From a virus, in the IMG/VR virus record IMGVR_UViG_3300042402_007915, positions 64,001-128,000 of that record: DNA of 64,000 nucleotides. One strand, given 5' to 3'. Both the position numbers and the translations under genes were made by a program. This document shows positions 1-64,000 of this stretch, piece after piece. Under the pieces are notes generated by a model. It ran no database searches and was not told the DNA's origin. It saw only the letters and a program-made list of their open reading frames with translations. Numbering within the stretch: position 1 is the first letter of the stretch; each line of letters opens with the position of its first letter.

Positions 1-2
1 AG

Positions 3-2573
3 CAGCAGGTTAACTTCATGCGAGAGATCCTCTCCAGAAAAGTAGGTGGAACCGCAACCCGTAGAACCCTTGAAGGCCTTACGACTGTAATGGCTTCGCA
101 GATCTCTGCTCCAATTGATGGCGCAAGCAAGATGCCTTCATTCACGGTCAATCAGTTGCTCAAAGAGGCCAATACGCCTACCGAATTCAAAGAGTTAATG
201 CGTAAAAACGAGAACGGCTTCTTTATCGATTTTAACAACGAGGAAGACCTCAATAGTTCAATCTTCAGAGAGGCAGCCCGCGAGAAGTACGGCAATGATA
301 GACGCGTTTTCATTGCTGGAAAGCGTACTATTGAGAATATGAAGGGGACCGAGATCAAGCAGTCCAACCAGACAGTCAAGGTTGCCTCTGCGTACGAAGA
401 GATGTCTTCCGAGTTCTTCTCGCAGATTAAGCAGCTTACGTCTAACTCTGACAATACAACCGTTGGCGATGTAATTAAGACGATGGACAGCTACAAACAG
501 CAGACCACGCGTCTCTACACGTCGACTTTGCACCAGGTTACTCGTGGCAAGATCAAGGGCAATACTATGGGTATTGTCCACTTTACTGGTACTGAATACG
601 ATATGGAGACAGCTACTGGAACCCAGAGAATGAAGATGGCTCTGAGTTCAACGCAGAGCGCCTATCAACGTGCCGCCGAAGAAGCCACCAAGAAACAAGT
701 TGTATTTAGAGATACCCTTCAGTTCCTAAACAATCTTACGGACTACATGAACGTAACAAAAGACAAGGGTGAGCTTGGGGCCTCGCTTCGTAATTTTGCA
801 TTGGAAAGTGCTCAGCTGCTTCGAGACAGTAAAGCTGGCGTTGCTACTACTGCTCAAGGTGAATGGGGCCTTATTGCTCGTGCCCCTGCTCTTGCTGCTG
901 GTAACTTCAGGCTCATGGCCTCGTTTAGGTCTCCGCATGAAATGAACGAGAGCGTAGATCCCCTATTCCGAATGATTAAGGATTCAAAGTCAGCACGTAA
1001 AATACTTCACAAGTTTGAAGAAGACGCAGGCCTTGTGACTGTTACCGAGAAGAAAGTCACCAACAAGAAAGGCGAAGAAGTCGTCAAGCAAATCCGAAAG
1101 GGCACCCCAGTAGAAAGCTTTGATCAGCTACTTGACCTTGAGAAACAGCATCCTAACTTAGTTCGGACACTGTTTGAGGACTTCGCTGCAAACCTTAGAC
1201 AGTGGAATAGAGGTACCGGCGGCGGCTCTGTATTCATCGTCAAGGATATGGCGAACGCAAAGATTGACGGTAAAGTGAGGCCAGTGGATCTTGGTTTCGC
1301 TACTGGATCTCTTGCGGACGCAGACGGTGACTGGGCCTCTTTCATGACGCTGTCTAAAGAGCAGCGGAAAGTGATTGCAGCTAAGATGGCAGATCCAACT
1401 TCAGCTGCAGCGTATATTGCAGCACAGCAAGACCAAACTATTGCGTCAAGCGTATACGCAGAGTACGCAAAGAAAGGGCTTGTTTCGACTGGTGTCCTTA
1501 ACGAAACCTCAGATGAAATCCTGCGGAAGGACTTACTCAAGGAAAAGACTTCGGCTTCGGGCACCGGTAGCGTTGACGTTGCGTTGAACAAACTTCGTAA
1601 TGCAAGCCTTGCTTTCCAAACTGAAGACCCTCGTTTGCTTAGGGAAATGGTTCCGCTTTTTCAGATGCTGGAAGAGCACACTACGATTAAGTCTAAGAAG
1701 CTTGCAGACTTCAAGCCATGGGCAGAGCGTCTTTCCGCGTCTGTTGACGAAGCATTTCGTAGAGACAATATCGCTCCTTTTGCTAACTTCCTAAAGACAG
1801 AGATCTTTCCAGAAGCTGACATGAAGGAGCTTTACGCAGGCTTTGACGTTGAAGCAAGCGGGAGAACTACTCGCATTGAAGGTTTGGATGCAATCTTTGG
1901 TTACCTGCAAAAAGCCATCGTAAATGCCAAAGCGAATAAAATCGACCTTATGGCTACACCGAACATTGCAGCAACAACACTCGCTGGTGATGAAGTTGGT
2001 GTCGCAAGAGAATTGTTTGCCGCCATCACTTCAGGCAAAGCAACGATGCAAAGCGGTATGGCTGCTGAGTTCTTCGGAGACAGGGCTAACCAGAACTTAG
2101 CTAAAGCAGAAGTGCTGAGACAGGCCGCATCTAACCTGATGGACAAGATAGATGTTCGTGGTGCAGGGCTTGCTGTTGGGGCCCTTGCTTTGGGGGCTAT
2201 TACTGTAGGTGCTGTATCAGGCGGCGCCACCTCTTCTCCTCTCATGGTAGAAGGTGAGATGCCTGTTGCAGGGCTTAACAGAGCAGTTTCTGATGGTTTC
2301 CTAGAGGGAAGTGAAGCTCGTGGGATGAGTGGTGGGCCCATGTCAGACGTATATGACATGACAAACACTCCTCAAGGTCATGGTGTGACTTACATGTCAG
2401 GTGGGGCTGGGTTTGACATTAGAGGCGCGACCAGTTCCTTGGCCAACACTGAGACCAGTAGGGCTTTCATCAATTTAGTAACAAAAGGAAATGCTAGAGG
2501 TTCTGTTGTTATCAATGATACAAGAAGGCCTATTACGCCAAACTACTTGGATCGTCTTAACGGAGAATACTAA
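3..2573 (+). CDS. 5'-truncated giant virion protein with two-barrel RNA polymerase beta-prime-like catalytic region (putative virion RNAP, tape-measure position)
   Basis: Frame is open to the window edge (QQVNF before the Met at 18). GLIARAPAL (~867-893) resembles RpoC LLNRAPTLH; LADADGD (1311-1331) resembles NADFDGD; hydrophobic GAGLAVGALALGAITVGAV near the C-terminus; TAATG overlap with the hub gene. Confidence 0.68.
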   Translation, partial: QQVNFMREILSRKVGGTATRRTLEGLTTVMASQISAPIDGASKMPSFTVNQLLKEANTPTEFKELMRKNENGFFIDFNNEEDLNSSIFREAAREKYGNDRRVFIAGKRTIENMKGTEIKQSNQTVKVASAYEEMSSEFFSQIKQLTSNSDNTTVGDVIKTMDSYKQQTTRLYTSTLHQVTRGKIKGNTMGIVHFTGTEYDMETATGTQRMKMALSSTQSAYQRAAEEATKKQVVFRDTLQFLNNLTDYMNVTKDKGELGASLRNFALESAQLLRDSKAGVATTAQGEWGLIARAPALAAGNFRLMASFRSPHEMNESVDPLFRMIKDSKSARKILHKFEEDAGLVTVTEKKVTNKKGEEVVKQIRKGTPVESFDQLLDLEKQHPNLVRTLFEDFAANLRQWNRGTGGGSVFIVKDMANAKIDGKVRPVDLGFATGSLADADGDWASFMTLSKEQRKVIAAKMADPTSAAAYIAAQQDQTIASSVYAEYAKKGLVSTGVLNETSDEILRKDLLKEKTSASGTGSVDVALNKLRNASLAFQTEDPRLLREMVPLFQMLEEHTTIKSKKLADFKPWAERLSASVDEAFRRDNIAPFANFLKTEIFPEADMKELYAGFDVEASGRTTRIEGLDAIFGYLQKAIVNAKANKIDLMATPNIAATTLAGDEVGVARELFAAITSGKATMQSGMAAEFFGDRANQNLAKAEVLRQAASNLMDKIDVRGAGLAVGALALGAITVGAVSGGATSSPLMVEGEMPVAGLNRAVSDGFLEGSEARGMSGGPMSDVYDMTNTPQGHGVTYMSGGAGFDIRGATSSLANTETSRAFINLVTKGNARGSVVINDTRRPITPNYLDRLNGEY

Positions 2574-5500
2574 TGGCTCTCAGCCCCAACCAGCTCCCCT
2601 ACGTTGTTGATGTATTCACACCGGTAGGAGAAGAGGACCTTTACAGTCGCAAGGACGTCTTCATCATTAATGACATTGGCTTGATCATCCCGCCAATGGC
2701 TATCTCTATCCAGAAGGAAGATCTTTCCTACACCTGGAAAATGCTGCGTTCTGCTACTACTACCAAGCTCCCCACTGGGCATGGAGCTATTCGTATTGGT
2801 ATCACGATTCCTTTTTTGAACAATCACATCTTGGACTTTCACCGACTTCTTGTTCAGATTCGGCATAACCCTTTTGTTTATATCGAAAACAGGTATCTGA
2901 GAGAGTCAATCATTCCCGAAGCCCCAAGTTCACAGAACATGGCCTTTGGCGTGGACTCTGTTAACATTGCAAGCATGAACGGAACTGCTGACGCTTGGGT
3001 TCTGCAGCTAAACCTAAGTTGGTTTAACTACGCACCCTTTGGACCGAACTTCCTATTCAGGCGAGAGTGGGAAACAGTAGACGTAAATGAAATGAACTTT
3101 GCAAGCTCCTCAGACCCTAACGGGGAAGAGGTTCCGGTAATCGTTCGTAAGAGTATTGGGTGGCATCTCCCTGACGAGTACGGCAGGAGAACCCCGCGGC
3201 CCTGTATTACTTCAATGCGTTATCTTAGGGATGATAGCTTTGGTACAAGCGACTCTGAGACAGGAGAGTCAACTCCAGTAAACGACTTCGACACCACAAT
3301 CCCTAGTCCGATGACTTTGATTGATATGGAGTATGTTCACAAGGGTTTCGAGTGGGACTTGCTGCCTAAGATTTCAATGATGAGTAGGTCAGCGCCTTCT
3401 GTCTTCCCTGCTTCCTCAAGGATCTACACACGGTTCTATAACTACCTGCAGAGAGACGCACTAAAGGAAAACTTTGGCATTGACCTTGAGGGAATGCTTA
3501 GGGACCAAGGCGGCAATGTGGATGGCTACTTTGGTGTTTGGGATCCAACCAGAGCTGACCGTCTCGAAACGTGGTCTCTGCATAATGGTCCAAGAATGCT
3601 AGGGGCCTCAGAAGAGGAGCGCAAGCGCGAGATCGCTATATGGGCTTCTGTAATGTCATCCGTCCGAAGCGCCATGTTTGATATGAACGGACCTCTTGTG
3701 GTTGGCTTCCATTTGTACAAAGAAGTACGAATGCCAGCAGAGTGGGCCAAGGCTCTTGGCGATATGATTCGGGTAAAGAACACAGCGTCCCAGATGGCCT
3801 TGGATGAGAAGATCAACAACCCACTCAGCCCTGAACATCAGATGGATTCAATTACCTACCAAGACCCAAGTACTGGGAACTGGTACGTCATGGAGAAGAA
3901 GTACGAGGGTGGCCCTCTTAGTTGGAAGCCAAAGCTCTTCTCTCAGACTCCAGGGAACCTCCAGGGCCTTTCAACACCCATTGGCGTAGGCGGACGTAAG
4001 GCTACGTTTGCCGAGGTCTCAGCCGTCTCTGGACAGGGCATAGCGACTCGAAACTTTCCTGTTGCAGGTTCAGGCAGGACACTCAAGTCTGGTGAGCTTA
4101 GGGCACACTTGGGCTTGGACTTGTCTCCGCTGAGCAAGAGTGAAAGCACTTACGTCTATCCGGTTAAGGATGGCACCGTACTTAAAACCACTCAATACGA
4201 AGCTCTTAAGGGTACTTGGTATTGGACTTCAGATAGTGGAGTCACTGAGCCCGTTAGTGCTAAGCATTTAAGTCGTCTTAAAGTCGTGTTTAAGACTTAT
4301 AGCGGCTTCTTCTTTGGAGAGGGTGTAAGCCCTGAGTTGTACCTTCTTGGAATTGGTGACAACTTTGTTGGTGCCCAAAGTTACCTCGAGAAAGGAAGGG
4401 TTGGCTCGGTTTACCGCTGCGACTATGTTGGTACTGGGTGGGAAGAGTCTGGTTGGTTTTGGATTAACGGACCTTCTTCTGGTAACACAATTACCATTCA
4501 GCATGGAGATGGAAGCGTCTCTCGGTACATGCACCTTGAATCAATTACCAAGGGGCTGAGGGCCGGAGTGCCTGTTAGTGTTAACACCGTTATCGGTGTG
4601 ATGGGGCAAAGTGGAACCTATGCTTCTAACAAAGTTGCAGACTTCCTAACGACGAATGGCACAAGTGAGATTCGGTCTCTTGGGGCGGCAAACGAAAACT
4701 TAGCGTCTTTTGGGATTCATCTTCACCTTGAGTACGAAGAGCCTTTCAGGAACTCCCTCTGTGTTCCTTCAAGGGTCTTCACTTATGAAGGTGAAGTGGT
4801 TGATCCGGGCAAGACCCCTTCAACTGTTCTAGTTAACCTAAAGCAGATCTACAAGCATTTTGAAGATAGGCAGGCTGTTACTATTCCGGAGGACTACGTA
4901 GCTCCCGAGTACAAAGAATACATCGCGGAAGCGACGACAAAGGCCATCTTGTCTGAAGACTCAACAAAGCCTAAAACGCAGACAGAAGAAGAACAGCTTC
5001 AGTCCGTGGCCCAAGAGCTTGAGGACTTGGTGGAAGACGGATGGGCTAACTACGGCGGGTCTGGTGGTTTGGGTAACGTCTATGAAAAGGCGGTCTTCTT
5101 TAATTTCCGTACCGACCAAGCAAGTGCTATCAAGCTTCCGGAGAACCTAGTTTACACCTTCCAAGACACGTTCCTTACGGGTGTTAGTGCTTCTTACGGA
5201 GCCATTCTCTCAAGGATCCCTCTGCTTGGGCACGAGTACCCAACGCTTCAGCACCTAGGTTCAAACGAACCGTCTTATTCTTTTGAGTTTGCAGCTTTGG
5301 ATACCGAAGAGACTCTGGACGGAGTAAGCTCTGGAGTTAGAAACCTTGAGTCAATGAGGGCAAGGCTTCAGAAGAATGCGCGACTCTTTAGAGAGGTTCC
5401 CAATAGCTGGTCCTGTCTCATGGATACATTTCTCACTCGCCTAATGGGTAGCTACAAGGAGACAGACGTTGTCGTAGATAGTCCAGGAGAAGGACTGCCT

Positions 5501-8500
5501 TCTCGCTTGATGATGAAGAAGAGAATGAACCTCAGCCGTACCGAGGTCGGAACTATCCAAGGAAACCCCGGCGCCTCTTTCTATACGGTAGAGGCAGAAG
5601 AGACAAACGTCTTTGAGACAGAAATCCTAAAGAACACTAACAGTCAGTTCACGACAATTGAGAATGCAAGGCAAACGGTACTTCATAAGCTCCTTAATCT
5701 TGAAGTAAAAGATGTGGAGAATGAAGCTCTTACACTGGCTATCGCTAAAGCATTAGCACCACAGGCCCTTGATCCTGCAAACCCAATGTATGGGATTATC
5801 GATTTAAGCAACCAATCTCTCCTGAACTCTGACCTGTATCTTCCAGGGCCAGAAGACAGTAGCTCCAAGCCAGACAACGGTAGTCTTGAGAATCTGGTTA
5901 GCTTTTTGATGGCAGAGCGAGCCAGCGGAGAAGTGTATAGCGTTCTAGAAGAAACAGAGCTAGGCGGCTTGCTGGGAGAGTTCCCCAAACAACCATTCGC
6001 AAAGGCTGAAGAGCAGTATAGTGCTGACAAAAACAAGAGCGGAATCGTAGTAGATTTGACGAAGCTTACAGGCGTGACTCTTAACGATAGCTTCTTAGAC
6101 ATCAAGGAACTGCTTGCTAACAACGGGGGTCCCGAGGGGGCAGCCGCTTTCCTGCAGATGATGGACCTCCATTTCCTCCTCAAGGCTCTCATTGAAAAGA
6201 GTTGCATTGTACTTGCAGAAGACAAGTCTAGAGCAAGCGGTACCTATCCAGACGGCGGTTTCACTGTTGAGGAGGCCAGAAGTGAGCTCTACCAAATGCC
6301 TATCACTCCAAGCATGTGGAGCCTGTTTACTGAATACGAAAGGGTCTGTGCACAAAGGTTCTCTCTTGATGTAAACGGCTTTGATGTCCTGGAGGGAAAC
6401 TCAGAGGGCGCAATCGCAACGCTAGAAAGCAATGCTAACTGGAATACCTTTGAGCCGGTAAAGGACGGAAGCGAAGCCTACGTCAACAAGCTTACTATCG
6501 AAGCTAGAAAGGCTGGTCTAAGTGTGACCAATCTTCACTTGGCCTTTGACACTGTAGAGATCCTAACCTCTTCTGCCGTAGAAGGAGCTGCTGATACTGC
6601 ACTCGGGTTTGCAAGCTACATTCCAGGCGCAAGCCTCGCTATCGACCGCAATGGAGAGTCTGAAGGTCTTCTCGGAACTCGTATGTTTGACGCAAGTGTA
6701 AAGAACGCACTTAGTGAAGCTCATGAGTTTTTGGTTGAGGGATACATTAACAGCATCTTCAAGTCTGCTATCGGTTTGACGGAGACCGCAAAGGCTTACG
6801 GCCAAGAGTTTATCTTTAGGCCTCTCCAAGCACTTGTTACTTCTTCGAGCACTGGATATTCGCCACTCGACAACCCTATCGGAGCATTCACCAAGCACGT
6901 CGAATCTTCAGGTTATTGGGGCTATGGTTTTCACCACTTCCTTGGTTTAGGGCCAAACACTGGCGGTCTCACTTTCTGGGCGGCAAACCCAGAGGACTAT
7001 GTCATCGTTTACGACAAGAGCTACGAAGCTGGTAGGGCGCAAGTAACTAAGCAAATCTACGAAGGTGTTAACGGTAGCATGGCCACAAATGCTTTTGCCG
7101 CAATTGCTTCTCTTGCCAATGGTTCTCTACAGCCTTTTGATAACTCTAACATCACACAGTGGAACTCTCCTTTGGAGTGGAAGGTTACACGGCCAGAAGA
7201 GAAGGACAAGGTTGACCAGCTCAAGAGAGAGTTCTCCTCTCTCGCGGACAACATCCTAAACAACTACAACCTGCTCAAGTTATTTGGTTTGGAGAAGTAC
7301 ACCAATGTCCTAAACAACGAACAGTACCTCGAAGGAACAGAGGCGTATCCAGACCTTAAGCTGCCAGCCCATCCTTTCTACGGAACGGTGAAAGATACCG
7401 GGCCCGACTTCTATTACTGGAACGTATACGAAGACGGACAGATGCTTGACGCACAGGTTGTAAAGAGTGTTGAAGCTTCGATGGATGAGGTCGTTAAGAA
7501 TGCGTATCAGAGCATGCGACGGTTCCAGTCGGGTGAAAAATACAACCCGGTTAAAGACCCAAGTACCAACTACTCCAAAGACGTAGCACAGGCTGCTCAA
7601 GGGGTCATTCTGTTTAACGCAGAAGCTACTGACGGGAACAGCAACAACCCTGCAAATAAGGGTCGTACTTCTATCAGCTTCTACGAATACGAAAAGACTG
7701 AACAGATTGCAGAGTTTGAGAATGCCCTCACTGGAGCAAACGGAAAAGAAATCCTGAAGAGGCATCCAAAGATTCCAAACCTGTTTGGTACTAGTGGCAT
7801 CTCAATCGGTAGCGAGTTCATGCCGGATAATTTTGCTCCCATTAAGCAGCAAGACCTGGAGAACCTAGAGAAGACTCTTGAGGAAACTCAGAGCATGTTT
7901 GGATCTCGAAGTGGATACCTGAAGGAGAAAGTGGGCAACCCTCTTACTCGAGGTCTTGAGGGAACCAACAGAGCCTCCACTCCAGACATCACCGGGCATA
8001 GCTGGACTATGGAATCGCTTCAGGGTCTTGCGAAGGAAAGCGCAAAAGACATCTTCTCCCAGAAGATGACCATGGCTAGAGCCTACCCAACCTTCAAGCT
8101 GTTCTTTGTAGAGGAAGATGAGATTGAAAACGCTCTGATTTCTCTAGACGACTTCCACTCGTACAACGGTGTGAAGGACTTCACCTTTGTAGAATCAAAG
8201 GATTCACCGGCCAGTGTAGCTGTCATTTCTCTCCAGAACGTCTCAGGAGTGCTTGACGGAACAAAGAGAAACGTCGTTACTGACTTGGACTACTTTGACC
8301 GGAAGATCACTAAGTCCCTTGAGAAGAACCAGTCGCACCTCCAAGGAGATGTGCTTACGGAAGGTACTGACTACGAACAGCCGTTTGGCTCTGTCGTTCT
8401 ACGTCCAGGCCTAAACGTACAGCTTAGAGTTGGCTATTCAAATGACCCCAAGAACCTCTCGGTCCTCCTCTCAGGTCGTATTGTCGATATCTCTTGGAAC

Positions 8501-11479
8501 AAGAATAACGACCTTGCTGAAATTGTAGTCCAGTCCTTTGGAACAGAGTTGATTCAGCAAAAGAAGGAAGACACCGAAGTCCATTACACGACTCACCACC
8601 TACTCTCGCATCTTATGCTGTCTCCAGAGTTAGTTCACTTTGGTCGGTGGGAGATTGGAAAGCTCTTCCAGACTGGCGAAAGCAAAGACGCGCGTATGGA
8701 CTTTACGAACTACGCCCGTGAGGGTTTGGCTGGTAAGTTTGCGTTCACTACTTGGACTAATGAGTTTCTTGCCAACAATACCTACATCCTTGTCGCTCTC
8801 GGTATGGCTTCTGCTGTAGCGTCATTCTTCCCTGCCGGTAAGCTCCTTGGAAAAGCAGGGGCGGCTGGAGCCGCTGCTGCAAGCGGAGCCGCAAACGCCT
8901 CTAAGGTTGGTAGGATGACAAGCTGGGTCAAAGAATTGCTCTTGAAGGCAGCAGACACCCTTCCAGCAAGCAAGAGTGCCAGCCTTGCTAGACTGTTCAT
9001 CACACCAAGCAAAGAGTTCAGACTAACACAGCTTATCGAAAAAGAGGCGGCAAAGGTTGCAGCAACTTCAGGACGGGGACTCGCACCAAGCATTCAAAAT
9101 CTAATCGCCCAAGGGAATATAAAGTTGGTCGAAAAGCTTTTGATGAAAGCGGTGAAAGAAGACACCGTTTACCTCAGAAGCTTGATTAAAGCGCTCAACA
9201 ACAAAGAGGCAAACGATGCTGTCGCCAGGGCCTATGCTAACTACTTTAGCGCAAGAAGCGCAGCAGTAACTGCTGGCTCTATCGATAACGCGATTGCAGC
9301 AGGAGTTCAGTTCAGGTCTGAGCTTCAGTACATCTACGGAAGCATGAAGGTTCTAGATGCACCTGCGCTCTCTATCAAAGAGGTTGGCAAGGTAATCTGG
9401 TCGAACAAAATGGGGGCGCTAAAGGCGGGAGGATTCTTTGCGGCTCGGACTGTAGGAGGAGGTCTAACGGCAGGTAGTGTTCTTGCTGCGGGTGCCGTGG
9501 GAGGTGACTTCCTTGCTATGACAGACACGGCCAAACGAATCCGAGACCAGTACCTCTACTATCTATCAAGGTTCCTAGCCGCAACTGAAGTGTCTCTGAT
9601 GGTTTCGCCTCAGGACGACAACATCTTTGCACCTCATCCGAAAGACTACATGGACCTTAAGATCGGAGGCATCCTTGAAGGCTTAAGCCGTACTGTCACC
9701 TATGCGAGCGCCTCTATCCTTCTCCAGGACAACGTAATCGCTAATGACCTTGCCAACCTTGTAACCCTTAAGGGTTTGTTTGATAAGCGAGTCGACCCAC
9801 GCGCTTGTCAGTACTCACTAAACAAATCCACTATCTGGGAAGTGTTCCAAGAGATGAGCTACAGACACCCTGGTTGGGTTTATGGCGCTCGTCCTTATGG
9901 TACCGCCTTCAGGTATACCATGTTCTTCGGAGTGCCTTCACAGCGGTACTGGAGCCAGCCAGGGAGTGATAGCTTTATCACTCGCATGAACCAGCTAACT
10001 CGTGTCCTAGAGAAAGAGGGACCTGCTAAAGAGTCCAGGGTAACAGAGCAAGAGTACAGAGAGCTGTACGGAGACAACCTGCACGGAATGACGATTGCTG
10101 ATTGGTATGCCATGAACCCAGGTATCAACCTTGAAACTGAGTTCAAGGGCGTTGCCATGAAAGAGTATCTGAAGGGAATGGAGGCTAGATTCGTGCCCTT
10201 CAGAAGACATCACCACCTGTCTGCTCATACCGACATCGTCTGGAATGGTTTGCTTTCGTCGGAGAACGCTGCATCAAATGCAATCAACGTTCATTACTAC
10301 GAGACTGGAAGCAACCCAGAAATCGCTGGTAACCAAGTAGTAAAGGCGCACAGCTTCATCCCGCCACATATGACAAGAGTTCACGATATGCCAATCTATC
10401 GTAACTGCAAGTCGGACAGGATGGCTCGTAGATACGCGCTAGGTGGCTTGATGGAGCAAATGAAGAAAACGTACAGAGGTGAAATCCTTGTCGTAGGTAA
10501 CGCTCGTATCCGCCCTTGGGATATTGCTATCCTTTGTGATAGCTACAACGACATGTATGGTCCGATTGAGGTTGACCAAGTGGTGCATACATTCAGCTAC
10601 GAGACTGGATTCGTAACCGAAATTAAACCAGCAGCAGTCGTCATCGCAAATGAGATTTCTTCTTGGCCGCTTATCGAAGCCGCAAAGATTGCTTCTCTTG
10701 CAATTGAGGACATCACTCTTAAAGCAAACTCAACCCGTAGCTCCAAAGCTTTAGCTAACGCTAACGGACTGAGCGCTCTCACCAAGGGCACCTATGGTGT
10801 AGATGCAATGCTTTCACTTGCTCGTGACTTCTCGCAGGAAGAGATAGTTACTCTTAAGAGCCGCTGGCTTTCTCTCTCTAGGAACTCTAATAGCCTCTAC
10901 AACGCTCTCGAGGAAGACCCAGAACTTGCTTCTGCCTTGAGTGAGTTGGATCCTGGAATCGCTGCGGGCTATGAGACTGCACTGGCTAGCGCTTCAGTCG
11001 CAGTGGCTCTGACTGGTACTGCTCTCGGGCTTGGTACTTTGGCTTTGGCACAAAAGAGCGGAATAACAAGCCTTGGTTCAAAGAACTTAATCACGGGTGT
11101 TGCCGGTTTGGGTACTTTGGTTGCGTCCGGTGCGCTTTGGAGCGCTTCAAACATGACGCCTCCGTCCCTAATCAGCCTCCTGGGTGGTTCAATCCTCTTC
11201 CTGCAAACCATGAAGGAGGAGAGCATGATGCTAATTCCGCTGGTAAAGAGTGGCCGCCCTATTGTCTCCGGTTTGTCTCTCAAGGACCCATCTATCATGT
11301 GGAAGAACTTCAAGGGTAATATCACCAGAGAATTTGAAGATACTTTTGACGGCCTGCAAGACCTGCAAACCCTCTTTAACAAGTACCAAACTGGTGCCTG
11401 GGAGAAGATTGTAGAAGCCTCAGAAGAGGCCTCATACGACAGACTGAAGAGCAACAGGATTGATACCAGTACGCCCTAG
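2573..11479 (+). CDS. 2968-aa multidomain baseplate hub / tail-tip protein with M23 peptidoglycan endopeptidase
   Basis: M23 motifs HLGLD, GNTITIQHGDGSVSRYMHL, IGVMGQSG, HLHLE (~4100-4735); hub-like LRPGLNVQLRVGY...GRIVDI and VGNARIRPWD...VDQVVHTFSYETGFVT; several hydrophobic Gly/Ala helices. Confidence 0.8.
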   Translation: MALSPNQLPYVVDVFTPVGEEDLYSRKDVFIINDIGLIIPPMAISIQKEDLSYTWKMLRSATTTKLPTGHGAIRIGITIPFLNNHILDFHRLLVQIRHNPFVYIENRYLRESIIPEAPSSQNMAFGVDSVNIASMNGTADAWVLQLNLSWFNYAPFGPNFLFRREWETVDVNEMNFASSSDPNGEEVPVIVRKSIGWHLPDEYGRRTPRPCITSMRYLRDDSFGTSDSETGESTPVNDFDTTIPSPMTLIDMEYVHKGFEWDLLPKISMMSRSAPSVFPASSRIYTRFYNYLQRDALKENFGIDLEGMLRDQGGNVDGYFGVWDPTRADRLETWSLHNGPRMLGASEEERKREIAIWASVMSSVRSAMFDMNGPLVVGFHLYKEVRMPAEWAKALGDMIRVKNTASQMALDEKINNPLSPEHQMDSITYQDPSTGNWYVMEKKYEGGPLSWKPKLFSQTPGNLQGLSTPIGVGGRKATFAEVSAVSGQGIATRNFPVAGSGRTLKSGELRAHLGLDLSPLSKSESTYVYPVKDGTVLKTTQYEALKGTWYWTSDSGVTEPVSAKHLSRLKVVFKTYSGFFFGEGVSPELYLLGIGDNFVGAQSYLEKGRVGSVYRCDYVGTGWEESGWFWINGPSSGNTITIQHGDGSVSRYMHLESITKGLRAGVPVSVNTVIGVMGQSGTYASNKVADFLTTNGTSEIRSLGAANENLASFGIHLHLEYEEPFRNSLCVPSRVFTYEGEVVDPGKTPSTVLVNLKQIYKHFEDRQAVTIPEDYVAPEYKEYIAEATTKAILSEDSTKPKTQTEEEQLQSVAQELEDLVEDGWANYGGSGGLGNVYEKAVFFNFRTDQASAIKLPENLVYTFQDTFLTGVSASYGAILSRIPLLGHEYPTLQHLGSNEPSYSFEFAALDTEETLDGVSSGVRNLESMRARLQKNARLFREVPNSWSCLMDTFLTRLMGSYKETDVVVDSPGEGLPSRLMMKKRMNLSRTEVGTIQGNPGASFYTVEAEETNVFETEILKNTNSQFTTIENARQTVLHKLLNLEVKDVENEALTLAIAKALAPQALDPANPMYGIIDLSNQSLLNSDLYLPGPEDSSSKPDNGSLENLVSFLMAERASGEVYSVLEETELGGLLGEFPKQPFAKAEEQYSADKNKSGIVVDLTKLTGVTLNDSFLDIKELLANNGGPEGAAAFLQMMDLHFLLKALIEKSCIVLAEDKSRASGTYPDGGFTVEEARSELYQMPITPSMWSLFTEYERVCAQRFSLDVNGFDVLEGNSEGAIATLESNANWNTFEPVKDGSEAYVNKLTIEARKAGLSVTNLHLAFDTVEILTSSAVEGAADTALGFASYIPGASLAIDRNGESEGLLGTRMFDASVKNALSEAHEFLVEGYINSIFKSAIGLTETAKAYGQEFIFRPLQALVTSSSTGYSPLDNPIGAFTKHVESSGYWGYGFHHFLGLGPNTGGLTFWAANPEDYVIVYDKSYEAGRAQVTKQIYEGVNGSMATNAFAAIASLANGSLQPFDNSNITQWNSPLEWKVTRPEEKDKVDQLKREFSSLADNILNNYNLLKLFGLEKYTNVLNNEQYLEGTEAYPDLKLPAHPFYGTVKDTGPDFYYWNVYEDGQMLDAQVVKSVEASMDEVVKNAYQSMRRFQSGEKYNPVKDPSTNYSKDVAQAAQGVILFNAEATDGNSNNPANKGRTSISFYEYEKTEQIAEFENALTGANGKEILKRHPKIPNLFGTSGISIGSEFMPDNFAPIKQQDLENLEKTLEETQSMFGSRSGYLKEKVGNPLTRGLEGTNRASTPDITGHSWTMESLQGLAKESAKDIFSQKMTMARAYPTFKLFFVEEDEIENALISLDDFHSYNGVKDFTFVESKDSPASVAVISLQNVSGVLDGTKRNVVTDLDYFDRKITKSLEKNQSHLQGDVLTEGTDYEQPFGSVVLRPGLNVQLRVGYSNDPKNLSVLLSGRIVDISWNKNNDLAEIVVQSFGTELIQQKKEDTEVHYTTHHLLSHLMLSPELVHFGRWEIGKLFQTGESKDARMDFTNYAREGLAGKFAFTTWTNEFLANNTYILVALGMASAVASFFPAGKLLGKAGAAGAAAASGAANASKVGRMTSWVKELLLKAADTLPASKSASLARLFITPSKEFRLTQLIEKEAAKVAATSGRGLAPSIQNLIAQGNIKLVEKLLMKAVKEDTVYLRSLIKALNNKEANDAVARAYANYFSARSAAVTAGSIDNAIAAGVQFRSELQYIYGSMKVLDAPALSIKEVGKVIWSNKMGALKAGGFFAARTVGGGLTAGSVLAAGAVGGDFLAMTDTAKRIRDQYLYYLSRFLAATEVSLMVSPQDDNIFAPHPKDYMDLKIGGILEGLSRTVTYASASILLQDNVIANDLANLVTLKGLFDKRVDPRACQYSLNKSTIWEVFQEMSYRHPGWVYGARPYGTAFRYTMFFGVPSQRYWSQPGSDSFITRMNQLTRVLEKEGPAKESRVTEQEYRELYGDNLHGMTIADWYAMNPGINLETEFKGVAMKEYLKGMEARFVPFRRHHHLSAHTDIVWNGLLSSENAASNAINVHYYETGSNPEIAGNQVVKAHSFIPPHMTRVHDMPIYRNCKSDRMARRYALGGLMEQMKKTYRGEILVVGNARIRPWDIAILCDSYNDMYGPIEVDQVVHTFSYETGFVTEIKPAAVVIANEISSWPLIEAAKIASLAIEDITLKANSTRSSKALANANGLSALTKGTYGVDAMLSLARDFSQEEIVTLKSRWLSLSRNSNSLYNALEEDPELASALSELDPGIAAGYETALASASVAVALTGTALGLGTLALAQKSGITSLGSKNLITGVAGLGTLVASGALWSASNMTPPSLISLLGGSILFLQTMKEESMMLIPLVKSGRPIVSGLSLKDPSIMWKNFKGNITREFEDTFDGLQDLQTLFNKYQTGAWEKIVEASEEASYDRLKSNRIDTSTP

Positions 11480-11482
11480 GAG

Positions 11483-11908
11483 ATGAAAATGCCAATTCCA
11501 GGAGGAGCCCTCCAACGAAGAATGGCATCGCTAACATCGGAAAGCCTAAGAGAAAGCCCCTCTGGCCTGCAAGCGGTCAGGGGGGTAGTCTCTAATGCCT
11601 ACTGCATTACCGATGTGTCGATCCCAGATGACATCAAATTCAAACTGGAAGAAAATCCAGGTTTAATCTATCTAGAAGTTATGCTTTTGGATAAAAGGAT
11701 TTACTACCTACCTGCGGATATAAGCCTAGACGAAAAAGAATTGATCTATGGTAACACTGAAAACATTCGGTATAGACCTGTAGAGATTCGTTTTGCTGGG
11801 AACAGCATTGAGCTTGGAAAGGTGTATTTCTTAGCAGACCCACTTAATACTCGGATTCCAGATGAACAGATGCCAAAACCTTTTGACGTCTGCAAGGGGT
11901 TAATTTAA
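11483..11908 (+). CDS. Hypothetical baseplate-region protein
   Basis: Coupled ORF in the tail operon; AGGAG upstream favours the Met at 11489. Confidence 0.6.
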   Translation: MKMPIPGGALQRRMASLTSESLRESPSGLQAVRGVVSNAYCITDVSIPDDIKFKLEENPGLIYLEVMLLDKRIYYLPADISLDEKELIYGNTENIRYRPVEIRFAGNSIELGKVYFLADPLNTRIPDEQMPKPFDVCKGLI

Positions 11909-12270
11909 TGAGACCAGCCAAAATCTTTCGACTTAATCTTTGGGACTTGGGAGAAGACGTTTCGGCGGCCATTACTCTTCTAGGGGCACCTGGAGAGATC
12001 CGCATTCAAGCCAACCAAGAGAGCTTCATGAACGTACGTCCTGACGGCCTCTCTCTTTCTCCAGGTAGAGGCAACAAGATCTCCATTCAGGGGTTACCTG
12101 CGACAATGAGATACGCAGGTATGATCCAAGCAGTACCGTTCCCGCTTTCGTTGATTCCAAGTACTGCAATCACTCCAATTCCTCAACATGTTATTGTACC
12201 GCCATTTAAGAGACTTGTTCCCTTGCTCACAAAGTTTGCAAATATCGCAAGCAAGATGGCTGGAGGCTAA
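11908..12270 (+). CDS. Hypothetical baseplate-region protein (spike-position, Pro-rich C-terminus)
   Basis: TAATG overlap; lies between hub and gp25-like genes. Confidence 0.55.
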   Translation: MRPAKIFRLNLWDLGEDVSAAITLLGAPGEIRIQANQESFMNVRPDGLSLSPGRGNKISIQGLPATMRYAGMIQAVPFPLSLIPSTAITPIPQHVIVPPFKRLVPLLTKFANIASKMAGG

Positions 12271-12271
12271 G

Positions 12272-12697
12272 ATGAGAGTTAGTCCCAAGAGCTTAGACTT
12301 GGCCTGGAGTGAAGAAGGGGACTTCTTGATTCGTGACGCTAGAGTGTATGACACGAAGAATGAGGCGGCCCTTTCGTTCATTCAGGCTCTTCGTGACAGA
12401 CTTGGGATTGAGCGTGGTTCTTGGAAGCTCTTTCCAGAAGCAGGCATCTCGATCAATAGCATTCTCGGCCGTGGCGTAAACAGAAACGCAGGAACCCTTG
12501 TCGAACAAGCCATTGCCGATGCGCTCACCTCTGGTGGGTTCTTGAACGTGAATGAATTTAGTGTCACTTCATACCCTGCAGATAAATCTACAATTGGCGT
12601 AAGGCTAAGAATTCAAACTAAAGATCTCCCCAAAGGCGTTGTCTTTGTTATAAGCTATGATACGCGAAACAACAGAGTTTCGCTTAGGAAGGTCTGA
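12272..12697 (+). CDS. gp25/gpW-like baseplate wedge protein
   Basis: DLAWSEEGDFLI...QALRDRLGIERGSWKLFPEAG pattern typical of gp25/GP46-like proteins; directly precedes baseplate J; start moved to ATG 12272 (GGAGG upstream). Confidence 0.72.
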   Translation: MRVSPKSLDLAWSEEGDFLIRDARVYDTKNEAALSFIQALRDRLGIERGSWKLFPEAGISINSILGRGVNRNAGTLVEQAIADALTSGGFLNVNEFSVTSYPADKSTIGVRLRIQTKDLPKGVVFVISYDTRNNRVSLRKV

Positions 12698-13908
12698 TGC
12701 CGACAGCACCAACTATCAAGAATCCAGCGACCATCCTTGGTGGCTTCAAGACAAGCTTTAGTCGACTCCTCGGGGTAAACGACTACACCAGCGATAGCAA
12801 ACTCAGAGCTATCACGGAGCCTCTGGCAAAAGAAATTATTGACCTGAACGAAGCTCAGCTCAATTTGTTTAATGCTAGAAACCCTACTACGGCACGAGGT
12901 GCCGACCTAGATGCTCTTGCACTTGAAGCTGGGATTAGCAGGAATCCTGCCTCGTTTGCTTTTGTGACAGCTTCAAGCAGGTGTCTTGCCTTTTACGTTG
13001 CAAGTGGAAACTTTGGGTCTCTATTTGACGGGCCAAGCTACACGATCCCTGCAAACACTCGCATCTACTCCACTCCAAACGGTAACGAAAAGAACAGCAG
13101 TGTCTCTTTCTACACGACAGAAGACGTTGTTCTCGAGGCGGCTGAAACTGTAGTGTTTGTCTCAGCTAGAGCTCAGTACGCCACCAAGGAGCATAACGTT
13201 GATGCTTATGTTCTTAGCAATCACAGCGTTTCTCTTAGCACTTTACGTGTTATCAACTTCTTCCCAATCCTCAATGGGGCCGATAGAGAGACTGATGAGC
13301 AGCTTCGATTCAGACTATCTCGCGTTGGTTCTGCTAATACTTCTCGCAATGCTGATCGTGGTTTGTTGGCTGGCCTGAGCGTTCCAGGAGTTCTTTTGGT
13401 TAAGACTCTGCCTGGCTATTATGGTCCAGGTACTAACGCTGTAGTCGTTCTGGGAACAGATATGGAAGTGTCTCCTAGTCTGTTACGTTCAGTTCAGGAC
13501 AGACTTGATAGGGACAGAGTAGCTGGAGTTCGTTCGGTAGCGGTGGGAGCAGTAAAGAACCTATTGGTTCCGGAGATAATCCTTGAGGTAAGGCAGGGAG
13601 TAACTGCCGCAGAGAAGACGGCACTACAAGCGCGCCTCATCTCTTCCCTCAAGGACCTCTGTAGAGCCCAGGGGCTTGGTGGCACAGTTTCCCTCAACAG
13701 CATTGAGGAAGCAATCAGAACGACTGCAGGGCCGTACTTGGCAAACCCGATGTCAACAAAGAAGCGGATCACAAACCTACGTAGCCAAAGGGAGACCGAA
13801 AACACAAGGTACTTCAGAAACAAGTTGGTTTACCAGGGAACGATTCAGCTCGAAGAGGATGAGTACGCAGACGTTGAGAACATTTCAGTTCGCTACGTAG
13901 AGGGTTAA
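12697..13908 (+). CDS. Baseplate J-like wedge protein
   Basis: TARGADLDALA..GISR, NGADRETDEQLRFRL, VPGV..V...GPGT motifs. Confidence 0.88.
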   Translation: MPTAPTIKNPATILGGFKTSFSRLLGVNDYTSDSKLRAITEPLAKEIIDLNEAQLNLFNARNPTTARGADLDALALEAGISRNPASFAFVTASSRCLAFYVASGNFGSLFDGPSYTIPANTRIYSTPNGNEKNSSVSFYTTEDVVLEAAETVVFVSARAQYATKEHNVDAYVLSNHSVSLSTLRVINFFPILNGADRETDEQLRFRLSRVGSANTSRNADRGLLAGLSVPGVLLVKTLPGYYGPGTNAVVVLGTDMEVSPSLLRSVQDRLDRDRVAGVRSVAVGAVKNLLVPEIILEVRQGVTAAEKTALQARLISSLKDLCRAQGLGGTVSLNSIEEAIRTTAGPYLANPMSTKKRITNLRSQRETENTRYFRNKLVYQGTIQLEEDEYADVENISVRYVEG

Positions 13909-13909
13909 A

Positions 13910-15484
13910 ATGGGAACCTTCTTACACGCAAAAGCGACCCGGTCTTTCCCTTCTCAAAGCAAAGCCGCTCGTGACATAACCTCGAACGTTAACGTTCTCT
14001 ATCAAATTCTTGCCGAACCCCTTGAGGCTGTCAGGTCCAACGAGATCTCACTGCATAGGGATGCTTTTCTCTTCAAGAACTGGTTGGAAACAGCGACTGT
14101 TTACCAAGTGCGAATCCCTACAGACGAGGCGCCAGATAATTCGCGAGGTGTTATCACTTATCCGGTCGTAACAGCCCAAGAAGGAGAATACGTCTTCACC
14201 CGAGTAAACACCGTAGAGGAGTTGCTAAAGTCACACGCTAGGGCGCTGAGGGATTCCAATTTGTTCCAGTTAGAAGAGGGGGCCTTGTATGATCATGAGC
14301 CCTTAGGCATCTGGTCCGAAGAACCTCCCGATAACTTTGAACCTACAATGATTTCGGTTGACCATGTCTTTGAGTCCCCTATGAATCTTTGGGTCAACGT
14401 CTTAGGCGGAGAAGTGCCGCTCAAGAACAGGGAGCCCCTTGCCCCTGGTAATCCTTGGGTTAAGATTGTAGGCTACAATGAAAGCTGGATTTCCGTAGAA
14501 GAAATAATTCCGCTCAGGTCCTTTGAAGCAATACAGAGTAAACATGCTTATGCCGAAATCGTTTCAATAGAGCACTCAGAGTGCGGCTACCTTAACTTTT
14601 CGGTTGGGCCTAGACCTAACAACACCGTTCCAAAGCGCCACCCATTCCTCACGGTACATGGAGAGAACAAGAGTTCGCCGCTCTATCTTCACATCGAAAA
14701 CACTGAAGACGGAGCGTTAACCCTGTACTACTTCCTAAAGACTGCCAATGACTTTGTAAACCTGGATTCGTACCTTGATGCTTACGAAGAAATTGCTCGG
14801 CAAAGAATCGAAACAGAAGGGTCGCTTGCTCTTCAGGACTATTTTGTACATCCAGAAACTGGGCACCTATACGTGTCAGCGGCAGAAGAACTTCTCTTCA
14901 TTATTGAACCGACGCTGCCCGAAGTGCAGTCTCTTAACCTAAGAGAGTCTATTAGTTATCTTTCTAGCCTAACGGCAATCATGGATGAGCAGTACGTTTG
15001 TCCAGGAGATACCGTAAGAGGAAAGACTAAGCTTGTAAATACTGCGGCTCCGATTAACAAGGTCATCATCTCCCTTATCGATCCAAGTCTTCAGGTCTAC
15101 TATCTGCAATCAGACTTAAGTTGGGATACTACTTTGTACGCTTTTGAATACGACAGGGTAACGGCAGATGCTTGGCAAGACATTCACTTCGATGTGACGG
15201 CAGAAAGTGAGGGACAGTGGGAGGTCTATGTTGAAGCATTTACCGACCGTTATATCACCCTAAGTGGAACCGCTATCGTTGCAAGTCGTACAACGGACGT
15301 GGAAGTGCTCTCTGTGTTAAGCCATAGCGGGATGGTTCTTATAGACGGAAATGAGATTGCGTTGATTGACGGAACTGATGTAACCGCCTACGAGCCACTT
15401 AAGCTTGCTTGTTTGTTTGACACGGATAACAATTCAATCTATGTAGCCGATGAGTTTGACACCATTGAGGTGGCCCATGAGTAG
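13910..15484 (+). CDS. Hypothetical virion structural protein
   Basis: 524-aa acidic beta-rich ORF in the baseplate operon. Confidence 0.6.
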   Translation: MGTFLHAKATRSFPSQSKAARDITSNVNVLYQILAEPLEAVRSNEISLHRDAFLFKNWLETATVYQVRIPTDEAPDNSRGVITYPVVTAQEGEYVFTRVNTVEELLKSHARALRDSNLFQLEEGALYDHEPLGIWSEEPPDNFEPTMISVDHVFESPMNLWVNVLGGEVPLKNREPLAPGNPWVKIVGYNESWISVEEIIPLRSFEAIQSKHAYAEIVSIEHSECGYLNFSVGPRPNNTVPKRHPFLTVHGENKSSPLYLHIENTEDGALTLYYFLKTANDFVNLDSYLDAYEEIARQRIETEGSLALQDYFVHPETGHLYVSAAEELLFIIEPTLPEVQSLNLRESISYLSSLTAIMDEQYVCPGDTVRGKTKLVNTAAPINKVIISLIDPSLQVYYLQSDLSWDTTLYAFEYDRVTADAWQDIHFDVTAESEGQWEVYVEAFTDRYITLSGTAIVASRTTDVEVLSVLSHSGMVLIDGNEIALIDGTDVTAYEPLKLACLFDTDNNSIYVADEFDTIEVAHE

Positions 15485-16352
15485 TGTAACCCCAGTAAGG
15501 ATTCCTCTCGAAACTAATCTCGACAGGAAAGGCAGCAATCTTGCTCTCTCTAGGCTACCTGGAGAGAGCGCAAAGCTGTACCGGAAAAGACTTAGGGCGG
15601 AGGCCCTTGATCCCGGAAACGGTACACTAACGGGTCTACGTAAAAGCATTGGCCGCCAAGTTGGCTTGGAGCCAATTGTTGCTCTAAGGATTACGCTACG
15701 CTTAGATGAGAACGGAAGGCCTGTCGCAGAGAAACCGGCCGTTGTAGTTGAGCCAACGCGGGTGCTCTTCTACAGCTCCTACCCTGACGTAATTGAGCTG
15801 ACATGTCTGACTAGAGACAGGGCGCACTATTACCTTCTCGAGGATATTGTCTCTGCCCTAGAGAGTAGCTCATGCTTTGAAGGAACACTTGAAGACCCAG
15901 ACCATGCCTATAAGCTTTCTTCGAAACTAAGATGTGGTAGCAATCTAAAAACAGTGAATACCTTTGTCGTTCAAAAGGTCGCCGGTCTTGAACTCGGTAG
16001 ACAATACATCGCAGACATCTTGATTGGTAACACAAACCACTTCGTCTATGAAATGGAAAGCCCTGAAGATATTGAACTAGAAGGTCAATACCACATTGAT
16101 TATCTAAATGGGGTAATCCACACACTGAGTGGTTTTTCGGGATCGATTGACTACACCTATGCAGAGTTTCCTTTTAGGATGATGTGGGAGGACATTCAGA
16201 TGCTTGAGCTGTCAAAAGAAGAAACCCAAGATATGTTTGAAGGCAAGCGGCTCGACGAAGAAACTGGTGACGAAACGTATGGCTTGCTGAACTCCTATGG
16301 GAGTAAAGTGCAAAGAGTAGTCCTCTCAAAGATGGGCAATCAGTGGGGGTAA
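15477..16352 (+). CDS. Baseplate wedge (gpI-like) protein
   Basis: LDRKG..LALSRLPGESAKLYRKRL resembles the LD..G...R..gE....YR.Rl wedge motif; start ATG 15477 after GAGGTGG. Confidence 0.55.
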   Translation: MSSVTPVRIPLETNLDRKGSNLALSRLPGESAKLYRKRLRAEALDPGNGTLTGLRKSIGRQVGLEPIVALRITLRLDENGRPVAEKPAVVVEPTRVLFYSSYPDVIELTCLTRDRAHYYLLEDIVSALESSSCFEGTLEDPDHAYKLSSKLRCGSNLKTVNTFVVQKVAGLELGRQYIADILIGNTNHFVYEMESPEDIELEGQYHIDYLNGVIHTLSGFSGSIDYTYAEFPFRMMWEDIQMLELSKEETQDMFEGKRLDEETGDETYGLLNSYGSKVQRVVLSKMGNQWG

Positions 16353-16353
16353 A

Positions 16354-18771
16354 ATGTCTCTTGTCTCAGTTATCGCGCCAATTGAAATCCATGTCAGGTC
16401 TGAACTAGAAGACCAGCCGCTTATTGAACTGTTTCCCTTTAGGATGGACAGGGCTTCTTACTCTGCATTCGACACTGAAACCGATTACCTATCGTCGCAA
16501 GAAGTCTTGCTTGTCGAAGGCACCGCACACGACGAATGGGTTTCGGGCCATGTCCTCCCAGTTAAGTTCGAAGGCCTTAAGCTCTATGCAGAGAACGCCT
16601 TCTTTACTCACACCCCAGTTGTCTCTCCAGGTACAGTAAGCTTTTACTGGGATGAACGATATCTACCTGGAGAAGCTAGCGTTTGTGTTCTAGCCAGCAT
16701 GGAAGAACTCAGTGATATTGGCTATGAAGTGCAACTGCCAGAGGGAGCAATTGAATCCACGATTGTCGCAAGACTGTTTGTCCGAAATGAAGATGCAGAA
16801 GCCCTAACTCTTTTTAGGTGGGACTTTACCGATGAATTTACTGGTGTCCTAGAGGAAGGAGGTAGGCAGCCAACCATTGTAGACGAAAGCATTGTCTGGG
16901 AGTCCGTAAGTGATCGTCACTTTGAATGCCTGCTAGAAGAAGGGGTCCTTTACTTTAGCAACTCTCAGCACGTTAAAGTCGGCAAGACATACGAAGAGGG
17001 TGAGTCGAACATCATTGAATCGACTTGGGAGTACCACTACAATGCTAGTGCAGGAAGGACTGTCTTCACGAAGTTCTTCCCTGTTGAGAATGTGCAGGTT
17101 GCTACCGTAGACGGAGAGGTATTAACTTTCTGGGAAGAGGTTGAGAATCTCAACTTAGTAACAGATAGTACTAAGGCCTTCTCAGTTAATAGGGAACTTG
17201 GAATAGTAACCCTTGGGGGTTTTTCGAATCCTTCGCTTACGCTATCTGAAGACCTGACCGACAGCTCTAACTACATACCGTTTGTGTTTGCCGAACACCA
17301 CTCTTCTTATCCCAGCTACGGGGTTATTCAGATTGGGACCGAAAAGATCTTGTACGAAGAGAAAACCTCTCTAGGCTTCTCAAGTCTTGTTCGCGGATAT
17401 GACTCTACTACTGCAGCCGCTCACACAAGAGGGGACTATATTTCTGATAGCTCCCGAGGGGCTGTTGCGGAAGGAGAGCTTTACCTTAGTTACACTGCTG
17501 TCCCTAGGGTTGATTTTGAAGTGGCCGACAAAAGCAAGCTAGCAAGAAGAGGCCCTCGGCTTAATGTCAAGTCGACCGTATCTCCCTCCTCCTCTGGGGT
17601 CTTGCAAGTTGGAAGCAAAATCAAAAGCGTTTCTTCCTTGGTGCTTACGAGCGATTCTCCTTTAATTGGAGGCAACGTTTATGGACCAATCTATTTCGGA
17701 ACAGATGTAAGCAAGTTAACAGCTACTGCTCTTGATCGCTCTGGGAATCCGGTGGATGAAGTAGAAGTTACTATTGAAGTGCTGTCTGGAGCCGGATACC
17801 TTTCTGACGATTTGGCAATGACTGGTGGGTTCACCAACGCCGAAGGTGAGTTCTACGCAGACTACAGAAGCCCAGTAGACAGCATGGAGTCTTCTTACTC
17901 AGTTATGTCTATTACCCATGAGTCTGGAGGCACTACCATTAGAACCGAACCAATTGCAGGTTCTCTTCGCAACGAAAAGTTTTGGCTCTTCCAGGTGCTG
18001 AAGTGTGATCCCATCTATGGAACCATTGGAGTTAAGGCAAGAACAAAGCTTGCTGGGAGTACGAACGTCTTGGGAGCAAGTCATTCGATCTATATCGACG
18101 GAGTCTTTGGAGAGGTGTTCAATGGGGGCTACCTTGATGTTCTTAAGACCAACTTGGTTAAGCAACGCTTTACCGTCGTAAAGATGGACCAAGAGATAGT
18201 AGGCGGGCGGCTTGTAAGCCTTGCACACCTTGCAGAAGCTATTTCAGGCGGACAAATCATTAATCGTCCGTGCTGGTTGTTAGAGGAGGGGGCCGTCTCT
18301 TATGATTCAGACAATCCAAATGGTTTGATGCGCCTCGTCTATGAATGGTCTGAGGACGCAACGCACCCGATTACTGAAACGGCTGGAGCCTATATGCCAG
18401 TCTTTCCGGATACCGTATCCGCCTCTGCATTGGTCTATGAAGGGAGGAGCCTTCCTATTCCTGCTCCTGGTACAGATACAAACAACCTAGCTGCTTACAG
18501 AATTGTAGGTCCTAGAGAAGCTCTGTTAAGGGCTTCAGTGGTAGACCCTCTGACTGGGCAGACTATCTATTCTAACGAAATCAGACTTAAAGTTCTCATC
18601 GGTCCATCCTTGATTGGTGTTGATTTTAGTGGAGAACTTCCTATCCCGTACGGCTTAAGACTCTACACTGAAGAACATAATGATGGCGTTGCTATCGGCG
18701 GCGCAAACTTTTACACGATTAACCCTGAGGCTGTAGGGGCTTTGCAGCTTCCTCTTGCTGGAGTTATCTAA
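16354..18771 (+). CDS. Virion protein with Ig-like (Big-1 type) domain
   Basis: LTATALDRSGNPVDEVEVTIEV...TNAEGEFYADY; also VIQIGTEKI...RGYDSTTAAAH tail-protein module. Confidence 0.65.
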   Translation: MSLVSVIAPIEIHVRSELEDQPLIELFPFRMDRASYSAFDTETDYLSSQEVLLVEGTAHDEWVSGHVLPVKFEGLKLYAENAFFTHTPVVSPGTVSFYWDERYLPGEASVCVLASMEELSDIGYEVQLPEGAIESTIVARLFVRNEDAEALTLFRWDFTDEFTGVLEEGGRQPTIVDESIVWESVSDRHFECLLEEGVLYFSNSQHVKVGKTYEEGESNIIESTWEYHYNASAGRTVFTKFFPVENVQVATVDGEVLTFWEEVENLNLVTDSTKAFSVNRELGIVTLGGFSNPSLTLSEDLTDSSNYIPFVFAEHHSSYPSYGVIQIGTEKILYEEKTSLGFSSLVRGYDSTTAAAHTRGDYISDSSRGAVAEGELYLSYTAVPRVDFEVADKSKLARRGPRLNVKSTVSPSSSGVLQVGSKIKSVSSLVLTSDSPLIGGNVYGPIYFGTDVSKLTATALDRSGNPVDEVEVTIEVLSGAGYLSDDLAMTGGFTNAEGEFYADYRSPVDSMESSYSVMSITHESGGTTIRTEPIAGSLRNEKFWLFQVLKCDPIYGTIGVKARTKLAGSTNVLGASHSIYIDGVFGEVFNGGYLDVLKTNLVKQRFTVVKMDQEIVGGRLVSLAHLAEAISGGQIINRPCWLLEEGAVSYDSDNPNGLMRLVYEWSEDATHPITETAGAYMPVFPDTVSASALVYEGRSLPIPAPGTDTNNLAAYRIVGPREALLRASVVDPLTGQTIYSNEIRLKVLIGPSLIGVDFSGELPIPYGLRLYTEEHNDGVAIGGANFYTINPEAVGALQLPLAGVI

Positions 18772-20960
18772 TGGCAGACAAGCTTAAATCTGGTATCTCA
18801 GTTGTACCTACATTTGTAGATGGAGAGGCAGTCAGAGCTGCAAAGCTTACTGCTATTACCGCCCAGCTTCAGCGTGCAGTTTCTAACCTAGAGAAAGCGA
18901 TTGGGGACATTCATGATGAGTCCTTCCCCTATTCGTCTGCTGCTGAGGCAAGACTGTCACCCCCATGGGGACGGTCTCTAACTCTAAATGAGTCTTTCCT
19001 TGACGCTGGACGGTCTCTAGACATTGTGAACTTGGCGCGTTTTGTTGGTCCCGCATCAAACCTAAACCCTACCATGCCCGCTACATCTAGGACGATTGTT
19101 GAACCAACGCCAACAAGCGCTCATTGCTTCCAGCTTAAGTTTCCAGCCAACACTGTTACTTCAAGCACTGATGCATCATTGACTACAAAGGTTGCAAGTC
19201 TCAACCTGCTTAATGCGGCAGGCGAATACTTCTATGATGCTGATACGAACAGCATCTACTGTGTGACAGCAACAGCTGGTGGAACAATTACTTACACAAC
19301 TGTTCCGTACACCTACGCAGGTGGAGCAAACTATACTGGTGCCAGATTCAACGTCATCCCAGACCCAAATCAATTGCATGAGGGCGGAGACGGTTGCGAC
19401 GTCTCGGCTGAGCTTGACTCTGAAGGACGCCACCTTATTTCTCTCCCGGTCATCTCTCATACGCAGAGGAGCTTTTCGGAAGCAGATGTTGCTCTAACCA
19501 GCCTAGATCCTCTCTACCAAGACCAGCTCTTACTCCCCAAGGTACTAGTGGACAACTTTACAGCCGGGGATACGATCCCAGCTGGGTTCCTAATGCTGAA
19601 GAACTGGACTACTGGCAAGGTCTACGACTCGGCAACTTATACGTACATCGATTCTGAAAGCTTCTACATCTCAGGGGTTGACCTAGAAGAAGAGGTGGCC
19701 AACGGAGATCAGTTCATTACACTGACGGTCGGAACTGACATTACTACGTCCATTGACGACCTTAGAATGAAAATGGGCCTCCACTCTCACGATGGTCGGT
19801 TCGGGGAGCAGCACATTGAAGCTGGCACTATTACTGGTTGGACTACTAACGCTGGACCTAGTGGCGTTTACATGCCTTCCAGCATTGCCAACAACCATGC
19901 CCCACAGTATCTCCTTCGAGACGGCAAGCGTACAGATAACTCTCCCCTCAATGACGACAATGCCATGAGAGGAGATATTTGGTTTGGACTTACGGCGGGA
20001 ACTCCTGGAGCTTACCTTCCCCTCCTCTCTAGCGGCGAAAGCTATGGTGTTCGGTTTGGCGGTTCGGGATGGCGCATCTACAGAAACAGCTCTGACGACC
20101 TTGTCATTACAACCCCTGCGGATGACCGCGTAAAGATTGAGACTACAAAGAACGTAGCCTTATTCACTCCGGTGAAGATGTTTGCCGGCTTCAACATAGA
20201 GACGGTTGAACTAACAAGCGGTTCCAAACCAGATGGCCAATACTGGGGTAGTTACAGCTTCGAGGAAGAAGCTCATGGCATTGCCGGTCATAACGTAGAT
20301 GCCACCTTCTCTGGGATTTATGTAGGGCCAACTTCTAACGAGTGGGGCGTTGATAGACTTCCTGCTTGGGATATTGATCGTCATGGAACCGAACATAGTG
20401 TCAGGGCGGAACAATCCTGGTGTACTTGGCCAGGAAGTGTAAGCGTCGCTGGCACCGTTAGTGGGAGTGCCGCTGCTGACTATTGGGTGGTTCCTAAGAT
20501 TCAGATTATACACGTTGGTCTTCAGAGTCTGAAGGTAAACTTCAAAGACAGCGGCGGAAGTAACGCAGCTACTTGGGCTGATGTTCAGTACGCAGTAACA
20601 GATGCTATCCCGCTTCCATCAGGCCTAATGCATTACCACGTTATCGGCATCATGGGTATGCTTCATCAGCCCGATATCGGAGCTAACGCCTGGGAGACGG
20701 GCTACACAAACATTAGAGGCCAAGCGCTCAGCCATATTGCCTTTAGGATTGTAAGCGGAGAAGTATTCGCCACCATCGACTGTGACACTGGCTCGGATTC
20801 AAATAATCCTTACTACTGGTCCAACTGGATGGATGCGGAGGGAGATACGTCTGGCGACGCACCGAACTCCTCAAGCATCAACTATGTAGACGTGAAGATT
20901 ACGCTTCTCATTGCAGCTCCAGAGAAAACAGGAATCACGAATATCTACGAGAGAACCTAA
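18771..20960 (+). CDS. Putative tail fibre / receptor-binding protein
   Basis: 729 aa, Gly/Ser/Thr-rich; HSHDG and HAPQYLLRDG...MRGDI fibre-like motifs. Confidence 0.55.
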   Translation: MADKLKSGISVVPTFVDGEAVRAAKLTAITAQLQRAVSNLEKAIGDIHDESFPYSSAAEARLSPPWGRSLTLNESFLDAGRSLDIVNLARFVGPASNLNPTMPATSRTIVEPTPTSAHCFQLKFPANTVTSSTDASLTTKVASLNLLNAAGEYFYDADTNSIYCVTATAGGTITYTTVPYTYAGGANYTGARFNVIPDPNQLHEGGDGCDVSAELDSEGRHLISLPVISHTQRSFSEADVALTSLDPLYQDQLLLPKVLVDNFTAGDTIPAGFLMLKNWTTGKVYDSATYTYIDSESFYISGVDLEEEVANGDQFITLTVGTDITTSIDDLRMKMGLHSHDGRFGEQHIEAGTITGWTTNAGPSGVYMPSSIANNHAPQYLLRDGKRTDNSPLNDDNAMRGDIWFGLTAGTPGAYLPLLSSGESYGVRFGGSGWRIYRNSSDDLVITTPADDRVKIETTKNVALFTPVKMFAGFNIETVELTSGSKPDGQYWGSYSFEEEAHGIAGHNVDATFSGIYVGPTSNEWGVDRLPAWDIDRHGTEHSVRAEQSWCTWPGSVSVAGTVSGSAAADYWVVPKIQIIHVGLQSLKVNFKDSGGSNAATWADVQYAVTDAIPLPSGLMHYHVIGIMGMLHQPDIGANAWETGYTNIRGQALSHIAFRIVSGEVFATIDCDTGSDSNNPYYWSNWMDAEGDTSGDAPNSSSINYVDVKITLLIAAPEKTGITNIYERT

Positions 20961-23041
20961 TGGCTAAGCTAACCTTAAAGCTTCTTGCTAGTGGAGACGC
21001 CGATAACAAGATTGAGTTGTCGGCGCCGTTCCATGTTCACGTACATAACAATGTCGAGCAGTTCTCTTTCTCTAGGACCCTCAAAGAGGGACATGTACCC
21101 ATCGCCTACTTAGAGAATGAAGCAATCACACCTACCAAGAACTTGAGCCTAGTGGAAAGGTACTACGTTGCTCCTGGGTTCGTACCTGAACGTGTAGAAG
21201 ACCCCCTGAGGGCTGGTAAAACGTTTACAAGCGTCGCGTACAGCTCACCCTATAGACGAGTCCTCATGACAAACCAGACGGCCCAGAACGAACGTGGGAG
21301 ACTTGTACCGCTATACAAGAAACACCTTGTACCAACCGGAACAACAAGGGTTGAGATCCGCAAGGTCTCAACCGAAAACGATCCGAAACTAAATGCTGAG
21401 TTTAGATTTGACGCAGACACTTTGTCCGTCTTCAACAACTTCAAGAATCGCTTTGACACCGAGACTGAATACACCATTTACTTTGTAGACTGTTTTGGTG
21501 CGTATGGGAAGATTACTCAGATATTGAATAACGTCCCTGCGGTTTCAGAGGCAACTTGGGAAGACATTGACCTTGAGACTGGTGCGTTAAGAGAGGGGCT
21601 TTCCGTTTACACAGTAGAGAAGAACTCTGATGGCTACACTTTCTACTTGAACGTTGGAGACAAGTATTGGGTCAAAGCTAATGACGAGTACATGATTCGT
21701 CCAGTAAAACCCAAGACGTTAAGCTACAAAGACTCTTGGTATATGCAGTTCTCGGCTGGGGAAGTAGTTGATTTTCACAATGGCCTTACCATGCGGTATA
21801 GCGTTCCTGAGATTAGTACCCAGCCCTATACGCCCTATGCTCCTTACATGTTTGCAAGTCAACAGACTGGATTGCAGCTAGATGAAAGCCTGTTGTACCT
21901 TGGGAGAAAGAGATTGGCGATTAAGCCTGAAATGGGTCTCCACTTGGTAGTAAAACTGCTTGACGGCAATGGTCTCCTAAAGCGTGTCCTTACTACTCAG
22001 AGCTCCAAGAACGGATTGCCTTATAGCGGTGCAGTAAAGTATGAGTATGGTTCTATTGCGTCTTGGTCGAATGAAAGCGGCCTTGTCGTTCTTAATGAAC
22101 AAATCGGCACTAACACTCAGGTGGAAGCGTCCTTCTATTACGAAGCCGATCTTCTTAACTACACGGGTATCAATCTCAATCCCTTTACCGACTCTAGGAT
22201 CCTAAACCACACTATTGTGTTCTACATTGTTCCGAACGTCGTTGATGGAGAGCGGGCTATCCACCATCTGATTGTTGACTCTTCAGGGCGTATCGTTTAC
22301 TCCTCGCAAGGTCCGGGCGCAAGCTCTTATCCAAACCTGCAAAGACTCAACACTGATGAGTCTTTCAATGACAATACAGTTGTGGGTATGGCTTACCAAG
22401 ACGAAGAGGACGATTCCTTTTACGGCCTCTACTGCTTTGGCCAAGAGAACAACTTCGGGTATGTAGTCCTTGCAGAAGTTTCTTACCAAGACACTCAGCA
22501 CGTTAGCGATGTTAAGTCAGTAGATGTTCTTCCAAAAGGTGGTGTTCCTAAAGACAGAGTGTTCACGTATACACGTAACCCCAAACTCATTGAGTCAGCA
22601 AAGTCTTGGAGTCCTAGAGGAAGGAAGGTGGTGCGAAGTGGAGTGCTCTTAATAGAGGCGCCCCTTTCTCTTCTCCAGGACTATGGCGGCAGGCTCACCC
22701 TGCAAGAAGCAGAAACCCTGTTGACACAAAGAGTCGACATGTCAGTACTGCCTGTAATCGAGTGGACCTACCCTAAGTGCATAGTCAACGTAGATACAAC
22801 CGTTGAAAGTGAAGTTAGCTTTGCTTGCTCGTTCGAAGGTTTATACACCTACAACCTATACAGAAAAAACGAAGACGGTATATTTGACCTTTACGATAGC
22901 GTCGCAGTAACCGAACGAGGTGACATCAATTTTCTGGTTGATGAACTTAGCTCTGGGGCTGTAGAAACCTTCAGATTGTGTTTAAGCTATGGTGAGATTG
23001 AGTATCCAGCTTCTTGTGAAGTAACAGTTGAGGTGAAATAA
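20960..23041 (+). CDS. Hypothetical virion structural protein
   Basis: 693-aa coupled ORF in the structural operon. Confidence 0.6.
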   Translation: MAKLTLKLLASGDADNKIELSAPFHVHVHNNVEQFSFSRTLKEGHVPIAYLENEAITPTKNLSLVERYYVAPGFVPERVEDPLRAGKTFTSVAYSSPYRRVLMTNQTAQNERGRLVPLYKKHLVPTGTTRVEIRKVSTENDPKLNAEFRFDADTLSVFNNFKNRFDTETEYTIYFVDCFGAYGKITQILNNVPAVSEATWEDIDLETGALREGLSVYTVEKNSDGYTFYLNVGDKYWVKANDEYMIRPVKPKTLSYKDSWYMQFSAGEVVDFHNGLTMRYSVPEISTQPYTPYAPYMFASQQTGLQLDESLLYLGRKRLAIKPEMGLHLVVKLLDGNGLLKRVLTTQSSKNGLPYSGAVKYEYGSIASWSNESGLVVLNEQIGTNTQVEASFYYEADLLNYTGINLNPFTDSRILNHTIVFYIVPNVVDGERAIHHLIVDSSGRIVYSSQGPGASSYPNLQRLNTDESFNDNTVVGMAYQDEEDDSFYGLYCFGQENNFGYVVLAEVSYQDTQHVSDVKSVDVLPKGGVPKDRVFTYTRNPKLIESAKSWSPRGRKVVRSGVLLIEAPLSLLQDYGGRLTLQEAETLLTQRVDMSVLPVIEWTYPKCIVNVDTTVESEVSFACSFEGLYTYNLYRKNEDGIFDLYDSVAVTERGDINFLVDELSSGAVETFRLCLSYGEIEYPASCEVTVEVK

Positions 23042-23490
23042 TGGCGGCTAAAGATATCACATTTGAATTCGATGGGGATCCAATCCAGTCTCCCCAGGCC
23101 TTAGAGTCGGGGACTTCTGTTACGATTCACATTGTGAATTCAGGAGAAGAGGACCAAGCCACCCTTGGGATGTTTTTGGTACCCGCAGATAACCTCGGCA
23201 CTTGGGAAGATGCTTCCGAAGACGCTCCTGCAACGGATTACCAGACAGTTCTCACTTGGGGCACTAATACTGTCCTTGAAGAAGATACCCAGGGTGGTCT
23301 CAAGGTTACCTACCAAAATGGAGAGGGAGAAGTCACGACTTACTTTACAAGACTACAAGGCTCTCTTTACGAGAATAGGATCGAGCTGCTTGAGCTTGAG
23401 GTTGGAGAGTCACACGAGATTACCCTTGAGCTTGAAACCCCAACGGGAGAAGCTGCTAGAAAAATCTACGTAAGCCTAGCCGTGGAGTAA
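23041..23490 (+). CDS. Small acidic beta-sandwich virion protein
   Basis: 149 aa, coupled, GAGGTG upstream. Confidence 0.55.
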   Translation: MAAKDITFEFDGDPIQSPQALESGTSVTIHIVNSGEEDQATLGMFLVPADNLGTWEDASEDAPATDYQTVLTWGTNTVLEEDTQGGLKVTYQNGEGEVTTYFTRLQGSLYENRIELLELEVGESHEITLELETPTGEAARKIYVSLAVE

Positions 23491-23493
23491 ACC

Positions 23494-25245
23494 ATGAACA
23501 CAAGAATGACTCCCAAGTTCAGGGACGCTCAAGTTGCTGTTGTAGAAGAATATGTGAGAGGAAGGCGTAAGGGCGTTCTTGAACAGCAGGCTGGTAACGA
23601 GGAGATGAAGAAACGACTTCGACTCCTCGAAGGCAATCTTGTTACTGTACCTGTTCCGATGGATGGTCCAATTCGTGCTAAAGACCTAGACGAAGCTTTG
23701 ACGAGCTACCTTCTTCTCAACGGAAGCTTGGAGCGAGCCACGGAGTCCCATGTTGATTTTTGTTCGAAGCTTACAGAGAACGCTAAGATGCGCCTGGATG
23801 ACTTCGAAGTTAAGACGACAAGGGCTGAAGGTTTGGTTTTGGAAGTAAGTACCGAAGACGATGAGCAGACGCAGATTCATCTTAACCAGTTCCTCAACAA
23901 CAGAGACTTCGGCGATCAGATAGAAACCCCCATTACAGATCCTAAGACGGGTATTGTCTTCACGGAAGACCACCGTTGTTCTCCTCGTGGTCTTGGTGGA
24001 CTTAGACTTCCTGAAGCGGACATTGCCGAACTAAGGTTTGTACAAGCAGACATCAGTTATGAAGACACTTCGTTTTCGAACGTAAAGGCTCCAATCCCAA
24101 CCGATGACCCCGCCAAGGTGTTCCTCGAGAAAGCAGCCTTCAGGTTCAGTTCCTATCAGTCGAAAGACTGGAGAAAGACAAAGTCTAATGCAGCTTTGGG
24201 TTTGGTTTTGACGCTGCCTGGTTCCCAGCTAATCAACTCAATTAGAGTCAGAATGGGGTCGGCAAAGAAGACCGAAGTTGAGGAGCTTTACTTCGAGAAC
24301 GAATATGGCGAGTGGGAAAGTATTGAGGTGCATATACCAGTTGAAGGAGATAGCTTTGAGTTGCTATTTGCTCCAGTTACCACACGCCGGCTTAGGATTG
24401 TTTTTGTGCAGTACTCTCCGCTTTACGTGGGACCTCAAACCTTTAGTTTTGATAACAGAGTAATGCAGGAAGAAGTAGAGCATTACGAATTCGTAATCAA
24501 AGAGATTTGGGCGCGTAGGATCCAGTACAAGGGTCTTGGGTACTTTTTGAGCAAGAGCATGGAAGTAGAGCGGCCCCTCTCTTTCTCCCTCAAGGAAGCA
24601 GTGCTCGACCTAACAGGTTCACACGCAAGGTACTTTGTAAGTGATACTGTTACAACAGACACCTTAACTGATAAGTACCTACTCCTTACCTTGAGGGGAA
24701 GGGCGGGGAAAGAAAGCGAAGTCATCATTGCTGTACCTAGCAGCGCTACCGAAGCGGAGATGCTCCCAAGTACCAACCAAGCTAGTAGACTGAACTTCGC
24801 ACCACTCATCACAGAAACATCTGCTCCTGTAGTCAAGAACAGTTCTGGCGTCCTAGTGTTTGGTACTGACTACGAGATTACTTATAACGGCATTAACTGG
24901 ATTGGTGCGTACGACAGTACAAATCCATATATCAATGGAGACTTAACACCGGTAGCGACTTCAGCGCAAATAAGATTACTGGCTCCAGAATCCGGAGAGC
25001 TCTACTGGATTGAATACAAAGCTATGCCTAACCAGTATCTTGAGAAGTCTAAGAGATTCTTTCTGAAGAATGGTAGAGTGCAAACGGCGAAGAAAAATAA
25101 CCTGCTGGAAGGAGAAGTGAGAGTTCTCTACGTACTAAGATCTCTTTCTAACGATTTCTATCTAACACCCGTAATCAAGAATTACTTGCTGCGTGTAAGG
25201 GAAGGGAACAATGAGAACGAATCTTCTAGGCCAAGAGAGTCCTAA
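23494..25245 (+). CDS. Virion structural protein (paralogue trio, member 1)
   Basis: Helical N-terminus, jelly-roll-like LVLTL...INSIRV...FAPVTTRRLRIVFVQ, C-terminal TPVIKNY. Confidence 0.6.
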   Translation: MNTRMTPKFRDAQVAVVEEYVRGRRKGVLEQQAGNEEMKKRLRLLEGNLVTVPVPMDGPIRAKDLDEALTSYLLLNGSLERATESHVDFCSKLTENAKMRLDDFEVKTTRAEGLVLEVSTEDDEQTQIHLNQFLNNRDFGDQIETPITDPKTGIVFTEDHRCSPRGLGGLRLPEADIAELRFVQADISYEDTSFSNVKAPIPTDDPAKVFLEKAAFRFSSYQSKDWRKTKSNAALGLVLTLPGSQLINSIRVRMGSAKKTEVEELYFENEYGEWESIEVHIPVEGDSFELLFAPVTTRRLRIVFVQYSPLYVGPQTFSFDNRVMQEEVEHYEFVIKEIWARRIQYKGLGYFLSKSMEVERPLSFSLKEAVLDLTGSHARYFVSDTVTTDTLTDKYLLLTLRGRAGKESEVIIAVPSSATEAEMLPSTNQASRLNFAPLITETSAPVVKNSSGVLVFGTDYEITYNGINWIGAYDSTNPYINGDLTPVATSAQIRLLAPESGELYWIEYKAMPNQYLEKSKRFFLKNGRVQTAKKNNLLEGEVRVLYVLRSLSNDFYLTPVIKNYLLRVREGNNENESSRPRES

Positions 25246-28078
25246 GGTATTTGCTCAACAGGTTGCAGATAGAAGCATTGCAACCTTTCGTTCGAGTAGA
25301 GGTTCAGTTGAAGAGGCCGCCGATGCTAGGGCGGCCGTAAGTTCTTTCTTCCTCAAGGTCATAGAGGCTGACCTCAACCTTGTTGAACAGGGGGATTATA
25401 TTGACCCCGAGAAGATGAGCCTGCTTAATCAGTACCTCAGTACTCTTGCTGTGCTGACCGAAGAAGCCTACTCTAACCTTGTCGCAAGAGAAAAAGAGTT
25501 TGCAAACGTGTCAGACGCTTTAGACACGGCCCTCTCTAGTTCACTCGTGAAAGTAAACCAGAAGCACTCGGCTCTTAAGTCTCTGTCGTCTACGGCAGCA
25601 CAAGTGGTCCGTGAAGGTTTTAAGAGGAGAGAGCGGCTGGCTTTAACTGGAGCTGCCGAAGAGCTTGCACTGTTCTCCAGGCAGGGAGTTGCTACTCTAC
25701 CTATTGAAAGCGAAGCCATCGTATCTATCTCAAAGATGTCTATCGCTCGTGGCTCTAACGGCATTAACGGAAACTCGGATAGAAAGGTGTTGCCTGAACT
25801 TGGGTACCTAAGTTCAATCTTGGACAGCAATCCAGACAACCACTTTGAGTACGAGTCTTACAAGCGTGGACCTTTAACTCTCAAGCTCAGAGTACAGCTT
25901 GACCGAGAATCTATTGTTAACCATCTACGTTTCAAGTTTGTGAATCCGGAAAGCGTTCCAAGTTTTACTGTTGAAAACATTCTAATCAACGACAAGAACT
26001 TGGGCATGATGAGCGTCAAGGAGTTGTGCCCTAACAGAAAGGAGCCAGACTTCTGGGACGCCATCAATGAGGATGGCACGGGGAACTGGGAGGTTGTTTT
26101 CCTCCCAGTAATCGCAACAGAGTTCACGCTTGTTCTGAAGCAGACACACGCCAACACTGAAGGCAGAAAGGCCATTGGTATCGGCGGCATGGAAGTAAAA
26201 GGAATTCGGTTCAAATCAAGTGGAAAGATTTCTTCAAAGCCAAGGGGGCTGGCTTCGTCTCTGTACTACGCAGAGAGACGCGCCCGTATTTTCCCTCCAG
26301 GTGAACGCTTCTACAAAGCAGATATCAAAACAGAGTATGAAATTGACGGTACAATAGCTCGTGACATTCATGGCCTCAGTGGTGAGGAGCAGGACATGAG
26401 TTGGTCTTGTTCCTTGAGAAGGAAAGAAGGTGCCGTCAGCTCCGCCAAGACGCTTCTAACCAAAGAAGAGTTGTACGAGGTAGATACCCTTACTAGGACA
26501 ATCAACCCAAACAGGTCTCCTGCTCTCGTTCCCCTAAACGTAGACCTTGAAGACACAAAGCTTTTAGTCGTTCAGCCAAACATTGCCAAGGTGGGAGAGA
26601 GGTCAGAACCCGTATCTCTTGGTCGTCTAAACACCGGGCAGTATCGAGTCACAACTCCGACCTCTATCCTTGAAAGAGACTTTGACGTAAGTGACCTTGT
26701 CGTGGAAGTAAGCGGCGAAAGATATGATTACGTTCAGGACACTGCTTCACTTGGAACTGCAAACTGGACCTTCTCCGAACTCTACAAGAAGATCATCCTC
26801 TCGGACGATGCTCCCTCTGGGGGAGAAGTTACTGTCCGGTTTAAGCCAGAAGTTCCTGTCTGGGAGAAGACACCTAACGGCTATGCCTGTAACCCAAGCT
26901 TCCTCTTTGATCCCGACAAGAAGCTTATCAGCATCTCCTTGACGGATGAACTCAACGCAAGCAAGGTCTTCAATCTGCCTAGGAACCAAGAAGTCATCCG
27001 CCTCCCGCACAAGCATATCAACCGAGATAGTGCTCAGCTTGTGGGTTCTGATGGTGTTGTTCTCGAGCTTGTAGATACTGTTGCCGAGCTTGCCTCTGGT
27101 AAGTGGTACCTCGATGAAAGTATTGGTGTTGTGAAGCTGTATGAAAGTTCAGGCCTTCTTGCGCTTACTCTTCACTACAGCTGTTCGCCTCGTACTGAGG
27201 TGAGAAAAGAACAGTACTCGGTGCTATTCGAAGGGGTTACTCCGAAGAGCCTCTTGGTGAGTTCGGAAGCTTTTAATGCATTCAGTGTTAGCGAACGTAA
27301 GGGCGATGAATTGATTAGCCGCAACAACCCGGTGACAGGGCGCTGGGGAGCAAGGAATGACCCCTACACTGGTGTCTCCAACAAGAAGCGCCTTTCATAC
27401 GAATCAATTATCAAGGGCACTCTTAAGACCAAGAACTTGTTTGTTGTCGGAGAAGACGCAGAAGAAATCCCGTACATTAACGGGTACTTGGAATTCTTAG
27501 GCGCCACTTATTCGGAAGAGAAGACAAACCAAACAGCTCCTGTTGCGGGTGTTGTTACGTTCTCTCTTGCCGGCGGCTCTCTTACTCTCAAGGAACTTGG
27601 TGTTCGTTTTTCAGACACAAGTGTGTTTGTTTCCCAGAAGGCTTTGTTGGGTGGGTTGTCCTCTACAGGTGACTACCACATTTCAAACTCTGGTGTTGTT
27701 TCGGTCAAGAGACCAACAGCACTGCCTGCAGACATTACTGTGTCCTACTACTACAGCAACCCAAGGTTTGTTTCCTCTAACAAGTATTCTGTCGATTACA
27801 GAAACGGAGACATCTTTAGTGAAACAGACATGAGGGACGAAGGAATAATTAGGTACAAAGTTTGTCCCTCTGTAATCGAGTATGATATCGTTAAAGAGTT
27901 AACAGAGGCTGTGTATTATGATGAGACGAATCTGTTGACTGTTGCAACAGAGGAAATGCTGCCTGTAAATAACAAGGTCAAAGTCTTCTGGAAGAAAACA
28001 GTGAACGTAGATACGCTAGAGGATTTGGCGGCCTACTTCTCCCCCATTGTGACAGCAATCACTCATAGGTACTACTAA
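25211..28078 (+). CDS. Virion structural protein (paralogue trio, member 2)
   Basis: LRVQL...VNHLRF...FLPVIATEFTLVLKQ, C-terminal SPIVTAI. Confidence 0.6.
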   Translation: MRTNLLGQESPKVFAQQVADRSIATFRSSRGSVEEAADARAAVSSFFLKVIEADLNLVEQGDYIDPEKMSLLNQYLSTLAVLTEEAYSNLVAREKEFANVSDALDTALSSSLVKVNQKHSALKSLSSTAAQVVREGFKRRERLALTGAAEELALFSRQGVATLPIESEAIVSISKMSIARGSNGINGNSDRKVLPELGYLSSILDSNPDNHFEYESYKRGPLTLKLRVQLDRESIVNHLRFKFVNPESVPSFTVENILINDKNLGMMSVKELCPNRKEPDFWDAINEDGTGNWEVVFLPVIATEFTLVLKQTHANTEGRKAIGIGGMEVKGIRFKSSGKISSKPRGLASSLYYAERRARIFPPGERFYKADIKTEYEIDGTIARDIHGLSGEEQDMSWSCSLRRKEGAVSSAKTLLTKEELYEVDTLTRTINPNRSPALVPLNVDLEDTKLLVVQPNIAKVGERSEPVSLGRLNTGQYRVTTPTSILERDFDVSDLVVEVSGERYDYVQDTASLGTANWTFSELYKKIILSDDAPSGGEVTVRFKPEVPVWEKTPNGYACNPSFLFDPDKKLISISLTDELNASKVFNLPRNQEVIRLPHKHINRDSAQLVGSDGVVLELVDTVAELASGKWYLDESIGVVKLYESSGLLALTLHYSCSPRTEVRKEQYSVLFEGVTPKSLLVSSEAFNAFSVSERKGDELISRNNPVTGRWGARNDPYTGVSNKKRLSYESIIKGTLKTKNLFVVGEDAEEIPYINGYLEFLGATYSEEKTNQTAPVAGVVTFSLAGGSLTLKELGVRFSDTSVFVSQKALLGGLSSTGDYHISNSGVVSVKRPTALPADITVSYYYSNPRFVSSNKYSVDYRNGDIFSETDMRDEGIIRYKVCPSVIEYDIVKELTEAVYYDETNLLTVATEEMLPVNNKVKVFWKKTVNVDTLEDLAAYFSPIVTAITHRYY

Positions 28079-30048
28079 TGAAACCCAAGCTAGAAGAAGC
28101 CATCGCAACCTTTGTCCTTGAGAATAGAAGGGCTCCATCTGCGTACGAGCTTAGACTTCTTGAGGAAGGGGTAAATAAAAACCCCCTACCGGATTTTGAT
28201 CCGGAGGGGGTGGAGATTGCTTTCAGAGAACAGTCTGACGCATTTAAGTTCAGCAAGTTAATGAAGCAAAGATTTGTTCGTGGGTTGAAGGCTTACGAAG
28301 AGATGCTCATGCAGTCCGCCAAGCTTAGGGAAGAACTGATCTTCAAAAAGCACGCCGCTAGTAGAATGCTGGATCGTCTTGCTCGGGTAGAGCAAGGGCT
28401 CGACAACATCTTGCTGAAAAAAGAAAACAAGTTGTTCTTCGCTACGGCAGAAGAGACCTTTGATACTAGAGCCAAGGTGGTAAGACAGAGCACTACGGCG
28501 TCTATTAAAGATGGCAATGTCTTCCTTGGTAAAACAAATGAAAGCAGCATTGAACTGTCTTCGGGAATGATTTCGTATGCGATCTATGCGCCCAAAGGCA
28601 TCATCTCCAAAGCTGTAACCGAAAGCACAGAGGCCCTAAAAAACAACGACGGGGTTATGTGGAATGCTTTTGTTTACACCGACTACGAGGTGGGAGAGAT
28701 TGCATTAGAGCTAACCATCGAATTGCCAAAGCCAACCACTATCAAGAGGCTTGAACTGATAGGCCCTCCAGTGAACGGCAACTCAGATACAACAGTCGCT
28801 GTCTTCTCTAGGTCCCCTAATGGGAAGCTGCAATCCATTGCTCCAGGTGAAGAAGCCTTTAGGAGCCTAAACACTTTCTTGGTGAACAAAGACGAAGTCG
28901 CTTCAATCAGCATTGTGCTCAAGAAGTCTGCCTTCGACACAAAAACTGATTCGGGAAGACAGAACGTCTACGTGTTCAGTCTAGACCAGTTGGTGTTGTA
29001 TGGAAGGGGGACGGAAGAGAGTCTGGAGTCTGTGTTGGTTTGCGGCCCCTACTCCTTCCTCAAGGACAATACCGCAGTTAAGTTTCAAAAGGCTCAGCTC
29101 TTCCCTTGTGAGTTCAAACCTAAAGACACAAGCATTAGTTACTTCCTGTCTGATGACGGCACCAACTTCCTTCCTTGGACTTCTGAGCCTGTACACTTCC
29201 AAGAGGAGGCAGAAGGAACAAGCGCGGCCCTCATTGAAGAGCTAGAGAACGGACAGTCTTTGATTGCAGATCCTGAAGTAATTGAAGAAGCAGAACTTCA
29301 AGTTTCACTGTCATACGAAGACGAAGCCATCGTCAATAAATACATTGATCCGGATGAAGCTGCCAATGTTCCTCTAACAACCCTCTTGGTCAAGAGAGGA
29401 ATCCTAACTGCAAGTAACAGAGATGTTAAGTTCTTCAACGCTACCTCGGGATGGAGATACAAGCGCGGAATCTATTACACATGCGTAGTCGTTAAAGAAG
29501 GGGAGGGCAAGACCCTGGACTTTGGACCCAACTCAATCAGGGTCAACGGCGTAGAGAAGAGCGGCCTAGTTACTTTCCCTCAAGGTATCAACGAAGTAGG
29601 TGTGTACAGTGCTAACTGGAAAACAATTGAACCACAAGCCCTAACAGAAGTGGAGCTTGAACAAGAAGACTCTCTGTACCCCTATAACCATAAGTACCTA
29701 CTACAAGGCTATCAGTATGCAATAGGATACACCGGAGAGAAGATCTACAACGGCTTTGATGAAATGTTTGCCGTGAAAATGGACTTCGTGTACCCAGAAA
29801 TTTTTGCAGTAAAGGACCTGACAGAAGAAGATTTCTATTCGGTCTTTACGGTAGAAGAAGAAGAAACGGGCTCCTTCATTAAAGTCAAGATTGACAGAAG
29901 CAGCCAAGAGTGGGTTAACGAACTCATCTCTGTATCCTGGTCCAAGATCTCGGCAAGCAGAACTCAGCTATGGGTCAAGGCCATACTAAGAACAACAGTG
30001 CCGGGACTAAGCCCGAGACTCGAATCCTTTAAGCTTCAGGTGGGGTAA
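28078..30048 (+). CDS. Virion structural protein (paralogue trio, member 3)
   Basis: LTIEL...IKRLEL...ISIVLKK...YVFSL, C-terminal SPRLESF. Confidence 0.6.
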   Translation: MKPKLEEAIATFVLENRRAPSAYELRLLEEGVNKNPLPDFDPEGVEIAFREQSDAFKFSKLMKQRFVRGLKAYEEMLMQSAKLREELIFKKHAASRMLDRLARVEQGLDNILLKKENKLFFATAEETFDTRAKVVRQSTTASIKDGNVFLGKTNESSIELSSGMISYAIYAPKGIISKAVTESTEALKNNDGVMWNAFVYTDYEVGEIALELTIELPKPTTIKRLELIGPPVNGNSDTTVAVFSRSPNGKLQSIAPGEEAFRSLNTFLVNKDEVASISIVLKKSAFDTKTDSGRQNVYVFSLDQLVLYGRGTEESLESVLVCGPYSFLKDNTAVKFQKAQLFPCEFKPKDTSISYFLSDDGTNFLPWTSEPVHFQEEAEGTSAALIEELENGQSLIADPEVIEEAELQVSLSYEDEAIVNKYIDPDEAANVPLTTLLVKRGILTASNRDVKFFNATSGWRYKRGIYYTCVVVKEGEGKTLDFGPNSIRVNGVEKSGLVTFPQGINEVGVYSANWKTIEPQALTEVELEQEDSLYPYNHKYLLQGYQYAIGYTGEKIYNGFDEMFAVKMDFVYPEIFAVKDLTEEDFYSVFTVEEEETGSFIKVKIDRSSQEWVNELISVSWSKISASRTQLWVKAILRTTVPGLSPRLESFKLQVG

Positions 30049-30051
30049 CAA

Positions 30052-31341
30052 ATGGCTACGCTAACTAACAAACTACATACTGTCACTCAAGCGACAAGCA
30101 AGTTGGTCGCTGATAGGAGCGTAGTGAAGGACCTGGCAGGGATCGTTGAGCAACTTAACGAAGTCAACTACCCCCTGTTTGACGCACTACCGAGTACTGG
30201 TAAGGGTCATAACATTGATGCACTGGACTACGGTCTAAGTGGGAATGTCGTCTTTACTGACGTTGAAGCAAGTCTTGGTTCTGAACCTGTGTACTGGAAC
30301 ACTGCTCAGGGTAGACCTTGTACTGTTAAAGAGAGCCTTGAGGAAGTAAGTGCGCGGCTTGTTGGGCTGGACAATACAGTGGCGGCCCTTAATGACATTG
30401 CAGAGTACGATGACAGCGCTCTGTCTGACGGATTGGCAGAGCTTGAACTTAAAGTGGGGCAGGTTGCAGAGGATTCCTTTGGCGCTGGTTACACCTTGAA
30501 TTCAGATGGCGCCACCGTACTTCCCTACTCTGTGGCTGAGGTCCTAGACGCCCTGGGCGGGCTGTGTGAGGGCTATCTGGGGACAGGGCTAACCCACAGC
30601 GGTACTTTCCCAAGCATCTCCATCGCGAGAGGCTCAGTGTCGGAACTTGATGGAAACCTAGCTGAAATCTACGGAGCTATTGGCCTAGAAGAAGGTGACG
30701 AAACTATTGATTACTCCCTAGCTGGAGGTCCTTGGTCCTTTACCGATGGAATGTCTCTCGCACATGCAATGGTTAGTGTCGACGAGAACCTGTTCCGTCA
30801 ATGGGGAGAGCGTACCTTTGAAGCAGATCATCTTCACATCAATACTTCGGACACAGAAGTTAACGTAAGCTTTAACGCCTTGAGTTACCTCGGAGGAGAT
30901 GAAACGTACTTCCAAACCTTGGACATTACAGAGAACGTCGGCGCCCACTACTTTTCTCTCCAGGTAGTACCCCCAGTAGACGAAGACGGAAGAGCCCCTT
31001 CACAACTACAAGTAGAAGTATTCGCAACCTTCCTAAACCCACCCTCAGCAGGTACTGTAGCCAAGCTAGAAGTCTATGGACAAAACCAAGTCCCCTCAGG
31101 CCCACGGCTCCTAAGACACGGAGATGCACTAAACGTAGGCCACAAGCTTCTTGAAACCCTTACCTTCACCTACTCGGCTGTGAACACCCTTCATATTGCT
31201 ACCGGGAGTATGCACTCTATCGATAGCACCAACAAGGGTTTGATCACGCTGAAGTTCAAACGTCATTTTGGAACAATTGTCGGAGACGACTTCGATGGAA
31301 CACTCTCCGTACTGTTAGTAAAAGTTAAATGGTTCAAGTAA
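30052..31341 (+). CDS. Putative fibre-like virion protein
   Basis: Coiled-coil middle region and beta-rich C-terminal domain; near the end of the structural operon. Confidence 0.5.
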   Translation: MATLTNKLHTVTQATSKLVADRSVVKDLAGIVEQLNEVNYPLFDALPSTGKGHNIDALDYGLSGNVVFTDVEASLGSEPVYWNTAQGRPCTVKESLEEVSARLVGLDNTVAALNDIAEYDDSALSDGLAELELKVGQVAEDSFGAGYTLNSDGATVLPYSVAEVLDALGGLCEGYLGTGLTHSGTFPSISIARGSVSELDGNLAEIYGAIGLEEGDETIDYSLAGGPWSFTDGMSLAHAMVSVDENLFRQWGERTFEADHLHINTSDTEVNVSFNALSYLGGDETYFQTLDITENVGAHYFSLQVVPPVDEDGRAPSQLQVEVFATFLNPPSAGTVAKLEVYGQNQVPSGPRLLRHGDALNVGHKLLETLTFTYSAVNTLHIATGSMHSIDSTNKGLITLKFKRHFGTIVGDDFDGTLSVLLVKVKWFK

Positions 31342-31356
31342 CCGAGGAGGCGACCT

Positions 31357-31770
31357 ATGGCAGAAAAGAACGCTGAAGAGGTGCTTCAGAGCTTACAAGC
31401 AATGAGACAAGAAGACCTTCGCGCCCTTGCCGAAAAGGAACGCGACCTAGTTTCAATGATTAGGGTCATGGAAGGAAGGCAGAATGCTCGGCTTCAAAGA
31501 GTTGAAGACAACCTCGCAAGGATAACAACCGACAGAGATTCAGACGTGGCAGATGCAAAAGAGTCCTTGAAAGAGATCAACGAAAAGATTAGTGCTATCT
31601 CGACTAAGCTCGTACAGCACAATCTGGACTTTGCAACGTTTAGCGCCAAGTTCAGTACTAAGACTGAAGGGGCCGATAATCTACTATGGAGGATTGTAGT
31701 GCCACTAATCACTGGTGTAGGAGTAGGCGCGGCCCTATTACTCGCTAAAGTAGTACTGGGGGTTTCATGA
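31357..31770 (+). CDS. Coiled-coil protein with C-terminal TM helix (holin/XhlA-like candidate)
   Basis: GAGGAGG RBS; heptad pattern; LLWRIVVPLITGVGVGAALLLAKVVL. Confidence 0.5.
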   Translation: MAEKNAEEVLQSLQAMRQEDLRALAEKERDLVSMIRVMEGRQNARLQRVEDNLARITTDRDSDVADAKESLKEINEKISAISTKLVQHNLDFATFSAKFSTKTEGADNLLWRIVVPLITGVGVGAALLLAKVVLGVS

Positions 31771-31988
31771 CAGAACTGCAATACCAAAGAGTATTGGCTC
31801 GTCTAACTAAACTAGAAAACACAATGAATGACTTGATCACTGCACACCAACACTTCATCACTGCTCTCCAGGTAACAGAACTACTAACTATTACCCAAGC
31901 AAAGATTGAAGAGCTCAGGATCACTACCGAGTCTCTTGTGGATAGGGTAGAGGTCCTAGAGGAAGAGCCTTACGAAGACCGAACGTAA
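31767..31988 (+). CDS. Small coiled-coil protein
   Basis: ATGA overlap; last gene before the terminator. Confidence 0.55.
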   Translation: MTELQYQRVLARLTKLENTMNDLITAHQHFITALQVTELLTITQAKIEELRITTESLVDRVEVLEEEPYEDRT

Positions 31989-32004
31989 CCGCAGAAGAGA
32001 AAAT

Positions 32005-32034
32005 AAAAGGGGAGGCACTAAGCCTCCCCCTTTT
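32005..32034. terminator. Bidirectional intrinsic terminator at the convergent strand switch
   Basis: AAAA-GGGGAGGC-actaa-GCCTCCCC-c-TTTT between convergent stops at 31988 and 32033. Confidence 0.88.
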
Positions 32035-32455
32035 ACTGTATATTGTATCTTGCTGAGTAATTTTCGTCCCGCTTCTCAAAGAAGAGGACAAAAAGTTCTG
32101 AACCGTCCTCTCTGATGAAGTGATATGCATCGTGCAACAGGGCTTCGATATACTTTAAGGCCTCAATCGAACCACCAAATGCTTCCGTAACGAGGTTGGG
32201 GCCGAGAGTTAGATAAGTTCTCCACGATGTTAAATTCGAATCGGATGTTTTGGTAATGAATGACGTACAAGAGTATGTGGTAGCAATCTCCTTACCTATA
32301 CGAAAAGAGATGTCATCCAAAAAGTTGATAACAGGGTCTTTGCTTAGGGGCCAAGAGCTGGGCAGGCCTAATCGATGAGGACCTACCTGGGCAGGAGTAG
32401 TTTCAACTACGGTATCCCAAGCCGAAGATTTGGGAACCTCAAGGCTTAATCTCAC
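32033..32455 (-). CDS. KLNL-W leader family protein (array member 13)
   Basis: GTG start in GTGA overlap; leader VRLSLEVPKSSAW; core INFLDDIS. Confidence 0.75.
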   Translation of the reverse strand: MRLSLEVPKSSAWDTVVETTPAQVGPHRLGLPSSWPLSKDPVINFLDDISFRIGKEIATTYSCTSFITKTSDSNLTSWRTYLTLGPNLVTEAFGGSIEALKYIEALLHDAYHFIREDGSELFVLFFEKRDENYSARYNIQ

Positions 32456-32883
32456 GAGTTTCTTCCTCTGTATGCGAAGTACCACTTACCATCGGGAGGT
32501 CTCCGAGAGAAATCGTAAACGTAAATAGCGTCGCTATGTCTGCGTAGATTGCTGTATGCTCTTTCAAACCACTCAATAAGTTCCCTAAGGAAAGGGTCAT
32601 TTGCATTTGGTAACGACGCAAAAGCCGTCTCTACCTCCATAACGGAGAATGCATGTGCATAGTCAATTCTGTGCGATGGAAGACTATGACACAAGACAAC
32701 AGGAAGGTTTCGTTTAACGCCAGCCTCCAGTGCACAATGCAGAGATAAGGCATTTGCGAACTCTACACCATCAGAATATCGTTTCTGAAACACGTCAATT
32801 AAATCTGGAGAAGAAGCATCGCCTGCCTCTGAAGGAGGTACATCCCAAATTGAAGACCTAACTGAACCAAGGTTTAACTTCAC
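32452..32883 (-). CDS. KLNL-W leader family protein (member 12)
   Basis: Leader MKLNLGSVRSSIW; FANALS...HSDAIYVYDF...YRG. Confidence 0.8.
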   Translation of the reverse strand: MKLNLGSVRSSIWDVPPSEAGDASSPDLIDVFQKRYSDGVEFANALSLHCALEAGVKRNLPVVLCHSLPSHRIDYAHAFSVMEVETAFASLPNANDPFLRELIEWFERAYSNLRRHSDAIYVYDFSRRPPDGKWYFAYRGRNS

Positions 32884-33311
32884 AGACCTCCTCCTCTGTA
32901 TCCAAAGTAGGAATAAAAGCTAGAAGGGTAACGATTGAAGTCGTAAACGTAAATGGCGTCTTTGTGACACAATGAAGAACTATATGCTCTTTGAAGTGAC
33001 TCGACTAAACAGCCTAAGAGCACATGTTCTTTATCAGGCAACCTTGAGTAAGCCGTTTGAACGGTTTGTCGTTCCAATGTAATCCCTCGATAGTGGCTGT
33101 ATTCATTACAATCGCTAAGCAAAGAAATGGGAAGGCCTCGCTTGTAAGCGGCTTCGGTTGCAAGATGCATAGATAATGCGTTCAAGAAGTCTATGGGAGA
33201 ATCGTATTGTCTTTCAAATACGTCGGTCAAATCCAAAGGAGGGACAGCTTTACCTTCAGGTGGAACTGTATCCCAAATTGAAGATCTACTTAGCTCAAGG
33301 TTTAATATCAC
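32880..33311 (-). CDS. KLNL-W leader family protein (member 11)
   Basis: Leader MILNLELSRSSIW; FLNALS...HKDAIYVYDF...YRGG. Confidence 0.8.
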   Translation of the reverse strand: MILNLELSRSSIWDTVPPEGKAVPPLDLTDVFERQYDSPIDFLNALSMHLATEAAYKRGLPISLLSDCNEYSHYRGITLERQTVQTAYSRLPDKEHVLLGCLVESLQRAYSSSLCHKDAIYVYDFNRYPSSFYSYFGYRGGGL

Positions 33312-33733
33312 CTGCCACCTCGATACCCAACATAATGTCCACCCGGGCTGTGAAAACGAGCGAAATCGTAAGCGTAAATAGCCTGTCGATGTCTTGAGGA
33401 CTCATAAGCGAGCCTAAGCCTCTGAAGGATAAACTGAACTTCAGGGCTGTCCTTATCTGGTAATGACCTGAAAGCCTCATCAACTCTTTCTTTATTTAAC
33501 GTAAAGCCCCAAACAGTATCTCTAGTGGGAAAATAACAACATAAAAGACAAGGGATCTCCCGCTTAGAAGCGTATTCCTGTGCAAGTTCTAGAGACAATA
33601 TATTCAGGAACCCTAAGGGGGTAGGATAGTTTCTACCAAACAGATCGGTATGGTCCAAGGAAGGAGCGTCTATTGTTTCGGAAAGAAATCCTTCCCAAAC
33701 AGATGATCTGGTTCCCTCAAGGTTCAGCCTCAT
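33308..33733 (-). CDS. KLNL-W leader family protein (member 10)
   Basis: Leader MRLNLEGTRSSVW; FLNILS...HRQAIYAYDF...YRGG. Confidence 0.8.
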   Translation of the reverse strand: MRLNLEGTRSSVWEGFLSETIDAPSLDHTDLFGRNYPTPLGFLNILSLELAQEYASKREIPCLLCCYFPTRDTVWGFTLNKERVDEAFRSLPDKDSPEVQFILQRLRLAYESSRHRQAIYAYDFARFHSPGGHYVGYRGGR

Positions 33734-34155
33734 AAGTATCCACCTCTATACCCTGTATAGATAACAGGGCACGATGGACGGAGAGAAAATTCAACAACAT
33801 TAATCGAACGGCAAAGCGGAGGTGTGACAGACAAAGGCACGTTACAAGTATGCCTAAAAGAGGAAATCAAACGCTCAATTTGAAGATCGTTTTTGTTTGG
33901 TAAGGACGAAAATACACTGTTTACGTAATCTTCCAGAAACGCGTAGGCCAAAATAGTTTTCTCCCCGAAGTCAGAAAGAAAAGCAAGCGGAAGGTTTTGT
34001 TCAGTTGCAATCTCTTGTGCAACAGACAAGGACAATGCATTCAGAAACTCTAAAGCAGAAGTGTATTCCCTTTCAAAGATATCGGTGCAGTTCTTCTCTC
34101 TAGGTGAGATTGCATCCCAGAGAGAATGTTTGGGAACGTTCACGTCAAGACGCAA
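33730..34155 (-). CDS. KLNL-W leader family protein (member 9)
   Basis: TTG start after AGGAGG; leader MRLDVNVPKHSLW; FLNALS...YRGG. Confidence 0.78.
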   Translation of the reverse strand: MRLDVNVPKHSLWDAISPREKNCTDIFEREYTSALEFLNALSLSVAQEIATEQNLPLAFLSDFGEKTILAYAFLEDYVNSVFSSLPNKNDLQIERLISSFRHTCNVPLSVTPPLCRSINVVEFSLRPSCPVIYTGYRGGYL

Positions 34156-34933
34156 AGGAAGACCTCCTGAGTTCAGCAGCTAGGGTTTTATTGGCAAGCT
34201 CTTGCTCTTGTGAAATAGATATCACTTCAGCAAGGTACTTAAGCTCTGCAGCTTTAGCGTCCTCAAAAGCATCATGGTCGGGTTGTATTTGATCCATGAA
34301 ATCCATAAGCCAATGATAGTTGACTAACTGATCAGAACAGTATTGAACAAAGTTCGTCTCATCACAGTTGCGAGCCACCATACTTTTGTCCAGGAAAGGA
34401 AACTCTCGCCGAGAAAAGTCTTCCCAGTAGTGATTGAAGTGAGCAGCATCAGCGAGTGCTGAAAATAGAACTCCAATTTTGTCCGGAGAAGGTCTTGGCA
34501 TGTGGTAGTATTTGTCTTTGTAAACAAAAGTGTACGTCGGAAAAGCTAATCTAACGCCATTGTTGGGAAGCATCTTTTTGATCGTAGAGACGAAAGGTAA
34601 ATTCAAAAAGAAAATCGGTGACAGGAAGACAATCCCACAAAGAGTCAAAACGAATGCATTCTGGAGCAATACGCTTACGAGAAAAAGAAAGAGCAGACTT
34701 GCTAGCCACAAGTCCAGACTTACGTAGAAGTAAAAAGCAAGCTGCTGAGAGCTAACGGGCAAATTGTTAGTTTTAGCGAAAGTATTGCTCCGAACCAAAA
34801 CGCGCACTTCTTTCTCAAAATGTGCCTTGGCTGGATGATTGTGGAGATTCTCATAAAGGGAGACAAGGTCTGCCTTAATCTTTAATTTCTGCTCAGTGGC
34901 CGATGAAGAGGTATTACCCTGGACGGTAGGCAT
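34145..34933 (-). CDS. Two-TM membrane protein interrupting the array
   Basis: Hydrophobic LWLASLLFLFLVSVLL and AFVLTLCGIVFLSPIFFL; start ATG 34933 after GGGGAG. Confidence 0.7.
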   Translation of the reverse strand: MPTVQGNTSSSATEQKLKIKADLVSLYENLHNHPAKAHFEKEVRVLVRSNTFAKTNNLPVSSQQLAFYFYVSLDLWLASLLFLFLVSVLLQNAFVLTLCGIVFLSPIFFLNLPFVSTIKKMLPNNGVRLAFPTYTFVYKDKYYHMPRPSPDKIGVLFSALADAAHFNHYWEDFSRREFPFLDKSMVARNCDETNFVQYCSDQLVNYHWLMDFMDQIQPDHDAFEDAKAAELKYLAEVISISQEQELANKTLAAELRRSSFAS

Positions 34934-35369
34934 TACTGAACAGTCTCCCCTGAATTTTAGAATCTCTGATATCTTTAGAATCAAAAGTAATTATGGGGCA
35001 ATCACTCACAGCCACCCAATCCGCTACAAAGAAGAAGTTATCTTCGTAGAGTCGAAAGATCCGACTAACAAAACGAGAGTGTGAAGTATGGTCTCCAAGG
35101 TAAGCTGCAATGATTTCGGGCATCCAAAAGTCATAGTCCAAACACTCAGGTACAGCAGGAGCTAAGTCCCATCTACGGGAATAATTGTTCCAGCCCTTAC
35201 GGCGCAAGCCCTCTAGCTGCTGGCAACTTGAAATTCCATTAGCCCAAACAAGAGCACTCTCAATCCGAAGAGAAATTTCTTTCTGCTTATCCTGCGGAAC
35301 ATTAGGGACAGCGTAAATCGGGCCCCAAATATTCTCTCTCAAGGTCTCCAAATTAAGTTTCAGGGACAT
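34914..35369 (-). CDS. KLNL-W leader family protein (member 8)
   Basis: Leader MSLKLNLETLRENIW; WANGIS...EIIAAY. Confidence 0.75.
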   Translation of the reverse strand: MSLKLNLETLRENIWGPIYAVPNVPQDKQKEISLRIESALVWANGISSCQQLEGLRRKGWNNYSRRWDLAPAVPECLDYDFWMPEIIAAYLGDHTSHSRFVSRIFRLYEDNFFFVADWVAVSDCPIITFDSKDIRDSKIQGRLFSNAYRPG

Positions 35370-35794
35370 TACTGTAAGTCATCAAGAGTGTGACGTAGGA
35401 CGAATACAAGATTCTCATCTTCGTTGTAGATAAAGGTATAAAGTCTGACCTTGTTGGCATGGAGGAGAAGGTTGTAATTTCTCCGTAAGAATTCGGTAAA
35501 CCGCATCCTTTCTTCAAGGATCTTGCCGTCTTCGGTCTCTTGAAGAACTGCTTCTAAAATTTCCGACTCTTGAAAGGTATACACCTCTTGTACGGGAGAA
35601 GGTCTATCGTCAAGTAAAACAGATCGGCCCGCTTTGGTTAGTTTTTCTTGCTTTTCCAAAGCTAACTGTAAAGAAAGTTTGTTAAGTAAGACAATCGCTC
35701 TATCAATGGCAGATGCGTAGGTAACCTCTCCAGTCAAAGACGTCTCGGTCAGCTCCCAGATAGAGCTTCTTGGGGCTTCAAAACTTAACTTCAA
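35369..35794 (-). CDS. KLNL-W leader family protein (member 7)
   Basis: Leader MKLSFEAPRSSIW; LLNKLS...EILEAV...HANKVRLYTF. Confidence 0.78.
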   Translation of the reverse strand: MKLSFEAPRSSIWELTETSLTGEVTYASAIDRAIVLLNKLSLQLALEKQEKLTKAGRSVLLDDRPSPVQEVYTFQESEILEAVLQETEDGKILEERMRFTEFLRRNYNLLLHANKVRLYTFIYNEDENLVFVLRHTLDDLQ

Positions 35795-36194
35795 AGTCGG
35801 CGCGCCTCCTCAAAAACAGAAAGAACTTATCGTACCTAATTACTTTGAAACAATAGACCTTGTAACTATGTATTGAGCTTAGATAGTACTCTCGGATTCT
35901 TTCAGGAACCCAAGAGTTAGCAAAGTTGTCCGAAGCAAGATTTGCGTCAAACACATCTTCTACGTTATCTGCTAGAAGGAAAGCGGTAACTATTGTATCT
36001 GCGTTCTTGTCATCTTCAGGGGGAGACCCAATGTCTGGATTCATTATTTGTCTGCCTCTAGCTTCGGCTTCGTAAACGCAGATTTTGTTTAGCTCTTCAA
36101 GAACAGGGTCTGCAAACTCAGGGGGCAAACGCTGCTGAGACATTTCCAACGCGTCCCAAACCCCTCCCTTTGCTGACTCAAGATTAAGTTTCAC
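35778..36194 (-). CDS. KLNL-W leader family protein (member 6)
   Basis: Leader MKLNLESAKGGVW; ELNKIC...YLSSIHSYKVYCF. Confidence 0.78.
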   Translation of the reverse strand: MKLNLESAKGGVWDALEMSQQRLPPEFADPVLEELNKICVYEAEARGRQIMNPDIGSPPEDDKNADTIVTAFLLADNVEDVFDANLASDNFANSWVPERIREYYLSSIHSYKVYCFKVIRYDKFFLFLRRRADFEVKF

Positions 36195-36559
36195 TAGCGA
36201 GGCTTACCGAGTGAGTAATAGATCTTGCCGTCTCGCTCAAAGAAGTGCCAACGGGTAGAATAAGTGTAGAGGTTGGATATTCTATCTCTAATCTGAGCAT
36301 CCTTCTCTTTCGAGTCCTTGCCTCCAAAAAAAGCATCCCAAGCAAACTCCAAATCACAAAAGGCAGCTCCTAAAAGCTCGGGATCTCTGACCGAAGGCGA
36401 AGTCTTTGTTGTCCTATGTAGGAAATAGAACTCTGAGAGATTGTTAAACCAAGTAAGAAGACGCGACAAGTTTTCAGGGCTTTTTTCATATTTGGAATCA
36501 AAAGCTTCAGGAGCAGTACCCCAAACACTACTTCTCTCAAGGTCAAGATTGAGTTTCAT
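36194..36559 (-). CDS. KLNL-W leader family protein (member 5)
   Basis: Leader MKLNLDLERSSVW; WFNNLS. Confidence 0.78.
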   Translation of the reverse strand: MKLNLDLERSSVWGTAPEAFDSKYEKSPENLSRLLTWFNNLSEFYFLHRTTKTSPSVRDPELLGAAFCDLEFAWDAFFGGKDSKEKDAQIRDRISNLYTYSTRWHFFERDGKIYYSLGKPR

Positions 36560-36921
36560 CGATCATGCCTGTAGGCAGTAAATCCTGAACTCGTCCGCCT
36601 TGCCGTATAAAGTTTGACTTGATGTCTATGCACAGAATGGCAATAAAGCTCTTGAATCTTATGAAATAGGCGTAAATCATCTTTCCCGTCAAAGGCGGCA
36701 AGAACCTCTGCTGTGGTAAAGCTGTCTCTCATCAAACTAGGATAGGGCCGCGCATCAATTGCGACGTTCAACTCGGCGGCTCTTTTTTGAGCAAGCGTAT
36801 AAAGTAGGCCGTTAAGATAGACAAGGAGTTCAACACTCTTTTGTTGTTCTTGCTCTTGTGGAGTGAGCTCAGGCAAAGTATGCCAAATAGAAGATGGTTC
36901 CCCAGTCAAATTAAGTTTCAA
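36556..36921 (-). CDS. KLNL-W leader family protein (member 4)
   Basis: Start re-called to TTG 36921: LKLNLTGEPSSIW; YLNGL...EVLAAF...YCHSVHRHQVKLY. Confidence 0.75.
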   Translation of the reverse strand: MKLNLTGEPSSIWHTLPELTPQEQEQQKSVELLVYLNGLLYTLAQKRAAELNVAIDARPYPSLMRDSFTTAEVLAAFDGKDDLRLFHKIQELYCHSVHRHQVKLYTARRTSSGFTAYRHDR

Positions 36922-37324
36922 AACTACAAGCCCACTGCCTAAAGATACGGAATTCATTCTCAGCTTCTTCAAAGACGTAAAGGTATACCTTTTCTCTGTG
37001 AACACTCGAAAGATACAAGTTCCGAATCGAAAGGATAAAACCATCCAAGGCTTCAAGGCGAAGATCTGCATCCGGAGAGGTTGATAAGTTGGCTTGTAAA
37101 GTTTCAAAAATAGATAGAATTGTATCCTTATCCCAACTGTCGATTTGGATACGAGGCTCTGTTTCATAATTGATAGAAATCTGCAACTCATCCGATCTGC
37201 GAGCAGCTTCCCCTAAGGAGAGATTATTCAAAAACTCAAGAATACTAGGAAACTCAGAGTTGGTAGAATGTGTCCTTGAAACATCCCACATAGTGGTAGG
37301 CTCTCCTTCTAGATTGAGCTTCAT
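36911..37324 (-). CDS. KLNL-W leader family protein (member 3)
   Basis: Leader MKLNLEGEPTTMW; FLNNLS...YLSSVHREKVYLY. Confidence 0.8.
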   Translation of the reverse strand: MKLNLEGEPTTMWDVSRTHSTNSEFPSILEFLNNLSLGEAARRSDELQISINYETEPRIQIDSWDKDTILSIFETLQANLSTSPDADLRLEALDGFILSIRNLYLSSVHREKVYLYVFEEAENEFRIFRQWACSFET

Positions 37325-37725
37325 TTCTCTTGTCTCCCCATGTCTAAAGATGTTTGTGTTTTCTCTCGAAAAGTATAGAGCTGTACCTCGTGGAAATGGT
37401 TTGCAGATCCATATCTTAGCCTAATCATTTCACGGAGCTGTTGATAGTGATTCCAATCTGCCAAAGTAACATCACCGACTTCAGTGGAGCCATAGGTATA
37501 AGCGCCTAAGGCCTGTGAAAGGGGCAGCTCCCTAACTGAAACAAAAGGCTCTGTCTGAAAATTGATATTCACTCCTAAACGGTTAGCTCTAAGATGGGCT
37601 TCGTCTAGAGACAATTGGTTCAAGAAAGTAATAAGCCTAGAGTGAGGAGTTTCCGGAGTCTGTGTAGTTGGTACATTCCAAAAAGAGGAGAGCTTCCCTT
37701 CAGCGGGAATAATAATGTGTACCAC
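37321..37725 (-). CDS. KLNL-W leader family protein (member 2, degenerate leader)
   Basis: Probable GTG 37725; AEGKLSSFW; FLNQLS...YGSANHFHEVQLYTF; close to member 3 (INFQTEP/INYETEP). Confidence 0.72.
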   Translation of the reverse strand: MVHIIIPAEGKLSSFWNVPTTQTPETPHSRLITFLNQLSLDEAHLRANRLGVNINFQTEPFVSVRELPLSQALGAYTYGSTEVGDVTLADWNHYQQLREMIRLRYGSANHFHEVQLYTFREKTQTSLDMGRQEK

Positions 37726-38089
37726 GCCTTCCTGCCTCGATATAATTACCGGAGACCCTAAAGACATAAGGCTTCACTCCATTGTCATGAATCGAATTGA
37801 GATACCAACTTCTTATCCTAGCGACAATATTTGTATAGGATCGAGAAGTCTGACTTTCATCCTCATAGGCTAAAAGAACGTCGCTGCGTAAAATCCCTGC
37901 AACCCAAAATGGATCAGAAGGCAGACACTCTAGTCCGCTACCTAACTGTGCAGCTCTTTCGGCTGCTAACCTGTAAGAAAGAAGACAAAGAAATTTCAGA
38001 AGCTGGTCTTCTTCATCTGATTCAGCAACGACCTGAGGTGAGGGTGCATCCCAAATGGTAGAACGTGGGGATTCAAGATTCAGTTTCAC
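37700..38089 (-). CDS. KLNL-W leader family protein (member 1)
   Basis: GTG start in GTGA overlap; leader VKLNLESPRSTIW; FLCLLS...YLNSIHDNGVKPY. Confidence 0.78.
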   Translation of the reverse strand: MKLNLESPRSTIWDAPSPQVVAESDEEDQLLKFLCLLSYRLAAERAAQLGSGLECLPSDPFWVAGILRSDVLLAYEDESQTSRSYTNIVARIRSWYLNSIHDNGVKPYVFRVSGNYIEAGRRGTHYYSR

Positions 38090-38364
38090 TTCGGTCCTCG
38101 AGTGATGTAAATTGGTGGCCTGCCCGGGCCTCCTGGCCACCAGCTTCCAGGATAGCTTGTTTCAGGCTTAAGCTTACTTGCGGCGACGCAAACGTAAACA
38201 AGAGCTGACAATAAGAACAGGCCTAAGCCCACTTCAGCCCACGTATTATCTTTGGGCTGTATCGGTTCGTGATACAGATTGCACACATGCGCATGATAAT
38301 TGTGCCCGTGAGATTGGGTTGAAATACGACTAGTAGTGTAGTGCAAATGATTAGGAGAGCTCAT
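38086..38364 (-). CDS. Small single-TM membrane protein
   Basis: ATG 38364 after AGAGGAAG; VGLGLFLLSALVYVCVAA. Confidence 0.6.
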   Translation of the reverse strand: MSSPNHLHYTTSRISTQSHGHNYHAHVCNLYHEPIQPKDNTWAEVGLGLFLLSALVYVCVAASKLKPETSYPGSWWPGGPGRPPIYITRGPK

Positions 38365-38572
38365 TTGACTTCCTCTTCTTTCTACGCGCTTTGCGGTTGA
38401 AAATAGGAGGAGGCTTGCGAACCGAGTAGCTACACAGATCTTCAAATAGTTCTGGATGGATCAGCACTGTATCAATGAAGAATGGTGTCGCAAGGGTCTC
38501 ACGGCACCACTCTCCAAATTCGGCCCTACTCTTCGGAATCGATATCGTCAAGGAAGATTGTTTCTTCTCCAT
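38351..38572 (-). CDS. Small hypothetical protein with basic C-terminus
   Basis: Fills the gap between neighbours; NRKARRKKRK tail; start uncertain. Confidence 0.4.
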   Translation of the reverse strand: MEKKQSSLTISIPKSRAEFGEWCRETLATPFFIDTVLIHPELFEDLCSYSVRKPPPIFNRKARRKKRKSNELS

Positions 38573-38825
38573 TCCAGATCCAGCTTCCAGAAACGGTGAG
38601 GCCATCATACTCCCCAATAGGCTCGCAGTACTCCTGCTCTTCAGGGTCCTCGGGCATAACGCCTTGATATACAAACGCTACCGGAAACTGACCTTCAATA
38701 CAGACGAACGAAACCCAGAAGGGCTCATCACCAGATACCGTAAAACTATGGGGAGTCATATGGAGAGGTTTGGTAGTTCCATCTTCATCGTCTCCAAACT
38801 CAGTAAACACTTCGCACTTGATCAT
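38526..38825 (-). CDS. Small highly acidic protein
   Basis: ATG 38825 after AAGGAG; 99 aa, D/E-rich. Confidence 0.65.
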   Translation of the reverse strand: MIKCEVFTEFGDDEDGTTKPLHMTPHSFTVSGDEPFWVSFVCIEGQFPVAFVYQGVMPEDPEEQEYCEPIGEYDGLTVSGSWIWNGEETIFLDDIDSEE

Positions 38826-38848
38826 GTTAGCTCCTTCTCTTGGTCCTC

Positions 38849-39511
38849 TTAGGATCCGGCAAGACGTCCAGGGAAATAGATACGAATAGAGGCTTCGTCG
38901 AACCAATCGCCAAAGCTAGTAAAGAAATCATCGCTTTCTATTTTGGCAATTATTGGTACGAATAGTTTAACGGGAGTAGGTCCGTTAGATAGGCCGCCAA
39001 GACTAGGAGGAGGGGGAGACGAATAAATTGTCTTGATCTTTCGAGGATTACTCTTAGCGGAAGTAGTCTCTCGCTCTACAGTAAACAATGCAGAAGCAGA
39101 AAGAAAAACGCCTTCATTCTTCTGTACGATTTCTACGTTTGTAATCTGTGATAAATCATTTAAGGACGAAATGCGTCTCTCATCGGTTGGGATTTCAACA
39201 TAGGGATTGATAAACGGTTCTATATCTAACCCCCAAGAAGCCACATTGCGTTCTGCATCGTAGGCTAGGTAAGGGAAATCATTGAGACAAGTTTCGGAGA
39301 AGCACTCAAAGTTGCTGACATCTTTGAGTACGTCTGCTTCAACAACCTCTAAAGCCTCGTTTAGAAACCGCGTCAAATATTCTTCGTCAACAAGCCAAAA
39401 GATATAACCTTCGTACGTCATGGTATTTGTTTCCGGACCATCTTCCAACGGAGAGTAATAACGCTTATCACAGTAAATCTGGAAGTTAGGGGCAGAACTT
39501 CTCTTTCCCAT
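38849..39511 (-). CDS. Hypothetical protein (possible second paralogue family)
   Basis: 220 aa, TAATG-coupled. Confidence 0.65.
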   Translation of the reverse strand: MGKRSSAPNFQIYCDKRYYSPLEDGPETNTMTYEGYIFWLVDEEYLTRFLNEALEVVEADVLKDVSNFECFSETCLNDFPYLAYDAERNVASWGLDIEPFINPYVEIPTDERRISSLNDLSQITNVEIVQKNEGVFLSASALFTVERETTSAKSNPRKIKTIYSSPPPPSLGGLSNGPTPVKLFVPIIAKIESDDFFTSFGDWFDEASIRIYFPGRLAGS

Positions 39512-40158
39512 TAGCCTCTTCTCTTGGGGAAGTTCGATTCCAATTGACCTGGAACATATAAATAGGCGTCACTCAGTCTATTACACATGCTATGGCGGTA
39601 AAGCAGGGCTCGCCTAATGGTGATAGAAACAGGATCTGGTAGGTGCACCTTCTGCTCGCCATGATAAACCAAATTGTCAACAGTAACTGTTGTCTTCTCG
39701 ATCCGATATCCGGGACAAGTAGTCTTAGCAACAAGACTCAACACCAAATTACCAGCAGAGCTGTATTGGTCTTCTAGGTCAATCTCGATACTTTTGAAAT
39801 CTCTAGAAAGCTCTTTGAAAGGAAGAAAGTCGCAGGCTTGACTTACCATGACTTTAAGATCTTTTTGACAGAATTTATCGACTAGATGAGCAGACATATA
39901 GAAAGAATCTTTGGCATCCGAGTGACCTCTGTAAACGAAAGAACCCAATTCCTTTTCCTCAGCTTCAGAGACTGGAAGCAGATTTGGGTATCGAGATTCA
40001 ATAAGGCTCTTCAATTCTTGGAGGAATTCTTTCTCACGACTCATCTCCAGGATGAAAAGCCTGTAATCAGAAATGCGTTTTGAACTACCTAAATCCCTAG
40101 ACAGAAACAAACTCATATCAAGGTTAAGGGCGCAAAGGCCTCTACTCGAAACACCCAT
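39511..40158 (-). CDS. Hypothetical protein (possible second paralogue family)
   Basis: 215 aa; TVTVDNLVY. Confidence 0.65.
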   Translation of the reverse strand: MGVSSRGLCALNLDMSLFLSRDLGSSKRISDYRLFILEMSREKEFLQELKSLIESRYPNLLPVSEAEEKELGSFVYRGHSDAKDSFYMSAHLVDKFCQKDLKVMVSQACDFLPFKELSRDFKSIEIDLEDQYSSAGNLVLSLVAKTTCPGYRIEKTTVTVDNLVYHGEQKVHLPDPVSITIRRALLYRHSMCNRLSDAYLYVPGQLESNFPKRRG

Positions 40159-40163
40159 GTAAG

Positions 40164-40691
40164 TCAGAACCTTCCATGCATCATATCGACGCTGTTAGCA
40201 CGAGAAAGAGTGGGAGCGTCTTGTACACGGTACATCCAATATGTGAACTTAAGTGTGGCTTGGTACCTAGTTCTAACGGCATCTTCTGCCGAGTATACAA
40301 TTCCGTCAATTGTCTTCTTGGGGCGAGAAGAGTGTTCGATTTCTGTATCCAAGTAGCCTTGAAGGAAGTAAGAAAACTGGTTTGGAGGGCATAGTGTAAT
40401 AGAAAAATCCCTAACCATGTCGTTATGTTTTAGTACAAATATAAATCTTTTTTCATCGCTAGAAAGAGCTTCAGAGCTTAAGCTACTAGGCGAATCTATT
40501 TGCCAAGTTTTATTTGGCAAAGAGATTGTTCTGTTCGTAAAGAGAGGGAAGGCTCCCTTTTCTGTTCTTTCCTTAACTTCCGTAATAAGGTCTGCGTTGA
40601 ATTGCTCAAGGTTATATTTTTCAGGATCAAATAGAAGTGGAGTTGGTGCTCTAAAGACTTCTGGGTTTAAGGTTACGCTAAGGACGCCCAT
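40164..40691 (-). CDS. Hypothetical protein (possible second paralogue family)
   Basis: 175 aa; KTIDGIVY. Confidence 0.65.
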   Translation of the reverse strand: MGVLSVTLNPEVFRAPTPLLFDPEKYNLEQFNADLITEVKERTEKGAFPLFTNRTISLPNKTWQIDSPSSLSSEALSSDEKRFIFVLKHNDMVRDFSITLCPPNQFSYFLQGYLDTEIEHSSRPKKTIDGIVYSAEDAVRTRYQATLKFTYWMYRVQDAPTLSRANSVDMMHGRF

Positions 40692-40701
40692 TCTTTACTG
40701 C

Positions 40702-41553
40702 CTAAAAGATGTATCGTATTGTCTTCGGGTCGAAGAACTCTGAATAGACTTTGGTGAAGTCAGCAATGTACTGACGCTTCAAAGACCACTTATACCTGAT
40801 GTTGTCTGGGGCGTACTCCGAATCCTTTTCCTCCTGGATGTCTGGTTTCCACAGCAAAGCACGAACGTCTTCAGAGTTCCGTTCGTGTTGGTGTTTGTTG
40901 TGCGTGAGGAAGATACATTCACATTGGGTTTTGATTCCGGCCACAGAGACTTGCCTGAACAAGTCTCTGTAGTGGTCAAGCCAGCCTGGTTCAACAATGA
41001 TCGGGCTGTAGTTAATGTGGACTTCCATGTGTTGGCTTAAGGGAAGGATAGTCTGAATACGTTTGGCAATAGGGTCTGTGCCTAGCTCCAGTACGTCAGA
41101 ATAGGCCTGAGGCATTAGGCTTACCCTGAGTCGATGCCTTTCTGGGGCGAGCTCATAAGCTTCAGGATTGAACCTGGAGGGATACTTAGTAGCGAAGGTG
41201 CTCTTGAGGTCTGCACTGGCATTGAAGAACTGAAATACTGGACGCCAATCATACAACCGAGACATGAGAGGAACGTCCGTACTGCAGCCAATATCAATAG
41301 TGTAATACTTTGGATCTACTTGATTAGGTATCTTGGCTAGAGGCTGTGTATCGCGCCACCTCTTTATGCTCTCAAGGATCTGTTCTACATTCTCATTGAA
41401 ATAAACCTTATCAAAGTTATACCGACCAACATAGCAATAAGACCGCATGCAGCCGCCAAGACACCCATAAATGAAGTTGGGTGAGATGGCGTCTGAGCTG
41501 CGGCCGTTATCCCTAGTAGTTAGAGTCTTTGTCTTTTGATGGATTAATTTCAT
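40702..41553 (-). CDS. splB: Spore photoproduct lyase (SplB)-like radical SAM protein
   Basis: SSDAISP...GCLGGCMRSYCY, PNQVDPKYYTIDIGCSTD, FATKY, RLRVSLMPQ, VHINYSPII. Confidence 0.8.
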   Translation of the reverse strand: MKLIHQKTKTLTTRDNGRSSDAISPNFIYGCLGGCMRSYCYVGRYNFDKVYFNENVEQILESIKRWRDTQPLAKIPNQVDPKYYTIDIGCSTDVPLMSRLYDWRPVFQFFNASADLKSTFATKYPSRFNPEAYELAPERHRLRVSLMPQAYSDVLELGTDPIAKRIQTILPLSQHMEVHINYSPIIVEPGWLDHYRDLFRQVSVAGIKTQCECIFLTHNKHQHERNSEDVRALLWKPDIQEEKDSEYAPDNIRYKWSLKRQYIADFTKVYSEFFDPKTIRYIF

Positions 41554-41869
41554 AAGAATGCATCTTCACCCTAACGTTAAGAATTGCATTGACAGCCAAG
41601 AAAGCAGCAAGCAGAAAGTACAACAAGAAAGTCCAGAGATTCAAAGCAAAAACACTAAGTGCGAAAATAGCAACTGCTTGAATCGGTCCCAAGATCAAGA
41701 AGAGCATGAAGAGCAAACTACCTTCGTAGTGCAATTTCATATTTTCAGCCCTATCGCTATAAGAGTACAGAAGGAATCCTAATCCAAAATGGATGTTTAG
41801 AATAAGGTTGGAGATCGTATTGAAGACTCTGCTGACTTTCGTAAGTAGGTTGAAGTGCTCAGTTTTCAA
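41513..41869 (-). CDS. Small multi-TM membrane protein
   Basis: Three hydrophobic stretches. Confidence 0.55.
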   Translation of the reverse strand: MKTEHFNLLTKVSRVFNTISNLILNIHFGLGFLLYSYSDRAENMKLHYEGSLLFMLFLILGPIQAVAIFALSVFALNLWTFLLYFLLAAFLAVNAILNVRVKMHSYEINPSKDKDSNY

Positions 41870-42119
41870 AGTTGTTTAGCTCCTCCTGTAGTGGCATTGG
41901 GAACACGCGGTAATACAAAGAACGAGCCAAGACGTAAGGCACCCAGATCGGAGAGGCGAGGATAATCAGGAACCAGAACAGAACGATCGAGAAAGGATTC
42001 TCGTCTCGCTTGGCAGACTCAACAAGCCAACTCCAAAAGGAGAGGCACCCCCCAAGGAGGACGGACACGAACTTCTTCTGCACGAAAGAACTCCTATGGT
42101 TTGTTTGGAGACCAGACAT
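41859..42119 (-). CDS. Small membrane protein
   Basis: SIVLFWFLIILASPIWVPYVLA. Confidence 0.55.
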   Translation of the reverse strand: MSGLQTNHRSSFVQKKFVSVLLGGCLSFWSWLVESAKRDENPFSIVLFWFLIILASPIWVPYVLARSLYYRVFPMPLQEELNNFEN

Positions 42120-42576
42120 TCAGAGTCAGAGGCGACTCTAGTCTAGCCAAAGTTGAAAACCGAAGAATCTTCCCAGGAATAAGAGAACCATGAGAAGCTT
42201 GACTGATGAAATTAGTACTAAATTCTTCTCGGCAATAAATCTCTGCCGGTGTGATGCCGTCGACAAAGTCTCTGTGAATCAAAACCTTACGAGAATCACA
42301 AGTATAACTTTGTGCTACAGACCAGTAAGCAATAGGCTTGTCGTAAAAAACAAGTGAAGTATCGTGATAACCTGCACCATTAGTCGGATAGTAATTCTCT
42401 TCGGAAACAAGAAATAGACATGAACTTTGGGGTCCAGAACATCCAGAATATAAAGGCGGAACAGCGTTCGAAGAAAGGTGCTTCTCAATCCGCTCTGTAA
42501 CTTCTTGCAGAGCTTCCTCTTGGTGTTCCTGGAGGAAGAGAAGATCACGGAAACCCCACCTAGGATGGGGTTCCAT
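42094..42576 (-). CDS. Hypothetical protein
   Basis: 160-aa ORF in the co-oriented block. Confidence 0.6.
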   Translation of the reverse strand: MEPHPRWGFRDLLFLQEHQEEALQEVTERIEKHLSSNAVPPLYSGCSGPQSSCLFLVSEENYYPTNGAGYHDTSLVFYDKPIAYWSVAQSYTCDSRKVLIHRDFVDGITPAEIYCREEFSTNFISQASHGSLIPGKILRFSTLARLESPLTLNVWSPNKP

Positions 42577-42638
42577 TAAGTTACAAGGGAAGATAAAATG
42601 GAGCCTTCTATAAGTTGTCTTAACTCCGAGATCCAGGC

Positions 42639-43331
42639 TCAGGGGAGTGTCTGCGAATTACAAATTAAATGAATAGTATTTTTTGAATCAGGTTCCACTT
42701 CACAGAAACAAGAATCTAGTCTTACATATCCTTTTACATATGCGACCGTTGAGGGGGAATAAAATACCTTACCATTGAGTGTTATTGTCTCTTGCTCCCC
42801 CCTCGCTCGCAAGGTAGCGGGGCAGATAGCAGTAAAATAGATTGAGTGATTCTTGACGTTACATACGAGATGAATTGGATCTTCAATCTTTTCAACCCAC
42901 GCTTCCGGACGCGAAACATACCAATAATTATGCTCAGTGCCGTATCCTGGATAACCCGCAAACCCATACCACTTTGAAATACCAAGCTTTGATAAATCAG
43001 CTACAGAGTTTCTGCACTCATAAACTGAATTGGAGCTACTTACAACGGTAGGGGTTACCGTTCTTGCAAGTAAGTCGAAAAGAGTACTATGTGCGCTTGA
43101 AGCATTATCATTTATCTTTGCTCTGCAAACCTCCAAGAGAGATTCAAGAAGCTTTGACTGCGCGTCCTTGCGGACACTAAGGTAGGTTTTTGAATCCCTA
43201 ATCAAATCTGGAGAAAGAATCCTTGGCACATTAACCTTAAAAGTAACCTGAGATTGATTGGCGAGTTCCTGCTTTGTCCTTGGAAAATCAAAGCAAGAAA
43301 GCAAAGAGGCACCAATAGGGGTCCTTTCCAT
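42639..43331 (-). CDS. Hypothetical protein (possible second paralogue family)
   Basis: ATG 43331 after AAGGAG; TITLNGKVFY. Confidence 0.65.
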   Translation of the reverse strand: MERTPIGASLLSCFDFPRTKQELANQSQVTFKVNVPRILSPDLIRDSKTYLSVRKDAQSKLLESLLEVCRAKINDNASSAHSTLFDLLARTVTPTVVSSSNSVYECRNSVADLSKLGISKWYGFAGYPGYGTEHNYWYVSRPEAWVEKIEDPIHLVCNVKNHSIYFTAICPATLRARGEQETITLNGKVFYSPSTVAYVKGYVRLDSCFCEVEPDSKNTIHLICNSQTLP

Positions 43332-43342
43332 GACTGGCTCCT

Positions 43343-43618
43343 TCAAGCGCTAATTTCAATCGATGCGATACAATCAGTGATAGAAATAAAAAACCCAAAC
43401 CAAGTCAAGCAGAAGACCTCTTGAGGTCCTCTGGAGAAATTTGGAATGGGTGATAGTGGGTATGTGGGAAGCTCCCAGCCCCAGCCTAGAGAGTAAAGGG
43501 TACTTTCGTACTTAGCCGTAACGCGAACAGCAAATAGTAGCCGCGCTGCTTTTTGGTAGAACGCTCCTACTCGTAAATCCTTGAAGTATGGAACCTTAAC
43601 GGTCTTACCCCAGAACAT
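43343..43618 (-). CDS. Hypothetical protein
   Basis: 91-aa ORF filling the block. Confidence 0.5.
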   Translation of the reverse strand: MFWGKTVKVPYFKDLRVGAFYQKAARLLFAVRVTAKYESTLYSLGWGWELPTYPLSPIPNFSRGPQEVFCLTWFGFFISITDCIASIEISA

Positions 43619-43621
43619 TGG

Positions 43622-43960
43622 CTACCACCAATAGTCGAGACTGATTCGACCGTCTGAAATGGCATTGGCCTTAAAGATCTCATCAAGAATCTCTGGTAGC
43701 CATCGTTCGAAGAACGTAGCGTTGTCAGCTAAAGGTCTCTCTGCGAGAGAGGCAACTTCTACGGAAACAATTTGTCCGTTAGCAGTATCTTCAAAATAGT
43801 CCTCTCTCCACCTTAGGACCTCAGTCTCTGGGGGGCGGCTTGAGACGACTTTGTTCTTCTCAAGAAACTGCCTATAACACTCAACTAATTTCTTCTCGAA
43901 CTCCCAAATATCGTAAATAGTTTTAGGAGTCATCTTAAGGGCTTGGGGGTTTACTACCAT
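43622..43960 (-). CDS. Hypothetical protein (paralogue of next gene)
   Basis: MTPKTIYD..F...ANGQ...FFE..L..ILDEIFKAN...W. Confidence 0.65.
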   Translation of the reverse strand: MVVNPQALKMTPKTIYDIWEFEKKLVECYRQFLEKNKVVSSRPPETEVLRWREDYFEDTANGQIVSVEVASLAERPLADNATFFERWLPEILDEIFKANAISDGRISLDYWW

Positions 43961-44289
43961 GAGATCTGTACCTCGATGAACTTCGTTTTCAAATCATTTG
44001 CTTGGATAATCCTTTCCAAGAGAATACCAAGAGAAGATTCAAAATGATTTCGACGTTTCTTCTCAAACGGAAGATAGTCGTCAAAATTCTTTGGGTTAAA
44101 ACGCTGTAAAGCACCGTTCCCGACTTCTGCAAAAGCGTAATCAAGCCAAGCATGAACTCGTTCAATAGCTGCATCGTTATACTGTCGGCCTTCTTCAGCA
44201 CAAAGATCTTTATAAGCTACAAGCAAGACCTTAGAGAAGTCGCGGTAATCAAAATAAATACCAGGTGTCATTCGAAGTTGTTCAAACAT
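43954..44289 (-). CDS. Hypothetical protein (paralogue of previous gene)
   Basis: MTPGIYFD..DF...GNGA...HFE..L..LLERIIQAN...W. Confidence 0.65.
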   Translation of the reverse strand: MFEQLRMTPGIYFDYRDFSKVLLVAYKDLCAEEGRQYNDAAIERVHAWLDYAFAEVGNGALQRFNPKNFDDYLPFEKKRRNHFESSLGILLERIIQANDLKTKFIEVQISW

Positions 44290-44579
44290 TACTTGTGCTT
44301 AGTATTTTGGCGAGCTTGCTCCAGGGCCATCTGTGCTGTCAGTTGAGCTGAAAACCAGTTAGCGATGAAGGTAGCTTTTTCGACCATGTACATACTCTGA
44401 GGTACTTCAAGCTTTGGATCCATGGCCCTAATAGCTTCAATGCAACTATCCAAGAGAGAAAGCACTTGGTTGAGATGAGCAATAATGAGTGGGAATTCTG
44501 TATAGATCAAAGAATTAACGTCTGCCCAAGTGGTAGAACCCTCGGCGACCTCTTTTTGTACGTCTTGCTTAGTACTCAA
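44289..44579 (-). CDS. Hypothetical helical protein
   Basis: Coupled at both ends. Confidence 0.55.
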   Translation of the reverse strand: MSTKQDVQKEVAEGSTTWADVNSLIYTEFPLIIAHLNQVLSLLDSCIEAIRAMDPKLEVPQSMYMVEKATFIANWFSAQLTAQMALEQARQNTKHK

Positions 44580-44905
44580 AACATGTCCCTAATACTCAGC
44601 TCTGCTTGCAGTACGAACCTTGAAGCTTCAGCAGTTATGACGTCACTATCTTCCCAATCCTCAAGGTCTGCAGGGACATAAGCAATGAGTTCGTAATCTG
44701 TACCTTCATTCTCATAGCCGACAATTCGGACTCTACCCAGAGTAGGAATCTCAACGATCTGTCCAGCGATGCAATAGCGCCGCAGCTTCTCATACTTAAG
44801 CCTTTCTGCCTCAAGGCCCTTTTTGAATCCAACCCTATAGCCCCCGTAGCCGGCCGCCAAGCAACCAGCTACGAGGACAAGGGATACCACTAAGGCAGTA
44901 ATCAA
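44576..44905 (-). CDS. N-terminally membrane-anchored protein
   Basis: ITALVVSLVLVAGCLAAGYGGY then GFKKG..AER. Confidence 0.6.
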   Translation of the reverse strand: MITALVVSLVLVAGCLAAGYGGYRVGFKKGLEAERLKYEKLRRYCIAGQIVEIPTLGRVRIVGYENEGTDYELIAYVPADLEDWEDSDVITAEASRFVLQAELSIRDMF

Positions 44906-45585
44906 CGACGGCTTCCAGAGCGGTAACCGCTAGAACGAGAGCCGGAAGAACGAGAAGAGCCACTAGAGCGGTATCCGCTTGAACGAGAAGAGCTTGAAGG
45001 CGTAGTCGCACGAGGAGGAGGGCTACGATTGGTAGAAGGAGTTGAATAGTAGTTGTTTGAAGGAGCGCGCCGAACAGGCTTGGAGTTCCAAGAGGTGTTG
45101 GACTTGCCGCTAGTATAATCACGATGAACGGTATAGTCAGGAGAAGAGCGATAAGAGTGGTAGGAGGTATGGGAAGTGTGTCCAGCGGACATCACGGCCT
45201 GGTAAAGAAGAAGGTCACCAAGATCAATACCGCCGGTTTGAGCGCTTACCATAGTGCTACCACCAAGGTGCTGAGTGCTGGGAGCGAGGACCGAGTGGGC
45301 TCCACAGCCTTGCGTCCTGCAAAGAAGCTCACCGATTAGAATCTCTTCACCCTTCTTCTGGCCGTAAGAGCAAAGCTGCTCTGAGCTTCGGTCGTAGTAA
45401 GGAACGCAATACGGACCTGTATAGCTTGGAGTTTTGACTCCTTCAACAATAGTGGGCGGGAACATCTTGTCAAGGTAAGTAGTGGCAAGAACGTTTGCCT
45501 GCGGAGTAGTGAGAGTTGGTTGTGACTCAGCGCAACTCATAAGAGCTGCAAGGAGAAAAAGGAGGTAGAACTTGACTTGCGACAC
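44902..45585 (-). CDS. Putative lipoprotein with Ser/Arg/Gly-rich disordered tail
   Basis: GTG 45585 after GGAG; KFYLLFLLAALMS-C lipobox-like signal; SSRSSGYRSSGSSRSSGSRSSGYRSGSRR tail. Confidence 0.65.
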   Translation of the reverse strand: MSQVKFYLLFLLAALMSCAESQPTLTTPQANVLATTYLDKMFPPTIVEGVKTPSYTGPYCVPYYDRSSEQLCSYGQKKGEEILIGELLCRTQGCGAHSVLAPSTQHLGGSTMVSAQTGGIDLGDLLLYQAVMSAGHTSHTSYHSYRSSPDYTVHRDYTSGKSNTSWNSKPVRRAPSNNYYSTPSTNRSPPPRATTPSSSSRSSGYRSSGSSRSSGSRSSGYRSGSRR

Positions 45586-45616
45586 AGAGACTCCAAGTGA
45601 GAAAGAATACTGTTTC

Positions 45617-46240
45617 TTAGGTACGCTGAAGGACGTACTGATAGTTCTCGTGAGGATGATTGACGATTGATACTTTGGCTTTGGTTGGCTCCTGAATAAT
45701 CGGGACGCCGTAAAGACCAAGCTTATTCCAGAAAGGAGTCCAATAGCGTCGACTTGCAGGAAGGATTCCTACCTTTCGTTGACCGTTATAGAAATCAATT
45801 TCGCTAGTTACCCAGCCAGAGTTGATATAAAGGAGAACGATTGCTCTCCTTAAAAACTCGCTTGGAGATCTTGAAACTCGCTCTGAATTTCCAGCAGGAC
45901 ATTCACGTCCATTCCAGGCGCCGAATCCTTCAACTAAAGTTTTCAGCACCATATCTTCGTTTGGATCGTATTCATGATAAGTGATTAAGGGATCAATCAA
46001 CTCATTCTTGATAGACGGAAGTACGTGGTAACCTAAATACCCCTGCGTACAACGAGCAAAGAAGCTCTCCAGGTTCGCAGTGTAATTCACGCCTAACGAC
46101 CTGCGCCAACGCAAAAGAAACTTCTCAATAGTTTCGTCTTGAAATTCCTGGAAAGTTTGGCCGGAAAATGCCAAGGTCTTTGGGGAACCAGTTCCCCACG
46201 CCGTGCTCATCGGAAGAGTAAAGTTTAAGTTCAGGTTCAT
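45617..46240 (-). CDS. Hypothetical protein carrying a KLNL-W-like leader on an apparently different body
   Basis: ATG 46240 after GGAGG; MNLNLNFTLPMSTAW. Confidence 0.65.
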   Translation of the reverse strand: MNLNLNFTLPMSTAWGTGSPKTLAFSGQTFQEFQDETIEKFLLRWRRSLGVNYTANLESFFARCTQGYLGYHVLPSIKNELIDPLITYHEYDPNEDMVLKTLVEGFGAWNGRECPAGNSERVSRSPSEFLRRAIVLLYINSGWVTSEIDFYNGQRKVGILPASRRYWTPFWNKLGLYGVPIIQEPTKAKVSIVNHPHENYQYVLQRT

Positions 46241-46251
46241 TGTCCCTCCAT

Positions 46252-46288
46252 CAAAAGAACAGGGGAGAGGGTTACCCCTCTCCCCTGT
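46252..46288 (-). terminator. Intrinsic terminator, 13-bp stem with GUAA (GNRA) loop
   Basis: Minus strand ACAGGGGAGAGGG-GTAA-CCCTCTCCCCTGT-TCTTTT, 18 nt after the stop at 46307. Confidence 0.85.
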
Positions 46289-46306
46289 CATGATCCAACT
46301 TTTAGA

Positions 46307-46828
46307 TCAGGTCCTAGTTCCATACTGCCCGTAAGCAGCAGGGTCTGGCGTAATCGTATAAGATGGTTCCCAGTTCTCCGACGTGTCATCGAAAGACTTA
46401 GTCGTATCTACATACGCATACACTCCAGTCACATCTGCATGCAAGGCTACCGAGTTTGGGTTCTTGGTTAGAGCCTTAGTCAGCAGCGAAGCCAAATACA
46501 TCTTACGGTCTGGATGTACATCCCAAGCAGGTGCTCCACTTGGATGACGTTCAAACCTCTCGACCTGAATACGCTGGTACTTGGAGAGATCAACCTCACG
46601 AGTAAAGGAGAACCTAAACTCAGTAAAGCGAGGAAGCTTCCTAGTATAGACGTAGAAGACCTCGGTAAGACGATCGACAGTATCTACAGTCTTCCTGAAC
46701 GTAGCACCTCCTGGTATAAGATACCTGATGGGCCTAAAGTTCTGGGGATTAGTAGCCTTGACAATCGCTTCCTGATCCGTTGCCCTGCGGCTGGCCAGAA
46801 CCTCAGCTTTTGTTTTCTCAATAGACAT
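46307..46828 (-). CDS. Hypothetical protein
   Basis: ATG 46828 after strong GGAGGAG; followed by a terminator. Confidence 0.7.
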   Translation of the reverse strand: MSIEKTKAEVLASRRATDQEAIVKATNPQNFRPIRYLIPGGATFRKTVDTVDRLTEVFYVYTRKLPRFTEFRFSFTREVDLSKYQRIQVERFERHPSGAPAWDVHPDRKMYLASLLTKALTKNPNSVALHADVTGVYAYVDTTKSFDDTSENWEPSYTITPDPAAYGQYGTRT

Positions 46829-46895
46829 GAACAATCTCCTCCGGGAAGCGACCAGCGCTTGCCTGTTTTGCAGTGTAGAACAAGATGACTTATTT

Positions 46896-47531
46896 TCAAA
46901 GCCCCTTGAGACGTTCTCTCAATCTTCTTAAATAGAGCCTTTTCTTCCTCCCGGCATCTACTGGGTAGGTGTGAAGTAGCTCTGCTAATTCTGTTTCTGA
47001 CATTTCAGAAGAATAGATGTCCTCCCAGTATCCGATTGGAAACATGGTCGGCTCAATTGGAAGAGTTACTTCTTCTTCCGTATTATTTTGCGTGTACTTT
47101 CTAGGGTGTACACGTTGTTTTCGTAGTAGGTCCTTGAGAGACAAAATAAAAAGCCTGGAAAGAAGGAAGGCGACTTTATGCGGCCTTATCTTTTTCCAGA
47201 ATACAAGTTGGGACCGAAAGAGTTCGGCCAATATCACACAAAGCTCCTGGTATAAATCAGAACCAGGAAGACTACTTAAGGAACGCAAGCGGCGCAAGCC
47301 GTCAGGAAAGCTCCGGAAATAAGACAGGAGCAAGCAGATGTACGGGTCTTCTCCAGAAAAGGACTTGATGCGCGAAACCCAACCCTGCAAAAACCCCTCA
47401 CAAATATGAAACAATACTGACAGGTTATGGGACTTGTCCCGAGAGGCGGCAACCCACTCTTCCCGCAAGAGGCTATGCACCTCTACGGGAAGAAGGGAGC
47501 CAACAGTCTTGTGCAGCCGCAAGACTCTCAT
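46896..47531 (-). CDS. Divergent sigma-70 family (region 2 + region 4) transcription factor
   Basis: SDLYQELCVIL.E...LKDLLRK resembles region 2; MSETELAELL...KKRLYLRRLRERL resembles the region 4.2 HTH. Confidence 0.6.
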   Translation of the reverse strand: MRVLRLHKTVGSLLPVEVHSLLREEWVAASRDKSHNLSVLFHICEGFLQGWVSRIKSFSGEDPYICLLLSYFRSFPDGLRRLRSLSSLPGSDLYQELCVILAELFRSQLVFWKKIRPHKVAFLLSRLFILSLKDLLRKQRVHPRKYTQNNTEEEVTLPIEPTMFPIGYWEDIYSSEMSETELAELLHTYPVDAGRKKRLYLRRLRERLKGL

Positions 47532-47533
47532 GA

Positions 47534-47914
47534 CTAATCTTTGTAGTTTAAGGCGGCCCAGTCTTCAAGCGTCATCTTTTGGGCAAGCTTAAGCCAATCC
47601 TTTAGTCTCATGGTCACAAGCACATCGTCTCGATCATCCTGCGTTACGACAACAGGGATACGGTTCTCCTTAGAGGCCTTGATATCTTCGTGTGCTTGGA
47701 ATAAAGCCCCCTTGATATTGGTTCGCTTTCCCTTCTTGCATTCTATGTGTAAGCGAGGGATGTCGGGAGAGACAACATCCGAAGTTTCAGCACCACCTGA
47801 TCTAGTCTGGTGTAGTCCTCTTCGGAACTGAACCCCAAGTGCTTCAGATAGAATGATAGCAATAGCACGCTCAAAGTTATGACCTTTGCGTCGAACACCT
47901 GCGCCTCCTGGCAT
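47534..47914 (-). CDS. Holliday junction resolvase (Hjc-like PD-(D/E)XK)
   Basis: RRKGHNFERAIA...SDV...HIECK. Confidence 0.8.
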   Translation of the reverse strand: MPGGAGVRRKGHNFERAIAIILSEALGVQFRRGLHQTRSGGAETSDVVSPDIPRLHIECKKGKRTNIKGALFQAHEDIKASKENRIPVVVTQDDRDDVLVTMRLKDWLKLAQKMTLEDWAALNYKD

Positions 47915-47923
47915 ATCTTCCTC

Positions 47924-48673
47924 TCAGTCCTTAAGGATTTCGGGTTTGCATTCCGTGAGAGCCGCAATAACCAAGTCTTCAATCTTGGCAAAATTCTTCT
48001 TAGGGGCGGGCTCAATAATCTCGTCAATGAGGCCAAACTTAAGTGCCTCCTTGGTTGTCATGGAGAAGTCAATGTTGTTCTCGAAATACTTCTTGAACTT
48101 CTTCTTTGACATCCCAGAGCGTTGAATAACAAGCTTCTTCAACCGCTTGGCAGTAAGCTGATACTGCCTGTAGTTAGTAGCTGCCTGGATCGGGTTGACT
48201 GTCATATTCATTGAAATGGCCTCATGCCAGAACAGTCTTGTGTTTGGGTATGCAAGACGGCAGTTGCCAGCCTGGAGGATAAGGAAGCCCGCAGATGCAC
48301 AGTCGCCCATTGCAATAGTTACAATCGGGCAAGGAGAAGATACTAGCGTGTCGTAAATAGCAAAGAATGCAGTTACGTCTCCGCCTCCCGAATTGACATA
48401 AACGTAGATCGGAAGAGTATCACTGTCCTGCTGTAGAGACCAAATCTGGGTACAAATAGCTGCGGCCAGTTGCTCGTTGAACTCTCCAGTAATCAGAACA
48501 GATCGACTTTCTCTTCCAAGGCCGACTACTGAGTTCGGCGTCCAATCCTCAGGGGCCGAAATACCTGTGATCATACCAGACTCGCTACCCTCTAGAAGCT
48601 CGGTATCTGAACCCTCATCATTTTCCGGGTCACAATCCATATTGACTTTCGTCAGAGGCCTAAAAGTTGTCAT
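47924..48673 (-). CDS. clpP: ClpP-family serine protease
   Basis: YVNSGGGDV, GDCASAG (Ser), WHE (His), IDFSMTTKEALKFGLIDEI (Asp). Confidence 0.9.
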   Translation of the reverse strand: MTTFRPLTKVNMDCDPENDEGSDTELLEGSESGMITGISAPEDWTPNSVVGLGRESRSVLITGEFNEQLAAAICTQIWSLQQDSDTLPIYVYVNSGGGDVTAFFAIYDTLVSSPCPIVTIAMGDCASAGFLILQAGNCRLAYPNTRLFWHEAISMNMTVNPIQAATNYRQYQLTAKRLKKLVIQRSGMSKKKFKKYFENNIDFSMTTKEALKFGLIDEIIEPAPKKNFAKIEDLVIAALTECKPEILKD

Positions 48674-49137
48674 GCTTTCTTCTCCATCAGCTCAAGGATC
48701 CGAGCGTAAGTAATGCTGTTTCTTTCACTATAAGGTATTTCAAGGAAACAGAAACCCTTGTCCAATGCTGCTCTCTTCTTCAAAGCGTCTCTCTTCTGAC
48801 CCAAAAGGTACTGACGCTCCGCCTCGTCGTATTGGACATTACCCCTATTGGTAAACTTATAGTGTTGATCTCCGTGGCACTCTATAATGACACCAAGACC
48901 TTCAATGATAAAATCGTACCTATGATTGTGGTACGGATATTCTGGGTCGACGTATCTAACATCTACCTCTTGGTAAATACCTAGAGAAGCAATAGGAGAG
49001 GCAAGAAGAACCTCCCTAACCTTCTCGTGGAATAAAGATTGGTTTGGCAAGGTCTTCGCTATCGGAGTAAGAGAAGTCCGCTTAACTGGGTCCCGCAAGT
49101 TTGCCCGCCTTGAACTCTGTGAGGGCGAGGTATCCAC
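48670..49137 (-). CDS. DUF559/Vsr-like PD-(D/E)XK endonuclease
   Basis: RYDFII...IIECHGDQHY...RDALKK...GFCFLEIPY; start uncertain. Confidence 0.75.
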   Translation of the reverse strand: MDTSPSQSSRRANLRDPVKRTSLTPIAKTLPNQSLFHEKVREVLLASPIASLGIYQEVDVRYVDPEYPYHNHRYDFIIEGLGVIIECHGDQHYKFTNRGNVQYDEAERQYLLGQKRDALKKRAALDKGFCFLEIPYSERNSITYARILELMEKKA

Positions 49138-49393
49138 GATCCCTCAAGAAGTTGTAGAGATCCTGCCACTCGGCATCGTCTTCAATACGAACGAAGACGG
49201 TTTCAGAGTGAACATCGATCTGTTCGATGTAGGCCTTGTCTCTTCGATGGGCGTGGACAAAAGCAACATACTCCTTGAAGCCTCTGCGTACCGTGGCGAG
49301 ATGAAGCCACGGTCCCCCTGCAAAGATCTTGGGGTTTAAGAGTTGGCGCACATCATTGATGACAATGAAATCTGTACCAAATGAACGGCTCAT
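49082..49393 (-). CDS. Hypothetical protein
   Basis: 103-aa ORF with GGAGG RBS. Confidence 0.65.
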   Translation of the reverse strand: MSRSFGTDFIVINDVRQLLNPKIFAGGPWLHLATVRRGFKEYVAFVHAHRRDKAYIEQIDVHSETVFVRIEDDAEWQDLYNFLRDRGYLALTEFKAGKLAGPS

Positions 49394-49396
49394 AAC

Positions 49397-49999
49397 TTAC
49401 CTCCGGGCTCTGTCGCCTGCGGTCCTATATGTTTTCAAAGCAAAGTTCATACAACAATCCTTATAAGTTTTGTTAAACCAGTCAGCGAACCGATTAGCTT
49501 CTTCATCTAAATGCAAGGTGTTGTGAAGATAACTACGATACAACGTTGCAAAGACATCTATGGCCACTAAGGCCATGCCCCAAAAACTGGAAGACAAAAT
49601 AGGCTTCAGTACAAAGTCTTGCTTATAGAACTCACCGTCCACAACACTCCAGGCTCTGAGAATTGCATGCACTTCTTTAGAGTCTTCAGGAGTCTTGTCC
49701 TTAAGGCGATCAAGCTCTGGATCGTTAAAATACGCTCGGATAGACAACTCTCCGCCTTCCGAAATTGCATCGGCAACAGTAGTTCGCTTATAGACTTCTG
49801 AATCGGTCCGTAAGAAGAGACAAGGGTGCTCCTCCAAGATCTTTGGATTCTTGTACACCCTAATGAGACCGTCTAAGAGTTCTTGATCTGCTAGCGGATA
49901 GAGGCTTAGGCAATCCTCTTCTGTCATCGAAGGAAGTTCGTAACGGAATTCGGAGCTACCAATCTTCAATCTTACATTCGGCCATATTTTTGACGACAC
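49397..49999 (-). CDS. Hypothetical protein
   Basis: 200-aa ORF with GAGGTG RBS. Confidence 0.65.
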   Translation of the reverse strand: MSSKIWPNVRLKIGSSEFRYELPSMTEEDCLSLYPLADQELLDGLIRVYKNPKILEEHPCLFLRTDSEVYKRTTVADAISEGGELSIRAYFNDPELDRLKDKTPEDSKEVHAILRAWSVVDGEFYKQDFVLKPILSSSFWGMALVAIDVFATLYRSYLHNTLHLDEEANRFADWFNKTYKDCCMNFALKTYRTAGDRARR

Positions 50000-50002
50000 T
50001 AT

Positions 50003-50737
50003 TCACCTCGTTGGGTAGCAGGTTTGTTTGAATGGACATGAAAGCTGGCAAGGGTTTAGGGGGAAATGAACTCCAGCTCGTATCCCACGAACAAGATTCG
50101 CAAGAACGGCCTTCACTTCTTGGTTCACTTCTTTGTCTCCTACAACCCGTGAGACAATCTTGCCAAACTTATCAAAGCCAAAGACAAATACTGAAGCTGT
50201 ATTCCGTGCAAAGTGTTTCTGTCCGTACTGAGACAGAAGCATTGTCAAGTAGTAAGGTATTAAATCATTAAGCATTGAATGCTCTACCGTGAAGGGAGAG
50301 AAGTAAACGCCGATTAATTCCTTGCTATTTGCTTTACGAAAGATGGCCGATGTTGTCAGCTCGAGAACAGTACCTTCCACTGTGAACCTAAAAGTGTACG
50401 GCCCCGCAATGGGGATATACATAGCAGGACTCACAAGTGCGTAGAAGTCGTTCAGAGCGAACGTCGACTTAGTCTGTAGATCAATCTGCTCTCCCTCAAG
50501 GAGATGCTTGTATACGCCTTGAGAGCGCATTGAAGACTTGAGGTAGGGAATGAAGTTCTGCCTCGGGTTCTCAATATCAAGAAGAAGAGCATCGCAGACC
50601 ATACGCTCTACAGTCTCTTTGACTAAAGAGGTGACAACAGGGTACTCAGCCTTACCACCGTAATGGTAAAACTGAGTACACCTGCTGTATGCGCGCAAGT
50701 CTTCTTCATTCAGAATTCTGCCCGCAGTTTCTTTCAC
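50003..50737 (-). CDS. AddB/Cas4-like fold protein, catalytic residues apparently lost
   Basis: LRAYSRC..FYHY near the N-terminus and CQLSCPFKQTC at the C-terminus; no D..(D/E)xK motif seen. Confidence 0.55.
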   Translation of the reverse strand: MKETAGRILNEEDLRAYSRCTQFYHYGGKAEYPVVTSLVKETVERMVCDALLLDIENPRQNFIPYLKSSMRSQGVYKHLLEGEQIDLQTKSTFALNDFYALVSPAMYIPIAGPYTFRFTVEGTVLELTTSAIFRKANSKELIGVYFSPFTVEHSMLNDLIPYYLTMLLSQYGQKHFARNTASVFVFGFDKFGKIVSRVVGDKEVNQEVKAVLANLVRGIRAGVHFPLNPCQLSCPFKQTCYPTR

Positions 50738-50919
50738 TCCATCATTCTCCAGGTAGACCAGCTACCGTGGACAGGATGTGGCTTTACAAAGACAGTCTTC
50801 ATGTCTTGAGAACAAGCAGAGCATTTAGGTGTAGTGCCTCGCTTGATGTAAAGCTCAATAGTTTTGCCATGTTCAGGGCAGGACTCATTCTTGCAGGTAT
50901 AGTCTTGAAGGATCTTCAT
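50734..50919 (-). CDS. FmdB-like zinc-ribbon protein
   Basis: DYTCKNESC...PKCSACSQDM..VF. Confidence 0.7.
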   Translation of the reverse strand: MKILQDYTCKNESCPEHGKTIELYIKRGTTPKCSACSQDMKTVFVKPHPVHGSWSTWRMME

Positions 50920-51212
50920 TACCAGACCTTGTTGGTACCGGCGACTGCCTGCTTTGCTTCGTATGCCTTCTTTACCATAGCGGTTAGGAACTTCAGCTCA
51001 ACAGTAGCGCCTCGTTCGTTTGCTTGCTTCAAAGAAATGATCTCATAAGGACAGGTGTTCTTATTGAGTTCATACCGGAAAGCACCCTGGGCATGAAGAA
51101 TAGTTACAAGCTTATCAATGCTCTTAGGATTGGGTCCCGATTCCAAGAGGTAAAACATCTTGGTCTCAGGAATATAGACGCCCTGTTGAGCTACGTCATT
51201 TGGATGTGTCAT
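50919..51212 (-). CDS. Hypothetical protein
   Basis: 97 aa, GAGGAG RBS. Confidence 0.6.
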   Translation of the reverse strand: MTHPNDVAQQGVYIPETKMFYLLESGPNPKSIDKLVTILHAQGAFRYELNKNTCPYEIISLKQANERGATVELKFLTAMVKKAYEAKQAVAGTNKVW

Positions 51213-51223
51213 TCAATAACTCC

Positions 51224-52084
51224 TCACTTGCTGTCTTTCTGAACAATTGTTCTTAGCTTCTGTAAGAATTCAGCTCGTTCACTTGTACTCATTGAAGAAT
51301 CGAATATCAAGTCTCGGCTCTCTTTGTCTGGCGGCATATTCTCAAGAGCACCCACAAAGACACCAAGATTGCTAAGAGTCGTCATCTCTTTGGCCGTAAA
51401 GGTAATTGCGTTGAGCTGATAGTCCAAGAAGTCTTGGGCAATAATGGGCCAGTGTTCTTTAATGATTTCAAATACAGCCTGTGCATAGAGACGAATCTCT
51501 AGCTGTGCATGCTCATCTAAACGAGCCTTGAGGAATAAAAGCCAGTCGCCAAGATTGGCTTTAACAAAGAACGTAATGTACTGACCGACAGAAGTAACTG
51601 ATCGGGCTTGTTCTCTGCAGACCCCAAGCTCCAAGAGCCTGTTGTAAGCAGAGCGGCAATCCATTTCCGAAGTAGCATGAAGGTACTCGGCCTCCTCATA
51701 CTTCTCTTCCTCAAGGGAACCGGAACCAACCTGCTTGTTAGCACCAGATCCTTGCGAACGGAAACCACCAGTGTCTTGAGGAACCCAAAAGTCCTCACTC
51801 AGTACTGAATAGCGGGCGGACTCAACATTGAAAATAAAACGGTCATGCCGAACCCACTGATTGAACACAAACATTGGGGCACGAACCTGGAGCTTAAGCT
51901 CACACATGCCAAACGGAGAGAAGTGCTTGTGCCTATGAAGGTAGGATAGGAGACCCCTATCTTCATTTACCGTCTTAGTGCCTCCTTGGTAGGAGGCCCT
52001 TGCTGCCTGTGCAACTGCACTATCGTTTCCCATGTGATCAATACGCCTAACAAAACCCTTACCAATATTGTATTCATTCATCAC
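51224..52084 (-). CDS. thyX: FAD-dependent thymidylate synthase
   Basis: AARASY, HFSPF, QWVRH..FNVESARY, REQARSV, RLDEHAQLEIR. Confidence 0.93.
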   Translation of the reverse strand: MMNEYNIGKGFVRRIDHMGNDSAVAQAARASYQGGTKTVNEDRGLLSYLHRHKHFSPFGMCELKLQVRAPMFVFNQWVRHDRFIFNVESARYSVLSEDFWVPQDTGGFRSQGSGANKQVGSGSLEEEKYEEAEYLHATSEMDCRSAYNRLLELGVCREQARSVTSVGQYITFFVKANLGDWLLFLKARLDEHAQLEIRLYAQAVFEIIKEHWPIIAQDFLDYQLNAITFTAKEMTTLSNLGVFVGALENMPPDKESRDLIFDSSMSTSERAEFLQKLRTIVQKDSK

Positions 52085-54555
52085 GCATACTCCGATTCCT
52101 CCATAGCTTCTTCGGTGAAATCAATCTCGTCAAGATCCTCTAGAAATTGCTTAGCCTCACGACGAGCTGCTTCAATATTGACCTCACGAACAGTGACCGT
52201 AGTCTTATCCAAATCGAGGACGAGTTTGTTCTCTGGAGACTTGAACGAAGTAATCTTGTTCTTGCCGACAAGGATGAAGATACGCGGCTGCTTAACTCCG
52301 TCCTTATCTTTCCAGTACACAGTTGCATGCTCTCCACGGTCATGCAAGTCTTGATAGACATGCATGATTACGTTCGGCCTATAGATCATTGCACGGGCGT
52401 CAGCAATATCGTCGTTATCTGGGAACCGCATTTGCTCTGGGTTGAGCAGGCCGCCCTTTCTATACTCGACAGTGCCGAAGATACAGCAATGGTACTTAGT
52501 AGTCATATTCTTCAAGTCCGTAGCGATAGCCTCCATACGCGCAGTCTTTTCCTTCTCTGGGTAAGACGTTACGTTGTGGACGTTGTCAAGGATGACAAGA
52601 ATCTTCTTGTCTGGATACCTTGAGCGAAGTACACGCAACTGCCTCTCTAGAGGAGCAAGAGTAGAGCCATCTTCAGAGTCAATAATGACAAGCTTCTCGT
52701 TCTCAAGAAGCGAACGGAACATGTCTGTTGCTCTGTGATAAACCTCCCAGCAACGAGGATCAACAATATTCCGATAAGGATTTGCAGCCTGGTGAATCTT
52801 CAAAGGAACGTCTTTCGGACCAGCAAGGAACGCAGCAACGTTACAGAGAGCACGAGGAGCAACCTGAACATAAGAGTCGTCAGTAAAGTGAAATAGAACA
52901 ATAGTGTTCGGGTCGTGGACAGCAACATCCATACCCAAAGAAACAATAGTGGCGGTCTTGCCACTGTTAGCACGGCCACCCAAGAACATCAAGTTGCCGT
53001 CACAGGCGTTCATACCGCCAGAGAGAGCGGCACCGAACTCTCTGTAGAACGCAAACTGGAACTCAGTAAGGTTCTTATCGTTAACGGTAGACTTGCCTTC
53101 CTCCATACTATCGAAGCGAGTGACTTGGTAAGTAGTACCCGTACTTGCCTTGTCATAGTCCTTGTTAATGGCCTCTAGCTCAAGCTCATGACGAGCAAGA
53201 GCCGCAAGGATATTACCTGGATCTGTAGAAACATTGGCAATGTACTTCTTGGTAGCTGCTTCAATACGCTCATGACGCTCGCGTTCTTTACCGTCACGAA
53301 TAGTTGCAATGTCTTGCTGAATAGAAGTAACGCTAACGCCCGTATGCTCGGAGAGCTTAACTGAAAGAAGCTCCCTTCTAACTGCAACAGCTTCCGAAGC
53401 AATGAGCGGAATCATAATGGCGCAAGTATCTTCGTGTGTGGCTTTGTCTGAGATCCGTGAAAGCACCCACTCGAAGGCAGGGGTCATTGCTAGCCCCTGG
53501 AAGGGGCCAGAATCCATTTCATTGAGAGTTGAACAGAACTCCGAACAGTCCTTAGCCTCCGTAGTAGGAGCGTCTACAACGAAGCAGGACAAGCCAGGAG
53601 CGAACTTAATCTCGTTAAAGAGAATCTTCTGGATAGCAGCTTGGCCAGCAGGATCCCAATCCAAACAAAAGTAGACCTGTTTAATGCCCACAGACTTCAG
53701 TAGGTTAAGGTGTTGATTTGTGAATGCAACACCACAAATGCCTGCAACGTTATAGATACCTACTCGATGCAATGCAGCTACGTCTCCAGGACCTTCTACA
53801 ATGTAAAGACCATTCTGCTTAGCCTTACCAAGAGAAAGGGCCACATCTAATCCGAACAGAGTCTCCTTCTTATGATAGATGGCTGTCTCTGCTGAGTTGA
53901 TGTACTTGGGCTTACCCTCACCAAGGTTCCTTGAGATGAAAGCAACTGGCCGTCCACGTTCGTCATTGATCATAAACGAGAAAAAGTTCTCATCTACGAA
54001 TTTGAAGTCGTTACTCGATAGTGCTCTGGACTGAAGCAGGTAATTCCTTTCCCAGCCCTTCTCAAGAAGCTCAGACTCAATAATGGAGTAAGGCATTGTG
54101 CCCGCAACAATATGGGCGTCAGACCACTTACGAGTCTCTAGGTACTCTTCGTTCCTATTGTTAGAAAGAATGCCTGCAATATCTTCAAAGAGGCGGTATA
54201 GCTTATGCCTCTCTTTCTCTTCTTCGGTCAGTGCCGAGAAGGATAGATTGAAGCCAAACATACTTGCCAATGCAGGAAGCGTTTGCTCAAACAAATCGCT
54301 TCCAGTCTTTTCAATGCCATTGATTAACGCATAAGCGTCAAAGATGTCTAAGGAAGCTCCGCAAGCAAAGCAGTGAGCAACTTCATAATTCCGTCGAGGA
54401 TCCAAATGCATAGAAGGGCTACTATCGTCATGTGAAATACATTTGAATTTCTTCTTGGGGAAAGTCTTGAGATCAATCCCCACGATAGGCGAGAGGTACT
54501 CAGCCATCCTTGGACGGATGGAAGACATAGCCTCTGAAAAGTTGGTTATCCGCAT
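52081..54555 (-). CDS. DnaG-type primase fused to DnaB-like helicase
   Basis: CHC2 zinc finger CISHDD...CFACG, KYINS, TOPRIM VEGPGD and DWDPAG; Walker A GGRANSGKT, ILDN. Confidence 0.9.
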   Translation of the reverse strand: MRITNFSEAMSSIRPRMAEYLSPIVGIDLKTFPKKKFKCISHDDSSPSMHLDPRRNYEVAHCFACGASLDIFDAYALINGIEKTGSDLFEQTLPALASMFGFNLSFSALTEEEKERHKLYRLFEDIAGILSNNRNEEYLETRKWSDAHIVAGTMPYSIIESELLEKGWERNYLLQSRALSSNDFKFVDENFFSFMINDERGRPVAFISRNLGEGKPKYINSAETAIYHKKETLFGLDVALSLGKAKQNGLYIVEGPGDVAALHRVGIYNVAGICGVAFTNQHLNLLKSVGIKQVYFCLDWDPAGQAAIQKILFNEIKFAPGLSCFVVDAPTTEAKDCSEFCSTLNEMDSGPFQGLAMTPAFEWVLSRISDKATHEDTCAIMIPLIASEAVAVRRELLSVKLSEHTGVSVTSIQQDIATIRDGKERERHERIEAATKKYIANVSTDPGNILAALARHELELEAINKDYDKASTGTTYQVTRFDSMEEGKSTVNDKNLTEFQFAFYREFGAALSGGMNACDGNLMFLGGRANSGKTATIVSLGMDVAVHDPNTIVLFHFTDDSYVQVAPRALCNVAAFLAGPKDVPLKIHQAANPYRNIVDPRCWEVYHRATDMFRSLLENEKLVIIDSEDGSTLAPLERQLRVLRSRYPDKKILVILDNVHNVTSYPEKEKTARMEAIATDLKNMTTKYHCCIFGTVEYRKGGLLNPEQMRFPDNDDIADARAMIYRPNVIMHVYQDLHDRGEHATVYWKDKDGVKQPRIFILVGKNKITSFKSPENKLVLDLDKTTVTVREVNIEAARREAKQFLEDLDEIDFTEEAMEESEYA

Positions 54556-54564
54556 GTAGATCCT

Positions 54565-54879
54565 TTAGTTTGCGAAGATTAAAGTTGCTAAGTTAAACGT
54601 CTTCAATTCAATGTCCCAGAGGTGAGTTCCTGGGTTAAACATATGTTCTACAATGTCAATCTGTACCAACGCGCCTTCTTCGAACTTCTCCTTCTCTACG
54701 ATACAATTCAGATTAGAGTTCATAATCAGTTCGGACATCACATTCCCCACAGAAGCTGCATGCTGCATGTGGGTATAAGGGCCGAACGTACTAGTCTCTT
54801 CTTTGTTGGTTCTAACATGTAGGAAGAAGAAGGTCTCGGGTGGCGTATAGAGGTCCGCTACGTCTTCTAGTTGCTCCAA
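54565..54879 (-). CDS. Hypothetical protein
   Basis: TTG after AAGGAGGT. Confidence 0.65.
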   Translation of the reverse strand: MEQLEDVADLYTPPETFFFLHVRTNKEETSTFGPYTHMQHAASVGNVMSELIMNSNLNCIVEKEKFEEGALVQIDIVEHMFNPGTHLWDIELKTFNLATLIFAN

Positions 54880-54891
54880 TGTACCTCCTTT

Positions 54892-55977
54892 TTAGTTTAC
54901 CTTTGAGCAGGTCTTGGCAAAGTCGCAATAAGTGCAAGCAAAGTCTGCCACGCTTGGGGGCTTAATGTTGACCTTGGGAGGCAAACCTTCGGCGGCTCTT
55001 TCTTGGTTAAGCTTTACTCTAGCTGAGTAAGATTCCCATTGCTCTCGGTCTGCTTTACGAGTAAGGAGATCCCTTTCGTAAGCCTTGGACAAATCCTCAA
55101 TGGAATACTCGGCCTTGAAATCTCGAGGTGGAATAGTCTGCGAAGTAAGATGATCCGCAATATACTTGTATGCTTCAAGAATCTGGCCAATAGTAAAAGG
55201 CGCTTCGACCCATTTCCCCTTTGGGGACAGCGGCTTGTAGAAAACACGAGCTACGTGATCTTCGTCTGGTACCGTTCTAACAAGGTACTCAGCATGCATT
55301 CCAGTGCCACGGTCTCCATAGAGCAGGCGAGAGTCTCCCCAGTTCTGTGGGTCTGGCCAAGTAGTTTTAACATGCCAATCATACAAGGCAATCTGCATTA
55401 AGTTGCTGTCTTTGGGGGTGCCAAGGAGTCCCTTGTTGCGGTTAGCAACACTGCCCAAGGCCTTCTCGCCTCCACGACCATGAACAGACTTGCACTCAGC
55501 AATAGTAAGCAAACCGCTATCTGGATCGATAGCGACAAGGTCTAGCTTGCCACTAAGGTTGTACTCAGGAAGATAGACGGCACTTTGTGTTGTAACAAAG
55601 ATCCCAGTCAGCTTCGCCTGTTCAATAACATACTGCTCGTATAGCTCACCCTGGGCCCAAATGAATAACATCTCCTCTCGAGGTGATGCTTTCTCTTCAA
55701 CAAGCTGATGAGACAAAGCTCGTAGATCTGGGCTTAGGACCGAAGGTGAGTGGTTGTTTGTATCAACCAGTAGTCTGAAATAAGCTCTGCGTCGACAAGA
55801 CCCGAGAACCTCGGACTCGCCGTATTCATTTACTACGGCGGCCGAGGCTTCGGATGGCCATTGAGTAGGTGCTTTAGAGTCACCCATTTTAGGCCTTGTC
55901 AGAGCAAGTGTAATGTGTTCCAGGAGCGACCAGGAAGATTCGTTAGAATTAGTAGGCACAAGCTCTGAGGTGGCCAT
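54892..55977 (-). CDS. Cas4-like / RecB-family exonuclease with Fe-S cysteines
   Basis: SCRRRAYF, SGKLD, ECKS, QIALY, CTYCDFAKTC. Confidence 0.82.
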   Translation of the reverse strand: MATSELVPTNSNESSWSLLEHITLALTRPKMGDSKAPTQWPSEASAAVVNEYGESEVLGSCRRRAYFRLLVDTNNHSPSVLSPDLRALSHQLVEEKASPREEMLFIWAQGELYEQYVIEQAKLTGIFVTTQSAVYLPEYNLSGKLDLVAIDPDSGLLTIAECKSVHGRGGEKALGSVANRNKGLLGTPKDSNLMQIALYDWHVKTTWPDPQNWGDSRLLYGDRGTGMHAEYLVRTVPDEDHVARVFYKPLSPKGKWVEAPFTIGQILEAYKYIADHLTSQTIPPRDFKAEYSIEDLSKAYERDLLTRKADREQWESYSARVKLNQERAAEGLPPKVNIKPPSVADFACTYCDFAKTCSKVN

Positions 55978-55979
55978 TC

Positions 55980-56222
55980 TTAATCGTCCGCCATCTTAAC
56001 GGCTTCGGCTCTGACCTTGGACTGAAGGGCTTTCATCTCTGCAATCCGTTCATTTCGGTATGCTTCGAATTCAATTTCAAGTGCAGCTTGGCCCTCTGGA
56101 GTATCAGCTCCAGGAAGCTTCTGTACTAGAAACTCTGCTAGTAGACCGAGGCTTGTAAGCTCTCGAGTGATTAGCTTGACTCTCTCATCTAAAGAAACAA
56201 TAACCTTATACAGTTCATCCAT
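55980..56222 (-). CDS. Small helical protein
   Basis: AGGAG RBS, 80 aa. Confidence 0.6.
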   Translation of the reverse strand: MDELYKVIVSLDERVKLITRELTSLGLLAEFLVQKLPGADTPEGQAALEIEFEAYRNERIAEMKALQSKVRAEAVKMADD

Positions 56223-56234
56223 ATTTAGCTCCTG

Positions 56235-57521
56235 TTAAAATGCTTTCTTGGGTGGGTTTGAAGATCCAAGCGCGTATACGTTGGAGAAGTTGCGAAGAGT
56301 ATTTCCCTGTGCGTCTTGCCATAGAACAGCATAGCCATTCTGTGAACCGCCGCTATAGGAAAGATGAGGAGTATGTGCGTAATGCATAGGTCCAGCAAAG
56401 CAACCCTGCTCCATGATCAAGAGCCTGTCGTAAACGAACTTAGAAATCTTGTGGGTGTGTCCGATAACAACAGTATCAATTTCCTCTTCGGGATACCTTG
56501 AGCTAAAATAGTTGGCGGTCTTGTGTGCCAAGCTTGCAATGCCGCCCGAACCCCTGGTGTGAGGATGGGCAAAGATTGCTTTACCTACCTTACAGTACCA
56601 AGAATCTCGAAGGTCGAAATGCACGTTGTCGAAGTCATGCTTCTTAACAAGCTTCCCAGCAGCATTGATCTCTTCACCATTTGCAATACGCCCAAGAGCA
56701 GAAGGATTGAAATAGCTTACCGTATTCTTGTTGATACCGTTCTCAGAGAGTACACGCGCAACGCGGCTTTCGTGATTACCCTCGGTAAGAATAACCTTCT
56801 CAAAGTTCTCGCTGCACCACTTCACAAGAGCAAAAGCGCAACGGTATTCATCTACAATAGTAATCTCACGACTCTTCGAATAAGAAGAAGCAGAGTATCC
56901 CTCAAGGATATCTCCATTCAAGACGAGAACACTAGCGTCTGTATGGAGGGAAAGAGTCTCCTCAAGGAGATCTACCCTTGCAAACGGGAAGTGAATATCT
57001 GAAACGGAGACAATCTTGCGAACAGGTTCTCCTGTCTCATCCCCAATGGTTACCATTGGGTTGGGGTACTTGTTCTGAATGGTCTCGATCAGATCGAATG
57101 CGTTGGTTTCTGACAATGGCGACTCCTTCTTCGAAGGCTCAGTAGACGTAGCAACTACCGGGGTGGGAATAGGAGTCTTCTTCGTAGGAATGAAGACTCT
57201 GCTCGGGCCCTTAAACTGGGCAATGCGATTACCAGCCCTGTTAACGGGGAACGTATAGTTGGCAGTGTTTCGAATAGCCTCTACAAAGTAGGGGTCATTT
57301 CTATGACGGCTATACCAACGAGAGATTGCCTTCTCAGAACGCTGGCTTCCAATAGCACGCAGAGCAGCTACGGCCTTGTCCATCGGCTGGTTTTCATCTC
57401 CAGTGCCAGCAAGACCAAAGCCATACCAGCCCCTTTCCCAGACCTTATACTTCTCTGCGATGAGCATAACAGCAAAGGCCTCGTCATCTGACCAAGGATC
57501 GCCGAATTGATGTTTGTTCAT
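56235..57521 (-). CDS. Calcineurin-like metallophosphoesterase with N-terminal extension
   Basis: SDIH, NGD, GNHE, HPH, GHTH motifs. Confidence 0.88.
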   Translation of the reverse strand: MNKHQFGDPWSDDEAFAVMLIAEKYKVWERGWYGFGLAGTGDENQPMDKAVAALRAIGSQRSEKAISRWYSRHRNDPYFVEAIRNTANYTFPVNRAGNRIAQFKGPSRVFIPTKKTPIPTPVVATSTEPSKKESPLSETNAFDLIETIQNKYPNPMVTIGDETGEPVRKIVSVSDIHFPFARVDLLEETLSLHTDASVLVLNGDILEGYSASSYSKSREITIVDEYRCAFALVKWCSENFEKVILTEGNHESRVARVLSENGINKNTVSYFNPSALGRIANGEEINAAGKLVKKHDFDNVHFDLRDSWYCKVGKAIFAHPHTRGSGGIASLAHKTANYFSSRYPEEEIDTVVIGHTHKISKFVYDRLLIMEQGCFAGPMHYAHTPHLSYSGGSQNGYAVLWQDAQGNTLRNFSNVYALGSSNPPKKAF

Positions 57522-59974
57522 TGTTTACCTCCATAGATTGTTATTTCTCTAGCAAGGATTTCAGCAGTTTGGTTCTCTTCGTCTTCGTCAGAGTCTGACG
57601 ACTTGATGAGGCCCGAGACCTTTAAGATCATCCCAGATTCTAGTTTTACGTTTGGGTACTTAGCTTCTAGCTTCTTTACGCCTTCTGCGAAAATCAGTAC
57701 TGTGGCAAAAGACGTGCCGTCTTCGATTTCAATAAGACCCATGCGACTACCCTTCTTTGTAGTCTTAATCTTTGCTGATACAATTGCGCCCGCAAAAATA
57801 CCTCTATCGTCAGGTCTTGCATTGATCAAGAATTCTGCTTCTGGGTAGATAGTGTGGGCCGGATGTTTGCCTAAGTAGCAGCCAATAGCTTGTCCCTGTT
57901 CAAGCTGTTCCTTGAGAGAAAGCTGAGCGTTATAAGGCCTAACTGGGAAGGTAATGAAATGCGGCATCTCTTTATGTTTAAGCTCTGGCTTGCGTCTGAG
58001 GTCCTTATGTTCTTCGAGGAAGGTTTCTTCTTCGAGAGTAAGAGGCGCGGCTTTCTTTAGCGACTTTTGATGCCGAAGCTTGTCGCGTCTTTCAATGAGT
58101 GGCAATACGATAGCCATCTCTTTGTCTCTCTCAAGGATCTCAGCTTCTCTTTCATGATAGGCAATCAGATCAGGCTTGTAAGCAAAGATCAGCTCCATCA
58201 TCTCTAACAAGTGTTCTCTGTAATGACCGAAGCAATCCATAGCCCCACTCTGTACAAGAGCAGTGAAAACCTTAGTGTTCATTTTAGTCTGGTTTGTTCT
58301 GTTCATGAAATCTTGAAGGTCTTCAAATGGCTTAGATCCTCGGATCTTTAAGATGTGGCTGACTGCAGAGCCGCCAACATTCTTGATTCCATTCAAACCA
58401 AACCTAATACATGTTGGATTGATAATCTCAAAATGGTTTCCTGACTCGTTGATGTCTGGGCAAAGCACGTCAATATCAAACTGACGCGCTTCATCAATGT
58501 ACTCCATCACTTTAACACGCCACATCTTTGGCGACATCATTCTAGATCCAACAGACATCAGAGCACAGAAGTACTCAACGGTGTGGTTCGCCTTCAGGTA
58601 GGCACACACATAAGACAAGTACGAATAGGCAACGGAATGGGAGGCATTGAACAAGTAGTCCGCACAACCAATGATAATGTCCCACAAACGGGAGACTTGC
58701 GCTTCAGAAAGGCCGTACTTCGCACAACCAGCAAAGAACAGAGGCTGTAGCTTCTCTAGGTACTTCTTGTCCTTCTTACCTACAGCCCTTCTTGCAGTAT
58801 CGGCGTCCTGGAGAGAAAGGCCTGCAACTTCAGTGAAGAGCTTAATGAGCTGCTCTTGGTAAACAAGAACGCGCCTAGTATTACTCCACATATCTGCGAT
58901 AACCGCAGGAATTTCAGGATCGGATTCTCTATTCAAGTAACGATCTAAGAAGCCTGCCGACATTGGACCTGGACGTACAAGCGCCGAAATGTCCGAAAGC
59001 TCAGCAACGCTTGTTGGTTTAGCTTTCATTACGGCATCTCCAATAAGAGATGAGGTCTCGAACTGAAAGACGCCGGTAAGCAGCCCACGAGCAAAGAGAG
59101 CGTAAGTCCTCTTGTCGTTGTCAGGGATGTTGTAGATGTCGATAGAGAGGCCCTTACGCTTTTGTATAAGTTCAACAGCTACCTGGAGTACGTCCAAGGT
59201 CTTAATGATCAAGAAGTCGTACTTGATTAAACCAAGCGCCTCAACTTCCTTCATATCAAACTGGGTAACCCGAAGCTTATCTGCAGTCGTATAAGTCGGC
59301 GCCACTAAATGTACAGGGAAATCTGAAATGATCATACCAGCAGGATGAACACCATTATTCGAAATCATACCATCTAGGTTGTAAGTGAAATCGAACCACT
59401 CAGAATACTTGGCGTCTTCTAGTAACTCAGGATGTGCAGGATATCCCTTCTCCGGGTTCCCCTTGACAACTTCCTTAAGGGTTGGCTCTTTACCAAACAA
59501 AGGGTCAGGAATCTTTGCAAGGATTTCATTTCGAACAGCAAGATGAGAGTCCTTGGCTTTGTCTCCAAGTTCTTTGTCTGGCATCCAGATAGAGAAATAT
59601 CTTTGAGTTAAAGAGCGAGGCCCAAACTTACCGTGAGTACCAATGTTGGCGACGTTATCGATGCCCCAAAGGTTGACAATGTGGTCAATGAGCTTTGTCC
59701 GACCACTCTCGGAAAAGTCCATATCGATGTCTGGAGCTGCTCCACCGATAGTGTCACTTCGTCCTTGCTGAAAATCAAAATCATCAGTTAGCCCCAAAGT
59801 AAATAAGAGTAAACTGTTGCGCTCGTTAACCTTAAAGAATAGACTCTTCTCTAAACAAAAGAGTAATCTCTCGACGTCTGCTTCTGTGGTAAATTCGAGT
59901 TCGTAATCTAGAAAGTCTTTATCCACAAGAGCGACTCGTTCCTCTAGCAGCGAAGAACGTATCTTCTCTTTCAT
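57518..59974 (-). CDS. dnaE: DNA polymerase III alpha (family C) lacking the PHP domain
   Basis: PDIDMDF, HPAGMII, GLIKYDFL, GVFQFE, RPGP, YQEQ, FNASHSVAY, YLKAN, IRFGLNGIKNVG, C-terminal OB fold; ATG 59974 after AAGGAGGT. Confidence 0.92.
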   Translation of the reverse strand: MKEKIRSSLLEERVALVDKDFLDYELEFTTEADVERLLFCLEKSLFFKVNERNSLLLFTLGLTDDFDFQQGRSDTIGGAAPDIDMDFSESGRTKLIDHIVNLWGIDNVANIGTHGKFGPRSLTQRYFSIWMPDKELGDKAKDSHLAVRNEILAKIPDPLFGKEPTLKEVVKGNPEKGYPAHPELLEDAKYSEWFDFTYNLDGMISNNGVHPAGMIISDFPVHLVAPTYTTADKLRVTQFDMKEVEALGLIKYDFLIIKTLDVLQVAVELIQKRKGLSIDIYNIPDNDKRTYALFARGLLTGVFQFETSSLIGDAVMKAKPTSVAELSDISALVRPGPMSAGFLDRYLNRESDPEIPAVIADMWSNTRRVLVYQEQLIKLFTEVAGLSLQDADTARRAVGKKDKKYLEKLQPLFFAGCAKYGLSEAQVSRLWDIIIGCADYLFNASHSVAYSYLSYVCAYLKANHTVEYFCALMSVGSRMMSPKMWRVKVMEYIDEARQFDIDVLCPDINESGNHFEIINPTCIRFGLNGIKNVGGSAVSHILKIRGSKPFEDLQDFMNRTNQTKMNTKVFTALVQSGAMDCFGHYREHLLEMMELIFAYKPDLIAYHEREAEILERDKEMAIVLPLIERRDKLRHQKSLKKAAPLTLEEETFLEEHKDLRRKPELKHKEMPHFITFPVRPYNAQLSLKEQLEQGQAIGCYLGKHPAHTIYPEAEFLINARPDDRGIFAGAIVSAKIKTTKKGSRMGLIEIEDGTSFATVLIFAEGVKKLEAKYPNVKLESGMILKVSGLIKSSDSDEDEENQTAEILAREITIYGGKQ

Positions 59975-60020
59975 GCAACCTCCTTGGGGGAAAATGTCTG
60001 CCCATACCGAAATTTCATCT
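59899..60020 (+). repeat. Left copy of imperfect direct repeat flanking the methyltransferase
   Basis: GTTCGTAA..AAAGTCTTTATCCACAAGAGCGACTCG..TCCTTGGGGGAAAATG; core 59912-59938 is 24/27 identical to 61615-61641. Confidence 0.75.
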
Positions 60021-61589
60021 TCAGAGCTGCCAGTTTTGCCTGACGATGCTCGAGTCCTTCGCAAGCTGCGTCGTATTCAAGACGGTGGCGAGATTAGGTA
60101 TGCAGATATTTTTGCTGGGTGTGGTGGTATTTCTCTTGGTTTCTTGACAGCTGGGTTCAAGCCGGTCGGATCTATTGAGTGTGACCCCTGGGCAGCCAAG
60201 TCACACGGAACAAACTTTGGACCCCATTCTGCAGGGGCTGATCGTCCGGCACTTCATATCCCACGCGATGCTGTTACTGAAACCGCTGAAAGCTTTTTTG
60301 CTGACCTCGGGATTAGTGGCGAGACAGAAGATCAAATAGATGTATTGGTTGGCGGCCCACCTTGCCAAGCATTCGCTCGTGTCGGCAGAGCCAAGCTTCG
60401 AGAGCAAGCTCGCCTTCGAGATGAAGTCACAGCGGACCAAGCCTTTCTTGTAGATGGACGTGTAAACCTTTGGGAGCGTTATGTTGCATTCATTAGGGCT
60501 ACAAAGCCAGTAGCTCTTCTTATGGAAAATGTCCCAGATATCCTGAATCATGGTGGGGCTAATGTTGCAGAGCTTGTAGCCAAAAGCCTTGAGAAGGAAG
60601 GGTATGACGTTGTATACACTCTGCTAAACGCTGCTTGGTATGGCGTACCGCAGATAAGAGAACGGATGATACTTGTCGGCTTTCACAAGGCAACAGGTAT
60701 CAGGCCTCGATTCCCAACACCTACGCACTACCTTGATTTGCCGTCTGGTTATGTCTCTCTAAGGAATACTGCACGCCGAGTAATCAAGAGCGAAGGCTCA
60801 GATTATCACCGCTGGGTAGATGGGCCTTCAAGCTTAGCAATGCCTGCAACTTCCGCTGCCGATGCTTTAGCTGACCTTCCGGTCTTCTGTGCGCAAGATC
60901 TTTTACACTCTGGCAAGTTGCGTCGTGGCCCTAAAGATTTATCCGAACAGATTGATTACACAACAAACGAACCAGCTACTTCCTACTCTAGGTTAATGAG
61001 GGAATGGTTCGGGTTTGCAACGAAAGCGGCGACTAGCCATGTCTTCCGCTACTTACCACGAGACTACAAAATCTTCGCTGAAATGAGAGCCGGGTGGGAG
61101 TACCCAGCGATTCATGCTCATGTAGAGCACAAAATTACAGAGTGGCTAGCTGAACGTAAACGCTGTGGTCTCTCTACCGACCTCTCAGATCCTGAAGTGA
61201 ACAGCTTTGTTACGAGTTGGCGTCTATCCTCTGATCCCCACAAGTTCCCAAACAAGTGGTGGAAGATGGAAGCCAACAAACCCGTACGAACTTTGATGGC
61301 TCACCTTGGGAAAGACTCCTACTCACACATTCACTTTGACTCTGAGCAAGCTCGGACTATCACAGTCCGTGAGGCGGCTCGGCTTCAGTCTTTCCCTGAT
61401 GGATTTGTATTTGAAGGCTCAATGAATCCTGCGTTTAAGCAAATTGGTAACGCTGTGCCGCCGTTATTTGCTTACGCTATTGCACGAGCGATGCTAGAAT
61501 GCTTAGCAGCCCCTACTGTTCCCGACATGCGGGTTGAGTTGCTTGGGTTATCCGCTTCGCAGATTACGACAACTCGGGGAACTCCATGA
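59994..61589 (+). CDS. dcm: DNA (cytosine-5) methyltransferase
   Basis: FAGCGG (I), GGPPCQ (IV), ENV (VI), PQIRER (VIII), REAARLQSFPD (IX), QIGNAVPP (X); start probably ATG 59994. Confidence 0.93.
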   Translation: MSAHTEISSSELPVLPDDARVLRKLRRIQDGGEIRYADIFAGCGGISLGFLTAGFKPVGSIECDPWAAKSHGTNFGPHSAGADRPALHIPRDAVTETAESFFADLGISGETEDQIDVLVGGPPCQAFARVGRAKLREQARLRDEVTADQAFLVDGRVNLWERYVAFIRATKPVALLMENVPDILNHGGANVAELVAKSLEKEGYDVVYTLLNAAWYGVPQIRERMILVGFHKATGIRPRFPTPTHYLDLPSGYVSLRNTARRVIKSEGSDYHRWVDGPSSLAMPATSAADALADLPVFCAQDLLHSGKLRRGPKDLSEQIDYTTNEPATSYSRLMREWFGFATKAATSHVFRYLPRDYKIFAEMRAGWEYPAIHAHVEHKITEWLAERKRCGLSTDLSDPEVNSFVTSWRLSSDPHKFPNKWWKMEANKPVRTLMAHLGKDSYSHIHFDSEQARTITVREAARLQSFPDGFVFEGSMNPAFKQIGNAVPPLFAYAIARAMLECLAAPTVPDMRVELLGLSASQITTTRGTP

Positions 61590-61590
61590 T

Positions 61591-61688
61591 GTTCGTAAGC
61601 ACTGCAACACTTAAAAAGTCTTTACTCGCAAGAGCGACTCGCTCTTATCCTTGGGGGGAAAATGGCTACATACACTCGAATCTCCTCT
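61591..61688 (+). repeat. Right copy of imperfect direct repeat; contains palindrome AAGAGCGA-C-TCGCTCTT
   Basis: GTTCGTAA..AAAGTCTTTACTCGCAAGAGCGACTCG..TCCTTGGGGGGAAAATG. Confidence 0.75.
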
Positions 61689-62072
61689 GACGTCCCGATG
61701 GACGGACGGAGTCTCAAGATTACCGACGTAGCAGAAGGCGATCAAATTGACATCGTTGATGCTCTGGGAAAAGGAGCGCGACATATGCGTTTCTACTTAA
61801 CGGATCCTGCAGACACTATCTCGTATCGTATCAACAGCCGAATCGCTACTTCAGTTAAAGAAGACAAGACTCGTATTGAGCTCAGCTCAGTACATGCTTA
61901 CTTGGGCATCTCAAACAAGGTTGAAATTGTTAATTGGTCTCAGGCTAGCTCTTTCCCTGTATACGAAGAGGAAGGCGAAGCAATTGCGATTGATGACATC
62001 TTGGTCAACTCACTCGAAATTGTATCTTTGTCGCTTAGTACTGGAACAACTTTTGAAATTGTAGTGTGGTAA
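61662..62072 (+). CDS. Hypothetical beta-rich virion protein
   Basis: 136 aa, co-oriented with the fibre genes. Confidence 0.6.
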   Translation: MATYTRISSDVPMDGRSLKITDVAEGDQIDIVDALGKGARHMRFYLTDPADTISYRINSRIATSVKEDKTRIELSSVHAYLGISNKVEIVNWSQASSFPVYEEEGEAIAIDDILVNSLEIVSLSLSTGTTFEIVVW

Positions 62073-62073
62073 A

Positions 62074-62502
62074 ATGGGAGGTCTTGGCTCAGCCTTAGGT
62101 GGCACAAGTGTACGTAGGTACACTGACCCAGGAGCACTTCCTGCTTCTGGTAAATTTGCTGGAGAGGTAGTACAGGTTGGAGATGATGGCGACAGCAAGC
62201 CGGCGCTTTACCAGTGGTCTGGAAGTGAATGGCTTAAGTCAGCAGATCCTGACAACGTTGCGCCGGAAGTAACCTATGCTACTCTCTCGGATCTTTCTTC
62301 TCAGGTAGATGGTACTGAAACTGTATTCGACCTAGGTGCGTCTCCAGTAACAGATACTCTTCTTCTATTTGTGTGTGGTCTTTTGATGAGACCTGGTGTT
62401 GAAGTTGATGGTGGTGATTATACCTTGGCAACTAGGTATGTCACTCTACACGAAGCTCCGGCTAACGGGACTTCTGTTCTTGCGTACTTTGTACGTAATT
62501 AG
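62074..62502 (+). CDS. Small virion/fibre-associated protein
   Basis: DLSSQVDGTETVFDL...FVCGLLM..G.DYT...APANG module common in tail/baseplate proteins. Confidence 0.6.
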   Translation: MGGLGSALGGTSVRRYTDPGALPASGKFAGEVVQVGDDGDSKPALYQWSGSEWLKSADPDNVAPEVTYATLSDLSSQVDGTETVFDLGASPVTDTLLLFVCGLLMRPGVEVDGGDYTLATRYVTLHEAPANGTSVLAYFVRN

Positions 62503-62511
62503 GAGTAAAAA

Positions 62512-63855
62512 ATGGGAACTAAAATTACTTCGCAGTTCATTGCGAACGCTGCTGTCCTCGAGGCTAACATCGCCGATGGTGCTGTTGCTTCGGCTAAGAT
62601 TGCTGCTGGTGCCGTAATTGAGGCTGCCCTTGCCGATAGTGCCGTTGCTACTGCAAAGCTTGCAGATAGCGGAGTCACTTCTGCTAAGCTCGCCGATGGT
62701 GCAGTAACCGCTGCAAAGCTTGGTGCTGATGCTGTTGAAGAGGCCGCTATTGCGGCGGATGCCGTTACTACCAATAAGATCGCTGACGGTGCTGTTACCG
62801 CTGCTAAGCTCGACACCGGTGCCGTTGACACCGCTGCTCTTGCTACTGACGCAGTAACTTCCGACAAGATTGCCGCTGGTGCCGTTGGCGCTGGCAAGAT
62901 CGATGCGGCCGCTGTTGGTACTACTGAGCTTGCTGATGGCTCGGTAACCGCTGAGAAGCTCAGCGGCGACGTGCTCTCTGGTGTTCTCGCCAGCAAGCTC
63001 GTCGGTAAGAGCGTTATGTCTATGCTTGAGACTGCTCCAAACGCTAACTCCGTCAACGTGAAGAGCCTTCTGAGCTTCGACACGGTGGCTGGTGTTGATG
63101 GTGCTGGTGCCGTTAAGGGCAAGGTCGCTCTCCTTGAGGGCACCGACATTAACCTCACCACTCATCAGATGGCTGATGGCAGCACTCAGGTGTTTGGTCG
63201 CGTGAAGATTGCTTCTCTGTCCGGGAGTGAAATCGTGGACGGCGAAGGCAACGAGGTTTGGGGTGTTATCACCTGTTCGGCTCGTACGACCAGTGGTACC
63301 TACCGCCTCCGTTTCTACAGCGGCACTTGGGGTGATGTATGCACTCCCTACACCATGGCCGAAGGCTTCCTGTTCTCTTACAGGGAGATTTTCGACCTTG
63401 ATGACATGCCGACTTGGGGCGACGAGTCTGTCTTCGTCGATAAGGGCGCTGCTGTTCTGGCTCCTGGCCAGGTTGACGCTTCTCTGCTTGCCAGCGATGC
63501 CGTCACCACTGTCAAGATTGCCGATGGTGCAGTTACCGCCGAGAAGCTCGCTAGCGGTCTCATCAGCTCCAGCTCTCTGAGCAGCGCTGTTAAGAACCGT
63601 ATCGGTGGCGGTTGGGACGCTGTTACCAAGTTCCTTGGTGACGGCTCTACGACCACTTTCGACCTCGGTCATGCCGACGTAGACTTTGACGAAGAGGCCG
63701 TTCTTGTTGTAGCCGACGGTGTTGTTCTGGAGCTGTCTGAGGACTTCACGTTCTCTAACAACTCCGGTACCGGTGGTGTTGACCAGATCGTCTTCACAAG
63801 TGCTCTCGCTGCTGACGTGCGTTGCGCAGTTCGTTATCGTAGAACCTCTCTCTAG
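62512..63855 (+). CDS. Fibre/decoration protein with decapeptide (I/L)ADGAVTxxK repeats
   Basis: About 14 tandem 10-aa repeats in the N-terminal region, about 3 more near 63460-63560; C-terminal GDGSTTTFDL...DGV...DFT domain. Confidence 0.75.
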   Translation: MGTKITSQFIANAAVLEANIADGAVASAKIAAGAVIEAALADSAVATAKLADSGVTSAKLADGAVTAAKLGADAVEEAAIAADAVTTNKIADGAVTAAKLDTGAVDTAALATDAVTSDKIAAGAVGAGKIDAAAVGTTELADGSVTAEKLSGDVLSGVLASKLVGKSVMSMLETAPNANSVNVKSLLSFDTVAGVDGAGAVKGKVALLEGTDINLTTHQMADGSTQVFGRVKIASLSGSEIVDGEGNEVWGVITCSARTTSGTYRLRFYSGTWGDVCTPYTMAEGFLFSYREIFDLDDMPTWGDESVFVDKGAAVLAPGQVDASLLASDAVTTVKIADGAVTAEKLASGLISSSSLSSAVKNRIGGGWDAVTKFLGDGSTTTFDLGHADVDFDEEAVLVVADGVVLELSEDFTFSNNSGTGGVDQIVFTSALAADVRCAVRYRRTSL

Positions 63856-63873
63856 TCTTAACTAGTGAGGACT

Positions 63874-63910
63874 GGCCCCCTGGGTTTCCCCAGGGGGCCT
63901 TTGCTTTATC
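63874..63910 (+). terminator. Intrinsic terminator
   Basis: GGCCCCCTGGG-TTTC-CCCAGGGGGCC-TTTGCTTTAT after the stop at 63855. Confidence 0.85.
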
Positions 63911-64000
63911 TAATACTGTTGATTGCAGTAATCATATCAGAAGAGAAATGGAGAGGAGTTGCCCCACGGCCTGGGTTAAGAAACCGCTCGAACAACAAAC

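What the first reader, a model, noticed from the sequence alone, without database searches (positions are those of the whole stretch)
3..1750. Hidden two-barrel RNA polymerase catalytic region inside a giant tail-operon protein
Seen: motifs in RpoC order. VTRGKIKGNTMG (cf. LLGKRVDYSGRS), WGLIARAPAL (R at 879; cf. LLNRAPTLH), GSLADADGDWASF (D1317/D1323/D1329; cf. YNADFDGDQMAV), KEKTSASGTG (cf. bridge helix KTANSGY) and LEEHTTIKSKK (trigger-helix position). Established: DxDGD plus an upstream RxP is the Mg-binding signature of double-psi-beta-barrel RNAPs, and giant single-chain virion RNAPs exist (crAss-like phi14:2 gp66, Thermus P23-45 gp96). Inference: this is the beta-prime half of a very divergent virion-packaged RNAP, with the beta-like barrel upstream of the window. 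An automatic pipeline would probably call it hypothetical or tape measure.
Basis: partly seen in the sequence, partly recalled or inferred. Interest (0 to 1): 0.9.

Follow-up and report, generated by a model that had tools for sequence, protein, structure and literature searches.

The report
RNA polymerase in phage tail operon
A 1,767-residue protein, encoded where this large contractile-tailed phage should have its tail "ruler" gene, is a very diverged one-chain copy of the cell's RNA polymerase core, and the genome also holds a matching row of promoter-like signals and a second polymerase, so the phage probably injects this enzyme to start its own transcription, a strategy shown so far in a Thermus phage with a different kind of tail.

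Summary
Confirmed. The window holds residues 912-1767 of a 1,767-aa ORF in a 147-kb 0305phi8-36/ME3-like myovirus. In 59 aligned relatives (18% mean column identity), 11 columns are invariant, among them K678, K686, P1206, D1350, D1352 and D1354; R1204 is kept in 57 of 58. The AlphaFold model (pLDDT 91) maps residues 501-887 onto Rpb2/beta and 945-1600 onto RpoC; best match QDE-1 (Z 10.1, modest). It is a single-chain two-barrel RNA polymerase.

The gene sits between the gp145-like gene and the baseplate hub, where 0305phi8-36 has its mass-spectrometry-detected gp146. The genome also encodes a second, YonO/RdRP-like polymerase. Upstream of it lies a conserved array of terminator-overlapping CCTTTTTNTTTCTATGG elements, the layout of P23-45 virion-polymerase promoters. 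Virion delivery is inferred (about 70%); activity is untested.

The logic is known from P23-45 gp96. I found no paper on this family; its motif spacing exceeds the published survey filter. Cultured ME3, WH1 and KLEB27-3 have motif-bearing proteins in the same slot. This scan has noted the same kind of gene in at least 27 genomes.

The parts
3..2573 (+). C-terminal 856 aa (residues 912-1767) of a 1,767-aa single-chain two-barrel RNA polymerase. The ORF starts 2.7 kb upstream of the window (G000 61270). The beta-like barrel with K678/K686 (residues about 501-887) lies wholly upstream of the window.
102..545 (+). Clamp-like connector (residues about 945-1092), aligned to the N-terminal clamp part of RpoC/Rpb1
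   Evidence: RpoC 24-1355 and Rpb1 from about residue 20 align from model residue 445; connector median 208 aa in the family
546..1353 (+). Beta-prime-type double-psi barrel (residues about 1093-1361), with a helical insertion of about 100 residues (1221-1318)
   Evidence: DPBB domains 7dww and 7dbo superpose on model 597-862, rmsd 2.9 A; DSSP
879..887 (+). R1204-x-P1206 motif (RAP; RHP or RNP in relatives)
   Evidence: 57/58 and 58/58
1317..1331 (+). Catalytic metal-binding loop D1350-A-D1352-G-D1354 (DFDGD in 22 of 58 rows)
   Evidence: each Asp 58/58
1509..1614 (+). Bridge-helix equivalent (residues 1414-1448; K1424, E1425, G1433 conserved)
   Evidence: 35-residue helix in the model; conservation. 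Assignment rests on order and superposition range.
1629..1704 (+). Trigger-helix/loop equivalent (E1469 58/58, K1474 57/58, K1476 56/58)
2145..2220 (+). Hydrophobic Gly/Ala segment about 138 residues from the C-terminus; putative membrane anchor
   Evidence: Kyte-Doolittle window 1.93; above 1.6 in 33 of 43 full-length relatives, at a nearly fixed distance from the end
2352..2570 (+). Conserved terminal domain (DxRRPITxNYxDRL); putative virion-assembly tag
   Evidence: most conserved block outside the active site; weak in-register match to the C-terminus of 0305phi8-36 gp146 (hmmsearch E 0.006 among 14 sequences; hhalign E 0.0014)
2573..11479 (+). Baseplate hub-like protein (gp147/ME3_37 homologue, M23 peptidase), coupled by a TAATG overlap; context

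Best explanation
The protein is a catalytically intact single-chain, two-barrel DNA-dependent RNA polymerase that is built into the particle with the tail module and delivered at infection. Shown by computation: fold, invariant active-site residues, conserved slot between the gp145-like gene and the hub, and a conserved hydrophobic segment plus terminal domain. Inferred: (1) the terminal domain recruits it during tail assembly, and it travels through the tube, probably unfolded, ending anchored at the envelope; (2) it reads the class I elements (CCTTTTTNTTTCTATGG, G000 24.3-28.8 kb) in front of small terminator-separated pre-early genes near the presumed first-entering end; (3) it thereby expresses the second, YonO/RdRP-like polymerase (G000 18831-23054), which reads class II elements (CCCC-TTCG-GGGG-N-GTTC, 4.7-23.1 kb). 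My odds: two-barrel polymerase fold 97%, active RNA polymerase about 90%, virion-delivered about 72%, reads class I about 55%.
For: Invariant residues. Model pLDDT 90.7, pTM 0.90. The top 18 of 48,161 chains are all two-barrel polymerases, with beta-type chains on the N-half and beta-prime-type chains on the C-half; Foldseek's top 44 PDB rows are all RNAP subunits. The same run of gene sizes around the gene in all relatives' contigs with enough flank (looser in 86). Flanking genes match 0305phi8-36 gp145 and gp147; the slot gene there, gp146, is annotated as a virion protein identified by mass spectrometry. ME3_36, WH1 gp095 and KLEB27-3 gp034 in the same slot carry RxP and DxDxD. BFVD hits at E 1.5e-7 and 2.8e-6 have lengths equal to half of WH1 gp095 and ME3_36 (identity inferred from length, plus the organism name for ME3). 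Second polymerase: RFP...DDDGD, ESM Atlas 0.96 to PF05183 clusters; both genes lie on one contig in a relative. Class I: 7 strict copies on one strand versus 0-1 in shuffles, conserved upstream of the second polymerase in two other phages. Sigma-70 sites there are not above chance, while terminators are. P23-45 gp96 promoters have the same terminator-overlapping layout (PMC10770324).
Against: No activity, proteomics or transcript data. Structural scores are modest (Z 9-10, rmsd 4-5 A; no Foldseek PDB hit at E <= 0.001). The sequence link to cultured slot proteins is not significant over the polymerase part and weak at the C-terminus. gp146, the only slot protein with a mass-spectrometry note, carries a DEDDh-like exonuclease motif and no DxDxD. 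A folded enzyme of about 1,100 residues with a clamp cannot pass a tail tube, so unfolding has to be assumed. Class I T-runs double as terminator tails. Genome ends are not determined.
Confidence: 0.68

Rival explanations
1. It is an active RNA polymerase but not delivered by the particle: it is made late from the tail operon and works in the cell, for example on late genes, while class I genes are read by the host or by the second polymerase.
For: No virion data for this family; the enzyme is large and has a clamp-like part; phage operons can hold non-structural genes.
Against: Conserved membrane-like segment and terminal domain shared, weakly, with virion protein gp146. The second polymerase gene lies behind terminators in a region without sigma-70 excess, so something must transcribe it first. 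A late-expressed enzyme cannot start its own operon.
Confidence: 0.14
2. It is virion-delivered and active, but its main job is mechanical or replicative: pulling the genome in by transcription at the membrane, or making RNA primers, rather than promoter-specific gene expression.
For: Membrane-like segment; the slot is exchangeable with a DEDDh-like exonuclease in 0305phi8-36 and MTATph1, which points to DNA handling at entry; the best structural match, QDE-1, has dual template use.
Against: The conserved class I array in front of ribosome-binding sites fits promoter-directed transcription; the phage encodes its own DnaG primase-helicase.
Confidence: 0.11
3. It is a structural tape-measure or ejection protein with a dead polymerase fold, or the fold match is a coincidence.
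For: Slot annotated as tape measure in 0305phi8-36 (PMC2147016); no Pfam, PHROG or PDB sequence hit; modest Z scores.
Against: The invariant columns are the catalytic ones; a dead enzyme would not keep them at 18% mean identity. The model is a compact alpha/beta enzyme, not a helical tape.
Confidence: 0.07

Closest known systems
Thermus phage P23-45 gp96, tape-measure-fused virion RNAP, with non-virion RNAP gp64 (Chaban et al. 2024, PMC10770324; PDB 8H2M/8H2N, P74-26 gp62 8F5M)
   Same: Single-chain two-barrel core encoded at the tape-measure position, with membrane segments; a second polymerase in the early region; T-rich elements overlapping terminators, one per small gene, leading to the second polymerase gene.
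   Different: Contractile-tailed phage; 1,767 aa, mostly polymerase, against 5,002 aa mostly tape; clamp-like connector of about 208 aa against a clamp-less enzyme; not the closest structure (gp96 Z 6.4, gp62 Z 8.5, QDE-1 Z 9.5-10.1); the peptidase is on the next gene; the two polymerases here show no detectable kinship.
Neurospora QDE-1 / plant RDR2 (PF05183) and YonO-like phage enzymes (0305phi8-36 gp99)
   Same: Single-chain order: beta barrel, beta-prime barrel, bridge helix close behind the Asp loop; best whole-chain superposition (Z 10.1, rmsd 4.2 A, 345 residues).
   Different: No PF05183 hit and no profile match to gp99; a 100-residue insertion in the catalytic barrel; membrane-like segment and tail-operon location. 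The genome's other polymerase is the PF05183-like one.
crAss-like phi14:2 gp66 virion RNAP (own knowledge; also described in PMC10770324)
   Same: Large single-chain virion-delivered two-barrel RNAP for early genes.
   Different: Podovirus ejection protein, not a tail-operon gene of a myovirus; 6VR4 was not among the listed structural rows (inconclusive).
0305phi8-36 gp146 slot proteins (ME3_36, WH1 gp095, KLEB27-3 gp034, MTATph1 CDS27)
   Same: Same slot between gp145-like and gp147-like genes; similar C-terminal layout; ME3, WH1 and KLEB27-3 versions carry RxP and DxDxD.
   Different: Annotated as hypothetical, structural or tape measure; gp146 and the MTATph1 protein have a DEDDh-like exonuclease motif and no DxDxD; RxP-to-Asp spacing is about 35-40 there and 107 or more here.

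Membership tests
Two-barrel (DPBB) RNA polymerase superfamily | DxDxD Mg-binding loop in a double-psi barrel | tested here: met
   58/58 at each Asp; DPBB domains superpose on residues 1097-1361, rmsd 2.9 A
Two-barrel (DPBB) RNA polymerase superfamily | [RK]xP motif in the same barrel, upstream of the Asp loop | tested here: met
   R1204 57/58, P1206 58/58 at the end of a barrel strand. Spacing is 107 or more in all 58 rows, beyond the 20-100 filter of the published survey.
Two-barrel (DPBB) RNA polymerase superfamily | Second barrel with two conserved lysines | tested here: met
   K678 and K686 52/52; Rpb2 736-1060 aligns to residues 501-887, Z 9.3-9.4
Two-barrel (DPBB) RNA polymerase superfamily | Bridge helix and trigger loop after the catalytic barrel | tested here: met
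   helices 1414-1448 and 1454-1472 with conserved G1433, E1469, K1474, K1476; RpoC alignment range covers them. Residue-level equivalence was not displayed.
Two-barrel (DPBB) RNA polymerase superfamily | Active-site geometry (Arg, Lys and Asp residues converge) | not testable with these tools
Two-barrel (DPBB) RNA polymerase superfamily | Template-dependent RNA synthesis | not testable with these tools
   needs an in vitro assay
P23-45 gp96-type tape-fused virion RNAP | Encoded at the tape-measure position of the tail module | tested here: met
   sheath, tubes, chaperone-slot genes, gp145-like, this gene, hub
P23-45 gp96-type tape-fused virion RNAP | Fusion to a long tape with a metallopeptidase | tested here: not met
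   core 501-1600; only 167 residues follow; M23 is on the next gene
P23-45 gp96-type tape-fused virion RNAP | Flat, clamp-less architecture with a short connector | tested here: not met
   connector 199-215 aa, aligned to the RpoC clamp region
P23-45 gp96-type tape-fused virion RNAP | Present in the virion | not testable with these tools
   uncultured phage; only the slot analogue gp146 has a mass-spectrometry note
P23-45 gp96-type tape-fused virion RNAP | AT-rich promoter array before the non-virion RNAP gene | tested here: inconclusive
   an element with this layout exists and is conserved, but start sites are not mapped
YonO / PF05183 single-subunit RNAP family | Sequence match to PF05183 or gp99 | tested here: not met
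   no Pfam hit; profile A2 against gp99 scores below 0 bits
Classical tape measure protein | Long, mostly helical, repetitive chain that sets tail length | tested here: not met
   1,100 residues fold as a compact alpha/beta enzyme; residues 1-500 were not modelled

The most novel reading that the evidence does not exclude
0305phi8-36/ME3-like myoviruses use the gene after gp145 as an exchangeable enzyme-delivery slot. A fixed C-terminal anchor carries a clamp-bearing two-barrel RNAP, a DEDDh exonuclease, or both, through a contractile tail. This would be a second, independent origin of tail-delivered transcription, with its own promoter class, testable in cultured phages (ME3, WH1, KLEB27-3).
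Probability: 0.5. Interest if true: 0.8.

Novelty: new variant of a known kind. Interest (0 to 1): 0.64.

Why it matters
It would extend tail-delivered transcription from one Thermus siphovirus group to contractile-tailed phages, and reassign a gene annotated as tape measure or structural protein in cultured phages, including the Acinetobacter phage ME3. It adds a deeply diverged RNAP family that profile searches and the published motif filter miss. The candidate promoter (class I) and a second polymerase with its own element (class II) make the transcription programme directly testable. It also raises the question of how a clamp-bearing enzyme of about 1,100 residues passes a tail tube and refolds.

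Tried and rejected
Pfam, PHROGs and PDB sequence searches with the protein or its profile: nothing. tblastn of INPHARED phages: nothing meaningful. ESM Atlas on the whole protein: no usable hit. Foldseek PDB: no E <= 0.001. phi14:2 gp66 did not appear among listed rows, which does not exclude it. Profile comparisons with ME3_36 and WH1 gp095: not significant. The two polymerases of this genome compared with each other: no match. AlphaFold of the second polymerase: pLDDT 43 from 5 sequences, unusable, not searched. Search for longer fused forms covered only 4,450-5,000 aa and found none, which is weak evidence. Class I motif in cultured relatives: at control level. Profile A3 in cultured relatives: no match. 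PMC2171028 is not held. Literature searches found no paper that calls this family or ME3_36 / WH1 gp095 / KLEB27-3 gp034 an RNAP; Chaban's supplements do not list them by the names and accessions I searched. Subscription journals are mostly not searched. 'True tape measure' was rejected for this protein; which gene sets tail length is open.

Full report
Observation. The window is G000:64001-128000 of a single 147,225-bp virus contig. The frame at 3-2573 is the last 856 residues of a 1,767-aa ORF (G000 61270-66573). Pfam, PHROGs and PDB sequence searches find nothing. DxDGD occurs four times in the genome's six frames, so the motif alone proves little.

Family and conservation. Searches gave three close relatives and 65 representatives at 50% clustering, mostly 1,650-1,830 aa. 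In a 59-row alignment with 18% mean column identity, 11 columns are invariant: G564, K678, F680, K686, P1206, G1319, D1350, D1352, D1354, G1433, E1469. R1204 is kept in 57 of 58 rows. The loop reads DFDGD in 22 rows. K678 and K686 are eight residues apart, as are the two beta-subunit lysines K1065 and K1073 of E. coli RNAP (own knowledge). The RxP-to-Asp spacing is at least 107 residues in all 58 rows (143 here), because of a helical insertion in the barrel. The survey in Chaban et al. filtered on a spacing of 20-100, which this family would fail.

Structure. AlphaFold2 on residues 501-1600 gave pLDDT 90.7 and pTM 0.90. Against 48,161 solved chains, the top 18 matches are all two-barrel polymerases. 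Beta-type chains (Rpb2 736-1060) align to residues 501-887 and beta-prime-type chains (RpoC 24-1355) to residues 945-1600; QDE-1 aligns across the whole (Z 10.1, rmsd 4.2 A, 345 residues). Isolated double-psi barrels superpose on residues 1097-1361 at 2.9 A. Scores are modest, and Foldseek gives no PDB hit at E <= 0.001, although its first 44 rows are all RNAP subunits. What carries the case is the agreement of fold, order and invariant residues. The connector between the barrels is 199-215 residues and aligns with the RpoC clamp region, unlike clamp-less gp96. I could not measure active-site distances.

Gene position. The order is sheath, tube-like genes, two chaperone-slot genes, a 1,365-aa ORF, this gene, a 2,968-aa hub-like gene with an M23 peptidase, and baseplate genes. 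Relatives keep the same run of gene sizes (looser in 86). The flanking ORFs match gp145 and gp147 of Bacillus phage 0305phi8-36 and their counterparts in ME3, WH1, Edson, KLEB27-3 and MTATph1. The slot gene in 0305phi8-36 is gp146, 'hypothetical tape measure', noted as a virion protein by mass spectrometry; it was assigned mainly from tail length. ME3_36, WH1 gp095 and KLEB27-3 gp034 carry RxP and DxDxD. gp146 and MTATph1 CDS27 have no DxDxD and carry a DEDDh-like exonuclease motif instead; KLEB27-3 has both. The first and third BFVD hits have lengths equal to half of WH1 gp095 and ME3_36; that identity is my inference. The family has a hydrophobic segment about 138 residues from the end and a conserved terminal domain that weakly matches the gp146 C-terminus in register. 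The protein is too short outside the core to be a tape itself.

Second polymerase and signals (outside the window). G000 18831-23054 (-) encodes a 1,407-aa ORF with RFP and DDDGD, conserved in relatives, scoring 0.96 to PF05183 clusters; its model was unusable. A relative carries both genes on one contig in the same divergent layout. Between this gene and the packaging module lie small leftward genes, each preceded by CCTTTTTNTTTCTATGG: 7 strict copies, all on one strand at 24.3-28.8 kb, against 0-1 in shuffles, and the same element upstream of the homologous polymerase in two other phages. Many copies follow a terminator hairpin directly, but some stand apart from it, so the element is more than a U-tract. 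Sigma-70-like sites in the region are at chance level (4 against 4.7) and terminator-like sites are enriched (32 against 10). The mapped gp96 start sites of P23-45 follow 'ttattccttta', often overlapping a terminator, one per small gene up to the gp64 gene. A second element, CCCC-TTCG-GGGG-N-GTTC, has 12 copies from 23.1 to 4.7 kb on the same strand (shuffles 0-2) and is conserved in relatives. It may be the second polymerase's promoter or a 5' UUCG RNA hairpin.

Mechanism. Most likely the protein is assembled into the tail through its terminal domain, passes into the cell envelope ahead of or with the DNA, refolds, and transcribes the class I units on the first-entering end, including the second polymerase gene. 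Fold, residues, position and the two element classes are shown computationally. Packaging, passage, promoter assignment and the position of the genome end are inferred.

Comparison. It works like P23-45 gp96 but is not a member of that family: it fails the tape-fusion and clamp-less tests and is not its closest structure. [quoted passage not shown] It is not a YonO/PF05183 protein by sequence. I found no paper describing it. This scan has noted the same kind of gene in at least 27 genomes; those notes are not independent evidence.

Verdict. Real, correctly read, and a new variant of a known kind. Interest 0.64.

Noticed in passing
G000:C1:18831-23054 (-), locus L002:1834-6054: Second single-chain polymerase (RFP...DLQGDDDGD; ESM Atlas 0.96 to PF05183 clusters), candidate non-virion RNAP, with about 600 extra C-terminal residues.
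   Followed up: partly
G000:C1:24270-28840 (-), locus L024: Class I element CCTTTTTNTTTCTATGG before small terminator-separated genes; conserved in L017, L019, L020.
   Followed up: yes
G000:C1:4720-23090 (-): Class II element CCCC-TTCG-GGGG-N-GTTC, 12 strict copies, conserved in relatives; promoter or 5' RNA hairpin.
   Followed up: partly
L009:14624-22237, L011:12513-16442, L013:13004-20308: 0305phi8-36 gp146 and MTATph1 CDS27 carry a DEDDh/DnaQ-like exonuclease motif in place of the polymerase; KLEB27-3 gp034 has both. The MTATph1 gene appears split by an IS21-like element.
   Followed up: partly
L001:7183-11280 and its homologues: The length ratio of the slot protein to the gp145-like protein is 1.24-1.32 in eight of nine phages, even when the cargo differs, as if both scale with tail length. 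P0063 is the exception (1.74).
   Followed up: no
L001:7183-11280 (G000 57183-61280): The upstream gp145-like ORF directly follows the chaperone-slot genes and has a faintly similar terminal domain (E 0.016); it may be the real tape measure or a paralogue.
   Followed up: partly
BFVD hit A0A172Q0S6: A second, 798-aa ME3 protein matches the polymerase model (E 1.3e-6); possibly ME3's non-virion RNAP. Microcystis phage MaMV-DC A0A075BUT7 and a siphovirus 'minor tail protein' A0A8S5SD80 also match.
   Followed up: no
window 56235-60064 (-) and G000 127906-129165 (-): DNA polymerase III alpha-like gene without a PHP hit, next to a metallophosphoesterase; a PHP-like N-terminal piece (HLHVHTAYS) is a separate ORF at the window's right edge, with a C5 methyltransferase between them on the other strand.
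   Followed up: no
window 40702-41553 (-): Spore photoproduct lyase-like radical SAM protein (Pfam SPL, E 3e-6, just below cut-off).
   Followed up: no
G000:C1:30602-33742 (+): 1,046-aa protein with a staphylococcal nuclease domain just before the terminase gene.
   Followed up: no
G000:C1:13239-13360: Short tandem repeats (AACTGCAATGGGATAA, 3-4 copies).
   Followed up: no

Follow-up and report, generated by a model that had tools for sequence, protein, structure and literature searches.

Why should thirteen dissimilar small phage proteins begin with much the same 13 residues? The question is raised by one locus in a 64,000-nt window of the 147,225-bp genome of an uncultured phage. Thirteen intact paralogues (m01–m13) form a head-to-tail row on the minus strand (32033–38089), as a sequence-only reading of the window had proposed. 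A 13-member profile searched against the whole 147,225-bp genome returned exactly these 13 members, at E-values of 1e-46 to 1e-21, and no further match. The same reading had described a tandem array, and one correction is needed: the row is broken once by a non-member, the two-pass membrane protein TM262. The two subfamilies that it had distinguished were recovered, with m09–m12 matching one another at E 1e-14 to 1e-29 and m01–m07 resembling each other only weakly. The array genes are translationally coupled and end at a strong bidirectional terminator; they are chained by overlaps of 1–11 nt, and the C-terminal YRGG-type codons of one gene contain the Shine-Dalgarno sequence for the gene that follows. 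Two small conserved genes, TM92 and basic73, precede the array and were missed by gene callers. The features are collected in Table 1.

Table 1. Features of the array and its operon (positions in the 64,000-nt window)
Feature	Position	Strand	Description
terminator	46258..46289	-	14-bp stem, directly upstream of the g207 ribosome-binding site
g207	45617..46240	-	207 aa, leader-like N-terminus MNLNLNFTLPMSTAWG, unrelated body; first gene after the terminator
acid99	38526..38825	-	99 aa, acidic; 82% identical in L018
basic73	38351..38572	-	73 aa, unannotated, basic tail; ATGA overlap with TM92; conserved in L018 and L019
TM92	38086..38364	-	92 aa, unannotated single-pass membrane protein, His-rich N-terminus; stop overlaps m01 start
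m01	37700..38089	-	129 aa, GTG start, leader VKLNLESPRSTIW; GTG overlaps the stop of upstream TM92 (GTGA)
m02	37321..37716	-	131 aa if ATT start; degenerate leader IIIPAEGKLSSFW
m03	36911..37324	-	137 aa, ATG start; modelled with AlphaFold2
m04	36556..36921	-	121 aa, TTG start
m05	36194..36559	-	121 aa, ATG start; ATGA overlap with m04
m06	35778..36194	-	138 aa, GTG start; missing from 98%-identical strain L016
m07	35369..35794	-	141 aa, TTG start; missing from L016
m08	34914..35369	-	151 aa from ATG, leader from residue 3; divergent, carries an insertion
TM262	34145..34933	-	non-member within the array; 55-residue hydrophobic block = two predicted TM helices
m09	33730..34155	-	141 aa, TTG start, subfamily 2
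m10	33308..33733	-	141 aa, ATG start, subfamily 2
m11	32880..33311	-	143 aa, GTG start, subfamily 2; second AlphaFold2-modelled member
m12	32452..32883	-	143 aa, GTG start, subfamily 2
m13	32033..32455	-	140 aa, GTG start; last gene of the operon
bidirectional intrinsic terminator	32005..32033	.	minus-strand stem of 12 bp, 7 G-C pairs; divides the array from the converging virion operon

The shared peptide, referred to here as the tag, comprises the first 13 residues. It opens with K-L-N-L-E, an amphipathic stretch, which is followed by a turn containing R/K-S-S and then by a hydrophobic residue and the invariant Trp. When ordinary start codons are used, the Trp falls at residue 13 in 11 of the 13 members, a count that the sequence-only reading had given and that did not change when the starts were checked; such a register fits recognition that includes the free N-terminus. 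The exceptions are m08, with a two-residue ATG extension, and m02, which needs an ATT start (alternatives are GTG at 37725 and ATG at 37767) and whose leader has a degenerate first half in the L018 orthologue too. Mean pairwise identity among the paralogues was 46% for leader residues 2–13; it fell to 22% in the structured core and to 12% in the linker, a poorly conserved segment of 10–25 residues (Pro/Ser/Thr/Glu) between tag and head. The conservation of the tag is thus twice that of the core, above which the sequence-only reading had also ranked it, and four times that of the linker. Between 98%-identical strains, the tags differ at 1 of 143 residues; the six members that allowed a codon-by-codon comparison carry 61 non-synonymous changes. 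Leu3 is encoded by CTG, CTC, CTT and TTA, and Ser10 and Ser11 by both TCN and AGY; because these codons vary synonymously, the tag is selected as a peptide and not as DNA.

Monomer models of one member from each subfamily (m03 and m11) were obtained with AlphaFold2. In both, a complete alpha/beta core of about 105 aa was predicted with pLDDT above 90, while leader and linker were unstructured (residues 1–20 in m03 and 1–30 in m11, pLDDT 53–64, no secondary structure), and the leader is not one of the strands of the core. The best-conserved core positions lie in an LNxLS helix and a Y...H...V..Y.F strand. No polar core column is invariant; the highest values are Tyr 89%, Ser 85%, Arg 85%, Asn 81% and His 74%. 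Nine members were scanned against PHROG and Pfam at E-values up to 1 and gave chance-level rows only, with no homology to IPI, IPII or IPIII. Among 1.84 billion representative proteins there were 26 matches, all from a few related phage contigs: the family is clade-restricted and consists of small phage proteins built of tag, linker and head.

No convincing structural relative was found for the m03 or the m11 model. The top match for both was the archease fold (PDB 1j5u, 1jw3), with VIA-align Z-scores of 4.2 for m03 (rmsd 3.0 over 75 residues) and of 5.3 and 4.1 for m11, all in the range below 8 that the tool labels a common arrangement; Foldseek placed 1jw3 at rank 1 for m03 with an E-value of 0.27. 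Archease has no sequence similarity to the array members (no Pfam hit) and no functional link to them. Because there is neither an invariant catalytic-looking residue set nor a recognisable relative, we read the head as a diversified binding module. An array of RiPP precursors (conserved leader, hypervariable core, modifying enzyme) was also considered and rejected, since the "core" was modelled with confidence as a folded domain of about 105 aa and not as a short unstructured peptide. A nearby SPL-like radical-SAM gene has 68% identical copies in unrelated phages that do not carry the array.

One further protein of this phage, g207, begins with a similar peptide. When g207 was compared with the family profile by hhalign, the tag alone aligned (E 2.6e-4) and none of the body, which has no profile similarity to the member core. 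Between lineages, the N-terminal 16-mer of g207 is identical at 15 of 16 residues, with 8 synonymous differences against 1 non-synonymous; of the 16 residues that come next, 3 are identical, and identity over the full length of the protein is 41%. These counts indicate that the peptide is under strong purifying selection at the peptide level. The match between the two tags is suggestive and not proven, since the alignment takes a two-residue insertion and g207 was picked from a scan of about 150 genes. A leader-only HMM, run on this genome and its two relatives L018 and L019, scored members at 9.6 bits or more and non-members at 7.5 bits or less, the only exception being a member with a 15-residue variant (L018:11199, 2.7 bits). 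Outside the array it found nothing above noise in any of the three genomes and no tagged protein in the structural module, so that apart from g207 the tag was found on this one family. The terminator upstream of g207 is the upstream limit of a unit of about 14 kb that ends with the array, and g207 is the opening gene of this unit.

The gene order of the array is colinear with that in the sister lineage, and both lineages have duplications of their own. Strain L016 (98% identical) cleanly lacks the two cassettes m06 and m07, and the deletion junction is a crossover within an 11-nt identical stretch of leader codons; cassettes are lost via tag-to-tag recombination. The pN/pS ratio was 0.42 in the array versus 0.04 in the adjacent virion genes. 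Judged by this elevated ratio, the duplications and the cassette loss, the array evolves in the manner of accessory genes, and the pN/pS and the turnover suggest that the cores may have an anti-defence role. In T4-type phages, modular shuffling takes place at conserved cassettes, the PeSL elements (PMC2839356, PMC4122927). The array is similar in that a short conserved sequence at gene boundaries serves as a crossover point for the gain and loss of accessory genes, whereas the PeSL repeat is a promoter with a stem-loop and the array repeat is coding sequence, alike through selection on the peptide.

Because a similar peptide sits on the unrelated g207, the 13 residues look like a shared docking or address tag, and it seems rather likely that this is a short linear motif that a single common partner recognises in trans. 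The linker would tether the tag to the head, the tag would dock on the partner, and all 13 heads together with g207 would be brought to the same place. The idea of an address tag with a variable payload, put forward in the sequence-only reading, is in this way supported in part, by the detached leader of the m03 and m11 models and by the peptide on g207. It had been added there that a leader folded as a core strand and never occurring elsewhere would make the array an ordinary paralogue expansion; the leader is, however, unstructured in both models, and a leader-like N-terminus is present on g207. We still regard it as possible, if rather doubtful, that the peptide is intrinsic to the family, for example as a strand swapped between copies in homo- or hetero-oligomers or as a lid in cis, and is not portable. 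The empty HMM scan outside the array fits such an expansion, the long-conserved gene order and translational coupling are as expected for subunits of one assembly, and the conserved LNxLS helix and Y...H...V..Y.F strand could receive the tag of a neighbouring copy; docking on the core of another copy may indeed be compatible with the monomer models. Against it stand the detached tag in both subfamilies, the variable low-complexity linker that separates tag from core and the strongly selected tag-like N-terminus of g207 on its unrelated body. In the donor-strand exchange of chaperone-usher pilins, an incomplete fold takes up a strand from the N-terminal extension of a neighbour; the completeness of the monomer cores as modelled argues against such a missing strand. 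That the conserved 5' codons are instead a nucleic-acid element (a re-initiation signal, an RNA structure or a recombination site), with the peptide similarity a by-product, is scarcely credible: the gene overlaps with their embedded Shine-Dalgarno sequences and the crossover in L016 would agree with it, but the synonymous variation at conserved Ser and Leu residues and in the g207 tag largely refutes it, and an Rfam search gave no family.

As for the place to which a docking tag would lead, the procapsid is a tentative and somewhat unlikely candidate. By analogy with T4, the tag would bind the scaffold or the inner capsid, and the heads and g207 would be packaged and enter the cell along with the injected DNA, as preformed proteins for host takeover or counter-defence. 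The T4 capsid-targeting sequence (CTS) is an extreme N-terminal peptide common to the diverse small internal proteins IPI, IPII and IPIII; it is functional on unrelated bodies, and the set of internal proteins varies among T-even phages (PMC3012670, PMC9026906). The array resembles this case in architecture and evolutionary pattern, having an extreme N-terminal tag on dissimilar small proteins (13 paralogues with 22% core identity, plus g207) and thus on two unrelated bodies, together with cassette turnover and elevated pN/pS. Its operon also converges on the virion module and is divided by a strong terminator from the replication genes, and the unit just upstream, beyond this terminator, contains besides these genes a ClpP homologue (Pfam, 117 bits; PDB ClpP, E 1e-22) with head-maturation proteases as its best PHROG match. 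The analogy, which the sequence-only reading had also drawn, extends to the architecture alone. A gp21-type protease was not found; the Pfam search of the head module gave no protease and the 493-aa protein after the portal gave only a weak PHROG protease match (E 1.3e-4). The T4-type L/I-x-E site is out of register: if Glu6, present in 17 of 28 leaders, is taken as P1, position P3 is occupied by Asn instead of Leu or Ile. Most members are acidic to neutral (pI 4.5–7.9), unlike the T4 internal proteins, which are basic; membrane-protein genes form part of the translationally coupled array, the array lies on the strand opposite the virion module next to the unit with replication genes and ClpP, and no structural-module protein bears the tag. 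In further contrast to T4, there is no sequence similarity, a long flexible linker comes after the tag, the tag is not known to be cleaved, and the bodies are paralogous and keep their order in a non-structural operon. The array shares its layout with encapsulin cargo, in which a flexible linker joins the cargo domain to a terminal peptide whose hydrophobic residues alternate, the putative destination being an HK97-fold shell; encapsulin loading peptides, however, are usually C-terminal with a different motif, and the cargo genes neighbour the shell gene. Such a neighbourhood was rejected for the array, as the HK97-type capsid gene is about 48 kb away (G000 46166-47449).

It is unlikely, more so than packaging, that the tag is recognised by an AAA+ unfoldase, as a shared degron or a substrate-adaptor tether; the candidates would be host ClpX or ClpA with the phage ClpP, or a Lon-type AAA+ protein of the phage (626 aa, AAA+ module at E 8e-67, without protease domain). 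An unstructured N-terminus with a flexible segment of 20–30 residues is what AAA+ pores engage, and the phage encodes both ClpP and the AAA+ protein. N-motif-2 of Flynn et al. 2003 reportedly consists of Met, a basic residue, three hydrophobic, five arbitrary and one hydrophobic residue with a free N-terminus. The tag begins with Met, basic, Leu, x, Leu and resembles this pattern in part: Met1, Lys/Arg2 (23 of 28 leaders), Leu3 and Leu5 agree with it, and Asn4 and Ser11 depart from it. Like the N-motif degrons of ClpX and the SspB XB tethering peptide, the tag is a free unstructured terminal peptide with a putative shared machine. Degrons are, however, usually loosely conserved, and the far better conserved tag with its invariant Trp and fixed Ser-Ser would be unusual among them; the ClpP and AAA+ genes, moreover, belong to other transcription units than the array, the latter about 40 kb off. 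Classes of N-terminal degron are recognised by ClpX (PMC12723719). Docking of the soluble members on cytoplasmic parts of TM92 and TM262, in a membrane-bound complex directed at the cell envelope or at incoming phages, appears quite improbable. It would agree with the overlap of TM92 and m01, with the position of TM262 between m08 and m09 in both lineages, with two predicted lipoproteins in the operon (lipobox read by eye) and with conservation: TM92 (73%; 73–75% in L018 and L019) and TM262 (55%) are better conserved between lineages than the members (33–40%). Phage operons of this kind are tightly packed, however, so that neighbouring genes give weak evidence of interaction, and g207 lies 8 kb upstream. 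A partner other than the procapsid, an AAA+ protease or these membrane proteins is hardly more probable.

In a more specific, and very unlikely, form of the protease reading, the AAA+ protease would be under phage control, as the phage ClpP with either host ClpX or the protease-less Lon-type AAA+ protein of the phage, and the tag would tether g207 and each of the 13 heads to it. Different host proteins, for example defence proteins, would then be sent for degradation, and the array would be a viral library of substrate adaptors. In poxviruses, ankyrin/F-box and BTB arrays hijack ubiquitin ligases, and if this reading were true, the library would be their counterpart in a phage.

The array lies in a 147,225-bp IMG/VR provirus record whose completeness was estimated by CheckV at 99%; the window covers bases 64001–128000 of it, and about 53 kb of the 200.5-kb source contig fall outside the record. 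The phage is present in the samples JGI 3300042386 and SRR19664635. It comprises 13 intact genes of 121–151 codons each (m01 to m13 in transcription order), running on the minus strand from position 38089 to 32033. The sequence-only reading had described a tandem array of 13; number and place were right, but the array is not uninterrupted, as TM262, a gene for a membrane protein, lies between m08 and m09. The array genes overlap by 1–11 nt in the ATGA or GTGA manner and form a chain, and the Shine-Dalgarno sequence of the next gene is often found within the codons for a YRGG-type C-terminus of the preceding one. The start codons are GTG (five genes), ATG (four), TTG (three) and probably ATT (one). 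An apparent ATT start was seen in two family members (window 37716 and, in the sister lineage, L028:1939), exactly where the paralogues have ATG, GTG or TTG and at normal Shine-Dalgarno spacing. An apparent gap of 430 bp upstream of m01 proved to be two small overlapping genes, basic73 and TM92, missed by the gene callers, including those used for related contigs; the TGA stop of TM92 overlaps the GTG start of m01. A profile built from the 13 members recovered exactly these 13 from the whole 147,225-bp genome (E 1e-46 to 1e-21) and no further one. The array is a real, cleanly delimited protein family. No Rfam family was found within window 31000–46000.

Coordinates of the array and of other features (window positions unless prefixed; G000, whole genome; L018 and L019, sister-lineage contigs; L020 and L023, further loci of this genome)
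Feature	Position	Strand	Remarks
Bidirectional terminator, 12-bp stem	32005–32033		array end; faces converging virion and tail operon
TM262, 262 aa	34145–34933	minus	55-residue hydrophobic block, read as two membrane helices
TM92, 92 aa	38086–38364	minus	single-pass membrane protein, His-rich N-terminus; conserved at protein level in L018 and L019
basic73, 73 aa	38351–38572	minus	basic tail; conserved at protein level in L018 and L019
SPL-like radical-SAM gene	40702–41553	minus	91% identical in sister lineage
Two predicted lipoproteins	44576–45720	minus	
Terminator–RBS sites	46258–46289; G000 54303–54330, 47475–47498, 132982–133014		in virion module, after capsid gene, before g207
211-aa protein	46896–47531	minus	no Pfam match at E ≤0.01
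ClpP homologue	47924–48673	minus	Pfam 117 bits; 55-residue N-terminal extension
1046-aa protein	L020:602–3742 = G000 30602–33742		SNase domain (Pfam, E 1e-13)
626-aa Lon-type AAA+ protein	L023:13488–15368 = G000 141488–143368, outside window	minus	residues about 295–623 match Lon structures (E 8e-67)

With ordinary start codons, residue 13 of the leader is tryptophan in 11 of the 13 members, the number also counted in the sequence-only reading. When 28 distinct leaders from the present phage and related phages were compared, Trp13 was invariant (28/28), followed by Leu3 (27/28), Leu5 and a Lys or Arg at position 2 (23/28 each), Ser11 (21/28), Asn4 (19/28), and Ser10 and Glu6 (17/28 each). Mean pairwise identity among the 13 members was 46% over leader residues 2–13, 22% in the structured core and 12% in the linker, which bears out the earlier impression that the leader is better conserved than the core. 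Leu3 is encoded by CTG, CTC, CTT and TTA, and the two serines by both TCN and AGY codons; this variety of synonymous codons places the constraint on the leader peptide and not on the DNA. On the same codon evidence, from the array leaders and from the tag of the g207 protein described below, the reading of the leader as a nucleic-acid element was rejected. In the present genome and two relatives, a leader-only HMM gave at least 9.6 bits for all members except L018:11199, a 15-residue variant (2.7 bits), and at most 7.5 bits for non-members. The weak N-terminal resemblance of a 1365-aa virion protein (MAFESFRGPDIW) to the leader was below noise by the same HMM. A Sec, Tat or lipobox secretion signal was rejected by eye, the tag being polar and short and the members having no hydrophobic segment.

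To model the core we used AlphaFold2 on monomers of m03 (subfamily 1) and m11 (subfamily 2, m09–m12), with the 26–27 available sequences as input. Both models reached a mean pLDDT of 86.7 and showed the same alpha/beta core of a helix, strands, two helices and two strands (pLDDT >90). Residues 1–20 of m03 and 1–30 of m11 had a pLDDT of 53–64 and no secondary structure, so that the monomer models do not place the leader among the core strands. Foldseek gave no match at E ≤0.001 in PDB or BFVD for either model. In an exhaustive VIA-align comparison with 48,161 chains, archease (1j5u, 1jw3) came top for both, with best Z-scores of 4.2 (m03) and 5.3 (m11), a range which the tool itself takes as no more than a possible common arrangement. 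Scores for m03 in the ESM Atlas (≤0.84) were in the chance range, DUF1877 being a weak lead. Nine members were scanned against Pfam and PHROG and gave only chance-level rows, in keeping with the sequence-only reading, which had recognised no named family. As judged from the models, the heads appear to be a new, confidently folding domain without known relatives. The members are acidic to neutral (pI 4.5–7.9). There is no invariant polar column in the core, the most conserved residues being Tyr (89%), Ser and Arg (85% each), Asn (81%) and His (74%), which is more what one would expect of a binding scaffold than of an enzyme. The head is diversified and, by its sequence, non-catalytic-looking, and the heads are candidates for host-protein binders.

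A six-frame scan found a leader-like N-terminus, MNLNLNFTLPMSTAW, at window 46240, on a second, unrelated protein, g207. A longer call of 224 aa for this gene was wrong, since its first 17 codons are a terminator with a 14-bp stem (46289–46258); the internal ATG is preceded by a GGAGGG ribosome-binding site and gives 207 aa. In hhalign against the family profile only the tag of g207 aligned (25 columns, E 2.6e-4) and the body did not; the match needs a 2-residue insertion and emerged from a scan of about 150 genes. Between lineages the first 16 residues of g207 are identical at 15 positions despite eight synonymous codon differences, the next 16 at only three, and the whole protein at 41%, which by sequence looks like the same pattern of tag and variable linker as in the family members. 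Tags of 15 residues also occur in two bona fide members, P0023 and P0024. The g207 gene is the first past the 46258 terminator and the array genes are the last before the next strong one, so one unit of about 14 kb contains both. No relatives of g207 were found outside the present clade, and its ESM Atlas scores (≤0.79) were in the chance range. After g207 come two predicted lipoproteins with lipoboxes read by eye; one ends at the C-terminus in a long tail rich in Ser and Arg with SSRSSGYRSSGS-type repeats, the other (109 aa) an LVAGC lipobox.

When 1.84 billion representative proteins were searched with HMMER, 26 matched, all of 118–156 aa, so there are no fused forms among them. About half were the window's own proteins; the others came from few contigs, namely the 98%-identical strain (L016, L017), the sister lineage (L019, together with L018 and L028, which share a run), and low-coverage fragments from one ENA assembly. 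The leader was present in all family members of these relatives. Megablast of window 28000–40000 against the phage collection gave no match, the capsid protein had no relative in GTDB genomes, and TM92 used as bait returned only an already known contig from the metagenome scan and nothing from the viral scan. The layout of the present phage recurs in the sister lineage: acid99 (a small gene), basic73, TM92, ten members, a membrane protein, three members and converging virion genes. The best core matches are colinear, with m01, m02, m04–m08 and m13 each pairing with the position-matched gene, so the arrangement must be old. Duplications specific to one lineage gave m03-like and m05-like genes in the sister lineage and m09–m12 here. 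Identity between orthologues is 33–40% for the bodies, 55% for the tags and 40% to 91% for neighbouring genes.

Short-term evolution was followed in the six members comparable with the 98%-identical strain, m08–m13. They differed by 61 non-synonymous and 43 synonymous changes (pN/pS 0.42), as against 3 and 25 in adjacent virion genes of the same strain pair (pN/pS 0.04), and only 1 of 143 leader residues differed. The strain has no m06 and m07, and since orthologues of both are present in the sister lineage, the two genes were lost by deletion. The junction falls in 11 nt of leader codons (TGAAACTTAAT) that do not differ between m06 and m08, and what remains is an intact gene, a chimera in which the m06 start leads into the m08 body. 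The tag-coding repeat therefore doubles as a crossover site for cassette loss, and presumably also for cassette gain. That a peptide-coding repeat kept for its function should serve in this way is a neat evolutionary mechanism.

Upstream of the 46258 terminator lies a unit that encodes DnaE, an Mre11-like phosphoesterase, a PD-(D/E)XK nuclease, a primase-helicase, ThyX and a ClpP homologue. The last has its gene among those for replication and outside the head module, which is on the opposite strand about 48 kb from the array and contains terminase, portal, a 493-aa protein weakly matching a protease, a 448-aa protein and the capsid protein (G000 46166–47449); the 1046-aa SNase-domain protein is encoded upstream of the terminase. 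The best matches of the ClpP homologue are head-maturation proteases in PHROG and true ClpP in PDB, and it may be either a prohead protease or a cytoplasmic ClpP. The 626-aa protein ends after its AAA+ module and lacks an S16 protease domain, while the 290 residues of its N-terminal region had no family match; together with the separate ClpP homologue it suggests an unusual phage proteolysis toolkit. Three unrelated AT-rich phages from IMG/VR (L024–L026), all without the array, have the SPL-like gene at 68% identity, and by its sequence the gene appears to pass singly from phage to phage. It was rejected as a marker or part of the array system, as was RiPP-style modification of the tag Trp by this radical-SAM neighbour. 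Strong hairpin terminators were seen to abut the ribosome-binding site of the next gene (hairpin, TCTTTTG, GGAG, ATG), an arrangement whose sequence points to units of attenuated read-through and not to separate promoters.

The tag-linker-head design is unusual and well supported, and its cassette dynamic is demonstrable; the function of the family we infer from sequence and models. The leader peptide is strictly N-terminal and selected more strongly than the fold to which it is attached. We think that the tag is probably a short linear motif that a single common partner reads in trans, because an unstructured N-terminal peptide, a variable flexible linker and a diversified head occur together, and the same operon encodes an unrelated body with a similar tag. 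The address tag with variable payload proposed from the sequence survives: in the monomer models of m03 and m11 the leader is not an integral core strand, and g207 is one extra protein with a similar tag. The main rival, that the tag is an intrinsic feature of the family used for exchange between copies, seems unlikely to us.

As to where a motif read in trans would lead, the nearest parallel known is the capsid targeting sequence of T4, found on internal proteins that form a variable set (PMC3012670, PMC9026906). By this analogy the destination might be the capsid, which we consider doubtful, as the T4 cleavage motif is out of register in the leader, the array members are not basic and membrane proteins are coupled into the array. 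An AAA+ protease, for which the tag would be a degron or an adaptor tether, is a plausible though still less probable destination, given that such machines engage free unstructured termini (PMC12723719) and that the phage encodes ClpP and a Lon-type ATPase. Docking to the two array-encoded membrane proteins, TM92 and TM262, for which their conserved positions are the sole ground, is the least probable.

If the leader is a true address peptide, it would be a 13-residue handle sending many different phage proteins to one place, and a second, independent example of the T4 logic of 'one tag, many payloads', here with a payload set that is paralogous and orderly. It might then also provide a practical tag for protein loading or targeting. 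The identity of the receptor would expose a delivery or turnover pathway in an almost entirely unknown phage lineage.
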